This document shows, piece after piece, positions 1 through 42,116 of a stretch of DNA of 42,116 bases. Numbering within the stretch: position 1 is the stretch's first letter; the number at the start of each line of letters is the position of its first letter. The notes beneath the pieces are model-generated. The model was not told the DNA's origin and made no database searches. It saw only the letters and a program-made list of their open reading frames with translations. This DNA is from a virus. Taxonomy: Duplodnaviria; Caudoviricetes. The position numbers were made by a program, and so were the translations under genes. The stretch is taken from the IMG/VR virus record IMGVR_UViG_3300033232_000031, positions 1-42,116 of that record. The stretch is one strand, 5' to 3'.

Positions 1-25
1 GCCTCGCGGGAAGTTGTTGATGCTT

Positions 26-53
26 GCGTGAATTATCCCGTAATAATCCGCGC
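26..53. promoter_or_regulatory. 28-bp quasi-palindromic operator-like motif, copy 1
   Basis: gcgtgaattat-cccgt-aataatccgcgc; related copies at 3457, 5767 and 15942; lies just downstream of the promoter at 61-88. Confidence 0.5.
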
Positions 54-60
54 ATATGTA

Positions 61-88
61 TTTGACACATCCTCGCGCAAATAGTTCC
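61..88 (-). promoter_or_regulatory. ECF/sigmaE-type promoter P1
   Basis: Minus strand GGAACT-16 nt-GTCAAA, preceded by AT-rich aaaataaatttacattc shared with P2. Confidence 0.8.
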
Positions 89-151
89 ACAGGAATGTAA
101 ATTTATTTTCTAGCTGGAGGTAGCGCGCCCGGGTGGTCTTTGCATGGCTGC

Positions 152-400
152 TCATTCATCATACTCCTCTTGCTTCGCTTCCTCAATCAGCTCGTCTTCA
201 ATCCGCCACCTGTCTTCTTCCGTCATTTTGGCTTCGAGCCAAGCTGCCGGATAACCCTTGCGGTCGTAGACGTCGAACTCAATATCCCGCGCTCCGAAGT
301 ATTCGTCAGGGGTTTCTGCTTGCGGGGAGTAATTTCCCTTCGTGACAAATAGCGTCACGGCACGGACTTCGCAGGGAATGCCTGCAATCGTTGTCTTCAT
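152..400 (-). CDS. hypothetical phage protein (82 aa, acidic C-terminus)
   Basis: ORF with GGAGG RBS, co-oriented with the early genes. Confidence 0.8.
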   Translation of the reverse strand: MKTTIAGIPCEVRAVTLFVTKGNYSPQAETPDEYFGARDIEFDVYDRKGYPAAWLEAKMTEEDRWRIEDELIEEAKQEEYDE

Positions 401-575
401 AGGTTGAGCCTCCAGAGCCTCGGGGGAAGGAAACGTGTGGGAGAGGGACTGGAGCTAACCAGCACACCTCTCCAACAAGCCCCGTAGAAGGAGGCTCAAT
501 CACTTCTACGGTAAGGTGACAAGGCACCCTGCGGAAAGGAGCCGAAGCTCCTCTCGACAGGAAGTCCTGTCTGTC
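401..575 (-). other. structured intergenic RNA / cis-regulatory element
   Basis: Several hairpins including AGGAGC-UUCG-GCUCCU, plus a 10-nt anti-RBS complement (490-499 vs 404-413). Confidence 0.4.
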
Positions 576-1211
576 TTACATCAGAGCAAGCTCTGCGTCT
601 GCATCGACTTTGGCAGTCTTGGCAGTCTTTGCCGCCTCGAGTCGCGCGACGATCTCGCCGGTCTTGGTGCCCGCCACGCGGAAGCTGTCGTATAGGGCAC
701 GGCGAGTGAGGGCAGGGTCGGAGTCCAGTTTCTTCTGCAGGTAGGCTTTGACCGCAGCCAGGTCCTTGCCCGAGGCTTCGCAGATCGCCTGGACAACGAT
801 CGAAGCGCCGGAGACGCCACCGCCGCCCGAAGCGCGAGCTTTGCCCCACTTGCCTTCGGCGATCTGAGCTGCCAGATCATCAATCGCGATAACCATGTCT
901 TCTTCGCTAAGGGGCTTATCCGCTGTCGTGGCGAGTTCATCACCGAATTTTTGCTCCGCGCCGTGACCAGCGAACTGGGCCAGGAGGGACAACGGCAGCG
1001 CGATGGTGCGAGTTTCCCCGTTTCTGAAGTCCATGCGGATGCTGACCGCACCTGCGGCTAGCTGCATCACATTATTTTCCACAACGATCTTGGAATCGTC
1101 AATCAGAGTCTCCTTGGCAACTTTGCGCTTGCCCGGGAATGAGACCTTGCGGCCATCTGTCAGGGTAACCTCGGTGTACTCGGTTTTGCTCTTTGTTTCA
1201 ACTTCAGCCAT
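576..1211 (-). CDS. early phage protein (211 aa), paralogue of 4990..5385
   Basis: Long ORF with GGAG RBS; shares A-x-HG-xxx-[KR]-x-GD-xx-A and QAI-x-E motifs with 4990..5385. Confidence 0.85.
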   Translation of the reverse strand: MAEVETKSKTEYTEVTLTDGRKVSFPGKRKVAKETLIDDSKIVVENNVMQLAAGAVSIRMDFRNGETRTIALPLSLLAQFAGHGAEQKFGDELATTADKPLSEEDMVIAIDDLAAQIAEGKWGKARASGGGGVSGASIVVQAICEASGKDLAAVKAYLQKKLDSDPALTRRALYDSFRVAGTKTGEIVARLEAAKTAKTAKVDADAELALM

Positions 1212-1365
1212 TTCATTCTCCAGTTTAATGTTGCCCTTTGTATCGGCGGCAGCCTATTCCGTTTGTAGGAAAGCCTACAGGAGAGGGCGATGAATCCCTC
1301 TACTTTAGGTTTTTGCTTAGTGACGAGCCTTGATGGTGCTTGGGAGAATTCCCGCCGCATGTGTG

Positions 1366-1393
1366 TTTGACACGCGCTGGCGGGATTAGTTCC
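1366..1393 (-). promoter_or_regulatory. ECF/sigmaE-type promoter P2
   Basis: Minus strand GGAACT-16 nt-GTCAAA in an intergenic region, AT-rich upstream. Confidence 0.8.
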
Positions 1394-1411
1394 CAAGAAT
1401 GTAAATTTATT

Positions 1412-1600
1412 TTAACAGGATACGCCGTGGCTAGGAATGGACTTGTGGGCTTCTGCACCGAGGCGTGTAGGAACCCAAGCTGGGGGCTCCCAAACCGGGG
1501 CAGACCAGATGGAATGTGTAGTCTTTTGAACAAGGGGAAGGGGGACAGGCGCTTCTTCCTTTACGGGTGGAAGCTCGCCGGGAGTTTTATTGGAGTTCAT
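1412..1600 (-). CDS. hypothetical protein (62 aa)
   Basis: ATGA overlap with the upstream ORF, AAGGA RBS. Confidence 0.6.
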   Translation of the reverse strand: MNSNKTPGELPPVKEEAPVPLPLVQKTTHSIWSAPVWEPPAWVPTRLGAEAHKSIPSHGVSC

Positions 1601-1794
1601 TCTTGTTCCTTTGTTTCTTGGTTGATGAGGTCTGACAAGCGGTCGATTCGTGCTTGGTGGTATAGAGACATAGCCTCCGCGTATTCGCTGGCAGTGTCGG
1701 AGTTGAGCTTTGCTCGTTTTGCTTCGACAAGCTCTCTGGATGCGAGTTCAAGCGGAGTCAGGGGGAGAAAGAGGGAGCGAAACCAGTATATCAT
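1597..1794 (-). CDS. hypothetical protein (65 aa)
   Basis: Start MIYWFR after AAGGAG RBS; ATGA coupling on both sides. Confidence 0.7.
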   Translation of the reverse strand: MIYWFRSLFLPLTPLELASRELVEAKRAKLNSDTASEYAEAMSLYHQARIDRLSDLINQETKEQE

Positions 1795-2096
1795 GAGATC
1801 TCCTTGATGAGTTTGCATAAGATTACTTCGGCGTGGTTACAAGGAATGACAGCTAGAGGCTCGACTACAGCGGCTAAGAGAAGGGACTCTAACACCCCTT
1901 CGTTTTCAGAGTAATCTTTAATCAAGACCTGCCCTGGCTCGAGCGTAATCTCAGGTATGTTAACGGTCAACATAGCGATAGGCTCGCCTGTATCGCAGTC
2001 AACTGCCCGCAGAGCTGTACGCCCATTAGAGTAGTAATGGCGTTCAAGCGTCAGCGTAACTGCTGGCGCGTAACGCATATGGGAAGGGATATTCAT
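1791..2096 (-). CDS. hypothetical phage protein (101 aa, DUF4313-like)
   Basis: Motif IAMLTVNIP...VLIKDYSENEG typical of small phage early proteins; translationally coupled. Confidence 0.7.
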   Translation of the reverse strand: MNIPSHMRYAPAVTLTLERHYYSNGRTALRAVDCDTGEPIAMLTVNIPEITLEPGQVLIKDYSENEGVLESLLLAAVVEPLAVIPCNHAEVILCKLIKEIS

Positions 2097-2206
2097 ACCG
2101 CCTCGCATTCTGTGTCAGTGGTGCAGTTGCGAAACTGCTCTCGCGTGTACTCGCAACCGGCCGCGAAGGCTAGTACGAGTGCTGTGATGATGAGAAGTGT
2201 TTTCAT
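2093..2206 (-). CDS. small putative lipoprotein (37 aa), not in ORF track
   Basis: MKTLLIITALVLAFAAGC-EYTREQFRNCTTDTECEAV; AAGGA RBS; ATGA overlaps at both ends. Confidence 0.65.
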   Translation of the reverse strand: MKTLLIITALVLAFAAGCEYTREQFRNCTTDTECEAV

Positions 2207-2499
2207 GCGAGTTCCTTGATAAGTTTCAGGTCACGACGGGCCTCGGCATCCCAGTGCTCTGGGCTGTTGCATTCTGCAGCATAAGCGGCTTCCTCCTCCT
2301 CCTCCCCGCCCCCACAGAGCGCGACTACTTCGTAATAAGTCCCGAAGTCGTGTGGGAAGGCCATTACGCGAAAAGTCCCCTTGGGGAATTCTCGTTTAAG
2401 CTGCCTCTTGTAGATAAGACATTCTGCGTAGCTCTTGGGGTGGTTGACTGGGAAGCAATCTTCCTCCGTTGGCGTGCAGCCGATGCTGATATAGTTCAT
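2203..2499 (-). CDS. hypothetical phage protein (98 aa)
   Basis: AAGGA RBS, FPHDFGTYYEV motif, co-oriented. Confidence 0.75.
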   Translation of the reverse strand: MNYISIGCTPTEEDCFPVNHPKSYAECLIYKRQLKREFPKGTFRVMAFPHDFGTYYEVVALCGGGEEEEEAAYAAECNSPEHWDAEARRDLKLIKELA

Positions 2500-2554
2500 A
2501 TTATCCTTCTTTCAAGCTAGGGGCAAGGTCGGCGGCCCCTCATCGCCGTTATGA

Positions 2555-2857
2555 TTACTGATTATTAATCAGGTCCATCACCGTATGAGCGAACGTAATC
2601 GGCTCCGCCCATATCAGCACCTTGCCCAGTAAGCTCCCCGGATAAAATCCTCCTGCATCGGGAGTTGCCTCCGACAGAAATTCTTCATGCGTCAGCTGAT
2701 ACAACTGAGCGTCGTCATCAGGGCCTTGGATTTTCCACGCATATTCGCAGGTGCCGTAATTCCTGACCGTGATCGTGTACAGTTCATCTACCTGTATAAT
2801 TAATGTGTTTGCCGCGTCAGTTGCTGCGCCCGGTACTGTCAAATAAACAACTTTCAT
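2555..2857 (-). CDS. hypothetical protein (100 aa)
   Basis: Start MKVVYL after AAAGGA; the longer ORF-track start overlaps promoter P3. Confidence 0.7.
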   Translation of the reverse strand: MKVVYLTVPGAATDAANTLIIQVDELYTITVRNYGTCEYAWKIQGPDDDAQLYQLTHEEFLSEATPDAGGFYPGSLLGKVLIWAEPITFAHTVMDLINNQ

Positions 2858-2933
2858 ATCAATTCCTTTGGATATTGAACCTGCGGGATTTACTATCTTA
2901 CATAACCGTGCCCGCATAACGCGGTTATGGTAA

Positions 2934-2961
2934 TTAGACACGAGCTTGGACGATTGGTTCC
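2934..2961 (-). promoter_or_regulatory. ECF/sigmaE-type promoter P3
   Basis: Minus strand GGAACC-16 nt-GTCTAA; followed by hairpin cataaccg/cggttatg (2901-2929). Confidence 0.7.
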
Positions 2962-2987
2962 TAGCTCCGTGAAATAAATATTATCGC

Positions 2988-3311
2988 TCACGAATCCAGC
3001 ACAATCCTTCCACCCTCCGGCACGATTAGCTTCTTTGCAAAAGCCAGTTGCAAGTCCCTGTCGCATTGCGCCAGCAGTTCCTCACTCCATCCTTGCCCTT
3101 GACAGTATCGACTCGAGATCTCATTATACGCCCTGGCCAGCACCGTCACTGCCGCCAGCACCTCGCTTCGCTTCGTTGCTTGTCCTATCCTGACCAGCTC
3201 CTTCACCGCTTCGGAGCACAACCCCGCATCCAGCACGCAGGCAACCATCGCCCCTCCGTACTGCGTTACGACCGGAGCGAACTCCTTCGGGACTTGCCGA
3301 GGCGCGCTCAT
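2988..3311 (-). CDS. hypothetical protein (107 aa)
   Basis: Start MSAPRQ, ATGA-coupled to the upstream small ORF. Confidence 0.7.
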   Translation of the reverse strand: MSAPRQVPKEFAPVVTQYGGAMVACVLDAGLCSEAVKELVRIGQATKRSEVLAAVTVLARAYNEISSRYCQGQGWSEELLAQCDRDLQLAFAKKLIVPEGGRIVLDS

Positions 3312-3436
3312 GCCCCTGCTCCTATCGCGCATACCCCTCGCCAGAACTCTACGTATTCCAGCGTTTTAATAACCCCTGCCAGGGCTACGAGCGCCATCAG
3401 CGCCTTCATCAAATCCATCACTTCATCTTTGTCCAT
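3308..3436 (-). CDS. small hydrophobic protein (42 aa), not in ORF track
   Basis: MDKDEVMDLMKALMALVALAGVIKTLEYVEFWRGVCAIGAGA; AAGGA RBS. Confidence 0.55.
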   Translation of the reverse strand: MDKDEVMDLMKALMALVALAGVIKTLEYVEFWRGVCAIGAGA

Positions 3437-3456
3437 TATAGTTCCTTGGTTAGTTT

Positions 3457-3484
3457 ACGCGGATTATTCCGCCATAATCCCCTC
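3457..3484. promoter_or_regulatory. 28-bp quasi-palindromic operator-like motif, copy 2
   Basis: Reverse complement gaggggattat-ggcgg-aataatccgcgt; intergenic. Confidence 0.5.
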
Positions 3485-3495
3485 AATCATTCCCC

Positions 3496-4041
3496 CTAGG
3501 CCCCTGCCTTACCGCCCGCAAGCGTCTGCTCGAGCGTTCTGATACCCACCCCGCCTGTTTCATCCAGGCCTCCATCTCCATCATCCAGAGGCGAAGGCGG
3601 TATCACTCGCTTGGGCGTTGAGGGTCTTTCCGCCTCCTGCATCGGGGCCGGTTCTGTGTAAAGCCTCAATCGCTCCCGCGCCTCCGGCGTCAGTTGCTGT
3701 TCCGCCCAACTAGGCCCTTTCGCCGCCACCAGTTCTTTCACTCCCCCCTCCTCTTCAAGCTTTCTCTGCAACGCCAGCATCTTCTCCGCCGACGCCTCCA
3801 GCTCCCGTTGGCTTGCCTCCACTGGCCCTAGCCCTTGCCACACCTCTCCACGGACAATCCGCCCGATCTGCACCACGGACACCCCATAGTCCCTGCTGAG
3901 CTGCCCTTGCGTCACAGCTCCCTTCGAGTACAGTCGTCGAATCTCCTCTACCTTCGAAGCCGTCAACACGGCCCTGCGAATATTATTCCGCTGAAAAGGC
4001 CCATTTCCTAAACTTGGTGTTTCCATGTCAGTAATCTCCAT
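3496..4041 (-). CDS. HTH DNA-binding protein
   Basis: LTASKVEEIRRLY...TQGQLSRDYGVSVVQIGRIVRGEVW helix-turn-helix. Confidence 0.75.
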   Translation of the reverse strand: MEITDMETPSLGNGPFQRNNIRRAVLTASKVEEIRRLYSKGAVTQGQLSRDYGVSVVQIGRIVRGEVWQGLGPVEASQRELEASAEKMLALQRKLEEEGGVKELVAAKGPSWAEQQLTPEARERLRLYTEPAPMQEAERPSTPKRVIPPSPLDDGDGGLDETGGVGIRTLEQTLAGGKAGA

Positions 4042-4375
4042 GTGATTTTAAATAAGCCAGCAGATTTGCCAGCACCGTTCGATTGTCCTGAATCTTTCCC
4101 AGTAACCGATTACATTCTCCACACAGCAGCCCTCGTACGTCCTCCTCCTCGCACCTCCTATCTCCGACGTGCCTGTGGTCTACCTGCGGCTTCAGGCCAA
4201 ATTTTCCCATATCCTTAATTGTCGGATGTGCTAGCTCTTTTTCGCACCCTGCGCATTTCCCCCCTTGCCGTTCATACAGCACCTTCCACTTCTCATGATT
4301 CAGTTTATATGTTTTCCATATATCCTGCATCCAAGTCTTCGGTGCCCAGCCCCAAGGGACTAATTCCTGTGCCAT
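4028..4375 (-). CDS. recombination endonuclease VII-like (His-Me finger) nuclease
   Basis: QGGKCAGC...VDHRH...VRGLLCGECNRLLG signature; start MAQELV after GGAGG. Confidence 0.85.
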   Translation of the reverse strand: MAQELVPWGWAPKTWMQDIWKTYKLNHEKWKVLYERQGGKCAGCEKELAHPTIKDMGKFGLKPQVDHRHVGDRRCEEEDVRGLLCGECNRLLGKIQDNRTVLANLLAYLKSHGDY

Positions 4376-4721
4376 AATTCCTCCTTCGGCTAAACAACAA
4401 CAACACATGCAACACCGCGCCTCATCACAACACCTTCCGGGTTCTCTAAATCGAGAAGCCTCGTATTTGAATTATAGTTAAAAAAATATATAACTTAAAT
4501 AGAGCAAAGTCTTTTCAAATATCGAGAATCCGGTAGATTGTGTGATGGCTGTTGCATGTTGTGTTTGATACGTGTTGTTGTTGTTTGTTCCATGCATTTC
4601 ACGCATAACGTTAAAACCCCATATACGCCATTTTTTCCCGCGCCGCCACCATACCCCAACCCGCGCCATAAAAGCGCCAAAATGCCCGATTAGGGGCATT
4701 CATGGGGATTGTGGTATGCGG

Positions 4722-4922
4722 TTATATCCGTGCTAGATCTTGGACACGCACCCACTGTTCCTGAAAACCCTCGCTTTCACCCGGGTTTTCAATAGCCCAT
4801 TTTGTCACGCCAAGCTCCTCGCATAGGTCTGTCCACAATGCGACCGTTTCAGCTATTCCTATTTCTGCAACTGCCACGCGAATGACCAGCTGCTTCCCAA
4901 TTAAATCATATTCAGTTTTCAT
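4722..4922 (-). CDS. hypothetical protein (66 aa)
   Basis: ORF after AAAGG RBS, co-oriented. Confidence 0.55.
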   Translation of the reverse strand: MKTEYDLIGKQLVIRVAVAEIGIAETVALWTDLCEELGVTKWAIENPGESEGFQEQWVRVQDLARI

Positions 4923-4989
4923 TTTAAACCTTTCATAATCAAGCAACATGCTCGGCAGGTGCGTCTCATAACCGCACCTACCTAGCCCA

Positions 4990-5385
4990 TTACATCGCGG
5001 CCAATTCCGCCATCAACTTCTCGTTAAACCACGCTGCCGCCTCCTCATACGTGCAACCACGTTTTTCCGCGATTGCTTGAATGGCTGGATTAAATGCGGC
5101 CTTCCGTGGGCCTGTTACCCGCATATTCCAGTCATTATTTTCTACGTTCTCATAGAATGCCACCATTGCCGTCACCGCCTCGCGTCGCATTGCCTCGGTT
5201 ACAGTAAAATTGTTTTCCGCCGACTTGGCAATGGCTGCATTATCCCCAATCCGCGCCGCCATGCCGTGCAATGCCGCATAGGTAACATTCGCAGGGCTCA
5301 CCCTGTCCATGCTGAGCGTCACCGGCTCCAGCCCGTCAAACGTAAACGTGACGGATTGTGTGACTGTATTGATTGTTTTTTTCAT
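4990..5385 (-). CDS. early phage protein (131 aa), paralogue of 576..1211
   Basis: AGGAG RBS; directly downstream of tandem promoters P4/P5; AALHGMAARIGDNAA motif. Confidence 0.85.
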   Translation of the reverse strand: MKKTINTVTQSVTFTFDGLEPVTLSMDRVSPANVTYAALHGMAARIGDNAAIAKSAENNFTVTEAMRREAVTAMVAFYENVENNDWNMRVTGPRKAAFNPAIQAIAEKRGCTYEEAAAWFNEKLMAELAAM

Positions 5386-5434
5386 GATATAACTCCTAAG
5401 TTAATTAACACCAACCAAAATTAGCTGGTATGTA

Positions 5435-5462
5435 TTCGACACAACATAATCAGATTAGTTCT
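5435..5462 (-). promoter_or_regulatory. ECF/sigmaE-type promoter P4
   Basis: Minus strand AGAACT-16 nt-GTCGAA. Confidence 0.75.
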
Positions 5463-5513
5463 AATTATTTCATGTCCCGCATGGTGCGATGTGATCATCA
5501 GCCTCCATATGTA

Positions 5514-5541
5514 TTCGACACAATCCACGCGGGTTAGTTCC
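5514..5541 (-). promoter_or_regulatory. ECF/sigmaE-type promoter P5
   Basis: Minus strand GGAACT-16 nt-GTCGAA, 79 bp upstream of P4. Confidence 0.8.
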
Positions 5542-5620
5542 AATTATTTTCGCCGATCGTAAAACAAAATTGCTGCCTCGGTATGGCCTGCAACCGCCCA
5601 CCATTCGACTGTCGTATTTC

Positions 5621-5662
5621 CGCCACTGTTGTCCCGTCGCCACTGTTGCATACCCGCCACTG
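5621..5662. repeat. three CGCCACTG direct repeats, 17-bp period
   Basis: Copies at 5621, 5638 and 5655; CCCCCGGGGG palindrome at 5691-5700 nearby. Confidence 0.7.
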
Positions 5663-5766
5663 CAGTCCACGCGCCTGCCCCGAATTCAGGCCCCCGGGGG
5701 GCAAAAAAATCTTTGCGCATAAAATGAGAAATGAACTCTCTGAAAATTTATTTTTTGTGAAAATTC

Positions 5767-5794
5767 GAGGGAATTATGGCAGAATAACGTGCGC
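5767..5794. promoter_or_regulatory. 28-bp quasi-palindromic operator-like motif, copy 3
   Basis: gagggaattat-ggcag-aataacgtgcgc, between the divergent promoters P5 and P6. Confidence 0.45.
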
Positions 5795-5844
5795 AATCAT
5801 ACGCAGGGGTGCGAATTATTATCCCGCCCTCGAACGCGCGGAAG

Positions 5845-5872
5845 GGAACTTTGCCCGCAGCCCCGTGTCTAA
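5845..5872 (+). promoter_or_regulatory. ECF/sigmaE-type promoter P6 (morphogenesis operon)
   Basis: GGAACT-16 nt-GTCTAA, 62 bp upstream of the terS start. Confidence 0.75.
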
Positions 5873-5934
5873 TGTGGGATAGGGGTTTGATGCGCCTGGG
5901 ATTCCGGGCCGGGCCGCGCAAGGGGACTAGGATT

Positions 5935-6450
5935 ATGGACAAGGAAGTGGAAAGTTTTGGGGAGCTGCCCCAGTTTCGACCGCCGGCGGAGCGGGCTCCT
6001 ACGATGGGGGCTGTGGCGAAGGTGAATTATAGTCATACTGATATGATTGACTATATTATTGCGAATCCGGGGATTACGCAGAATCACCTGGCGGCAAGAT
6101 ATGGGTACTCAGTCGGCTGGGTCTCGAACGTGATGGCGAGTGATGCCTGGCAGAGCGCAATGGCGGCGCGGCGGAGTGAGATCTGTGACCCAGTACTGGT
6201 TGCGACGATTGAGGAAAGGTTTAAGGGCATTACCCTGTTGAGCCTGGAACGGTTGAAGCAGAAGCTGGAGGCTCCGCAGGTCTCAGACAATGTGGTGTTA
6301 AAGGCGGTGGAGTTGGGCGCGAAGGCAGTCGGGGTCGGCGGAAATGCTCCCCCGCCTCCGCAAGGAGATCATCTAGCCCAGCTAGCCAATCGGTTGATTG
6401 AGCTACAGTCGAAGGTTCGTAGTGCAAACATGGAGGTGATTGATGTCTAA
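5935..6450 (+). CDS. putative terminase small subunit (HTH)
   Basis: First gene of the late operon; HTH NPGITQNHLAARYGYSVGWVSNV; helical C-terminus. Confidence 0.6.
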   Translation: MDKEVESFGELPQFRPPAERAPTMGAVAKVNYSHTDMIDYIIANPGITQNHLAARYGYSVGWVSNVMASDAWQSAMAARRSEICDPVLVATIEERFKGITLLSLERLKQKLEAPQVSDNVVLKAVELGAKAVGVGGNAPPPPQGDHLAQLANRLIELQSKVRSANMEVIDV

Positions 6451-6595
6451 GCAAGTGAAGACGGGCGGCGGAAAGCAGAGCATCCCGACGAAGTTCGTGG
6501 AGCGCAAGCTGGTTCCGGTGAAAACCGCGGAAGCTTTTGTACCCACCCCCGCAGAACCTGTACGGATGCGTTACAAGATGGCAGGTGGTTGTTAA
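6443..6595 (+). CDS. small basic protein (50 aa)
   Basis: GGAGG RBS, overlaps the terS stop; MSKQVKTGGGKQ... Confidence 0.55.
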   Translation: MSKQVKTGGGKQSIPTKFVERKLVPVKTAEAFVPTPAEPVRMRYKMAGGC

Positions 6596-6723
6596 TGCCT
6601 CTCCCCCGCTCACGTGCGCCGTATAAGGCAGCAGGAAAGTCAAAAGGACGCTTTGCGTCTTTACCTGCTTCTCCTCGCGGTGTGCGGAAGTCGGCGCCTA
6701 TGACGCCAAGGAAAAAGAAATAA
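6595..6723 (+). CDS. small very basic protein (42 aa)
   Basis: TAATG coupling; MPLPRSRAPYKAAGK...PRKKK. Confidence 0.4.
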   Translation: MPLPRSRAPYKAAGKSKGRFASLPASPRGVRKSAPMTPRKKK

Positions 6724-6799
6724 TGTTCCCCACCTCCGCCTCCAGTGGTCGTGATTTGTCTCCTGTTCCGGTGCGAGTTGGGAGAGTGGGGAGCTTCTT

Positions 6800-8239
6800 A
6801 TGAGTGATAATACTAGGCTGAATCCGGGCGCCTCTGGAGACGAGATTAGAAGCGTCGCTAAAACCGCAGGCGTTAAGACCCAGAGCGTAGTACTCGATCT
6901 CGGAGGCGCGGGAGTTGAATCACTTTTGGCCCCAGGAAATGCTCTTCCAGTCACCGGCCCTGCTACCAATACTGAACTGCGGGCGGTGCCCTTGCCAGTT
7001 TCCGGGCCGCTAACCGATGCAGCATTACGGGCCGCGTCCCTTCCAGTGACTTTCGACCCTTCCCTTGTGAGCTCCTTTGGAGACTTAAACACGGCTGAGT
7101 TATCTAGCCAGGTTTATCTCGATTTTATATACGGGATTAATTCTCAGAAGGGGGAAAGTTCCGTTGTTGCCTCCGGTACGGTAGATACGAATGCCGGGCG
7201 ACTGCGGGTACAAACTGGAACTAATGCGGCGGGTTCAGCAATCTTTAATTCTCGCAAGCCGGTAAAGTATCGTCCCGGCCAAGGAACCGTAGCCCGTTTC
7301 ACTGCGGCGTTTACGACGGGGGTTGCTAGTTCTACTCAGTTCATTGGTGTAGGCAGTTCAACTGACGGATATTTTTACGGGTTCAACGGAGTAACTTTTG
7401 GTATCCTCTGGCGGAACAAAGGGGTAGATACTTGGATTGCGCAGTCTTCCTGGAACGGGGACAAGTGCGATGGAACTGGGGCTTCGGGGCAAACTTGGAA
7501 TCCTGTCTTTGGTAATGTATGCATGATTAAGTATCCGTTTCTTGGGTACGGAAACATCACCTTCTGGGTACAAGATACTGAAACAAGCGCTTGGATACTT
7601 TGCCACACAATCAAGTACGCAAATACGACGGTCGACACACAGCTTGGAAATCCAAACTTGTATTTTTACGCGCAGGCACTTAATACAGGTAATGCCAGCA
7701 ACTTGATTATGTACACCGGGTCAGTTGGAATATTTACTTGCGGCTCTCGGGGGCATTCCAGCGCGCCCAAGTGGGCAGCAGACAATTATAAAGCAGCTAT
7801 TACAGCTGAAACTGCACTTCTAAATATTAAAAATTGTACGTCGTATAACGGGGAAGTTAACAGGGGACTCATTCGCCTCAACAGTGTAACTTTTACAACC
7901 TCGACCACGACCAAGACGGCGGCTGCAGGCTTCTTACGTTTTCGCGTCGGAGCGACACTTGGGGGTACTCCAGCATACGAACCCGTCGCTGGCACAAGTG
8001 CAGACAATGGGATTACAATCACCGCAGGGAATTCTGTTGCTAGTGTAGATAAAGCAGCAACAACTGTTGCCGATGGTACACTTATTTTTTCCATTAGTCT
8101 TTCCGACGCAGGAAATACAATACTGGATTTAACAGATTATGAAATCTCTGTCGGGCCGAGCGAAACTTTAACTCTAAGTGGATTCGGAACCAGTGCGTTG
8201 TTTATGAGCGCTACAACCACCTGGACGGAGGATCAGTAA
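6800..8239 (+). CDS. putative virion structural/fibre protein (479 aa)
   Basis: G/T/S/A-rich, beta-strand-like sequence; in the late operon. Confidence 0.7.
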   Translation: MSDNTRLNPGASGDEIRSVAKTAGVKTQSVVLDLGGAGVESLLAPGNALPVTGPATNTELRAVPLPVSGPLTDAALRAASLPVTFDPSLVSSFGDLNTAELSSQVYLDFIYGINSQKGESSVVASGTVDTNAGRLRVQTGTNAAGSAIFNSRKPVKYRPGQGTVARFTAAFTTGVASSTQFIGVGSSTDGYFYGFNGVTFGILWRNKGVDTWIAQSSWNGDKCDGTGASGQTWNPVFGNVCMIKYPFLGYGNITFWVQDTETSAWILCHTIKYANTTVDTQLGNPNLYFYAQALNTGNASNLIMYTGSVGIFTCGSRGHSSAPKWAADNYKAAITAETALLNIKNCTSYNGEVNRGLIRLNSVTFTTSTTTKTAAAGFLRFRVGATLGGTPAYEPVAGTSADNGITITAGNSVASVDKAATTVADGTLIFSISLSDAGNTILDLTDYEISVGPSETLTLSGFGTSALFMSATTTWTEDQ

Positions 8240-8613
8240 TGTTGCTGCCACTTCTCGCAAACCTGGGAATGTTCGGCATTGCGCCGCCAGTGCCAAGTCT
8301 AGTTACTGGCGGCATTTCTCGCGTGGTGCAGCAGGCGAAAGCTGCCGAAGCTACGGTTCGTCTTGGATTTGATTTTCTCTCAAAGTTGCGTTCGGGCGAG
8401 TGGATTGAGTCGGTAGATCTCGGCATTTTTGTATACAAAGGCGAAGCAGCTGCGTCAACTTTAGTCCTGGAAGGCTCCCCAACCATTCTGCGTACAGGGA
8501 TAAGTCAGCTTCTCTCCGGCGGCGATCGCGGGACAGTATACTTTATCGAGTGTATAGCCCAGACAAATCTCGGCCGGAAGCCTTACCTCACATCTTACCT
8601 CACGGTGCGTTGA
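8239..8613 (+). CDS. virion protein, fibre-adaptor-like; paralogue of next gene
   Basis: FDF...L..GE.I.S / Q.L.GG..G.VY.I.C.A.T..G pattern shared with 8613..8927. Confidence 0.7.
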   Translation: MLLPLLANLGMFGIAPPVPSLVTGGISRVVQQAKAAEATVRLGFDFLSKLRSGEWIESVDLGIFVYKGEAAASTLVLEGSPTILRTGISQLLSGGDRGTVYFIECIAQTNLGRKPYLTSYLTVR

Positions 8614-8927
8614 TGTTTTACAGGACTACTCTTGATGCTAAAATCCCCTCAGCGGACGTCGTCGCGAGCTTCGATTTCGCCCAAGACCTCGCCATCGATG
8701 AAACAATCCTCTCAGCTAGCACTACAGCGGCTGTCTACTCCGGCACGGACGCGTTCCCAAGTGCGCTCCTCGACGGCCTCCCCACGATCAGCGGGCGGCA
8801 GGTCCTCCAAAACCTAACTGGCGGAGTTCTCGGCGTGGTGTATTACATTTACTGTGCTGCAACAACGTCCTTGGGGCAGGTCCTGTCGCGGGAAGCCTTC
8901 CTCGCCTTAGCCCCGGAGGCAGCATGA
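8613..8927 (+). CDS. virion protein, fibre-adaptor-like (104 aa)
   Basis: TGATG coupling; paralogous to the previous gene. Confidence 0.7.
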   Translation: MFYRTTLDAKIPSADVVASFDFAQDLAIDETILSASTTAAVYSGTDAFPSALLDGLPTISGRQVLQNLTGGVLGVVYYIYCAATTSLGQVLSREAFLALAPEAA

Positions 8928-10396
8928 GTCAGGTTACTCTTACTGCCGACTTGATCGAGAGCTTCGCAGGCACCTTCATCTCCCCGAAGTATGATCAAGC
9001 ATGTCCAGTCCCCGTTTTCCATCGGCAGGCCTGGGAGCTTTATGCTTCCGACCACCAATCCGTAATGGTTATCGCTCCGCGAGATCATGCGAAGTCCAGC
9101 GCCTTGTCGATGGATTACATCCTTGCAGAAGTTTTGTTTCGTCGCAGTGACTATGTGATTATGATAGGCTCCACGGAAGATGGCGCAGCAGAGCAGCTTG
9201 GCAATATCGTAGAAGAGCTTATGGAAAACGAAGACCTTATCCGGGAATTCGGAATACATAAGTTCCTTCGGACTTCCAACACCGACATTATCTGCGAGAT
9301 GACTGATGGGCATAGATTTCGCATCCTGGCCCGGGGCGCCGAACAGCGCATCCGGGGCAGGTTATGGAAGGGTAAGCGCCCGAACCTTCTCGTCTGCGAT
9401 GACATGGAAGATGACGAGCAAGTAGAAAATGCCGATCGTCGAAATAAGTTCCGTCGCTGGTTCTTTCGCGCGGCAAAGCAAGCTCTTAGCAAGTCCGGAC
9501 GTATCCGTGTACATGGGACTGTTCTGCACGAAGATTCTCTCCTTAACAGGCTTCGAAAAAACAACACCTGGAAGCATTTGTTTTTCGCAGCTCACGCTGG
9601 CTTTGACGACTTTTCCAATCTCCTTTGGCCGGAACGGTGGTCAGAAGCGCAGCTTAGGGCCAGGCGGCAGGAACTTATCGAAGATGGTGATGCAGCGGGC
9701 TATTCGCAAGAGTTCTTAAACAACCCTCTCGATCACTCGGATGCGTTTCTTAAGATTGCAGACTTTCTTCCCATGAAGGAAGATGACTTCGATGCGGATA
9801 AGATTATCTGCGCGGCTGCAGATTTTGCAGTTTCGCGAGCTGACAAGGCCAATCGAACTGCTTTTGTCGTGGGCGGAAAGGATTTGAATAATATCCTCCA
9901 CCACCTCGATGTACGTAAGGGGCGTTGGGACACAGTCGAGTGGATTGACGAAATGTTTTCTATTCAGTCTCGCTGGAATCCCGACATCTTCTGGGTGGAG
10001 GATGGAGTAATCTGGAAATCTGTCCGCCCGATGGTAATGAGAGAAATGCAGGTCCGTGACATAAGGATCAATTTTGAAGCTATTTTACCTATCAAAGACA
10101 AAGGAACTCGTGGCAGATCCTACCAGCGCCGTATGCGCGCAGGACAGTGTAGGTTCGATAAAAAAGCTGAGTGGTACGCCGACTTCGAGCAGGAAAATCT
10201 GCGCTTTACTGGCACCGCCCAAGCAACTCTTGACGACCAGTTTGACGCAGCAGCACTACTCAGTCGAGGCTTCGACGACCTTGCACAGGTTGAGCCAGAA
10301 GATTTCTACGACGAGGAAGAGTGGGAACTAGATCGTGGGTTTCATAATAGGCCAAGAGCTGCCGCCGACGGGCGGTCTATGGTCACAGGATATTAA
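8924..10396 (+). CDS. terL: terminase large subunit
   Basis: Walker A APRDHAKS, Walker B LLVCDD, coupling motif HGT, SQEFLN, RNase H-like acidic residues (AADFA, DDQFDA). Confidence 0.93.
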   Translation: MSQVTLTADLIESFAGTFISPKYDQACPVPVFHRQAWELYASDHQSVMVIAPRDHAKSSALSMDYILAEVLFRRSDYVIMIGSTEDGAAEQLGNIVEELMENEDLIREFGIHKFLRTSNTDIICEMTDGHRFRILARGAEQRIRGRLWKGKRPNLLVCDDMEDDEQVENADRRNKFRRWFFRAAKQALSKSGRIRVHGTVLHEDSLLNRLRKNNTWKHLFFAAHAGFDDFSNLLWPERWSEAQLRARRQELIEDGDAAGYSQEFLNNPLDHSDAFLKIADFLPMKEDDFDADKIICAAADFAVSRADKANRTAFVVGGKDLNNILHHLDVRKGRWDTVEWIDEMFSIQSRWNPDIFWVEDGVIWKSVRPMVMREMQVRDIRINFEAILPIKDKGTRGRSYQRRMRAGQCRFDKKAEWYADFEQENLRFTGTAQATLDDQFDAAALLSRGFDDLAQVEPEDFYDEEEWELDRGFHNRPRAAADGRSMVTGY

Positions 10397-12448
10397 ATGT
10401 TTATTATTGAAAATCCCCTTACGCTGAATGCCAAGGCAATCACTTCCCCGAATCTGTGCGAGCTGCTAGATGACGAGGACTTGAAACGTATTGGAGAAGA
10501 GTGCTTTGAAGGCTACACGCGGGACGAGCGGTCGCGAGATACTTGGATGAAGCGCAACGAGGCGGGCATGGACTTGGCCTTGCAGATTCAAAAGGACAAG
10601 TCCTTCCCCTGGCCGGGATGCTCAAACGTAGCCTTTCCGCTCGTAACTATTGCCGCGATGCAGTTTCATGCGCGTGCCTACCCTGCTATTGTGAACGGGA
10701 CTGATATTGTCAAGTGCGCTGTATTCGGGGAAGACCCGGAAGGCCAGTTAACTGCGCGCTCCAATCGTATCTCAGCTCACATGAGCTGGCAGTTGCTTTA
10801 TCAAGATAAAACCTGGGAGGAACAGGAAGATAAGGCGATCTTGAATCTAAGCATCATTGGGACTAATTTTAAGAAGTCTTATTATTCCGCTTCCCTCAAG
10901 CACAATGTGTCCGAGCTGGTGCTGGCGAAAGACTTAGTGCTGGATTACTGGAGCAAGTCCGTCGAGGACTCCCCGCGTAAGACCCACAAGCTGCCAATGT
11001 TTAGGAACGAGGTGCATGAGAAAGTCATGCGTGGAGTGTTCAGGGACGTGACTGAAGAGTCCTGGTATAACGCTGCACCTGCGCCAGCAAGGGATATTCA
11101 ACGGATCAATCAAGATAATCGGCAGGGAATTAACGCGCCTCAATCCGATGATACGACCTCTCTCCTATTCCTTGAGCAGCATTGTAACATGGACTTGGAT
11201 GGGGATGGGTACGCAGAACCTTATATCATCACCTTTGAATCTACTTCTAAGTGCGTGTGCAGAATCGTCACACGCTTCGATCGGGAAGAGGATATTGAGC
11301 GCGTAGCTAGCGGCCCGAACAAAGGAAAGATTATCCGTATCACTGCAATGGAATACTTCACAAAGAAGACTTTTATTCCCAGTCCTGATGGAGGTATCTA
11401 TGACATCGGATTTGGTGTATTCCTTGGGCCCCTCAACGAAGCTGTCAATTCTTTGGTTAACATGCTACTTGACTCCGGTACGATGCAGACTACTGGAGGG
11501 GGCTTCCTCGGGCGGGGAGCAAAGATTCGTGGTGGTACAACTACACTGGCGCCGTTTGAATGGAAGCGAGTTGACTCGACTGGCGACGACCTACGTAAGT
11601 CAATCTTTCCCCTTCCCATCAACGCGCCCTCGGATGTTCTGTTTCAACTCTTGAGTCTTCTGATCAATTACACTTCACGTATCAGTGGAACTACAGATGT
11701 CATGGTCGGGGAAAATCCCGGCCAAAATACTCCTGCTAGCTCTATGCAAACAATGGTGGAGATGGGGCAGAAAATCTACACGGCCATCTTCAAGCGGCTG
11801 TGGAGGTCTTCGAAAGAGGAGTTCGCAAAGCTGTATAAGTTAAACGGAATCTTTCTCCCGCTGGATGCGAATCAACCCGGCGGAGCTACGAGAGCCGACT
11901 ATCAAGGCCCTGCGGACAATCTATCCCCCGTTGCTGACCCGAACGTGACGAGTGACTCCATGCGGTTGCAGATGGCCGGTGCGCTGAAGCAAGCATCTAT
12001 GACCACGCCTGGATATAATAAAGACGAGGTGGAAATCCGTTATCTTAAAGCCTTGCGGGTTGACGGAATCCAGACGGTCTTTCCGGGAACTCAAGGCCAG
12101 CCGCCACAGAAGGATCCGAAACTGGCGATTGAAGAAGCTAAGATTGCAGGACGTGCGCAAGAACAGCAAGTGGCCTTGCAAGCTGAAATGCAACGCTTTG
12201 CAATCGAACTGCAAGAAGAACAGCGCGTCAATAATGCTAAGATTATGCAGTTGACTGCCCAAGCTCAGAACGAAGCAGCATCGGCACAGACCGAGGCTTC
12301 TTACGCACAGGTTGCAATCATCAATGCGCAGATTTCGCAAGCGAAGTTGGAAAATGAACGGCTGAATTCGCAGATTGAGCACATGCTGGCGGCGCTGAAG
12401 CTCCGCACAGATTACGACAAAGCAGAGAAATCAAAGGAGACTAAATGA
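10397..12448 (+). CDS. portal protein
   Basis: 683 aa after terL; KSFPWPGCSNV, YDIGFG motifs, Q/A-rich coiled-coil (barrel-like) C-terminus. Confidence 0.88.
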   Translation: MFIIENPLTLNAKAITSPNLCELLDDEDLKRIGEECFEGYTRDERSRDTWMKRNEAGMDLALQIQKDKSFPWPGCSNVAFPLVTIAAMQFHARAYPAIVNGTDIVKCAVFGEDPEGQLTARSNRISAHMSWQLLYQDKTWEEQEDKAILNLSIIGTNFKKSYYSASLKHNVSELVLAKDLVLDYWSKSVEDSPRKTHKLPMFRNEVHEKVMRGVFRDVTEESWYNAAPAPARDIQRINQDNRQGINAPQSDDTTSLLFLEQHCNMDLDGDGYAEPYIITFESTSKCVCRIVTRFDREEDIERVASGPNKGKIIRITAMEYFTKKTFIPSPDGGIYDIGFGVFLGPLNEAVNSLVNMLLDSGTMQTTGGGFLGRGAKIRGGTTTLAPFEWKRVDSTGDDLRKSIFPLPINAPSDVLFQLLSLLINYTSRISGTTDVMVGENPGQNTPASSMQTMVEMGQKIYTAIFKRLWRSSKEEFAKLYKLNGIFLPLDANQPGGATRADYQGPADNLSPVADPNVTSDSMRLQMAGALKQASMTTPGYNKDEVEIRYLKALRVDGIQTVFPGTQGQPPQKDPKLAIEEAKIAGRAQEQQVALQAEMQRFAIELQEEQRVNNAKIMQLTAQAQNEAASAQTEASYAQVAIINAQISQAKLENERLNSQIEHMLAALKLRTDYDKAEKSKETK

Positions 12449-12693
12449 GAACGATGACGGAAGCAGAGTTTAATGAATGGAAATCGCATCCAGGCACACT
12501 GGCTGTGATGGAAATCCTCTCGAACAAGCGGGACGAAATGCGCCGAGCTTGGGAGGGAGGTAGCTTTACCGACTACGATCAAACCACTATGGCTCTGATC
12601 AATGTCGGTAATATCGGGACTTGCAAAGGGTACGCCTTTGTACAGGACCTTGATTATGAAGCGTACCTAGGAGAGTGTGATGACGGAGAATAA
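12445..12693 (+). CDS. hypothetical head-module protein (82 aa)
   Basis: AAGGAG RBS, EFNEWKSHP motif, coupled to portal. Confidence 0.75.
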   Translation: MRTMTEAEFNEWKSHPGTLAVMEILSNKRDEMRRAWEGGSFTDYDQTTMALINVGNIGTCKGYAFVQDLDYEAYLGECDDGE

Positions 12694-13009
12694 GTCTGGG
12701 CTTGACCCCAGAGGAGTAGCGGTTTTGATTGAACTCTACGAACCCGAACGTAAAGGCGCGCAGATCGTACTGCCGGATTCGGTACAAGGACGCTTGAGCA
12801 TGGTGGACAATCGCGCAGTTGTAGTGGCGATCGGGCCGAGTGCTTGGCATGATGAGCCAAGTCCTCGTGCAGCTGTAGGTGAAAAGGTCCTTGTGACTAA
12901 GTTTGCCGGTTTCATGGCCAAGGGGCCGCTTGATGGTAAGATGTATCGCCTGGTCAATGACCGGGATATTTTCTGTGCCATTACCGATGAGGAGGCAAGT
13001 CATGTCTGA
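12680..13009 (+). CDS. GroES/Cpn10-like co-chaperonin
   Basis: LDPRGVAVLI..., IVLPDS, VVVAIGP, VGEKVLVTKFAG, DGKMYRLVNDRDI match the Cpn10 pattern. Confidence 0.8.
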   Translation: MTENKSGLDPRGVAVLIELYEPERKGAQIVLPDSVQGRLSMVDNRAVVVAIGPSAWHDEPSPRAAVGEKVLVTKFAGFMAKGPLDGKMYRLVNDRDIFCAITDEEASHV

Positions 13010-13850
13010 GCAAGAAACTCTAGTCGAAAGTTCTGCTCCTCCTGAAGTTCAGGCGCAAGCCGAGAAAATGGGCTGGATTCCCCCGTCTCGTTTCAAGGGC
13101 CAACCGGAGAAATTCGTTGACGCGGATCTTTATATCGAACGCGGTGAAACTGTTTTACCCATCGTTCGTGAGCAAAACAAGCGACTCCATAATGAACTTG
13201 ATGCTCTGCGTGCTGAGTCTGCCAAGACTACAGCAGCCCTCCGCGCCGCTCAAACTGCCATTGACCAAATTGAAGAGCGCCACACGGTTGAAACGCAAAA
13301 GGCAGTAGAGCAAGCTCGTCGTCAAGTGAAGGCCCAGCTAGCAGCGGCTTCCGAGGCAGGCGATCATGAAGGCGTAGCAGAGCTGGCCGATCAATTGACC
13401 CAGTTGAACGTGGCAGTTCCTACGACTAAGCCTGTAGAAGCGCCACCACCTCCGAGAACATTTACGCCTGACCCAGAATTGGTCGCGTGGAATGAAGAGA
13501 ATCCTTGGTTCGGACAGAACAAACGGAAAACCTCGCTGGCTCTGGGCATTGCTCAGGAACTGCGGGACAACGGAGAAACTAGCACAGGGCGGCAGTTTTT
13601 CGAGAAAGTCGCAGCAGAAGTTGCGAAGGAACTTGGGGAGCAATCTCCTCGTGGAGATAAGGTAGAAGGGGCTAGAGGCGGTGTTGAAGGTGATAGCCGT
13701 TCCTCCGGGCGTAAAGGGTACAATTCCCTTCCTGCTGATGCGAAGCAAGCTTGCGACGCTGAGGCCCGTCGATTCGTCGGCGAGGGGAAAAAGTACAAAA
13801 ATATTGCCGACTGGCGTAGTCGTTACGCTGAGATATATTACGGAGCTTAA
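13002..13850 (+). CDS. capsid scaffolding protein
   Basis: Start MSEQETL after GAGGAGG; AEKMGW.P, coiled coil, W..ENPWF; position before capsid genes. Confidence 0.75.
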   Translation: MSEQETLVESSAPPEVQAQAEKMGWIPPSRFKGQPEKFVDADLYIERGETVLPIVREQNKRLHNELDALRAESAKTTAALRAAQTAIDQIEERHTVETQKAVEQARRQVKAQLAAASEAGDHEGVAELADQLTQLNVAVPTTKPVEAPPPPRTFTPDPELVAWNEENPWFGQNKRKTSLALGIAQELRDNGETSTGRQFFEKVAAEVAKELGEQSPRGDKVEGARGGVEGDSRSSGRKGYNSLPADAKQACDAEARRFVGEGKKYKNIADWRSRYAEIYYGA

Positions 13851-13852
13851 TC

Positions 13853-14377
13853 ATGGAAATCAAATCAATTAACCCAGCTTCTACTGCAGATGGAAAATCT
13901 TCCTCGGAGCGGAAGCGCATCCCAATGTCGGTGCCAGTTCAGCGGCTCGAAACCGCTGATATTCCTGGCTATCATCTTCATTGGTTTACCTCGTCCCCCG
14001 AGCGGCTTCAACGAGCCCTTGATGGCGGGTATGAGTTCGTAGATGAACGTGAGATGAAGATTAATAACGTTTCCCTTGGCGGCGATAGCGCAGTCAGTGG
14101 AAATGCTGACATGGGTTCCAGAGTAAGTGTTGTCTCCGGACAAGAGATAGGTAAGGACGGCCAGCCAACTCGACTGATTCTGATGAAGATCCGGCAAGAG
14201 TGGTGGGACGAGGACCAGAAACAGGTCGAGGCTAGGAACACGAAAGTGCGAGATTCACTTCTTGGCGGAATGATTGGAGCTGAACACGATCAACGTGGAG
14301 ACGCCCAACACCGCTATGTGGACAAGACACGAACGCAGATTCCAGAGTTTTTCAAACCCAAGCGTAAAAGCGCTTAA
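13853..14377 (+). CDS. conserved head-module hypothetical protein
   Basis: PGYHLHW...GGYEFV...LILMKI pattern; in operon. Confidence 0.75.
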   Translation: MEIKSINPASTADGKSSSERKRIPMSVPVQRLETADIPGYHLHWFTSSPERLQRALDGGYEFVDEREMKINNVSLGGDSAVSGNADMGSRVSVVSGQEIGKDGQPTRLILMKIRQEWWDEDQKQVEARNTKVRDSLLGGMIGAEHDQRGDAQHRYVDKTRTQIPEFFKPKRKSA

Positions 14378-14394
14378 CCAACGGAGATCTTGAC

Positions 14395-15003
14395 ATGGCA
14401 AATGCAAATCGTCCGGCGGGGTTTATTCCTGTTCAGTACCTAAACGGTGCTCCTTGGAATGGCCAAGCTCGGATTTATTCTATCGCGGCGGCTTACGCTA
14501 CCGCGCTTTACATCGGTGACCCGGTAAAGTCCAGTGGGACTGCCAACGCTGATGGTGTTCCAGGCATCGTTCTGGGCGGTGCAACCGGCGGGCTGCGCGG
14601 TGTGATTGTTGGCCTAGGTACGCAGGAGGGTCTTATGGCCAATCCTGGAAACCTAGACGTTACATACCGTCCAGGTGCTGCAACGGCAAAAGACTGGTAC
14701 GCAATGGTCGTAGATGACCCGAACGTACTGTTCGAAATCCAAGAGACGGCTAATACTGTCCAGCTTGCTGCGGCAGACATTGGCTTGAATACTGTTCCAG
14801 TTGCTGCAGCTGGCAATGGTTTCACTTCCGGATGGCAACTTGCCTCCGCAACTGACGCGATTCCTGCAGTAACTGCGACTCTTCAGCTCAAGCTGATGGG
14901 CCTGGTTCGTCGTCAGCAAAACGCGTTTGGCGCTTACGCCAAGCATCTGGTTCAAATCAACGTTCATGAGCTTGCCCACGGCACAGGCTCGCTAGGGGTA
15001 TAA
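14395..15003 (+). CDS. capsid decoration/cement protein
   Basis: MAN.N.P.GF.P start, LYIGDPV, VVDDPNVLFEIQ; immediately upstream of the major capsid gene. Confidence 0.7.
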   Translation: MANANRPAGFIPVQYLNGAPWNGQARIYSIAAAYATALYIGDPVKSSGTANADGVPGIVLGGATGGLRGVIVGLGTQEGLMANPGNLDVTYRPGAATAKDWYAMVVDDPNVLFEIQETANTVQLAAADIGLNTVPVAAAGNGFTSGWQLASATDAIPAVTATLQLKLMGLVRRQQNAFGAYAKHLVQINVHELAHGTGSLGV

Positions 15004-15004
15004 C

Positions 15005-15925
15005 ATGGCTGGCGGCGTTATCAATACAGGCTCGCATCCTAAACTGCTCTGGCCCGGCGTCTTTACGACCTGGGGTCAAATCTACGATCAGCACGCGAAG
15101 GAGTACACTGACTTGTACGACATTCGCACGTCTGATAAGGCTTACGAACAGGGCGTGCAAGTCACCCCGTTCGGCCTCGCTCCTGTCAAGGGCCAAGGTG
15201 CTCCGGTCACTTACGACTCGGAGATCCAGGGTGTTGTTTCAACCTACACCCATATCGCCTACGCTCTCGGCTTTATCGTAACCTTCGAAGAACTGCGTGA
15301 TAACCAGTACAAAGAAGTTGCGACTCGCCGCGCAGAAGCAAATGCGTTCTCGATGAACCAGACAGTGGAAAACATTGCTGCATTCCCGTACAACAACGCT
15401 TTCGCCACGACGTACTTCGCTACGGCTGACGGCGCCTCGCTTGTCTCGACTGCCCACGTGAATGCTACTGGTGGTACGTTTAGTAACGCGCTGTCCCCTG
15501 CAGCTGACTTGTCGGAAGCTGCCCTGGAAGACTTGACCATTCAGATCATGGGTGCGCAGAATGATACTGGCTTGCTGATCAACATCATGCCAGAATCGCT
15601 GCATATCTCCCGGCAGGAATGGTACAATGCGAACCGGATTCTGCAGTCTGTGCTGCAATCCGGCGGAGCAAATAATGACATCAACGTGCTGAAGGCTACT
15701 AATGCTTTCCCCAAAGGCATCAAGATGAATCATTATTTCAACTCTCCGCATGCTTGGTTCATTCGCACGAATGCGCCTAATGGTATGACCTTCTTCTGGC
15801 GCGATGAGCCGATGTTCGATCAGGACAACGACTTTGATACCAAGAATGCAAAGGCTGCGAGCTACATGCGCCTAAGCGTGGGTTGTACTGATCCGCGTGG
15901 TATCTACGGTAGCGATGGCCCCTAA
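15005..15925 (+). CDS. major capsid protein
   Basis: 306 aa; LLWPG, YALGFIVTFE...DN.Y, DLSEAALE, DFDTKN...D.RGIYGS.G motifs. Confidence 0.88.
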   Translation: MAGGVINTGSHPKLLWPGVFTTWGQIYDQHAKEYTDLYDIRTSDKAYEQGVQVTPFGLAPVKGQGAPVTYDSEIQGVVSTYTHIAYALGFIVTFEELRDNQYKEVATRRAEANAFSMNQTVENIAAFPYNNAFATTYFATADGASLVSTAHVNATGGTFSNALSPAADLSEAALEDLTIQIMGAQNDTGLLINIMPESLHISRQEWYNANRILQSVLQSGGANNDINVLKATNAFPKGIKMNHYFNSPHAWFIRTNAPNGMTFFWRDEPMFDQDNDFDTKNAKAASYMRLSVGCTDPRGIYGSDGP

Positions 15926-15933
15926 ACCTTAGC

Positions 15934-15976
15934 TAATGTTCGTGTGGATTATTTTACCATAAACCACGCGAACATT
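15934..15976 (+). other. long hairpin after capsid gene containing operator-like motif copy 4 (15942-15969)
   Basis: aatgttcgtgtgg...ccacgcgaacatt inverted repeat; no clear U-tract. Confidence 0.5.
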
Positions 15977-16071
15977 GTCAAAGGCTTAGTTTATAGCGTA
16001 CTGGCGCTTTCCAGTAATTAGGGCTCCAAGGAGCGTTAATCAACCAGGGTTTCGGCCCTTAGGAGAACCAT

Positions 16072-16575
16072 ATGGGTATTTCAATTGATGCAGATAAGGT
16101 AGACGACCTCCGAAAGTTGTCGGCGTTCTTTGAGTTTATCTCAAATCCGCAGGCGTATAAGGACTTTCTTAGCGAAGCCAAAGCCGTGTTAGGGACAATG
16201 GATAAAACCATTACTGCGCACACGACTGTAGAAAAGGCGGAGGAGTACTTGGCCCTTGCGCAGCGGAAGGTTGCAGAAGTAAATCTGGCCGTGGAAGAGC
16301 ATAATAAGAAAGTTGCAGCGGATAAGCAAGCGGCGGAAACTTTACTTGAGCAAGAGCGGGCTGCTTTGCAAGCAGGCGAAAGTCGTCTAGCGGAAGAAAA
16401 GATTGCTTTTGCAAAGATGTCAGAGGAGTTGAAGGTTGCACAGAAAGCTGCAGAAGATTTTGCTAAGTCTTTAACTGCTCGCGAAAGTGTTTTGACGGCT
16501 AAGGAAACTCAGTATGCTGTGCGTCTCCAGGCGATGGAGACCAAGCAAGCAAAACTGACGGAGTTGCTGAAATGA
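16072..16575 (+). CDS. coiled-coil protein (167 aa)
   Basis: AGGAG RBS; A/E/K-rich heptads. Confidence 0.75.
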   Translation: MGISIDADKVDDLRKLSAFFEFISNPQAYKDFLSEAKAVLGTMDKTITAHTTVEKAEEYLALAQRKVAEVNLAVEEHNKKVAADKQAAETLLEQERAALQAGESRLAEEKIAFAKMSEELKVAQKAAEDFAKSLTARESVLTAKETQYAVRLQAMETKQAKLTELLK

Positions 16576-17012
16576 GCAAGAGCAACACCTTTGAGAACTC
16601 GTTGCTCTTGTTGTTATTTAACAACACGGCAATTACAGATATTGGTGACGCAGGCGGTCTTCGAGCGACGGTAACTCCGGGGTCTTTATACTTTGCCTTG
16701 CACACAGCTGATCCAGGGGAAGCAGGCAGTGCTGTTACTTCGGAAACTGCGTACACAGGCTATGCACGTGTAGCTGTAGCCAGGTCCAGCGCCGGTTTTA
16801 CAGTTACGGGTAGCAGCGTTAGTCCTGCTGCTAATGTAGATTTCGGAGAGTGCAGTGCTTCCCCAGGTGGCCCTATTACGCACTCTAGTATTGTTAATAC
16901 AGCCTCTGGCGCAGGGGTAATTTTGTACAGTGGAGCAGTTACGCCAAACATTACTATGGCGGTAGGTGTGATTCCTCGTATTAAGATGACTAGTACAGTT
17001 ACCGAAGACTAA
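16572..17012 (+). CDS. virion/tail-fibre-associated protein
   Basis: MSKSNTFEN.LL.L.FN, LY.ALHTADPGE.G, Y.GYARVAVAR pattern common in phage structural modules. Confidence 0.75.
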   Translation: MSKSNTFENSLLLLLFNNTAITDIGDAGGLRATVTPGSLYFALHTADPGEAGSAVTSETAYTGYARVAVARSSAGFTVTGSSVSPAANVDFGECSASPGGPITHSSIVNTASGAGVILYSGAVTPNITMAVGVIPRIKMTSTVTED

Positions 17013-17014
17013 TC

Positions 17015-18034
17015 ATGACCACCGCAACCCTTTACTTTGTCAGTAGCGTTTCGGGCAATGTCTCGACGCCTGACAATGCACTGGGCGCGGCTGATGGCGT
17101 ATTTACCACTGATGCCAATGCCACCGTAAGCTGGACGCACCGCTGGCGGCTCGGTACCGTCTCCAGCGCAGCGCCTACGGGCACCCAAAGCCTCACACTG
17201 GTGATGCGCAAGGGTACCAACACGGGCAACCCCACGGTATCCAGCGTGACGCTGTACCAGGGCGGGGCCTCACTGGGCGCGCTCACGCTGTTCAGCGGCT
17301 CAACCACCATCGACAGCACCACCGGGCAGGAGCTGGTGTACCAGTTTGACGGTTCGTTGCTGGCCGACATGGTGGACGTGGACATCGAGATTGCTACAGC
17401 GGGCACCGGCGGCGCGCCCGCCAATAAAAATGCCGCATCGATTGACGCTGGCGTCTGGGCGGCAAACTACGATATAGTTCTGAATTATCAAAGTGGAGAT
17501 TTAAGTTCTACTGGTTTAAGTGAAGCTACTTCTGTAAGTGGCGCTACTGTAAATAGCGTAAGCGAATCCACAGGCGCTGCAACTGCTATGCTCATAGCTG
17601 CAGCTTTTGTTACCGCCCTCAGCACAAGCATTGCAACCAGTGAAGCAACTTTTACTGGCGGTTTTATCTATGCGGGGGAGATGTCTTCCGCTAGCGCGGC
17701 AACAAGCGAAAAGCAGTCTACAACAATCTTCGCCGGGGGATTGTCTGCAAGTGGTATAGGTGAGGGGACTTTCATCACCTCCGCCCCTTTTGCAGGGGTT
17801 ACTAGTAGCACAGGACTTAGTGAAGCGTTGTTCGAGGGGGAAGTTGTTGGCGGCGCTACTACTGTAGAAACAAATCTATCTATTATTGCAACCAGCAGCA
17901 CGGTCTTTCTTATTCAGAACATCGGCACCCAAGAGGTGGCTAATATCCACGGAGTTTCGCGGCAAAATTATCCTGGCATTGAACAGCCGAGAATACTAGA
18001 AGCCTCCATTTCTTACATTGACACTGTTTCTTAA
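17015..18034 (+). CDS. S/T/A/G-rich virion protein (339 aa)
   Basis: Low-complexity repeats such as SSTGLSEA; structural operon. Confidence 0.7.
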   Translation: MTTATLYFVSSVSGNVSTPDNALGAADGVFTTDANATVSWTHRWRLGTVSSAAPTGTQSLTLVMRKGTNTGNPTVSSVTLYQGGASLGALTLFSGSTTIDSTTGQELVYQFDGSLLADMVDVDIEIATAGTGGAPANKNAASIDAGVWAANYDIVLNYQSGDLSSTGLSEATSVSGATVNSVSESTGAATAMLIAAAFVTALSTSIATSEATFTGGFIYAGEMSSASAATSEKQSTTIFAGGLSASGIGEGTFITSAPFAGVTSSTGLSEALFEGEVVGGATTVETNLSIIATSSTVFLIQNIGTQEVANIHGVSRQNYPGIEQPRILEASISYIDTVS

Positions 18035-18047
18035 ACAAGGAGTTCTC

Positions 18048-18671
18048 ATGCATCCGATTAAATTTTCCTACACGCCCGCAGCTACAACAGCTGCAGGGTT
18101 GGCTGATGACATTGCTTACGCAGCCCCCGGCTACGCTTTAACGGCCAATGACGCAGGTGATGGGTTGGCCCACATTATCAGTATTTTAGGGAATGCGGTG
18201 ACAGACCATAGCGGGAAGACCTTCACTATCAGTGGAACTGATGCGGATGGAATTCTTCAGTCCGAAGCAATTGCCGGCCCAAATGGAGTTGCTACAGTAA
18301 CTACGACAAAGTATTTCCTGACCGTAACCTCCGTCACAGTCTCTGCTACGACTGGTGCGGATACCTTTGACATTGGCTTTACAGCAGTCGCCGTCTGCCC
18401 GAGCTTTCTGCTAAACCGGAGGCAGGACGATTTTCAAGTTTCTCTTGGCGTAGCAATAACTGGGACGATTAACTTCACTGTCCAGCATTGTTTTGATGCA
18501 CAGCATGTTACGGCCCCCTCGACCTTAACTTGGTGGCCTCATTCAAGTCTCGTAAGCAAGACCGTTTCAGCGGACGGTAATTATGCCTTTCCCGTTACAG
18601 CAACGCGATTGTTAATTAATTCTGTAACGGCAGGTGCTACCGTAGTATTCTTCGTGGTGCAAGGGAAGTAA
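18048..18671 (+). CDS. virion structural protein (207 aa)
   Basis: AAGGAG RBS; FTI.GTD.DG....E.IAGP pattern, T-rich. Confidence 0.7.
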   Translation: MHPIKFSYTPAATTAAGLADDIAYAAPGYALTANDAGDGLAHIISILGNAVTDHSGKTFTISGTDADGILQSEAIAGPNGVATVTTTKYFLTVTSVTVSATTGADTFDIGFTAVAVCPSFLLNRRQDDFQVSLGVAITGTINFTVQHCFDAQHVTAPSTLTWWPHSSLVSKTVSADGNYAFPVTATRLLINSVTAGATVVFFVVQGK

Positions 18672-18673
18672 TC

Positions 18674-19387
18674 ATGACCGCGCCTAATGACAACACGCCA
18701 GTCTCCATCATCAATGATGCGTACTTTGACGCGGGCCTAACCCAAGAGGGACAGGTTCCTAACTCCGAGCAGATTGTCATGGGGATGCGGAAGTTGACGG
18801 ATATTATCAATCTTTTTCAAACGCAGGGATTAAAGCTTTGGCTAATGGAGGATTTGCTCGTCCCCCTCACAGCAGGGACTGGAACTTACACTCTCGGCCC
18901 TGCGGGATCTATGACTATGGTCAAGCCTACACGTGTGATTGATGCGTACTATACAGACGTCAACAACATTCGTAGGCCACTGACTCCGCTTGCCTGGAGT
19001 GAGTACGTTCGTTTGAGTCAGGTCACCCAAACAGGCCAGATCAATTCTTACTTCGTAGACAAGCAGCAGACTCAGTTAAGCGTACTCTTCTGGCCGCTCC
19101 CGGACGCAGTTGCAGCTACGGGGCAAGCTCACTTAGTTTTGCAGAAGCAAGCTACTAACTTTATTACCCTGACGGAGACGATGAACTTCCCCGTCGAGTG
19201 GAGGATTGCCCTACGTTGGGCCTTGGCCGATGAATTAGCGACGGGTCAGCCTCAGGCTATCATGGACAGATGCCAGGCTCGTGCGATCTCCTACCGGACG
19301 ATGCTGGAAGACTGGGACGTCGAGGACGCGCCAACTCGGTTCGCTCCGGATTCTCGTAGTCAGTATGCAACTGGAGCCTTTAGATAA
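18674..19387 (+). CDS. head-tail adaptor (P22 gp4 / T7 gp11-like)
   Basis: II.DA...AG N-terminus, FWPLPD, FP.EW..AL...LA..LA; position. Confidence 0.7.
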   Translation: MTAPNDNTPVSIINDAYFDAGLTQEGQVPNSEQIVMGMRKLTDIINLFQTQGLKLWLMEDLLVPLTAGTGTYTLGPAGSMTMVKPTRVIDAYYTDVNNIRRPLTPLAWSEYVRLSQVTQTGQINSYFVDKQQTQLSVLFWPLPDAVAATGQAHLVLQKQATNFITLTETMNFPVEWRIALRWALADELATGQPQAIMDRCQARAISYRTMLEDWDVEDAPTRFAPDSRSQYATGAFR

Positions 19388-20961
19388 TGGCACAAGCACA
19401 GTCTGTTGCTATTCCGCAACGTCTTCCCCTAGTAGTCGAGCCCGCTAACCGGGATGAGACCTCGCTGAAAGATGCGAAGTTACTCAATGGTTATGTAGAG
19501 TTTAACGAAAAAGAAGAAGAGTACTGGGTGTATAAGCGCCCAGGAATGCTGCAGTATGGCATTACGCATTCTGGTATAGGCCTGGGTGTGTACAATTGGC
19601 AAGGGCATATTTATTCGATCTTCGGAAATAAGCTTTACAAAGACGACGTAGAGATCGGAACAGTTGACTCTGCAAATGGAGTTTATCAGTGGTCACAGTC
19701 TCTAGGGGAGACGCCTCGGCTTCAGCTTGGGAATGGAGCCTTTGCATATAACTGGGATGGGACTGATCTTACCGAAATCACCGTGCTGGCTACGATTACA
19801 GCAGGAGACTTTATCACCGGAGTTGAGTACACTATTCTAGTTCCGGGGACGACAAACTTTACCTTGATCGGAGCAGCTAACAACAATGTTGGAACAGTCT
19901 TCACGGCCACAGGCCCGGGAACAGGTGATGGTACAGCGACCACTGAGGGGAATTTCCCGGACGATTTTGTTAAGGGTTGGGCTTACCTTGACGGGACTAC
20001 TTATGTCATGGGCACTGACGCTTATATTCATGGTTCTGATACTATAGTCGGGATGAACCGCCCGGATCTGTGGACGGACTTGCTAAATACCCTTGGCGCG
20101 CAGATCGAACCTGACCAAGGGGTCTGCCTAGCTAAACAATTAGTTTACGTCCTGGCCTTGAAAGAATGGTCAACGGAAGTTTTCTACGACGCGCAAAATC
20201 CTATCGGAGCCAGTCCTCTTGGGCCTGTACAAGGTGCAAAGATTAACTACGGTTGCGTCAGCGCTGACACTGTGCAAGAAATTGATGGCGTTCTTCTCTG
20301 GCTTGCTACGAATCGTTCTTCCGCTGCTCAAGTTATTATTGTCGAGAACCTCAAGCCAACGGTAATATCAACAAAGCCGATTGAACGATTGCTTGGGGAG
20401 GCGGACTTCACCGCCCTTGCCTCCTTCGGCATGAAGTACGAAGGGCATAGATTTTACGGCCTGACGCTGAAAAACGATAACATCACACTTGTTTATGATA
20501 TGACAGATAAGATGTGGAGTCAGTGGACAGACCCGGCAGGGAATTACTTTCCGATTATTGCTAGCAGCTATTTGCCGGGGGCGGGTAGAGTTCTCCAGCA
20601 CGAAACAAATGGAAAGTTGTATAGATTCGATTCTGATTACACTTCCGATGACGGAGAGTTGATAACTTTTGATCTATATACACCTAACTTTGACGGGGGA
20701 GTTCGCAGACGAAAGCAGGTTACTATGATGGAGTTCGTAGGAGATCGTGCGTCTGGGAGTGTTCTGCAAGTTCGCTTTAACGACTTTGACTACATCGCGG
20801 ATAAGTGGACTAATTTTCGCCTTGTTGATATGAATGTGATGAAGGCTACTTTGACGAACTGTGGCACGTTCCTTCGTAGGGCGACGCATATTCGTCACGC
20901 TTGCGATACACGGTTGCGTATCCAGGCGATTGAATTGCAACTAGACATTGGAACGCTCTGA
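19387..20961 (+). CDS. tail hub / packaged-DNA stabilisation protein (P22 gp10-like)
   Basis: KRPG, YLDG, STEVFYD, YGC, TLVYD....W beta-propeller-like pattern; position after adaptor. Confidence 0.75.
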   Translation: MAQAQSVAIPQRLPLVVEPANRDETSLKDAKLLNGYVEFNEKEEEYWVYKRPGMLQYGITHSGIGLGVYNWQGHIYSIFGNKLYKDDVEIGTVDSANGVYQWSQSLGETPRLQLGNGAFAYNWDGTDLTEITVLATITAGDFITGVEYTILVPGTTNFTLIGAANNNVGTVFTATGPGTGDGTATTEGNFPDDFVKGWAYLDGTTYVMGTDAYIHGSDTIVGMNRPDLWTDLLNTLGAQIEPDQGVCLAKQLVYVLALKEWSTEVFYDAQNPIGASPLGPVQGAKINYGCVSADTVQEIDGVLLWLATNRSSAAQVIIVENLKPTVISTKPIERLLGEADFTALASFGMKYEGHRFYGLTLKNDNITLVYDMTDKMWSQWTDPAGNYFPIIASSYLPGAGRVLQHETNGKLYRFDSDYTSDDGELITFDLYTPNFDGGVRRRKQVTMMEFVGDRASGSVLQVRFNDFDYIADKWTNFRLVDMNVMKATLTNCGTFLRRATHIRHACDTRLRIQAIELQLDIGTL

Positions 20962-21371
20962 TGGCTACGACTAAGTTTCAGCCGCCACCAACCTACGCAA
21001 TGCCTGTGATTGAGGATGCGCGTACAAAGAAACTTTTGTTTAATCCCATCTGGTTGAAGTGGTTTTTGGACCTGAGTCAAAATCTTGGCGTGACCGGGGC
21101 AGCGTCCGGAAGTGTCAGTAGCATTACGGCAGGGCCGGGACTAGCTGGAGGGGTCATTACAAACGTAGGTACGATCAGTCTCAAGTCGGTCGGCACTGCA
21201 GGGACTTACGGAACGGTTACAACGAATCAGTATGGTCAGGTAGTTTCAGGAACAGCTGAAGCGGTCGGGCTGAGTTTAACGATTACTACAGCGAAGCTGA
21301 CGACAGCTGGCGCTGATGGTAGTATGACATTTACAAATGGTAGACTTACGGCGCAGACCGCCGCGACTTAA
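20961..21371 (+). CDS. tail-associated virion protein (136 aa)
   Basis: NPIWLKWF N-terminus; G/T-rich fibre-like repeats. Confidence 0.7.
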   Translation: MATTKFQPPPTYAMPVIEDARTKKLLFNPIWLKWFLDLSQNLGVTGAASGSVSSITAGPGLAGGVITNVGTISLKSVGTAGTYGTVTTNQYGQVVSGTAEAVGLSLTITTAKLTTAGADGSMTFTNGRLTAQTAAT

Positions 21372-21382
21372 GGAATTTAAAA

Positions 21383-21583
21383 ATGGTGACAACTTTAATT
21401 GAGCGCAGAAACTTAACTGAAGATCATGCAACCAGAATTGCTTTACTGGAGCAAGGTATGGAAAATTTAGCGATCGAACTTCGAGGCATTAATGGAAATA
21501 TCAGTAAACTAATCTGGATTGCTGTTACTGCCGTTAGCCTGGCTATTGCTAGGTTTATAATCAGTGGTGGCTTGGCTATTTAA
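21383..21583 (+). CDS. small coiled-coil + TM protein (XhlA/holin-like)
   Basis: RIALLE coiled coil followed by KLIWIAVTAVSLAIARFII. Confidence 0.6.
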   Translation: MVTTLIERRNLTEDHATRIALLEQGMENLAIELRGINGNISKLIWIAVTAVSLAIARFIISGGLAI

Positions 21584-21596
21584 TTAGGAGAATGTT

Positions 21597-23126
21597 ATGG
21601 CAGCAAACTATGGACCTAGTTCAGGATATGACAGTGGCGGTTGGGGAAGTGGCTCAGGACTTAGTACCGGGGGAAGCGGTCTAGGATTTAGTAGTGGAGG
21701 AAGTGGCCTGGGGCTTAGCAGTGGTGGCTACGCGGGCCCGGGTGCGGACTATAGCTTAAACTCAGACTCGGGTTACGGTAGTTTTAGTAGCCCCGATTAC
21801 AGCTTGGGTTCTGGTACGACACAAGGCTTGAAAGTTGGTTATGATTTTAGCCCCGGTTATAGGTTCAATACAGGAACAGACTACGGGCTTAGCCCTGGCA
21901 GCTACGACATAGGAGGCGGACTTGGTTACGGACTTGATTACGGGTCGACGCTTGGTCCTGACTTTGGTACAAACGACTGGGGGCTAGATTATGGGCAACT
22001 TTCCAGGGCGCAGATGGGGGGGCTTGGTTTAAATGTAGCTCCTAATCCTAACTTCGGGCCTATGGGCTTTGATCAGCCTTTAGGAGTATCCGCGGGGCGA
22101 ACTCCTTTGTCTATGCGAGAGGAACCAGGGTTTTACGGGTCTAAGGCACATAAAGCTTTAAGTTTCATTGCCCAGTTCAATCCTGTGACAGCTGCTGCTA
22201 GTGGACTCTACGGAGTCTTTGGAGCGCCGGATCAAAAGACTGCAATGGGGGCAGCTCTTGGAATGGTACCAGGCCCTGCAGGCATGCTTGGAAGAGCTGC
22301 GTATGGGGCTTATAATTCACCTGACCCCGGTGGGTATCTTGGTACACAAGCAGCAGGAACTCTTGGCGGCATGGTCGGAAGTGCAATCGGCGGAGGCATC
22401 GCGGGACAGGCCGGAGCTCAACTAGGCGGGCAGCTCGGGGCGGAAGGACTTGGGGGACTGGCAGCAACCGAGGCTGCGCGTGCATATAAGGCGCGCCAAG
22501 ATGCAGGTATTTACGGCTCCGGAAGTCCTGTTGAGGCTGGCCGTGCACAGGCACAGGCAAGCATGGCTAGAGAAGCTTCTCAGCAAGCCTACGGCGGCGG
22601 CAGTGGGCGACCTGCTGAACGTGACTGGGTAGATACAGCTCTTAAGGTCGGATCAGGTCTCTACGGCATGTACCAAGGGAACAAGCAGCAGCAGCAAGCT
22701 CAGCAGGCGATTGCAGGTTCTGCTCCTTGGACAGCCCAGGGTGGAAATGCAATGGCAGGAGAGGAATTGCAGCGAGTCATACGCGGCGATCTAGCAAACG
22801 ATCCCGGGTTTAAGCTAGCGCAGCTAAGTGCAGCTCGGGCAGGTGCGCAGCAGCCCGGCGGATTCGCTGCGTCAGCGGCGGCAAATGCAGCGTTGAGGTA
22901 TCAGATGGAACGAATGCAGGCGCTAGGAGCTCCGGCAGGTGTAGGGTTTAATCCGGCCGCAGGGTATCAGACAGCTCAGCAAGGAACGCAGCAGGGGATT
23001 AATACATTCAAAACTGGAATTAGTGGAATTGCAGCAGGTATGACAAGTCCTACAGCAGGCACTGGCATGAACACTATGCCACCTTGGTTGCAGCAGTACT
23101 TGATCAACAACAACATGAGGAGTTAA
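21597..23126 (+). CDS. putative DNA ejection protein 1 (Gly-rich)
   Basis: G/S/Y/D low-complexity N-terminus, glycine-zipper segments, NDPGFK motif; position. Confidence 0.7.
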   Translation: MAANYGPSSGYDSGGWGSGSGLSTGGSGLGFSSGGSGLGLSSGGYAGPGADYSLNSDSGYGSFSSPDYSLGSGTTQGLKVGYDFSPGYRFNTGTDYGLSPGSYDIGGGLGYGLDYGSTLGPDFGTNDWGLDYGQLSRAQMGGLGLNVAPNPNFGPMGFDQPLGVSAGRTPLSMREEPGFYGSKAHKALSFIAQFNPVTAAASGLYGVFGAPDQKTAMGAALGMVPGPAGMLGRAAYGAYNSPDPGGYLGTQAAGTLGGMVGSAIGGGIAGQAGAQLGGQLGAEGLGGLAATEAARAYKARQDAGIYGSGSPVEAGRAQAQASMAREASQQAYGGGSGRPAERDWVDTALKVGSGLYGMYQGNKQQQQAQQAIAGSAPWTAQGGNAMAGEELQRVIRGDLANDPGFKLAQLSAARAGAQQPGGFAASAAANAALRYQMERMQALGAPAGVGFNPAAGYQTAQQGTQQGINTFKTGISGIAAGMTSPTAGTGMNTMPPWLQQYLINNNMRS

Positions 23127-23127
23127 T

Positions 23128-24240
23128 ATGGAGCTGGACCCTGCAGTCTTAGGCATTCACGCCCAAGAAGAGGCCAACCGGAGAAGTCTGGCGGCAGGCC
23201 TCAGTGCGCAGAAGACTATTGGTGAGATCGCGGCGCAGCCAGTGGATATGGCGTATAAGCAATCTCTGACCCGCGTACACACAGCAGACGCGGATAAATC
23301 AGAAGAAGCTGCAAGGGCAGCTAAGGCCTCGAGGGATCTGCAACTTCAGTTTCTTACTGCCCGCCAAGAAGAGCAGGCTCGTCGCCAGTTATCCGAAGCC
23401 GCTGCGAAGCAAGGAAAGATTGCTACTGTAGGTGACTTACCTCCCGGCGGATCTATCGTAAAGGCTTCTCAAGCAGATGAGCTGGAAGCGTTTGCGAATT
23501 ACGCCAGCAAGACCATGCCCCCAATGGAGCTGGCTAAACTGCGCGGGGATATTGCAGAGATCAAGCGGAAAGAAGCTGCAGAGGCGGCTTCGCTCGCAGC
23601 TGCCGGGGTTAACGAACATAAGCAACAGGTAGCACAGTTTGAACAAATTGGCAACATCGCAGGAGCTGCGGGGGCAAGTGAAGCAAACTACCGTGCGATC
23701 ATGATGTCTCCACAGCGCCAGCTGCTTCCGAAAGAGCTGACAGGGAACTGGCGGATGGATGCCCCAGTTTTGAAGGCAATTGAGCAAGCTAGCCAAGACT
23801 CGATTAAACGGGCGAACTTGCAGCGGCAACAGGTCGACACAGAAGCACGACGGCGACTGGCCAATGCAAGGATGTCGGAATCTGCCGCACGAATAAAGAA
23901 TTTGGAGATAACAGGAAAGACACTTGAGCGGGACTACAAACAGCAGACGAAAGCGTACGGGAAGTATAGCCGTGAGGCCCTGGAAGCTAAGCAGCTCACG
24001 GCAGAGAATAAGAAGAGCTTGATTGCCGCTCGTAATGTAAAGAACTTTCCACCCGCTCCCCTTGATCCGGAAGGAAGGGAGTTCGAGACGGTTTACACGG
24101 CCAGGGACGGAAAGACCCGCGCGACGTGGTCATTTGACCCGGCGACTGGCAAGGGCGTATGGATGCCTTACACGGACACCAGCTTCGGCGAAGAGGCCCC
24201 TGAAGATGCAGACCTTATGGCAGAAGAAGAGGAAGAATAA
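23128..24240 (+). CDS. putative DNA ejection protein 2
   Basis: A/Q/E-rich helical protein between two other internal-virion-like genes. Confidence 0.7.
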   Translation: MELDPAVLGIHAQEEANRRSLAAGLSAQKTIGEIAAQPVDMAYKQSLTRVHTADADKSEEAARAAKASRDLQLQFLTARQEEQARRQLSEAAAKQGKIATVGDLPPGGSIVKASQADELEAFANYASKTMPPMELAKLRGDIAEIKRKEAAEAASLAAAGVNEHKQQVAQFEQIGNIAGAAGASEANYRAIMMSPQRQLLPKELTGNWRMDAPVLKAIEQASQDSIKRANLQRQQVDTEARRRLANARMSESAARIKNLEITGKTLERDYKQQTKAYGKYSREALEAKQLTAENKKSLIAARNVKNFPPAPLDPEGREFETVYTARDGKTRATWSFDPATGKGVWMPYTDTSFGEEAPEDADLMAEEEEE

Positions 24241-27200
24241 TGGCGACCTATTTGGACGAATCTTTTATGACAGGCGGGACTCCGGAGACTGCCACGACGC
24301 CAGCGAAGCCCATGCGAGGCGCGCTGACGGAATACTTCATGACCGGAGCGCCGGAGGTTGTGGAATCGCCGAGCCTGTGGGAACGTTTCACCGCTTCGCA
24401 AGACCGCGGAATGGAAGTCTTGCAACGGCCCGCGACTCCCGAGCTGTGGGGAGGCGAGGCTAGGGGACAGGCGGCGCAGCCGGATCTGAAGTCGAAGCGC
24501 GGACTGGACCAGTTCGGGCAAGAAGTCAAGGCCTTGTCGAATATGCTTGTGGGACTTCCGGGAGGGCTTGCCGGCGTGGGCATGGATATAGGCTCGCGGA
24601 TTAGTTCCTTGGCCATTGGGGAAGATCCGAAAGCGGCAGGCCTCCGTGCCAGAGCTACGGCGGAAAATACAAACGAACTCTGGACGAAGATTACAGGGGC
24701 ACTAGGACTGCATCAGGAAGCTCCAGGGTCAAACATTGAAGCCTTGATGGGCAAAGGCATGGAAGTAACGGACGTTTGGGGAGAGCAGGCTGAAGCAGAA
24801 ACTGGTGGTGTGGTGACGAAGGAAACCGTGCAATCTGTCCGTGACACGATTCTGAATTCCCTGGGGCTTAGAGGCCTCCGCATGGCAGGCGTGGCGAAGG
24901 GCCGTGCGCCTAAGCCGGGGCAAGGAACAGCAGATGCACTGAGTGCTGATGCGGCAATCCGTCAGTCAAAGGCTCGGGTAGCAGAGACTGCTGCAGCGAA
25001 GGTCATGGAAGAAGTTGCGGCGGGGACTGCTAAGGCAGAAACCGTTGCGAAAGTTACGGAAGAAGCGCTGAAAAACAGATCGCCACTAGAGGAAGCTTGG
25101 GCAGGAAAGAAGCTGAAGACGGAGGCTGAAGCAAGCCCTGCGTGGGACGCGATGGTTAAGGGACTGGTGGAGCCAGAGCCCATGCCGGCGCCACAGGGGC
25201 CTGGGCTGACTCCCAAGACTCGGCTGGCGGAGCCGACGGTGCTAGGTAAAGGACCTGATCCTATCGTCACAGGTATGGATAAACTGCGGAAGGGACTGCT
25301 TCTTAGCAACGCGGAAGCGAAAGCGATTCGTCGCCTCGGGCAAGGTGAATCATTGCTCGCAGTCGAACCTGTCGCACCGCCTCGGGCTACGTTTGGGGAG
25401 CGGCTAGCTGCTCCATTGCCCCCACGTGGGCCAGGAGTAGTGCCAAAAACTCGTATGACAGAAGGCGTCTCGATAGCAAAGGAGGCTCCGGTTCCTGTAG
25501 TTGAGTTGCATGGGGTAGTGGAGAGACTGGTAGATTCGGGCGTAGCGAAGTTGCAACGAGGAGAACTGGTCTCCGCCGCAGAAGCCAAGGCTATCCGTGC
25601 GCTTAAGCCACTGCCAGAACAAGGCGTAATCGTCGGCCCGAACGGAAAACCATACTTCCAGCGTGGCCGGGTTGACCCGGCGTTGTTGAAGGTTCTAGGA
25701 CTCATGGGCGTCGGAGCTGTTGCGGGGACGGCGCTTTATAACTGGTGGCAAAGTTCGGGTGGATTATCGGAGGATAATGCAAACGAATTAAAGGCTCCAG
25801 GCATCTCAACCGAACAGGCCGCAACCCTTGCCGCCGGACTCATGGGAGCAACTGTGTTACGGAAAGCACCTACGATTTTTGATAAGATGTCTACGTCCGA
25901 GCTAGTCTCCGCAATGAAGGCAGGCGGGAAGGAAGCGGAGGGCGCAGCCAGAGCTATCCATGACGAGACTCGCTCTCGCTTGGAACGTAGCCTGTACACC
26001 TACGAAGGGAAGATTGACGTTGAGAGCGTAGTGCAGGAGACTTACGCCAAGGCTTTCGAAGCGATGGCGAAGGGAGAGTTCCGCGGAGACGCGAAGCCCT
26101 ACACGTTCCTTCACGCAGTGGCTCATAACTTGGCAAAAAATGCTGCTCGGGATAAGAAAGTCACGCCCGAAGCCACGGCACGATCGCGTGTTGAAGGCCC
26201 TGAAGGAGAAGTGATTGACATTGCAGATACCTTGACGAGTGAGGCAACTCGGACGCCTGAGCAGCTTTTGCAGAACCAGCAGATGGTCGGAAAGATGCAG
26301 GCGGCGATTGATAAGCTTCCTGAGCAGCAACGCAATGTGTTTGAAATGGCAGAGATTGAAGGGCTCCCGTATGAAGACATTGCAGCACAGCTAGGTATTC
26401 CAATAGGGACTGTACGATCAACACTGAGTCGTGCGCGGGAAGGGCTGCAGAAGTCTCTGCAAGAGTATAAACCAGAATCTCAAAGTGGTAAGATTAACCA
26501 AGATCTGCTAGAGGCCGCAGGGCTGGCCGCGGGAGTCGCAGTCATCGGCGCAAATATGGCAGATGATGGTAGTAAAGGTGCACTTATCGGAGCACTGACA
26601 GGGCTGGTTGGAAAGGGTCTGTATGGTACTGGCCCTGGCCGAGCTGCTGTAATGCGTGGAACGACTAGGCTGATGGAAGTCCTTCCGGAGTTGCGCAGGG
26701 CTTCCAGGGAAATGGAGCTGGCGTCAAGTAAGGAAGTTGCAGCAGCTAGTGAAGCGATCTCCTCGCTTATCAAGCCCGCGAAGAAGCTTGCAAAGGAGCA
26801 GTATGCGAAGCTAGATGAAGCCTATACGACTTCGGATCCGAGTGCCTTGGCAGAAGTAATAAAGGGGAATTCGGAACTGGAGGTAGGATACTTAAAAGTA
26901 CGCGAGTTTCTGAAGAAGACTGAAACGCAGTTGAAAGGGTTTGGCAGATTTAAGGAAGGAATTCCTGATTTTCTTCCCCTGATGGTGAAAGATTACAAAG
27001 GGCTGATGGAGGTTCTTGGCCGAGAAGTTAGGACAGGACTTGAAGATTATCTTAGCCGGGCAAATATGAAGTCGCTGAAGGAACGCGGGACAGGCCTGAA
27101 TGAAGTTGAGAAGTCTTTGCTGGTAAATGACTACTTGATTCGTGACCCGGCAACCTCGTACCTTCCAGGCTTCGCCAAGCACCGGCGGCTGAAGATGACG

Positions 27201-28601
27201 AAGGAAATTCGTCCATTTTATCATAAGATGGAGGACGCGCTGATTCACTACGCTCATGCAGCAGTGGAGGATATTGCCGAAGCGAAGTTCTTCGGGAAGG
27301 ATCTGCGGGTGTCCAAGCGAGACGGACAGTCCTACACTAATCTGGATAATTCCATTGGCGCCCTGACTCACCGGGCGATGGAAGAAGGGCGGATGACTCC
27401 TGAGCAGGCGGTGGAAGTACAAGCAGTTCTGCGCGCTCGTTTCGGCAAGGGAAAGCAGGCACCTAGCGGTTGGCTGCAGGATGTACGGAACGTCTCCGGC
27501 ATCGGGCTGCTCGGCCAGATCGGATCTGGGTTGATCCAGACTTCAGAAGGGTTATTATCCACTTACCATCACGGCATTCGCCCGGCGGTGGAAGCCGCCG
27601 GAACGCTAATCGCTCGCAGGGGAATTAAGCCCTCCGAGTTCGGCTTGGCCAATCACGTTATTGAGGAAGTTATTGGCAAGCGCCCCTCAGGACAGGCGCT
27701 CAGTGCAGTTCTTAAGGCCAACCTGCTTGCTGCCCTGGACCAGCTTGGTATGGCACAGAACTTGACTGCTAGCTTTATCAAGAACAAGCGACTGGCTCAG
27801 ACAGCCTCGGGCCAAGCGAAGCTGATGGAAAAGTGGAGCGCAGACTACGGCCCTGATATGCCTCAGCTTATTAAGGAGTTACAAAGCTCTACGACGAAGG
27901 CGCGGACTCCTCTGGTCGATTCGTTGCTGTACCAAGAACTATCCGACATCCGCCCGACTTCTCGGATGGAGGCGACTGAGCTATACAACGCCCACCCAAA
28001 TGCTCGTCTGATGTACCATCTGAAACAGTTTATGCTGACCCAGGCGGATGTACTGTACAGGGACTCATATGCGAAGATTAAATCAGGCGACCCTAAAAAG
28101 GTAGCAGTTGGACTGAAAAACCTCGCCCTGTACTCCGCAGCTTTGTCCGTTGCGGTTGTACCTTCAGACGCGATTAAGAGTTGGCTTATGGGGCGGGGCC
28201 TTCAACTCGACAAGATCGATTATGTAGATAATTTTGTCAGGAACTTCGGCCTCAGTCGTTACATGGGAGAGAAGATCGCGCGTAGTAAAGATCCTGTTGC
28301 AGGGATGGCGGAGGCGGGGAGAGAGCTTGTCACACCTCCTGCGTACAGTGTCGGTAAGACGCTTGGGAAAGGAGTGAGTGACCCGAAAGAGCTGGTACCG
28401 TTAGTCCCGCTGGCCGGAAGGATTATTTATAACAGGGAATTCGGCGGGAATGAAAAGGCGGCCGCAAGGGAGAAAGCACAGGCTCGTATTGATCTTCGAA
28501 ATGCAAGGGAGGCGCGTAATCCGGCGCTTAAGGCCGCCCGGCTTCACAAGGCAGAGCTGGCGAAGAAGAAAGCTGAACGTAAAGCAAGGAGTGCAAGATG
28601 A
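24240..28601 (+). CDS. large internal virion/ejection protein (1453 aa) with embedded RpoE-like ECF sigma domain
   Basis: Position and size of a podovirus large ejection protein; ~25880-26475 encodes sigma2 DVESVVQETYAKAF...FRGDAKPYTFLHAVAHNLAKN and sigma4 LPEQQRNVFEMAEIEGLPYEDIAAQLGIPIGTVRSTLSRARE. Confidence 0.85.
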   Translation: MATYLDESFMTGGTPETATTPAKPMRGALTEYFMTGAPEVVESPSLWERFTASQDRGMEVLQRPATPELWGGEARGQAAQPDLKSKRGLDQFGQEVKALSNMLVGLPGGLAGVGMDIGSRISSLAIGEDPKAAGLRARATAENTNELWTKITGALGLHQEAPGSNIEALMGKGMEVTDVWGEQAEAETGGVVTKETVQSVRDTILNSLGLRGLRMAGVAKGRAPKPGQGTADALSADAAIRQSKARVAETAAAKVMEEVAAGTAKAETVAKVTEEALKNRSPLEEAWAGKKLKTEAEASPAWDAMVKGLVEPEPMPAPQGPGLTPKTRLAEPTVLGKGPDPIVTGMDKLRKGLLLSNAEAKAIRRLGQGESLLAVEPVAPPRATFGERLAAPLPPRGPGVVPKTRMTEGVSIAKEAPVPVVELHGVVERLVDSGVAKLQRGELVSAAEAKAIRALKPLPEQGVIVGPNGKPYFQRGRVDPALLKVLGLMGVGAVAGTALYNWWQSSGGLSEDNANELKAPGISTEQAATLAAGLMGATVLRKAPTIFDKMSTSELVSAMKAGGKEAEGAARAIHDETRSRLERSLYTYEGKIDVESVVQETYAKAFEAMAKGEFRGDAKPYTFLHAVAHNLAKNAARDKKVTPEATARSRVEGPEGEVIDIADTLTSEATRTPEQLLQNQQMVGKMQAAIDKLPEQQRNVFEMAEIEGLPYEDIAAQLGIPIGTVRSTLSRAREGLQKSLQEYKPESQSGKINQDLLEAAGLAAGVAVIGANMADDGSKGALIGALTGLVGKGLYGTGPGRAAVMRGTTRLMEVLPELRRASREMELASSKEVAAASEAISSLIKPAKKLAKEQYAKLDEAYTTSDPSALAEVIKGNSELEVGYLKVREFLKKTETQLKGFGRFKEGIPDFLPLMVKDYKGLMEVLGREVRTGLEDYLSRANMKSLKERGTGLNEVEKSLLVNDYLIRDPATSYLPGFAKHRRLKMTKEIRPFYHKMEDALIHYAHAAVEDIAEAKFFGKDLRVSKRDGQSYTNLDNSIGALTHRAMEEGRMTPEQAVEVQAVLRARFGKGKQAPSGWLQDVRNVSGIGLLGQIGSGLIQTSEGLLSTYHHGIRPAVEAAGTLIARRGIKPSEFGLANHVIEEVIGKRPSGQALSAVLKANLLAALDQLGMAQNLTASFIKNKRLAQTASGQAKLMEKWSADYGPDMPQLIKELQSSTTKARTPLVDSLLYQELSDIRPTSRMEATELYNAHPNARLMYHLKQFMLTQADVLYRDSYAKIKSGDPKKVAVGLKNLALYSAALSVAVVPSDAIKSWLMGRGLQLDKIDYVDNFVRNFGLSRYMGEKIARSKDPVAGMAEAGRELVTPPAYSVGKTLGKGVSDPKELVPLVPLAGRIIYNREFGGNEKAAAREKAQARIDLRNAREARNPALKAARLHKAELAKKKAERKARSAR

Positions 28602-29188
28602 CTGGACGCGCGGACTTTTGGGCGAGCGGAGACTGGAACGCCGTCTGCTATGAATGTGGCAGGAAGCGGAAGGCCTCTACGCTGAAGAGGAATTGGCAAG
28701 GGTACTACGTTTGCGCGGAGCATTGGGAGCCTCGGCAACCACAGGACTTTGTCAGGTCAGTCCCTGATGTTATTACACCTCCGTGGGCACAGCCGCCGAG
28801 TGATGTGTTTAAGCCATGGAATTATACTCCCCGATTCTTAGAAAATGTCAATCTTCGTGGCGGTATAGCTGCTTACATGGAAACTTATGCAGACTACTTT
28901 GCAGAAGACTATTTAGTTAATGTAGCTACCCCGGAGATTAGTTTAATATTTGATGCACAAAGACTGTTTAACGATTCCTTATTTGTGGAAGAAGAGTTGT
29001 TAAATATTAACTTTGTTAAATCTCTAGCCGAGTTTGTTACGGTAACTGAAACTGTAGCATTTATGCGCAAAAAAGACGTGACGGATACTCTTTCTTTAAG
29101 CGAGGCTGGATCTATCTGGAATTTAAATTATGTCGATCCGACCTATTTTGAGTCTGATTATGTTGGTGAGTTGTTGATAACTTTTTAA
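28598..29188 (+). CDS. phage protein with N-terminal Cys/His Zn-ribbon
   Basis: CYECG...W.G..VC..HWEPRQPQDFV; YFAEDY/YFESDYV repeats. Confidence 0.7.
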   Translation: MTGRADFWASGDWNAVCYECGRKRKASTLKRNWQGYYVCAEHWEPRQPQDFVRSVPDVITPPWAQPPSDVFKPWNYTPRFLENVNLRGGIAAYMETYADYFAEDYLVNVATPEISLIFDAQRLFNDSLFVEEELLNINFVKSLAEFVTVTETVAFMRKKDVTDTLSLSEAGSIWNLNYVDPTYFESDYVGELLITF

Positions 29189-29197
29189 GGAGTTGAA

Positions 29198-29638
29198 ATG
29201 AGAGATGATTTTAAGATTTTAGGTGCTGTAGCACTTACTTTGTGGGGGGCAGATGGAAAGCTAAAAGAGCGGCGTAAATTTAAAAACTTAGTTGTTTCAA
29301 CTGGATTACAACTTGCCGCACAAGCATTAGGTAATGGAACAATTACTCCAATTACAGATGTAGCTGTTGGAACCGATGCGACTGCTCCTGTCCCCGGACA
29401 GACGGCATTGTTAGCAGAGCTTGAACGCACGGCTCTTATAGATACTGTCGTTACAGGTTCAATTATAACGTATACGACTACTTTTGGCCCAGGCATTGGT
29501 ACTGGTGCACTTGTTGAAGCTGGGCTATTTAATGCCGCAATTGGAGGCATTATGCTGTCTCGGGTAACTTTTCCGGTTATTAATAAGGCAGCTAGTGACA
29601 CACTTGGGGTTACCTGGACTCTTACGTTAGGAGCTTAA
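29198..29638 (+). CDS. tail/tail-fibre-associated protein
   Basis: NLVV.TG, AVGT, EAGLFNAA.GG.MLSR..F.VINK...DTL.VTW pattern. Confidence 0.75.
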   Translation: MRDDFKILGAVALTLWGADGKLKERRKFKNLVVSTGLQLAAQALGNGTITPITDVAVGTDATAPVPGQTALLAELERTALIDTVVTGSIITYTTTFGPGIGTGALVEAGLFNAAIGGIMLSRVTFPVINKAASDTLGVTWTLTLGA

Positions 29639-29641
29639 GCC

Positions 29642-30940
29642 ATGACTATTATTGTTACACGAGCGGGGAAAGGAAGTCCTCTCACAAATACTGAGATGGA
29701 TACGAATCTCATAAATCTTAACACTGGAAAAGTAGAAACAACCGGCAACGAAACCATTGCCGGCATAAAGACATTTACCAGCGCAATTGCCGGGGATATT
29801 ACCGGCAATGCAGCAACAGCTACCACAGCTACCACAGCTACCACAGCAGAAGCCTGTACAGGTAACGCAGCAACAGCTACGTTTGCAAATGCATCGTCCG
29901 GTACGTTCCTTAAAGCCGACCCAACCGCCACCGCCTTCACTAAAACAGGCGCCGGAGCCGCCAGCATCAAAGCAGGCACCATCGTCGATGTAGCTGGCAC
30001 CACTATCACATTCACCAGCGCTACCGCCATCACCATGCCTACGCTGACGGCAGGTACTGACTATGCTGTTTGGGTCACGCCTGCCGGGGCTGTGCAAGCT
30101 GTGGCCGACCCCTATAGCGCACCAGCTACGCCGCCAGTGACTGGTGCACGCAAAATTGGTGGATTCCATTATGGATTAGTAGCACCCGGTACAACCGTTG
30201 CTGGCGGCTCATTTGCCACCACTGGCAGCGGCATGATCTGGACGCAACCCAATGTGGATGCTATTGCGGGTATTGATGAGTTTAGTTTTTGGGATTTAAA
30301 GTTTCGCTGTGCTGGCGAGCAACGTGGCATGGCATTTGACCCCTATGCCAAGTGCTGGGCAGCTATTTACTGGTGCAGCTCAAATCACATTGCTAATGGC
30401 ATTAGCGCCTACAACACCGACGTGGCCAGCGGCACAGTGTTGCCACGCATTCCATTGGCTTATGGCGGCAATGGCACTGCCGCGTATAACAATGGCAACT
30501 GGTGGACTTTTAACGAGATAGCTGCCTCATTCGGCCTGCGCCTGCCAACCGAGCGTGAGTTCATCAGTGCTGCTTACGGGGTGACAGAAAACCAGTCGCT
30601 AGGGGGAGCAAGCGTCACCATCCCGAGCACAGCAAGGCAAGCAGGCTATACCAGCCGCATTGGGCTTGAGCAGACAACAGGCCATATTTGGACTTGGGGT
30701 GCAGATAGTTCGACACGTTGGGACGGTGGTGCAACACCGTGGGCTTGGCGCAACGTTAACGGTGGCCGAGGTCAAGTTTATTTGTATGGCGACGTCAATC
30801 TGGTGCGGGTCTTGATGGGTGGCAGCCGCGGCAACGCTGCGTTCTCCGGCTCGCGGGCTGCCTACTGGAGCAACTATCCGTGGGCCTCGGGCTGGCTCAT
30901 TGGCCTGCGCGCCTTCGGTGACCACTTGCTGCTTGTCTGA
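29642..30940 (+). CDS. DGR target: tail fibre / major tropism determinant-like protein with C-terminal CLec-type variable region
   Basis: Fibre N-terminus (TRAGKGSPLT), RKIGGFHY, LRLPTEREF, C-terminal GGS.....SGSR...W...PW......GLR; 3' end matches TR. Confidence 0.92.
   Translation: MTIIVTRAGKGSPLTNTEMDTNLINLNTGKVETTGNETIAGIKTFTSAIAGDITGNAATATTATTATTAEACTGNAATATFANASSGTFLKADPTATAFTKTGAGAASIKAGTIVDVAGTTITFTSATAITMPTLTAGTDYAVWVTPAGAVQAVADPYSAPATPPVTGARKIGGFHYGLVAPGTTVAGGSFATTGSGMIWTQPNVDAIAGIDEFSFWDLKFRCAGEQRGMAFDPYAKCWAAIYWCSSNHIANGISAYNTDVASGTVLPRIPLAYGGNGTAAYNNGNWWTFNEIAASFGLRLPTEREFISAAYGVTENQSLGGASVTIPSTARQAGYTSRIGLEQTTGHIWTWGADSSTRWDGGATPWAWRNVNGGRGQVYLYGDVNLVRVLMGGSRGNAAFSGSRAAYWSNYPWASGWLIGLRAFGDHLLLV
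30819..30921 (+). repeat. DGR variable region (VR)
   Basis: 103-bp ungapped match to 31355-31457; 11 of 14 mismatches fall at TR adenines. Confidence 0.95.
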
Positions 30941-30942
30941 GG

Positions 30943-30954
30943 CGGCGCAAGCCG
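30943..30954 (+). other. DGR target-recognition hairpin downstream of VR
   Basis: CGGC-GCAA-GCCG immediately after the target stop codon. Confidence 0.6.
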
Positions 30955-30967
30955 ACGGGATTAAACA

Positions 30968-31354
30968 ATGGATAAATCAGACCACACCGGCAAATCAGAG
31001 CCCAAAGTGACAATGGCAATCATTGAGCGCTTTGATGGCTTTGTGAACTACCTGTACCCCATGTTGACCAACACCAGCAGGCAGCACCGCGTGATGCGTG
31101 ACACCTTGCTGGCAACCATGTTTCAACAGTACAGGTTGTTTCACGGTGCGGGAAAAAGCAACCAGGTGTCGCGCTTGTACGAAGCGGACGCTGGCATGGC
31201 TTATCTGAGAGAGCTTTTGCGCTTTATGGCAGGGCCTGACCGCAAGCTGGTGTCGCGTCGTCAATACGAGGTGGCCTCTGTCCATCTTGCAGAGACAGGT
31301 GCCATGCTTGGGGCTTGGATCAAGTCAGCGCAAAAGAGGTCGGGAGGGGGCTAA
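30968..31354 (+). CDS. avd: DGR accessory variability determinant (Avd, four-helix bundle)
   Basis: 128 aa between VR and TR; YLYP, LYEADAG...LR.LLR, ETGAMLGAWIK motifs. Confidence 0.9.
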   Translation: MDKSDHTGKSEPKVTMAIIERFDGFVNYLYPMLTNTSRQHRVMRDTLLATMFQQYRLFHGAGKSNQVSRLYEADAGMAYLRELLRFMAGPDRKLVSRRQYEVASVHLAETGAMLGAWIKSAQKRSGGG

Positions 31355-31457
31355 GTGGCAACCGCAACAACGCTGCGTTCTCCGGCTCTCGGGCTTCCAA
31401 CTGGAACAACTATCCGTGGAACTCGAACTGGAACATTGGCTTGCGCGCCTTCGGTGA
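31355..31457 (+). ncRNA. DGR template region (TR)
   Basis: Nine AAC triplets in the VR reading frame; lies between avd and RT. Confidence 0.95.
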
Positions 31458-31612
31458 TGATGAAATCAAAGGAATACGCACCTGGTGCTGCTACGGCGTC
31501 ACCGGGCGACCTGAAGTTTTATGGTCAGCCTCGCCCGGCCTGCTTTGGCAAACACACTAAGAGGTTCAGAGAGCGGGGAGTAGGGCTTTGCCTGAAAGCC
31601 GCGCTGACATTT

Positions 31613-32596
31613 ATGGGAACCAAACACAAAAACTTATTTGAGCAAATCACGGCACCAGATAACCTGTGGGCCGCTTACCGAAAAGCATCTTTGGGTAAGC
31701 GCCAAACCTTGGGTTATCTGATGTTTCGCCAGAATGAGGCGGCTAATCTGCATTATTTGCGCGAGTCTTTGGTAGATGGAAGCTACAGACCAGGGATGCC
31801 ACGCACGTTCATGGTGTATGAGCCAAAGCAGCGCGAAATATCGGCTTTGCCGTTTCTTGACCGGGTTGCCCAGCACGCGTTGTGCGGCATCATTGAGCCG
31901 ATATTTGACAAAATATTCATGCCACAAAGTTACGCATGTCGCATAGGGAGAGGCACCCATAAAGCCGCCATCACGGTGCAAGCCATGCTACGCAACGCCA
32001 TCCGCGCCGGGCACGATCCATGGGTGCTTAAAACGGATTTCTCAAAATATTTTGCCAACATTGACCGCGCAGCCCTGCACACAGAATACCGGCGCAAACT
32101 GGCGTGCCGACCCACCCTGGCGTTGCTTGAGCAATTTATTCCGCCGCGGGGATTCGGGCTACCAATTGGCAGCCTGACAAGCCAGCTTAGCGCTAATTTG
32201 TACGGGCATATTTTTGACCGCTGGTTGGTGCATCAAGTTGGCATCAGCAGGTTTGCCAGATACATGGATGACGTGGTGGTGATTGGCTATAGCCGTGAAG
32301 CCATGGCGCTGCTGCAAGCTCAGGCTGAGAGTTTTGTGACGCAACACATGGGGCTGCATTTTTCGCGCTGGAGCTTGCAGCCATGGCAGCGCGGCGTGAA
32401 CTTTTGTGGTTATCGGATATGGCCAACACACAAACTGCTGCGTCGCGCCAGTGTGGCCCGCGCCAAAACAAAACTGCGCCGCTTTCGTGAGACTGGCGAC
32501 GTCGAGACACGAGACAAGTTTCTGGTCGCATGGCGCGGCCACGCTAAATGGGCCGATGCCCGAAATTTGATGACCTACATTGGAGCCACAACATGA
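31613..32596 (+). CDS. DGR reverse transcriptase (327 aa)
   Basis: EPK.R.I.A..F.DRV.QHA, KTDFSKYF.NID, GLPIGSLTSQ (DGR-type SQ), YMDD, FCGYR; probable start MGTKHKNLF. Confidence 0.95.
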   Translation: MGTKHKNLFEQITAPDNLWAAYRKASLGKRQTLGYLMFRQNEAANLHYLRESLVDGSYRPGMPRTFMVYEPKQREISALPFLDRVAQHALCGIIEPIFDKIFMPQSYACRIGRGTHKAAITVQAMLRNAIRAGHDPWVLKTDFSKYFANIDRAALHTEYRRKLACRPTLALLEQFIPPRGFGLPIGSLTSQLSANLYGHIFDRWLVHQVGISRFARYMDDVVVIGYSREAMALLQAQAESFVTQHMGLHFSRWSLQPWQRGVNFCGYRIWPTHKLLRRASVARAKTKLRRFRETGDVETRDKFLVAWRGHAKWADARNLMTYIGATT

Positions 32597-33006
32597 CTGA
32601 TTACTACTACTACTCACCCCACACTGGAGAGCACATCGCCACCGATGCCCCCGCCGACTGGATGGGCCGTACCACCATTGCCCCGCCTAGCCATGATGCG
32701 ACACAAAGCGCCGTATTTTTTGATGGCGCTTGGACTGTAGCAGAGGCTACGCCAGAGGCGAAACCAGTGCCAGCAGTGGTCACCATGCGCCAAGCACGGC
32801 TGACACTGTTGCAGGCCGGATTACTCGGCAGTGTGAGTGCGGCGATTGCTGCCATGCCGGGTGTAGAGGGCGAAGCAGCACGGATTGAGTGGGAATACGC
32901 GCAAGAAGTGCGCCGGGATAGTGGCTTGGTGCGGTTGCTGGTGGGTGGCCTTGGTTTGACAGATGCTGAGCTGGACGCGCTGTTTACTACGGGCGCTGAA
33001 CTGTAA
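32593..33006 (+). CDS. tail fibre assembly-like protein (137 aa)
   Basis: YYYSP.TGE, F.GAW, VTMRQARL.L...GLL, IEWEYA, L....LD.LF. Confidence 0.7.
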   Translation: MTDYYYYSPHTGEHIATDAPADWMGRTTIAPPSHDATQSAVFFDGAWTVAEATPEAKPVPAVVTMRQARLTLLQAGLLGSVSAAIAAMPGVEGEAARIEWEYAQEVRRDSGLVRLLVGGLGLTDAELDALFTTGAEL

Positions 33007-33233
33007 TGTTCAACGCGCTGATCTGGCTTGACGTAACGCTGTGGCGCTGGGTTACGCGTGGCCGCTACCCGGTGGGCGAGACGGCATCAGCGGCGGCATG
33101 GCGTATTAAACTCCAAGGACGTAAACGTGGAGAAATAGCTGTATGGCTAATTGATACACTATTCAGACCATGGCAGGTTAATCACTGTGAAGATGCTTAC
33201 AAATGGCAAGCACATATTTATATGAATACTTAA
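33006..33233 (+). CDS. hypothetical phage protein (75 aa)
   Basis: GET.SA.AWR...ID.LF.PW...HC..AY pattern; TAATG coupling. Confidence 0.7.
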   Translation: MFNALIWLDVTLWRWVTRGRYPVGETASAAAWRIKLQGRKRGEIAVWLIDTLFRPWQVNHCEDAYKWQAHIYMNT

Positions 33234-33343
33234 TGCATTAGATACTTTTTAGTATGCAGGTTAATTAGTAATATTATGAGTATTGTCGTAAAGCTCTTAT
33301 ATATACGTTATCAACCCGACAAAGCAAAGTAAGTAAATATATT

Positions 33344-33604
33344 ATGAGTTCAGAAACTGATGCACAACTTGTAGAACGAAGACTACATGATCTTCATGCG
33401 CAACATGCTACTGAGACAGATTTGGCTTTGCTACACCAGTGGAAAGAAACTGTTGAAGCGGATCTTAAGAAGACACAGCTTGCTATTCAAGTATTACAAG
33501 ATGAGCGTACTCATGCTTTAAAATGGGGTATTGCTACATTGGGTGCTGCAGTACTAGCAATGGGTTCGTGGATGTGGTCTTATGTGACGACACATATTAA
33601 ATGA
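33344..33604 (+). CDS. coiled-coil + TM protein (holin/XhlA-like)
   Basis: C-terminal TM KWGIATLGAAVLAMGSWMW. Confidence 0.6.
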   Translation: MSSETDAQLVERRLHDLHAQHATETDLALLHQWKETVEADLKKTQLAIQVLQDERTHALKWGIATLGAAVLAMGSWMWSYVTTHIK

Positions 33605-33720
33605 GTAGGCTATTCAGTTCTATTAAAGTATTTCAAGCATTACTTGTACTATTTGTAATTATGATAATTATCAGTGCAACTATTCTTTGGATTATTCCTC
33701 TTGATAGCCAAGGCCCATAA
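33601..33720 (+). CDS. small membrane peptide (39 aa)
   Basis: MSRLFSSIKVFQALLVLFVIMIIISATILWIIPLDSQGP. Confidence 0.4.
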   Translation: MSRLFSSIKVFQALLVLFVIMIIISATILWIIPLDSQGP

Positions 33721-33863
33721 GCTATTCAAAGTAAAATGAAAGATATTGGTGCTGAAAACACTGGCTTCTAGAATATTACTAATAAACTCTAAGGAAACCA
33801 CATGAATGAATATCAAAACTATCTGGCGCGGCTAAAGAAGTTCTGGGATTTCTGGGGCAGACT

Positions 33864-34091
33864 ATGACACTTACTGATAACTGGAAGGCTATTCTTATTA
33901 AAGCATGGTCAATTCGCTTGATCATCCTGTCTGGTTTACTTTCAGGCATTGAGTTTGCAATGCCATCTATTATTACTTTTATTGAACCACTTGATTTAGT
34001 CCCTAAAGGTTCATTTGCATTATTGGCAGTTCTAGTAAGTGCTAGTGCAGCTATTGCCAGGGTTATTGCACAACCCCAGGCTGAAATATGA
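33864..34091 (+). CDS. holin
   Basis: Two TM segments; L..NWK..L..AWS.RL and ARVIAQ motifs; precedes endolysin. Confidence 0.75.
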   Translation: MTLTDNWKAILIKAWSIRLIILSGLLSGIEFAMPSIITFIEPLDLVPKGSFALLAVLVSASAAIARVIAQPQAEI

Positions 34092-34606
34092 AAATACCCC
34101 GTACCGCAGTAGCTACCCTGGTACTCAGCGTATCTGGTTTCTTGGCTTTGGTTATGCAAGAGAATTATGTTGAGCAAGCCATGATTCCTGCTAAGAATGA
34201 TCGACCTACTCTTGGTTTTGGCTCTACTTTTCATGAAGATGGTCGTGCAGTTAAACTTGGTGAGAAAACAGACCCAGTTAGGGCATTAATTAAAGCCAAG
34301 GCCCATATTGATAGAGAAGAAATATCTTTTCGTGCATCGCTTCCAAATGTTTTTCTATATCAGCCAGAATATGACTTGTATATGGATTGGGTGTACCAAT
34401 ACGGCACTGGAGCTTGGTGGAACTCTTCAATTAGAAAGAATTTACTGGTAAGTAACTACCAAGGTGCATGTGATGCTCTATTGAAGTTTCGTTTTATGGG
34501 TAAGTATGATTGTTCTACTTTAGTAGCGGGTAAACCAAATAAGCGTTGTTATGGCGTATGGACAAGACAATTAAAAAGGCATAAAGAATGTATGAGTTTT
34601 CAATGA
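34088..34606 (+). CDS. SAR-type endolysin (GH24 lysozyme)
   Basis: N-terminal weakly hydrophobic anchor, then QE...NDRPTLGFGST; YQYG.GA, ACDALL, C.GVW.R. Confidence 0.85.
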   Translation: MKIPRTAVATLVLSVSGFLALVMQENYVEQAMIPAKNDRPTLGFGSTFHEDGRAVKLGEKTDPVRALIKAKAHIDREEISFRASLPNVFLYQPEYDLYMDWVYQYGTGAWWNSSIRKNLLVSNYQGACDALLKFRFMGKYDCSTLVAGKPNKRCYGVWTRQLKRHKECMSFQ

Positions 34607-34726
34607 AAAGCGGGCTAAGAAAAATTACTGCAAAAGCGAAAGAACGCTGCGAGAAAAAAAGTTTACAAGAGCAATTAGAAGAGTTGCGTCGGGAATTACA
34701 GCATAAGGCTAATAATAAACCACAAA

Positions 34727-34912
34727 ATGAAAACATCTGAGCAACGCCTACACGATAACCAGCGGATAAAAGTAAAGCGTGCTAAACAGCAGAGTGATCC
34801 TGGCTACTACGACACGCCAGCATCCTGTAGCTGTCCTATGTGCGGTAACCCACGCAAATGGTTTAATAAGCGCAGTATTCAAGAACAACGCTTTATGCAG
34901 GATATTGGATGA
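34727..34912 (+). CDS. small Cys-rich protein (61 aa)
   Basis: TP..CSCPMCGNPRK motif. Confidence 0.6.
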   Translation: MKTSEQRLHDNQRIKVKRAKQQSDPGYYDTPASCSCPMCGNPRKWFNKRSIQEQRFMQDIG

Positions 34913-35352
34913 CACCAACTCTAATTATGTGGGCAGGTTCCACTGTTATTGCTAGTATTGTTGGTTTTGGTTTGGCTTGGCAATTACAAGCAGGAAATAT
35001 TACTGAAATTGAACTAAAGGCAACTAATGATCAACTTTCCCTCCAACGTGAGAACCTCAAGGCAGCAGAAGGATACACAGAGAAGCTGGCAGCTATTCAA
35101 AAACGTTCAACGGTTCGCGCATCTAAGCTTCGTGTTCGGATTGCTTCTGCTACTAATGCTGGCAACGGGTTGCGCATCACAACCCAAGACAGTGTACTTA
35201 AAGCCCGTCAAGATTCAACCGTATGTTCTGACACAGCCACTACCCTTGGAGAGTTACTTACTACAGTCTCAGCGGAGCGACGAGAACTCGCAGAAGCGGC
35301 TGATCGACATGTCATCGACATCCAAGCATTAATAGAACGCCAAGCACAATAA
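34909..35352 (+). CDS. i-spanin (Rz-like)
   Basis: N-terminal TM followed by coiled coil; after endolysin. Confidence 0.7.
   Translation: MTPTLIMWAGSTVIASIVGFGLAWQLQAGNITEIELKATNDQLSLQRENLKAAEGYTEKLAAIQKRSTVRASKLRVRIASATNAGNGLRITTQDSVLKARQDSTVCSDTATTLGELLTTVSAERRELAEAADRHVIDIQALIERQAQ
35027..35332 (+). CDS. nested o-spanin lipoprotein (Rz1-like); true start probably downstream
   Basis: +1 frame within Rz; LLLLLMLATG-C lipobox followed by Pro-rich segment. Confidence 0.6.
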   Translation: MINFPSNVRTSRQQKDTQRSWQLFKNVQRFAHLSFVFGLLLLLMLATGCASQPKTVYLKPVKIQPYVLTQPLPLESYLLQSQRSDENSQKRLIDMSSTSKH

Positions 35353-35365
35353 CCTAAAGGATTAC

Positions 35366-36520
35366 ATGATTGATATTGATTCCTTCGCAGAGTTCTGCAC
35401 TGTAAGACAACTAGAGGTACTAAAAACCATCAAAAGTACCGGATCACAGCGCAAAGCTGCACAGGAATTAGGAGTATCTAAAGGTACTGTGAGTGCCTGT
35501 ATTAATAGTGTTCGTGTAAAGGCTGCAGCAAGGAATATTCAAGAACATGCTAGTCCATGCAAGGTACCTATGGGTTACGCCATCAAAGGTACAACGACAC
35601 TGCGTAAGAATGGTGAAGAAGTCATGCAGTGGGTCAAGACAGATCGGGATGCACTGGCAACACAACAGGTACTGATTGACTTTGCTAACTCATTGAGTGA
35701 GACAGTCAAAGGTCTGGCCCCTTTTATTGCAGCGCCTGAGCATATAAATGATGACCTGATGTGTGTGATCCCCATTGGAGATCCGCACTTTGGTCTTAAA
35801 GTCTGGGCACAGGAAGGGGGTGCTAACTTTGATCTGGCTATAGCCGAGGCAATGACTCAAGGTGCTATTGACAGGCTTATCGCCAGTGCACCCCCAGCTA
35901 AGACTGCCTTGTTGCTAAATCTGGGTGACATGATCCATGCTGACAGTCAGAACAACACTACCACAGCAGGTACAACAGTGGATGTGGATGGTCGCTGGGC
36001 AAAAATCCAACAGATCGGTTTACGCTCTATGCTGTACTGCATCAACCGCCTGCTTGAGAAGCATGAAAAAGTGATCTTTCGCTTGAACCGAGGCAACCAT
36101 GACAAACACGGGGCTTACCAGCTGTCTATGATGATCAGTTGTTACTTCCATAACCAGCCAAGGGTTGAGGTCGATCTGTCCCCTGCTGCAGTGTGGTACT
36201 ACCAGTTTGGTAAGGTGTTGTTGGGTTCAACGCATGGGGACACGATCAAGGAACAGAACATGATGGGTGTCATGGCTGCAGACAAGTCCCAAATGTGGGG
36301 CGTGACCAAGCATCGTTATTGGTATGTAGGCCACGTTCATCATGTGAACAAGAAAGAATATCCTGGTGGCATTGTGGAGTACTTCCGTACACTAGCCCCA
36401 GGTGATGCATGGCATCATGGTCAAGGCTACAGGGCGGGAAGAGACATGTGCCTGATTGTGTTGCACAAGGAACATGGTGAGATAGAACGGCATCGCTGTG
36501 ACATCGGGATGCTCCAATAA
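35366..36520 (+). CDS. HTH + calcineurin-like metallophosphoesterase
   Basis: SQRKAAQELGVSKGTVS HTH; D.H (GDPH), GD (LGDMIH), GNHD, HG, GH.H motifs. Confidence 0.85.
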   Translation: MIDIDSFAEFCTVRQLEVLKTIKSTGSQRKAAQELGVSKGTVSACINSVRVKAAARNIQEHASPCKVPMGYAIKGTTTLRKNGEEVMQWVKTDRDALATQQVLIDFANSLSETVKGLAPFIAAPEHINDDLMCVIPIGDPHFGLKVWAQEGGANFDLAIAEAMTQGAIDRLIASAPPAKTALLLNLGDMIHADSQNNTTTAGTTVDVDGRWAKIQQIGLRSMLYCINRLLEKHEKVIFRLNRGNHDKHGAYQLSMMISCYFHNQPRVEVDLSPAAVWYYQFGKVLLGSTHGDTIKEQNMMGVMAADKSQMWGVTKHRYWYVGHVHHVNKKEYPGGIVEYFRTLAPGDAWHHGQGYRAGRDMCLIVLHKEHGEIERHRCDIGMLQ

Positions 36521-36562
36521 TGGCTTAACATTCAGCCATGTTCTTTCCTTGTTTTTCTAACT

Positions 36563-36749
36563 ACTGTGACCTAACTGTGACCAAATCAACAGTTTCCCCA
36601 GTAAGTATGGTGCCCAGGAAGGGACTCTAAACAGTCTTTTGTAGTGCAGGTTGATGCAATAAAACCAGAGTTCTCCAATGGAGTCTCTGGTTTTTGTATT
36701 TTTACAGAACGATATAGAATTGCCAAACTGTGACCTGACTGTGACCAAA
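36563..36749. mobile_element. attP site with tRNA 3'-end core and integrase arm repeats
   Basis: Core 36608-36627 reads GAGTCCCTTCCTGGGCACCA on the minus strand (T-arm/acceptor/CCA, tRNA-Leu-like); ACTGTGACC pairs at 36563/36574 and 36727/36738; adjoins integrase. Confidence 0.8.
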
Positions 36750-36750
36750 C

Positions 36751-37737
36751 ATGCCTACTATTCGTAAACGTCCTACCGGCTGGCAAGCCATGATCAGGCT
36801 TAAAGATCATCCCCCAGAGTCTCAAATTTTCGACACCAAAGCTAGAGCCTCTGCATGGGGGCATGCAAGGGAAGCTGAGTTGAAAAACCAAGGAAAATCC
36901 TTGGTCAAAGCTACCTTGCTGGATGCCTTTGAGAAATACCGCGCTGAGGTGTGCCCTGATCTAAAGTCTGGTGCCAATGCCTCTAAACGGCTGCTGGCGC
37001 TGTCTAAGATCAAAGACCTACTGCCTATGTCCAAACCTGTTGTTGAAGTCACAGCAGTCGATCTGAGCAAGTTCAGAGACACCCGCTTAGGTGTTGTTGC
37101 CATTGCAACTGTACGTAAGGAAATGACCATCATCAGATCTGTCTTGGAGTCTGCTCGTAGAGACTGGGGCATGATCATGATCAACCCGATTCAGGATGTC
37201 AAAAAGCCACCAGCACCAGCAGATCGTAAACGACTATTCACTGACACTGAAGCCAAAAAGATCATTGACTCTCTAGGCTACGTTGGTGAAGTCACTACGC
37301 TACAACACCAAGTGGCTGTAGCATTACTTCTGGCTTTTGAAACTGGAATGAGGGCAGGTGAGTTGTTACACCTGGAATGGCATGAGGTCTATCTTGACCA
37401 AAAGTATGTGCATCTAGATGAAACCAAGAATGGTACCGAACGTGATGTGCCTATATCCTCGAAAGCTGTTGATCTGATTACTAAGCTCAAAAGCCTTGAT
37501 AAGAACCACGTATTCACCATTACTTCAGCCAGTCTGGATGCCTTGTTTCGCAAGGCAAGAGACAGGCACAAGATCAAGAATCTTCATTTCCATGATAGTC
37601 GGGCAAACGCAATTACCCTATTATCAAAGAAGCTAGATATCTTGCCGTTGGCTCGAATGATTGGGCATAAAGATATCAAAAATTTGATGATTTACTATCG
37701 GGAGTCTGCTACTGAAATAGCAGATCAACTGGGTTAA
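36751..37737 (+). CDS. int: tyrosine recombinase (phage integrase)
   Basis: TGMRAGE (R), TKNG (K), FHDSR (HxxR), IGH, IYY catalytic set. Confidence 0.95.
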   Translation: MPTIRKRPTGWQAMIRLKDHPPESQIFDTKARASAWGHAREAELKNQGKSLVKATLLDAFEKYRAEVCPDLKSGANASKRLLALSKIKDLLPMSKPVVEVTAVDLSKFRDTRLGVVAIATVRKEMTIIRSVLESARRDWGMIMINPIQDVKKPPAPADRKRLFTDTEAKKIIDSLGYVGEVTTLQHQVAVALLLAFETGMRAGELLHLEWHEVYLDQKYVHLDETKNGTERDVPISSKAVDLITKLKSLDKNHVFTITSASLDALFRKARDRHKIKNLHFHDSRANAITLLSKKLDILPLARMIGHKDIKNLMIYYRESATEIADQLG

Positions 37738-37955
37738 AGCACTTTTGCCCACTCAAGAATTGCATCCCTTGACCACCTAGGCTGCTTAAAGCGATCAAGT
37801 TTAGGTGGAAAATGGGGCTGATGCTGTACTTCATTACGCACATAATTGTATGAAAAACCACAAACATCTGCCACATCTTCAAGTGTCATGATGATAGGGG
37901 GGTATGCTCTGGATAGAACTCTATTAAGTTCACTTTGAATTGTTTCAGTTGTCAT
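37734..37955 (-). CDS. excisionase / AlpA-like HTH
   Basis: MTLEDVADVCG.S...FP.......PRW....I.EW; convergent with int. Confidence 0.75.
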   Translation of the reverse strand: MTTETIQSELNRVLSRAYPPIIMTLEDVADVCGFSYNYVRNEVQHQPHFPPKLDRFKQPRWSRDAILEWAKVL

Positions 37956-38075
37956 GTTTAATAGTCCAAAAGTATCTTGAAAAAGTAAGGGTGTTAAACA
38001 AACAATTACGGGTGTATAACTTGAATCCTACTTGATTACCACAATGCCAAATAGTTTTGGCTATGTAATGCGGAT

Positions 38076-38408
38076 TCATGAATATTCAAAGGGTTTAATT
38101 AGTGCTTCGTAAACAGCATCACGATCTTTAAAACTCTCAAAAGACAATACTGTTTCTCTTAAAAAGTCTCCGTGACTATATGCCTCAATGCACACATCAT
38201 GTACACCTATACTTGGTGCATTGCAAGTTATACCATTTACTTTAATTTTTGGTTTGACCGCTCTAAATCGGTCTTTGCTAAATCCCTCAGAAATATATCT
38301 TAGTACATGGTTTGTTGGCTTGTCACACCAAGTTCCGTCCCCCGATTGGCATTCAATGTCCTTGCCGTCCGCGATGGCATGGAGGATTTCAGCATATTCA
38401 TGTTTCAT
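38076..38408 (-). CDS. hypothetical protein (110 aa), paralogue of 38748..39083
   Basis: MKHEYAEILHAIADG...YEALIKPF; AAGGAG RBS. Confidence 0.75.
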   Translation of the reverse strand: MKHEYAEILHAIADGKDIECQSGDGTWCDKPTNHVLRYISEGFSKDRFRAVKPKIKVNGITCNAPSIGVHDVCIEAYSHGDFLRETVLSFESFKDRDAVYEALIKPFEYS

Positions 38409-38409
38409 A

Positions 38410-38751
38410 TTACTCTCCTTGGTTCTTTTCCAGCGTCTGCTCAATCGCCTTGCGGGGTACCCTATTTGCTTCTAGTGCTGTGACACACATGTCGATCGCC
38501 TCTAGTATTCCCAAGGGCTTCGCATTGCGCTCGCAAACAAGGCATGGCTCGCCTGGTATGACTGCTTTCCATCCGCATGTTTCACACAGTTCGAGGGATT
38601 GCTGATCGTATGGTTGTGCCTCTGCTTCAGTGATAGCAGCACGGAGCGCGGTAATAGCGGCAACTCGCCGCTGTCTGCGTGGTTTTCCCATAGTGCCCTG
38701 ATAGGTCAAGGCATCAAGCGCCTGACGCGCGGCTTCAAGTAGGGCGATCAT
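38410..38751 (-). CDS. hypothetical phage protein (113 aa)
   Basis: AARQALDAL...AITALRAAI; CxxC...CxxC. Confidence 0.7.
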   Translation of the reverse strand: MIALLEAARQALDALTYQGTMGKPRRQRRVAAITALRAAITEAEAQPYDQQSLELCETCGWKAVIPGEPCLVCERNAKPLGILEAIDMCVTALEANRVPRKAIEQTLEKNQGE

Positions 38752-39083
38752 TTTGACTTATCCTTTACAAAAGGCTTGATCAGAGCAGCGTACATAGCTT
38801 CACGAGCCTCAGCCGTCGGGAAACATAGAATCGTTGGTTCTATGGTTAGATCATTACCTATGATAGTCAGCCTGTATTTACCATCAGATGGTGCCTCACA
38901 GATAATGTCGTTGACAACAATTTCTTTTGGTTTTACTCTAAACTGTTGATTAGGGCAACCAGAACTAAATAAGGTAAATACTTTAATTGGAGTCACATCG
39001 ACCCAGTGATCTTTGTTATATAAATACTGAATTGGCTCATCATTAGCGATAGCTCGTAGGATTTCTTTGTATTCCTGTTTCAT
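38748..39083 (-). CDS. hypothetical protein (111 aa), paralogue of 38076..38408
   Basis: MKQEYKEILRAIAND...YAALIKPF. Confidence 0.75.
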   Translation of the reverse strand: MKQEYKEILRAIANDEPIQYLYNKDHWVDVTPIKVFTLFSSGCPNQQFRVKPKEIVVNDIICEAPSDGKYRLTIIGNDLTIEPTILCFPTAEAREAMYAALIKPFVKDKSK

Positions 39084-39274
39084 ATTAGTTTTCTTTCTTT
39101 ACAGATAGCTATTTCTGCTTGGCATGCAGGACAATTATTGTTGAAATATTTAAGATTATGTTTTGTATGTTCTTGTATATTTACAAATAGCTCGTTGATT
39201 TCATTTTCTGTAGGTGGTCGTTTTCTCCATGACATCTCTTCTGCTAATCCAGGATATTGTGCGATGGTATTCAT
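39080..39274 (-). CDS. hypothetical protein (64 aa)
   Basis: ATGA-coupled ORF, AT-rich. Confidence 0.55.
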   Translation of the reverse strand: MNTIAQYPGLAEEMSWRKRPPTENEINELFVNIQEHTKHNLKYFNNNCPACQAEIAICKERKLI

Positions 39275-39286
39275 ACTATAAATTAT

Positions 39287-39616
39287 TTATTTTGGTTTTA
39301 ATTTCTTTAAAAATTTCAGCATAGCTTTAGCGTTTTCAAAATTTTCATTTGTTGATCCAGTAATCTTAGCTCTATAAGGTGAACCCATACAAAAATTCTT
39401 CTTGGTTTTACGTTTTACAGGGCATAGGTCATTACATCCACTTATATAGGGTAATTTACCTTTATATGAATAATATAAATCACATAATGGACAATCATGA
39501 ATTCCATTCTCTTCATATTTAGGATTATCTGGATTGCTTTTGCAAGCATCAACAATTTTTTGCCATTTAAAGATTGATCCGTTAAGCGCTTCAAGTGTTT
39601 GTTCTGACATGACCAT
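39287..39616 (-). CDS. Cys-rich hypothetical phage protein
   Basis: SI.KW..I, DCPLC, C...CPV, C..SPY pattern. Confidence 0.7.
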   Translation of the reverse strand: MVMSEQTLEALNGSIFKWQKIVDACKSNPDNPKYEENGIHDCPLCDLYYSYKGKLPYISGCNDLCPVKRKTKKNFCMGSPYRAKITGSTNENFENAKAMLKFLKKLKPK

Positions 39617-39668
39617 ATTATTTTCCTTGATGTTTTATTCTTGCCATGTCTACCAGTAACGCTGGCGT

Positions 39669-39974
39669 TTAGTCCTGAGTTTTATAAAGTACCTTTCGGA
39701 TTGCAATGATTGTTTGATTTACCATTGAATCATATGTAGGTAAGCCAGCATTGTTTTTTAGGTAAAGCACTTCCAGCGCTTGCTCAAGTGCATTGCGTTG
39801 CGCAATAAGATTGCTTGGTCTTGTGTACACAGGCATAGATGTCCTATCGTCATCCGTATCGACCGGATACACAGGGTCTTGGCATACACAATCCTCATCC
39901 CAACATGGCTCTCCATCCCTCCATGCAAGGTAAGCAATTGGCTGCTCTTTTTCGGTTACTTGTAGGGTACTCAT
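39669..39974 (-). CDS. hypothetical protein (101 aa)
   Basis: AAGGAG RBS; N-terminus MSTLQVTEKE shared with next gene. Confidence 0.7.
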   Translation of the reverse strand: MSTLQVTEKEQPIAYLAWRDGEPCWDEDCVCQDPVYPVDTDDDRTSMPVYTRPSNLIAQRNALEQALEVLYLKNNAGLPTYDSMVNQTIIAIRKVLYKTQD

Positions 39975-40023
39975 TTATCTCCTTAAGTGTGTCAACAATT
40001 AATTGATCGACTTCATCGGTCGC

Positions 40024-40278
40024 TTATCTCTGAGTTTCATTTAGAGCCTCAATTGCCTTGCGGTACTCTGGCGTGTAGGGGTTAAAACGCAAACCCTCAT
40101 ATGCGAGTTGCACAGCACCATTTAATGCTTCCCGCAGTTTCTCAACGCTCCGCTCCAGTTGCGCAATCTTCCCAAGCAGGATGTACTCTCGCTCTGCGCC
40201 CATTGAGTTAAGTCGTCTTTCTTCATCTAACTCACGCTGCAATTGCGTCTCTTTTTCAGTTACTTGTAGGATGCTCAT
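40024..40278 (-). CDS. hypothetical coiled-coil protein (84 aa)
   Basis: MSILQVTEKE...RLNSMGAERE. Confidence 0.7.
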   Translation of the reverse strand: MSILQVTEKETQLQRELDEERRLNSMGAEREYILLGKIAQLERSVEKLREALNGAVQLAYEGLRFNPYTPEYRKAIEALNETQR

Positions 40279-40293
40279 TTTGGTTCTTTAAAT

Positions 40294-41133
40294 TTAGTCG
40301 CCGCAGAAGCACGATATTGCCTCTTCTTTTGGGTCAAACATATTGCGCTGGTCTTTTGCAAACGTCAGCATTTGCGCGTAACTTGGGCGATCAACGCGAA
40401 AGTGCGCGCCGCTTGGCTTGCTTGCCAGTTGCAGTGCCTCTATCTTGGCCCACCACAATGCCCGCTCGGGCTTTTCTGCAATCAGCGAAAGTATCTGTGC
40501 CCCCCCTTTTAAAAAGCACAAATCACAGTTGCCATGCATCGTCACGCCGTTGTTATTTAACAGGGAAAGGTCGAATGGTTGCGAGCGCCAGAATGCACTT
40601 ACATCTTCTTTTGTGATCCCGGATCGCCCGAGCGGAGCGCATTTTTCCTCATGTTTGCCGTAGTTCTGGTTGCCAATCTTTGCCATGCGCCTTGGTTCGT
40701 CTGCCCTGATGCCCAGCATGGAATCCCACTCAGTCCACCCGATTGATTTCAGGTAACGGTGGATTGTCCGCACCTTCAATTCGACGGTGCAAAACCGCGC
40801 CACGGGATTCGGGACATAGCCGCGCTTTCGAATCAGCGCTTCAAACGGCTCGCCATTTCTGGAAGCCGTCTCAAAATCAGTGATCTTGAATTTCGGCTCA
40901 TCGTCGGTGTACGCCAGATACTCAAGCCACACTATCGGAACTTTCCAGTTCACAGAACAGTCGCGCACAAATTCAAGCGTTTCCTCACACTCTTTCCCAG
41001 TGTTAGCAAAGCATACAATCGCCTCACTTGGTAGTCCGCCATTGGCTTCAAGCACCCTATGCAGCATGTAAGCGCTGGTGCGGCCGCCGCTAAAACTGAT
41101 GCAAGTTGGTGATGTGATAAGGAAATGGTTCAT
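40294..41133 (-). CDS. PAPS-reductase-like (adenine nucleotide alpha-hydrolase family) protein
   Basis: ISFSGGRTS PP-loop, FANTGKE, RFCT.ELK, GIRADE, GNCDLCFLK, C-terminal CFCGD. Confidence 0.85.
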   Translation of the reverse strand: MNHFLITSPTCISFSGGRTSAYMLHRVLEANGGLPSEAIVCFANTGKECEETLEFVRDCSVNWKVPIVWLEYLAYTDDEPKFKITDFETASRNGEPFEALIRKRGYVPNPVARFCTVELKVRTIHRYLKSIGWTEWDSMLGIRADEPRRMAKIGNQNYGKHEEKCAPLGRSGITKEDVSAFWRSQPFDLSLLNNNGVTMHGNCDLCFLKGGAQILSLIAEKPERALWWAKIEALQLASKPSGAHFRVDRPSYAQMLTFAKDQRNMFDPKEEAISCFCGD

Positions 41134-41229
41134 TTGGTTTACCTTTTACTTAATGGTGAAAAAAATTTCATCTTACGGAGAATTGGTCAAACTCGTTGTA
41201 GTAGGCCGCGCTCATTCGTCGTGCCTGCT

Positions 41230-41799
41230 TTATTCCCCGACCACTTTAAAGCGGCCAAACCGTGGGCGGTAGTCGCCCAGGCCGACCATCATTCCGGCGC
41301 TGGCAAGGCTTTGGTCAATCTCACTCTTCTGGATGCTGTTTTCGTCATAGGCAATGCTGAAAGTGCATTCCCACTTCTTAAAAATGGGGCGGCAGCGGGT
41401 AATCTTGGCGGTGCCCACTTTCACGCTGCGCAGGTCAACAAAGTCTTTGTCAGCAAACAATTTTGCTGGCGTTTTTGGACCCTCATAGCTCAGCGACACC
41501 TTATCGTCCACTACGAGTGCAGCGCGCTTGATGGCTGTGCCAAGTTTGTGGATTTTTCCGCCGCCAATCAGAGCCGCAAAAATGTTGTAGCCCGGCACAT
41601 GCACGCCAGATTCTTCGTCAAAGTAGATGCCGCCCAGCCATTCCAGGCGCGACATCTCAAGCAAATCGTCCTCTGTTTTTTTGCGCTTGCCACTGATGAG
41701 CTTGATCTCTTTTGTGAGCGGGTCAAAGGGGTTTGCCAGCCGCTCAGAGTGCATGAGCATGGGGGTGGTGCCGCGGATTGTGTAAGTTGCTGTTTTCAT
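41230..41799 (-). CDS. stand-alone Cas7/RAMP-like RNA-binding protein (189 aa)
   Basis: Start MKTATY after AAGGA; N-terminal strand IRGTTPMLMH, VHVPG..I..AL, C-terminal G-rich loop L..AG..VGLGDYRPRFGRFKV, as in RAMP/Cas7 folds. Confidence 0.7.
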   Translation of the reverse strand: MKTATYTIRGTTPMLMHSERLANPFDPLTKEIKLISGKRKKTEDDLLEMSRLEWLGGIYFDEESGVHVPGYNIFAALIGGGKIHKLGTAIKRAALVVDDKVSLSYEGPKTPAKLFADKDFVDLRSVKVGTAKITRCRPIFKKWECTFSIAYDENSIQKSEIDQSLASAGMMVGLGDYRPRFGRFKVVGE

Positions 41800-41834
41800 T
41801 GCCGTGTCCTTGAAAGTTAAAAAAAATGCCGTTT

Positions 41835-42116
41835 TGGTGTTGCCACCGGAGAGCCCACTGTTGCCAATGGGCAATCCGCTGTAAACAGCCCTTGCCTATG
41901 CCTTGCCGGGCCATGCCAGGCCGCGCCACGCCGCGCCGGGCCTAGCCACGCCCTCTGGTGTTGCCACCGGAGAGCCCACTGTTGCCAATGGGCAATCCGC
42001 TGTAAACAGCCCTTGCCTATGCCTCGCCTCGCCCAGCCCCGCCCTGCCCAGCCGTGCCCGGCCCCGCCTCGCCAAGCCCTTTGGTGTTGCCACCGGAGAG
42101 CCCACTGTTGCCAATT
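41835..42116 (-). repeat. array of ~69-nt conserved hairpin repeats alternating with (GGC-NN)n tracts; truncated by window end
   Basis: Repeats begin at 41835, 41956 and 42082 (periods 121 and 126); 11 phased GCC-NN units at 41900-41954 and 12 at 42021-42080. Confidence 0.92.

What the first reader, a model, noticed from the sequence alone, without database searches (positions are those of the whole stretch)
25880..26475. Complete RpoE-like ECF sigma factor embedded in a virion ejection protein
Seen: in-frame within the 1453-aa ORF are both sigma2 (DVESVVQETYAKAF..FRGDAKPYTFLHAVAHNLAKN; cf. RpoE DVVQEAFIKAY..FRGDSAFYTWLYRIAVNTAKN) and sigma4 (LPEQQRNVFEMAEIEGLPYEDIAAQLGIPIGTVRSTLSRARE; cf. 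LPEDLR..I.LRE.DGLSYEEIA.IMDCPVGTVRSRIFRARE), with normal spacing. Established: podovirus ejection proteins enter the cell with the DNA, and N4 injects a virion RNA polymerase. Inference: this phage injects a sigma factor that redirects host core RNAP to its six GGAACT/GTCNAA promoters before any phage gene is expressed. I do not know of a described case, but novelty needs a literature check.
Basis: partly seen in the sequence, partly recalled or inferred. Interest (0 to 1): 0.9.

Follow-up and report, generated by a model that had tools for sequence, protein, structure and literature searches.

The report
Phage injects its own sigma factor
An uncultured short-tailed phage carries a complete bacterial-type sigma factor inside a large protein predicted to be injected with its DNA, and six matching promoter sequences, so it likely points the host's RNA polymerase at its own genes from the first moment of infection.

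Summary
Confirmed. Residues ~550-745 of the 1453-aa ORF are a whole RpoE/AlgU-like ECF sigma, keeping most DNA-contact residues; 51 of 64 homologues carry it, so it is no chimera. The C-terminal 620 residues are predicted to fold like T7 gp16-type ejection proteins, and relatives carry other polyvalent-protein cargo. Six GGAACT-N16-GTCNAA sites head the early genes and the terminase operon. Among 17 near-complete related records, 9 of 9 with the sigma have 3-7 sites and 0 of 8 without do, but this is one evolutionary contrast; two sigma-less relatives have sigma70-like sites at the same spot. Against: one incomplete sigma-less relative (G045) has the same sites, so host sigmaE may also serve; packaging, delivery and activity are untested. 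Best reading (0.65): a virion-delivered sigma that starts transcription. This scan noted divergent sigma-like modules in ejection proteins on other DNA before; I found no paper describing one.

The parts
24240..28601 (+). 1453-aa gp16-like ejection / polyvalent protein, last and largest of the ORFs after the tail-nozzle gene
25887..26474 (+). ECF sigma domain, aa 550-745 (sigma2 about 25890-26162, sigma4 about 26256-26462)
25659..25874 (+). Repeat module 1: QxGx(I/V)D motif plus Gly/Ala-rich hydrophobic helical hairpin before the sigma (aa 474-545)
26481..26630 (+). Repeat module 2: QxGx(I/V)N/D motif (G750 invariant in 49 aligned proteins) plus hydrophobic hairpin after the sigma (aa 748-797)
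26637..28499 (+). Conserved helical C-terminal domain (aa 800-1420), predicted fold like T7 gp16 / PhiM1 tetrameric ejection protein
28554..28598 (+). Basic C-terminal tail, as described for T7 gp16
   Evidence: PMC8954989 passage
61..88 (-). ECF-type promoter site; in relatives the equivalent site heads the exonuclease-Sak4-DNA polymerase-primase operon, which is missing from this contig
1366..1393 (-). ECF-type promoter site before the 211-aa ORF (576-1211)
2934..2961 (-). ECF-type promoter site (GGAACC variant)
5435..5462 (-). Weaker tandem ECF-type site (AGAACT) before the first early gene (4990-5385)
5514..5541 (-). ECF-type promoter site, first of the early direction
5845..5872 (+). ECF-type promoter site heading the operon that leads to terminase, capsid and the sigma-bearing gene; a sigma70-like site stands here in sigma-less G009 and G013
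5696..5709 (.). Conserved G-run/A-run between the divergent promoters; candidate packaging or genome-end signal (inference)
5773..5788 (.). Inverted repeat ATTAT-N6-ATAA(C/T), also at 32-47 and 3463-3478; candidate operator for early/late switching (inference)
5935..6450 (+). HTH-like ORF ('o213', listed from an upstream GTG at 5809) before the terminase block; small terminase or regulator, unresolved
21597..24240 (+). Two upstream ORFs (509 and 370 aa) in the position of the smaller ejection proteins; no family hit, assignment by position only

Best explanation
The ORF holds a complete RpoE-like ECF sigma domain inside a protein predicted to be the phage's gp16-type ejection protein, and that domain is likely delivered with the DNA and likely directs host RNA polymerase to the phage's six GGAACT-N16-GTCNAA sites before any phage protein is made. 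Steps: (1) shown by sequence and profiles: the domain is whole and conserved, and the sites exist; (2) predicted by fold and gene order: the protein is packed in the head and ejected like T7 gp16; (3) inferred from T7 gp16 topology and from the two hydrophobic hairpins with basic residues on the sigma side: the sigma ends up on the cytoplasmic face of the inner membrane, either tethered at the entry channel or cut free at the repeated QxG motif; (4) inferred from comparative genomics: it, rather than only the host's sigmaE, reads the sites; (5) inferred: five sites fire the early and replication genes, the sixth fires the morphogenesis operon, which makes more of the protein; timing would come from entry order and an operator-binding regulator.
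For: Sigma in 51 of 64 non-self homologues; no free-standing relative above 37% identity among the best 120 listed of 262 hits of 94-340 aa. SigmaE contact positions kept in 47 representatives (<90% identical): R176 47/47, T169 46/47, R/K171 46/47, S172 40/47, F/Y64 47/47, N80 42/47 (roles from PMC1540707, PMC6648896). C-terminal model (pLDDT 81): top PDB row PhiM1 ejectosome 8vb2_A (E 4e-3, prob 0.96; VIA Z 6.5, rank 1), T7 core 9jyy_I rank 4, 78 BFVD rows at E<=1e-3, several named internal virion/core protein with TM about 0.5. Relatives carry ART-PolyVal, LPD23, SLT and PcfJ-like cargo in the same protein. Sites in 9 of 9 sigma-bearing and 0 of 8 sigma-less records >=90% complete. Sigma70-like sites at the orthologous spot in G009 and G013. 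G040, with K171/N172/Q176 in place of R/S/R (the residues that read the GG in sigmaE), has no GGAAC site but four early-direction CTTCC-N14-GTCTAA sites whose -35 lacks the GG (expected 0.02). Contigs G022:C47 and C50, with a third sigma type, have no GGAAC site but two TTTGTC-N18-CGACAT sites each. The operon encoding the sigma is itself headed by an ECF site, so the circuit needs a sigma that is already there.
Against: No virion proteomics, transcript starts or biochemistry; no cultured member (no match in 50,697 phage records). The consensus is nearly that of E. coli sigmaE (GGAACTT, 16 nt, GTCAAA; PMC1312014), so a host sigma could start the circuit. G045 (68% complete, distant) has 2-3 such sites at the same locus while its 1479-aa ejection-type protein has no sigma; two unchecked scan notes describe complete sigma-less podophages with such sites. 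The 9/9 vs 0/8 split is one branch on the terminase+portal tree, and only 2 of the 8 share head genes with this phage. The G040 and C47/C50 motifs were found after the fact and not confirmed in new genomes (one non-C47/C50 genome, G010, has one TTTGTC-type match). W73 is F and F175 is S in this protein. The PDB fold matches are weak (TM 0.2, Z 6.5 for a helical protein). The hairpins are low-confidence in the model, so topology is inferred.
Confidence: 0.65

Rival explanations
1. Host sigmaE/AlgU starts infection from these sites; the phage sigma is active but matters only after new synthesis, as a feedback amplifier that frees the phage from anti-sigma control, and its place in the virion protein is incidental.
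For: Near-identical consensus to E. coli sigmaE (PMC1312014); G045 has the sites without a detected sigma; scan notes e1-9748210 and e1-9730415 (unchecked); the late operon has an ECF site.
Against: A late-acting sigma could be a free gene (as phiEco32 gp36/SU10 gp32, PMC4281155), yet no close free-standing form was listed and three separate lineages put a sigma inside the ejection protein; G040 and C47/C50 motifs do not match sigmaE; sigma-less sister lineages use sigma70-like sites.
Confidence: 0.22
2. The injected domain is a decoy that binds the host anti-sigma (RseA/MucA) at the membrane and so releases host sigmaE, which then reads the phage sites.
For: Membrane-proximal position between hydrophobic hairpins; closest solved relatives are sigmaE/AlgU, which bind such anti-sigmas.
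Against: DNA-reading and melting residues are the best conserved positions; promoter motif changes with the recognition helix in G040 and C47/C50; about 30% identity to sigmaE is low for mimicry.
Confidence: 0.08
3. The domain is a vestige or an assembly chimera, and the sites are unrelated to it.
For: No reads could be laid on the junctions; several members of the clade lack the sigma.
Against: Same fusion in 51 of 64 homologues from several independent collections; collinear with complete record G001 across the gene; even GC across the borders; conserved functional residues.
Confidence: 0.02

Closest known systems
Polyvalent proteins of phages (Iyer et al. 2017, PMC5512222)
   Same: Large late-region protein joining unrelated domains; relatives carry ART-PolyVal, LPD23, SLT; proposed to be injected and to jump-start transcription.
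   Different: The main text has no occurrence of 'sigma' or 'ECF'; figures and supplements were not readable, so a listing there cannot be excluded. No zincin peptidase was detected in this protein.
N4 virion RNA polymerase; T4 Alt
   Same: Virion-packed protein that sets up early transcription on entry (passages in PMC5512222).
   Different: Here the cargo is a promoter-specificity subunit for the host enzyme, not a polymerase or a modifying enzyme.
T7 gp16 / PhiM1 tetrameric ejection protein
   Same: Last and largest ejection gene, helical C-terminal domain with a similar predicted fold, hydrophobic segments, basic C-terminal tail; gp16-C is described as cytoplasmic (PMC8954989).
   Different: No sequence-level match; no transglycosylase in this copy; T7 uses host sigma70 promoters for entry-coupled transcription and carries no sigma.
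Free-standing phage ECF sigma (phiEco32 gp36, SU10 gp32)
   Same: Phage-encoded ECF sigma with its own promoter motif.
   Different: Separate middle gene for middle/late promoters, early genes use sigma70 (PMC4281155). SU10 gp32 was seen with one peptide in a PEG-precipitated preparation that the authors say may hold non-virion proteins.
E. coli sigmaE / Pseudomonas AlgU (RpoE)
   Same: Domain layout, specificity loop, -35 contact residues, promoter consensus and 16-nt spacer.
   Different: About 30% identity, below the RpoE equivalog cut-off; fused in a structural protein; no anti-sigma gene recognised beside it.

Membership tests
ECF (group 4) sigma-70 factors | sigma2 and sigma4 only, joined by a short linker | tested here: met
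   Pfam r2 and r4_2 above cut-off, TIGR02937 above cut-off, two-domain model
ECF (group 4) sigma-70 factors | Conserved -35 reading and -10 melting residues | tested here: met
   R726, S727, R731, F614, N630 match sigmaE R171, S172, R176, F64, N80; W73 is F623 and F175 is S730
ECF (group 4) sigma-70 factors | Binds core RNA polymerase and initiates at cognate promoters | not testable with these tools
RpoE equivalog (TIGR02939) | Score at or above the curated cut-off | tested here: not met
   103 bits against 236: RpoE-like, not an RpoE orthologue by this model
RpoE equivalog (TIGR02939) | Adjacent anti-sigma gene (rseA/mucA) | tested here: inconclusive
   No such family hit among 64 window ORFs scanned; many small ORFs have no hit
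T7 gp16-type ejection proteins | Last of three internal-protein genes after the tail nozzle in a podovirus | tested here: met
   Nozzle-type phrog_578 at 19387-20961, then 509, 370 and 1453 aa ORFs, then tail-fibre genes
T7 gp16-type ejection proteins | gp16-like helical C-terminal fold | tested here: inconclusive
   Top PDB rows are ejection proteins but weak (E 4e-3, Z 6.5); many predicted internal-virion-protein matches at E<=1e-3
T7 gp16-type ejection proteins | Present in the virion and ejected into the envelope | not testable with these tools
   No isolate
Phage polyvalent proteins (Iyer 2017) | Large protein in the virion-gene region combining disparate domains, shuffled among relatives | tested here: met
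   Sigma, PcfJ-like, ART-PolyVal, LPD23, SLT, M15 peptidase in varying order among relatives
Phage polyvalent proteins (Iyer 2017) | Processing into units by a zincin metallopeptidase (common, not universal) | tested here: inconclusive
   No peptidase hit in this protein; a repeated QxG motif borders the cargo

The most novel reading that the evidence does not exclude
The sigma stays tethered by two membrane hairpins at the mouth of the DNA-entry channel, captures host core polymerase there, and loads it on the inward-pointing promoters at the first-entering genome end, so that transcription pulls the genome in: an N4/T7-like entry motor built from a stolen stress sigma factor, re-invented with different sigma-promoter pairs in at least three phage lineages.
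Probability: 0.25. Interest if true: 0.93.

Novelty: new variant of a known kind. Interest (0 to 1): 0.8.

Why it matters
Phages are described as starting transcription with the host's own holoenzyme, with an injected polymerase (N4) or with an injected modifying enzyme (T4 Alt). An injected sigma factor would be a further route: private promoters, no dependence on host sigma70 or growth state, and a cargo of only 200 residues. This case is unusually testable because the domain is close to E. coli sigmaE, the candidate promoters are sharp, and natural variants give matched sigma-promoter pairs for swap experiments; such pairs could also serve as orthogonal expression parts.

Tried and rejected
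No cultured phage matched the C-terminal domain. No sequencing run was listed for 20000-29900, so no reads were laid and no RNA holder was listed. No viral relative of the C47-type protein was found to test its motif on new genomes; a collection scan for that motif was not possible. Metagenome records could not be searched whole, so six 43-47 kb contigs remain untested for sites. Sigma-less members inside the sigma clade (L016, P0026, P0033, P0037, P0038, P0042, P0043, P0057) lie on fragments or records not held, so loss-of-sigma/loss-of-site contrasts within the clade are open; 0 sites in 9 of 11 fragments says little. Unbiased bipartite-word counts in sigma-less genomes gave repeats and codon artefacts, no promoter family. 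Contig ends cluster near the HTH-like ORF (6 of 24 within 800 bp upstream) but not at one base, so the genome end is not fixed. An internal start at M550 has no clear ribosome-binding site and the Met is not conserved. The antisense site at 26055-26082 and three other relaxed matches in genes scored below threshold. Literature searches listed no paper on a sigma inside an ejection protein; I saw only listings for most rows, and subscription journals are largely missing.

Full report
Observation. The window is a whole 42,116-bp virus record. The ORF at 24240-28601(+) is 1453 aa and holds the quoted motifs in frame. Pfam finds sigma region 2 (24.2 bits, cut-off 24) and region 4 (66.2 bits, cut-off 25.7). 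NCBIfam places the domain in the ECF superfamily (87 bits, cut-off 42.9), nearest to RpoE but far below that equivalog's cut-off (103 against 236). The nearest solved sequences are AlgU and E. coli sigmaE. A model of aa 470-806 shows two confident domains with a floppy linker, and its best structural rows are sigmaE and AlgU. The domain spans about aa 550-745.

Is the sigma intact? Using the alignment to 1or7 (numbering offset inferred and checked against the papers) and passages of PMC1540707 and PMC6648896: the base-reading residues R171, S172, R176 and the melting residues F64 and N80 are kept (R726, S727, R731, F614, N630); W73 is F and F175 is S. Over 47 representatives below 90% identity, R176 is invariant, T169 46/47, R/K171 46/47, S172 40/47, F/Y64 47/47, N80 42/47, aromatic at 73 in 45/47.

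The carrier protein. The gene follows terminase, portal, capsid and a nozzle-type gene and two unassigned ORFs of 509 and 370 aa, and precedes tail-fibre genes. A model of aa 800-1420 (53 sequences, pLDDT 81) has as best PDB row the PhiM1 ejectosome (E 4e-3, probability 0.96), with T7 core protein fourth; the independent aligner also ranks PhiM1 first (Z 6.5, 219 residues, a value that is weak for a helical protein); 78 predicted viral structures match at E<=1e-3, several named internal virion or core protein with TM about 0.5. Passages of PMC8954989 describe T7 gp16 as having two membrane regions, a cytoplasmic C-terminal part and a basic tail; this protein ends in a basic tail. So it is likely the gp16-type ejection protein; that is a prediction, not a measurement.

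Homologues. Two searches gave 64 other proteins of 918-2460 aa; 51 carry the sigma. Others in the family carry PcfJ-like, ART-PolyVal, LPD23, SLT or peptidase domains, and the sigma can sit at different places. This is the polyvalent-protein pattern of PMC5512222, whose main text has no 'sigma' or 'ECF' (passages only; figures and supplements unseen). Each cargo is bordered by a repeated QxGx(I/V/A)D motif followed by a Gly/Ala-rich hydrophobic hairpin; here one lies on each side of the sigma, G750 is invariant in 49 aligned proteins, and basic residues lie on the sigma side. I infer a cytoplasm-facing loop, tethered or cut free. The motif recalls type IV prepilin cleavage sites (recalled, untested). 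No free-standing sigma above 37% identity was among the best 120 listed of 262 hits.

Promoter sites. Four exact sites against 0.15 by chance; six with a matrix trained on other genomes. Five point left over small early-type genes; one points right towards terminase. In relatives the last leftward site heads exonuclease, Sak4, methylase, DNA polymerase and primase; the window lacks that block and its last site points off the contig end, so the record is probably incomplete. The consensus and 16-nt spacer match E. coli sigmaE (PMC1312014 passages).

Do the sites follow the sigma? I searched 26 of 79 loci as whole records, chosen for length. Of 17 records at least 90% complete, 9 of 9 with the sigma have 3-7 sites and 0 of 8 without have any (Fisher p 4e-5). 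That p overstates the case: on a terminase+portal tree of 28 genomes the sigma-and-site genomes form one clade (support 1.0) with sigma-less sisters G049 and G009, and only G009 and G013 of the eight share head genes with the window. At the spot of the rightward ECF site, G009 has TTGCAC-17-TATAAT and G013 TTGACA-17-GACAAT. Of 24 loci around the HTH-like ORF, 21 have upstream DNA; 14 show the rightward ECF site by pattern and the other 7 by eye with a 17-nt spacer or further upstream; most have unknown sigma status. A second set, found through the capsid protein, gave 15 records (16 given, one not held): a sigma in 1, strict sites in 3. G038 and G046 have one strict match each that scores below the matrix threshold. 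G045 (68% complete) has 2 strict sites plus one with a 17-nt spacer near the terminase end, yet its 1479-aa ejection-type protein has an ART domain and no sigma: an unresolved counter-case, since the missing third might hold a free sigma or the host's sigmaE may be used.

Co-variation. G040 carries a sigma in a 2155-aa protein with a different C-terminus; its recognition helix has K, N, Q at positions 171, 172, 176. It has no GGAAC site, but four early-direction sites CTTCC-N14-GTCTAA with the same -10 and a -35 lacking the GG that S172 and R176 read in sigmaE (expected 0.02 per genome; 0 in the 39 other records). Two phage-like contigs in assembly G022 (C47, C50) carry a third sigma type, have no GGAAC site, and have two TTTGTC-N18-CGACAT sites each in the early direction (1 match in the 38 other records). 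Both motifs were found after the fact, and I could not test them on new genomes.

Mechanism. Most likely the protein is ejected like gp16, exposes the sigma in the cytoplasm, and the sigma recruits host core polymerase to the early sites; the operon that encodes it is itself behind an ECF site, so a sigma must pre-exist, either injected or the host's. A conserved G-run between the divergent sites and an ATTAT-N6-ATAAT repeat near three of them suggest a genome end or packaging site and an operator; if the end lies there, all sites point inward and entry order could set timing (inference). Confidence 0.65; host-sigmaE start with late feedback 0.22; anti-sigma decoy 0.08; vestige or chimera 0.02.

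Novelty. Known neighbours are N4 virion polymerase and T4 Alt (PMC5512222 passages), free phage ECF sigmas for middle/late genes (PMC4281155 passages) and free sigmas of jumbo phages (PMC7824862 passages). Six searches aimed at an injected or fused sigma listed nothing that describes one; I read only listings for most rows, and coverage of subscription journals is poor. PMC11440229 was read as passages. This scan's own unchecked notes report divergent sigma-like modules in giant ejection proteins of other phages and sigma-less podophages with sigmaE-type sites; none matched this protein by sequence. They are leads, not support. I class it as a new variant of a known kind (new cargo of injected polyvalent proteins, and probably a new way to start phage transcription), interest 0.8.

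Noticed in passing
window 29642-32596 (+): Diversity-generating retroelement: Mtd-like tail fibre, Avd, reverse transcriptase, with a 103-nt repeat pair at 30819-30921 and 31355-31457, 86% identical. Among 39 other records only G048 has a similar RT.
   Followed up: partly
window 36751-37955: Tyrosine integrase facing an excisionase-like gene; no close integrase in the related records, so this member may be temperate. How a prophage whose main promoters are ECF-type would be induced is unexplained (host sigmaE is one candidate).
   Followed up: partly
window 1-88 and 42116: The polymerase, primase, Sak4, exonuclease and methylase genes of relatives are absent; the record has no end repeat and is probably missing several kb.
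   Followed up: yes
G022:C47 (L162-L164) and G022:C50 (L165-L167): A perfect palindrome GTTCCAA(A/T)TTGGAAC occurs 9 times in each contig, mostly between genes, and in none of 23 other records. Unexplained.
   Followed up: no
L002, L003, L009, L012, L025, L174, L175 just after the large gene: An extra ECF-type site directly downstream of the sigma-bearing gene (7 of 31 loci examined); in L007, L017, L024 and L213 the operator-like inverted repeat stands there instead.
   Followed up: partly
G045:C1:30472-30812: SigmaE-type sites in a distant relative with no detected sigma; possible use of the host's sigmaE.
   Followed up: partly
L236:2676-8021: A further divergent ECF sigma in a related large protein; its genome could not be searched for a motif.
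   Followed up: no
window 12677-13009 (+): GroES-like small gene in the head module (phrog_3188).
   Followed up: no
window 40294-41133 (-): PAPS-reductase-domain gene, possibly for DNA modification.
   Followed up: no
P0011: A 918-aa homologue called as starting just before the sigma; may be a split gene or a gene-calling artefact.
   Followed up: no
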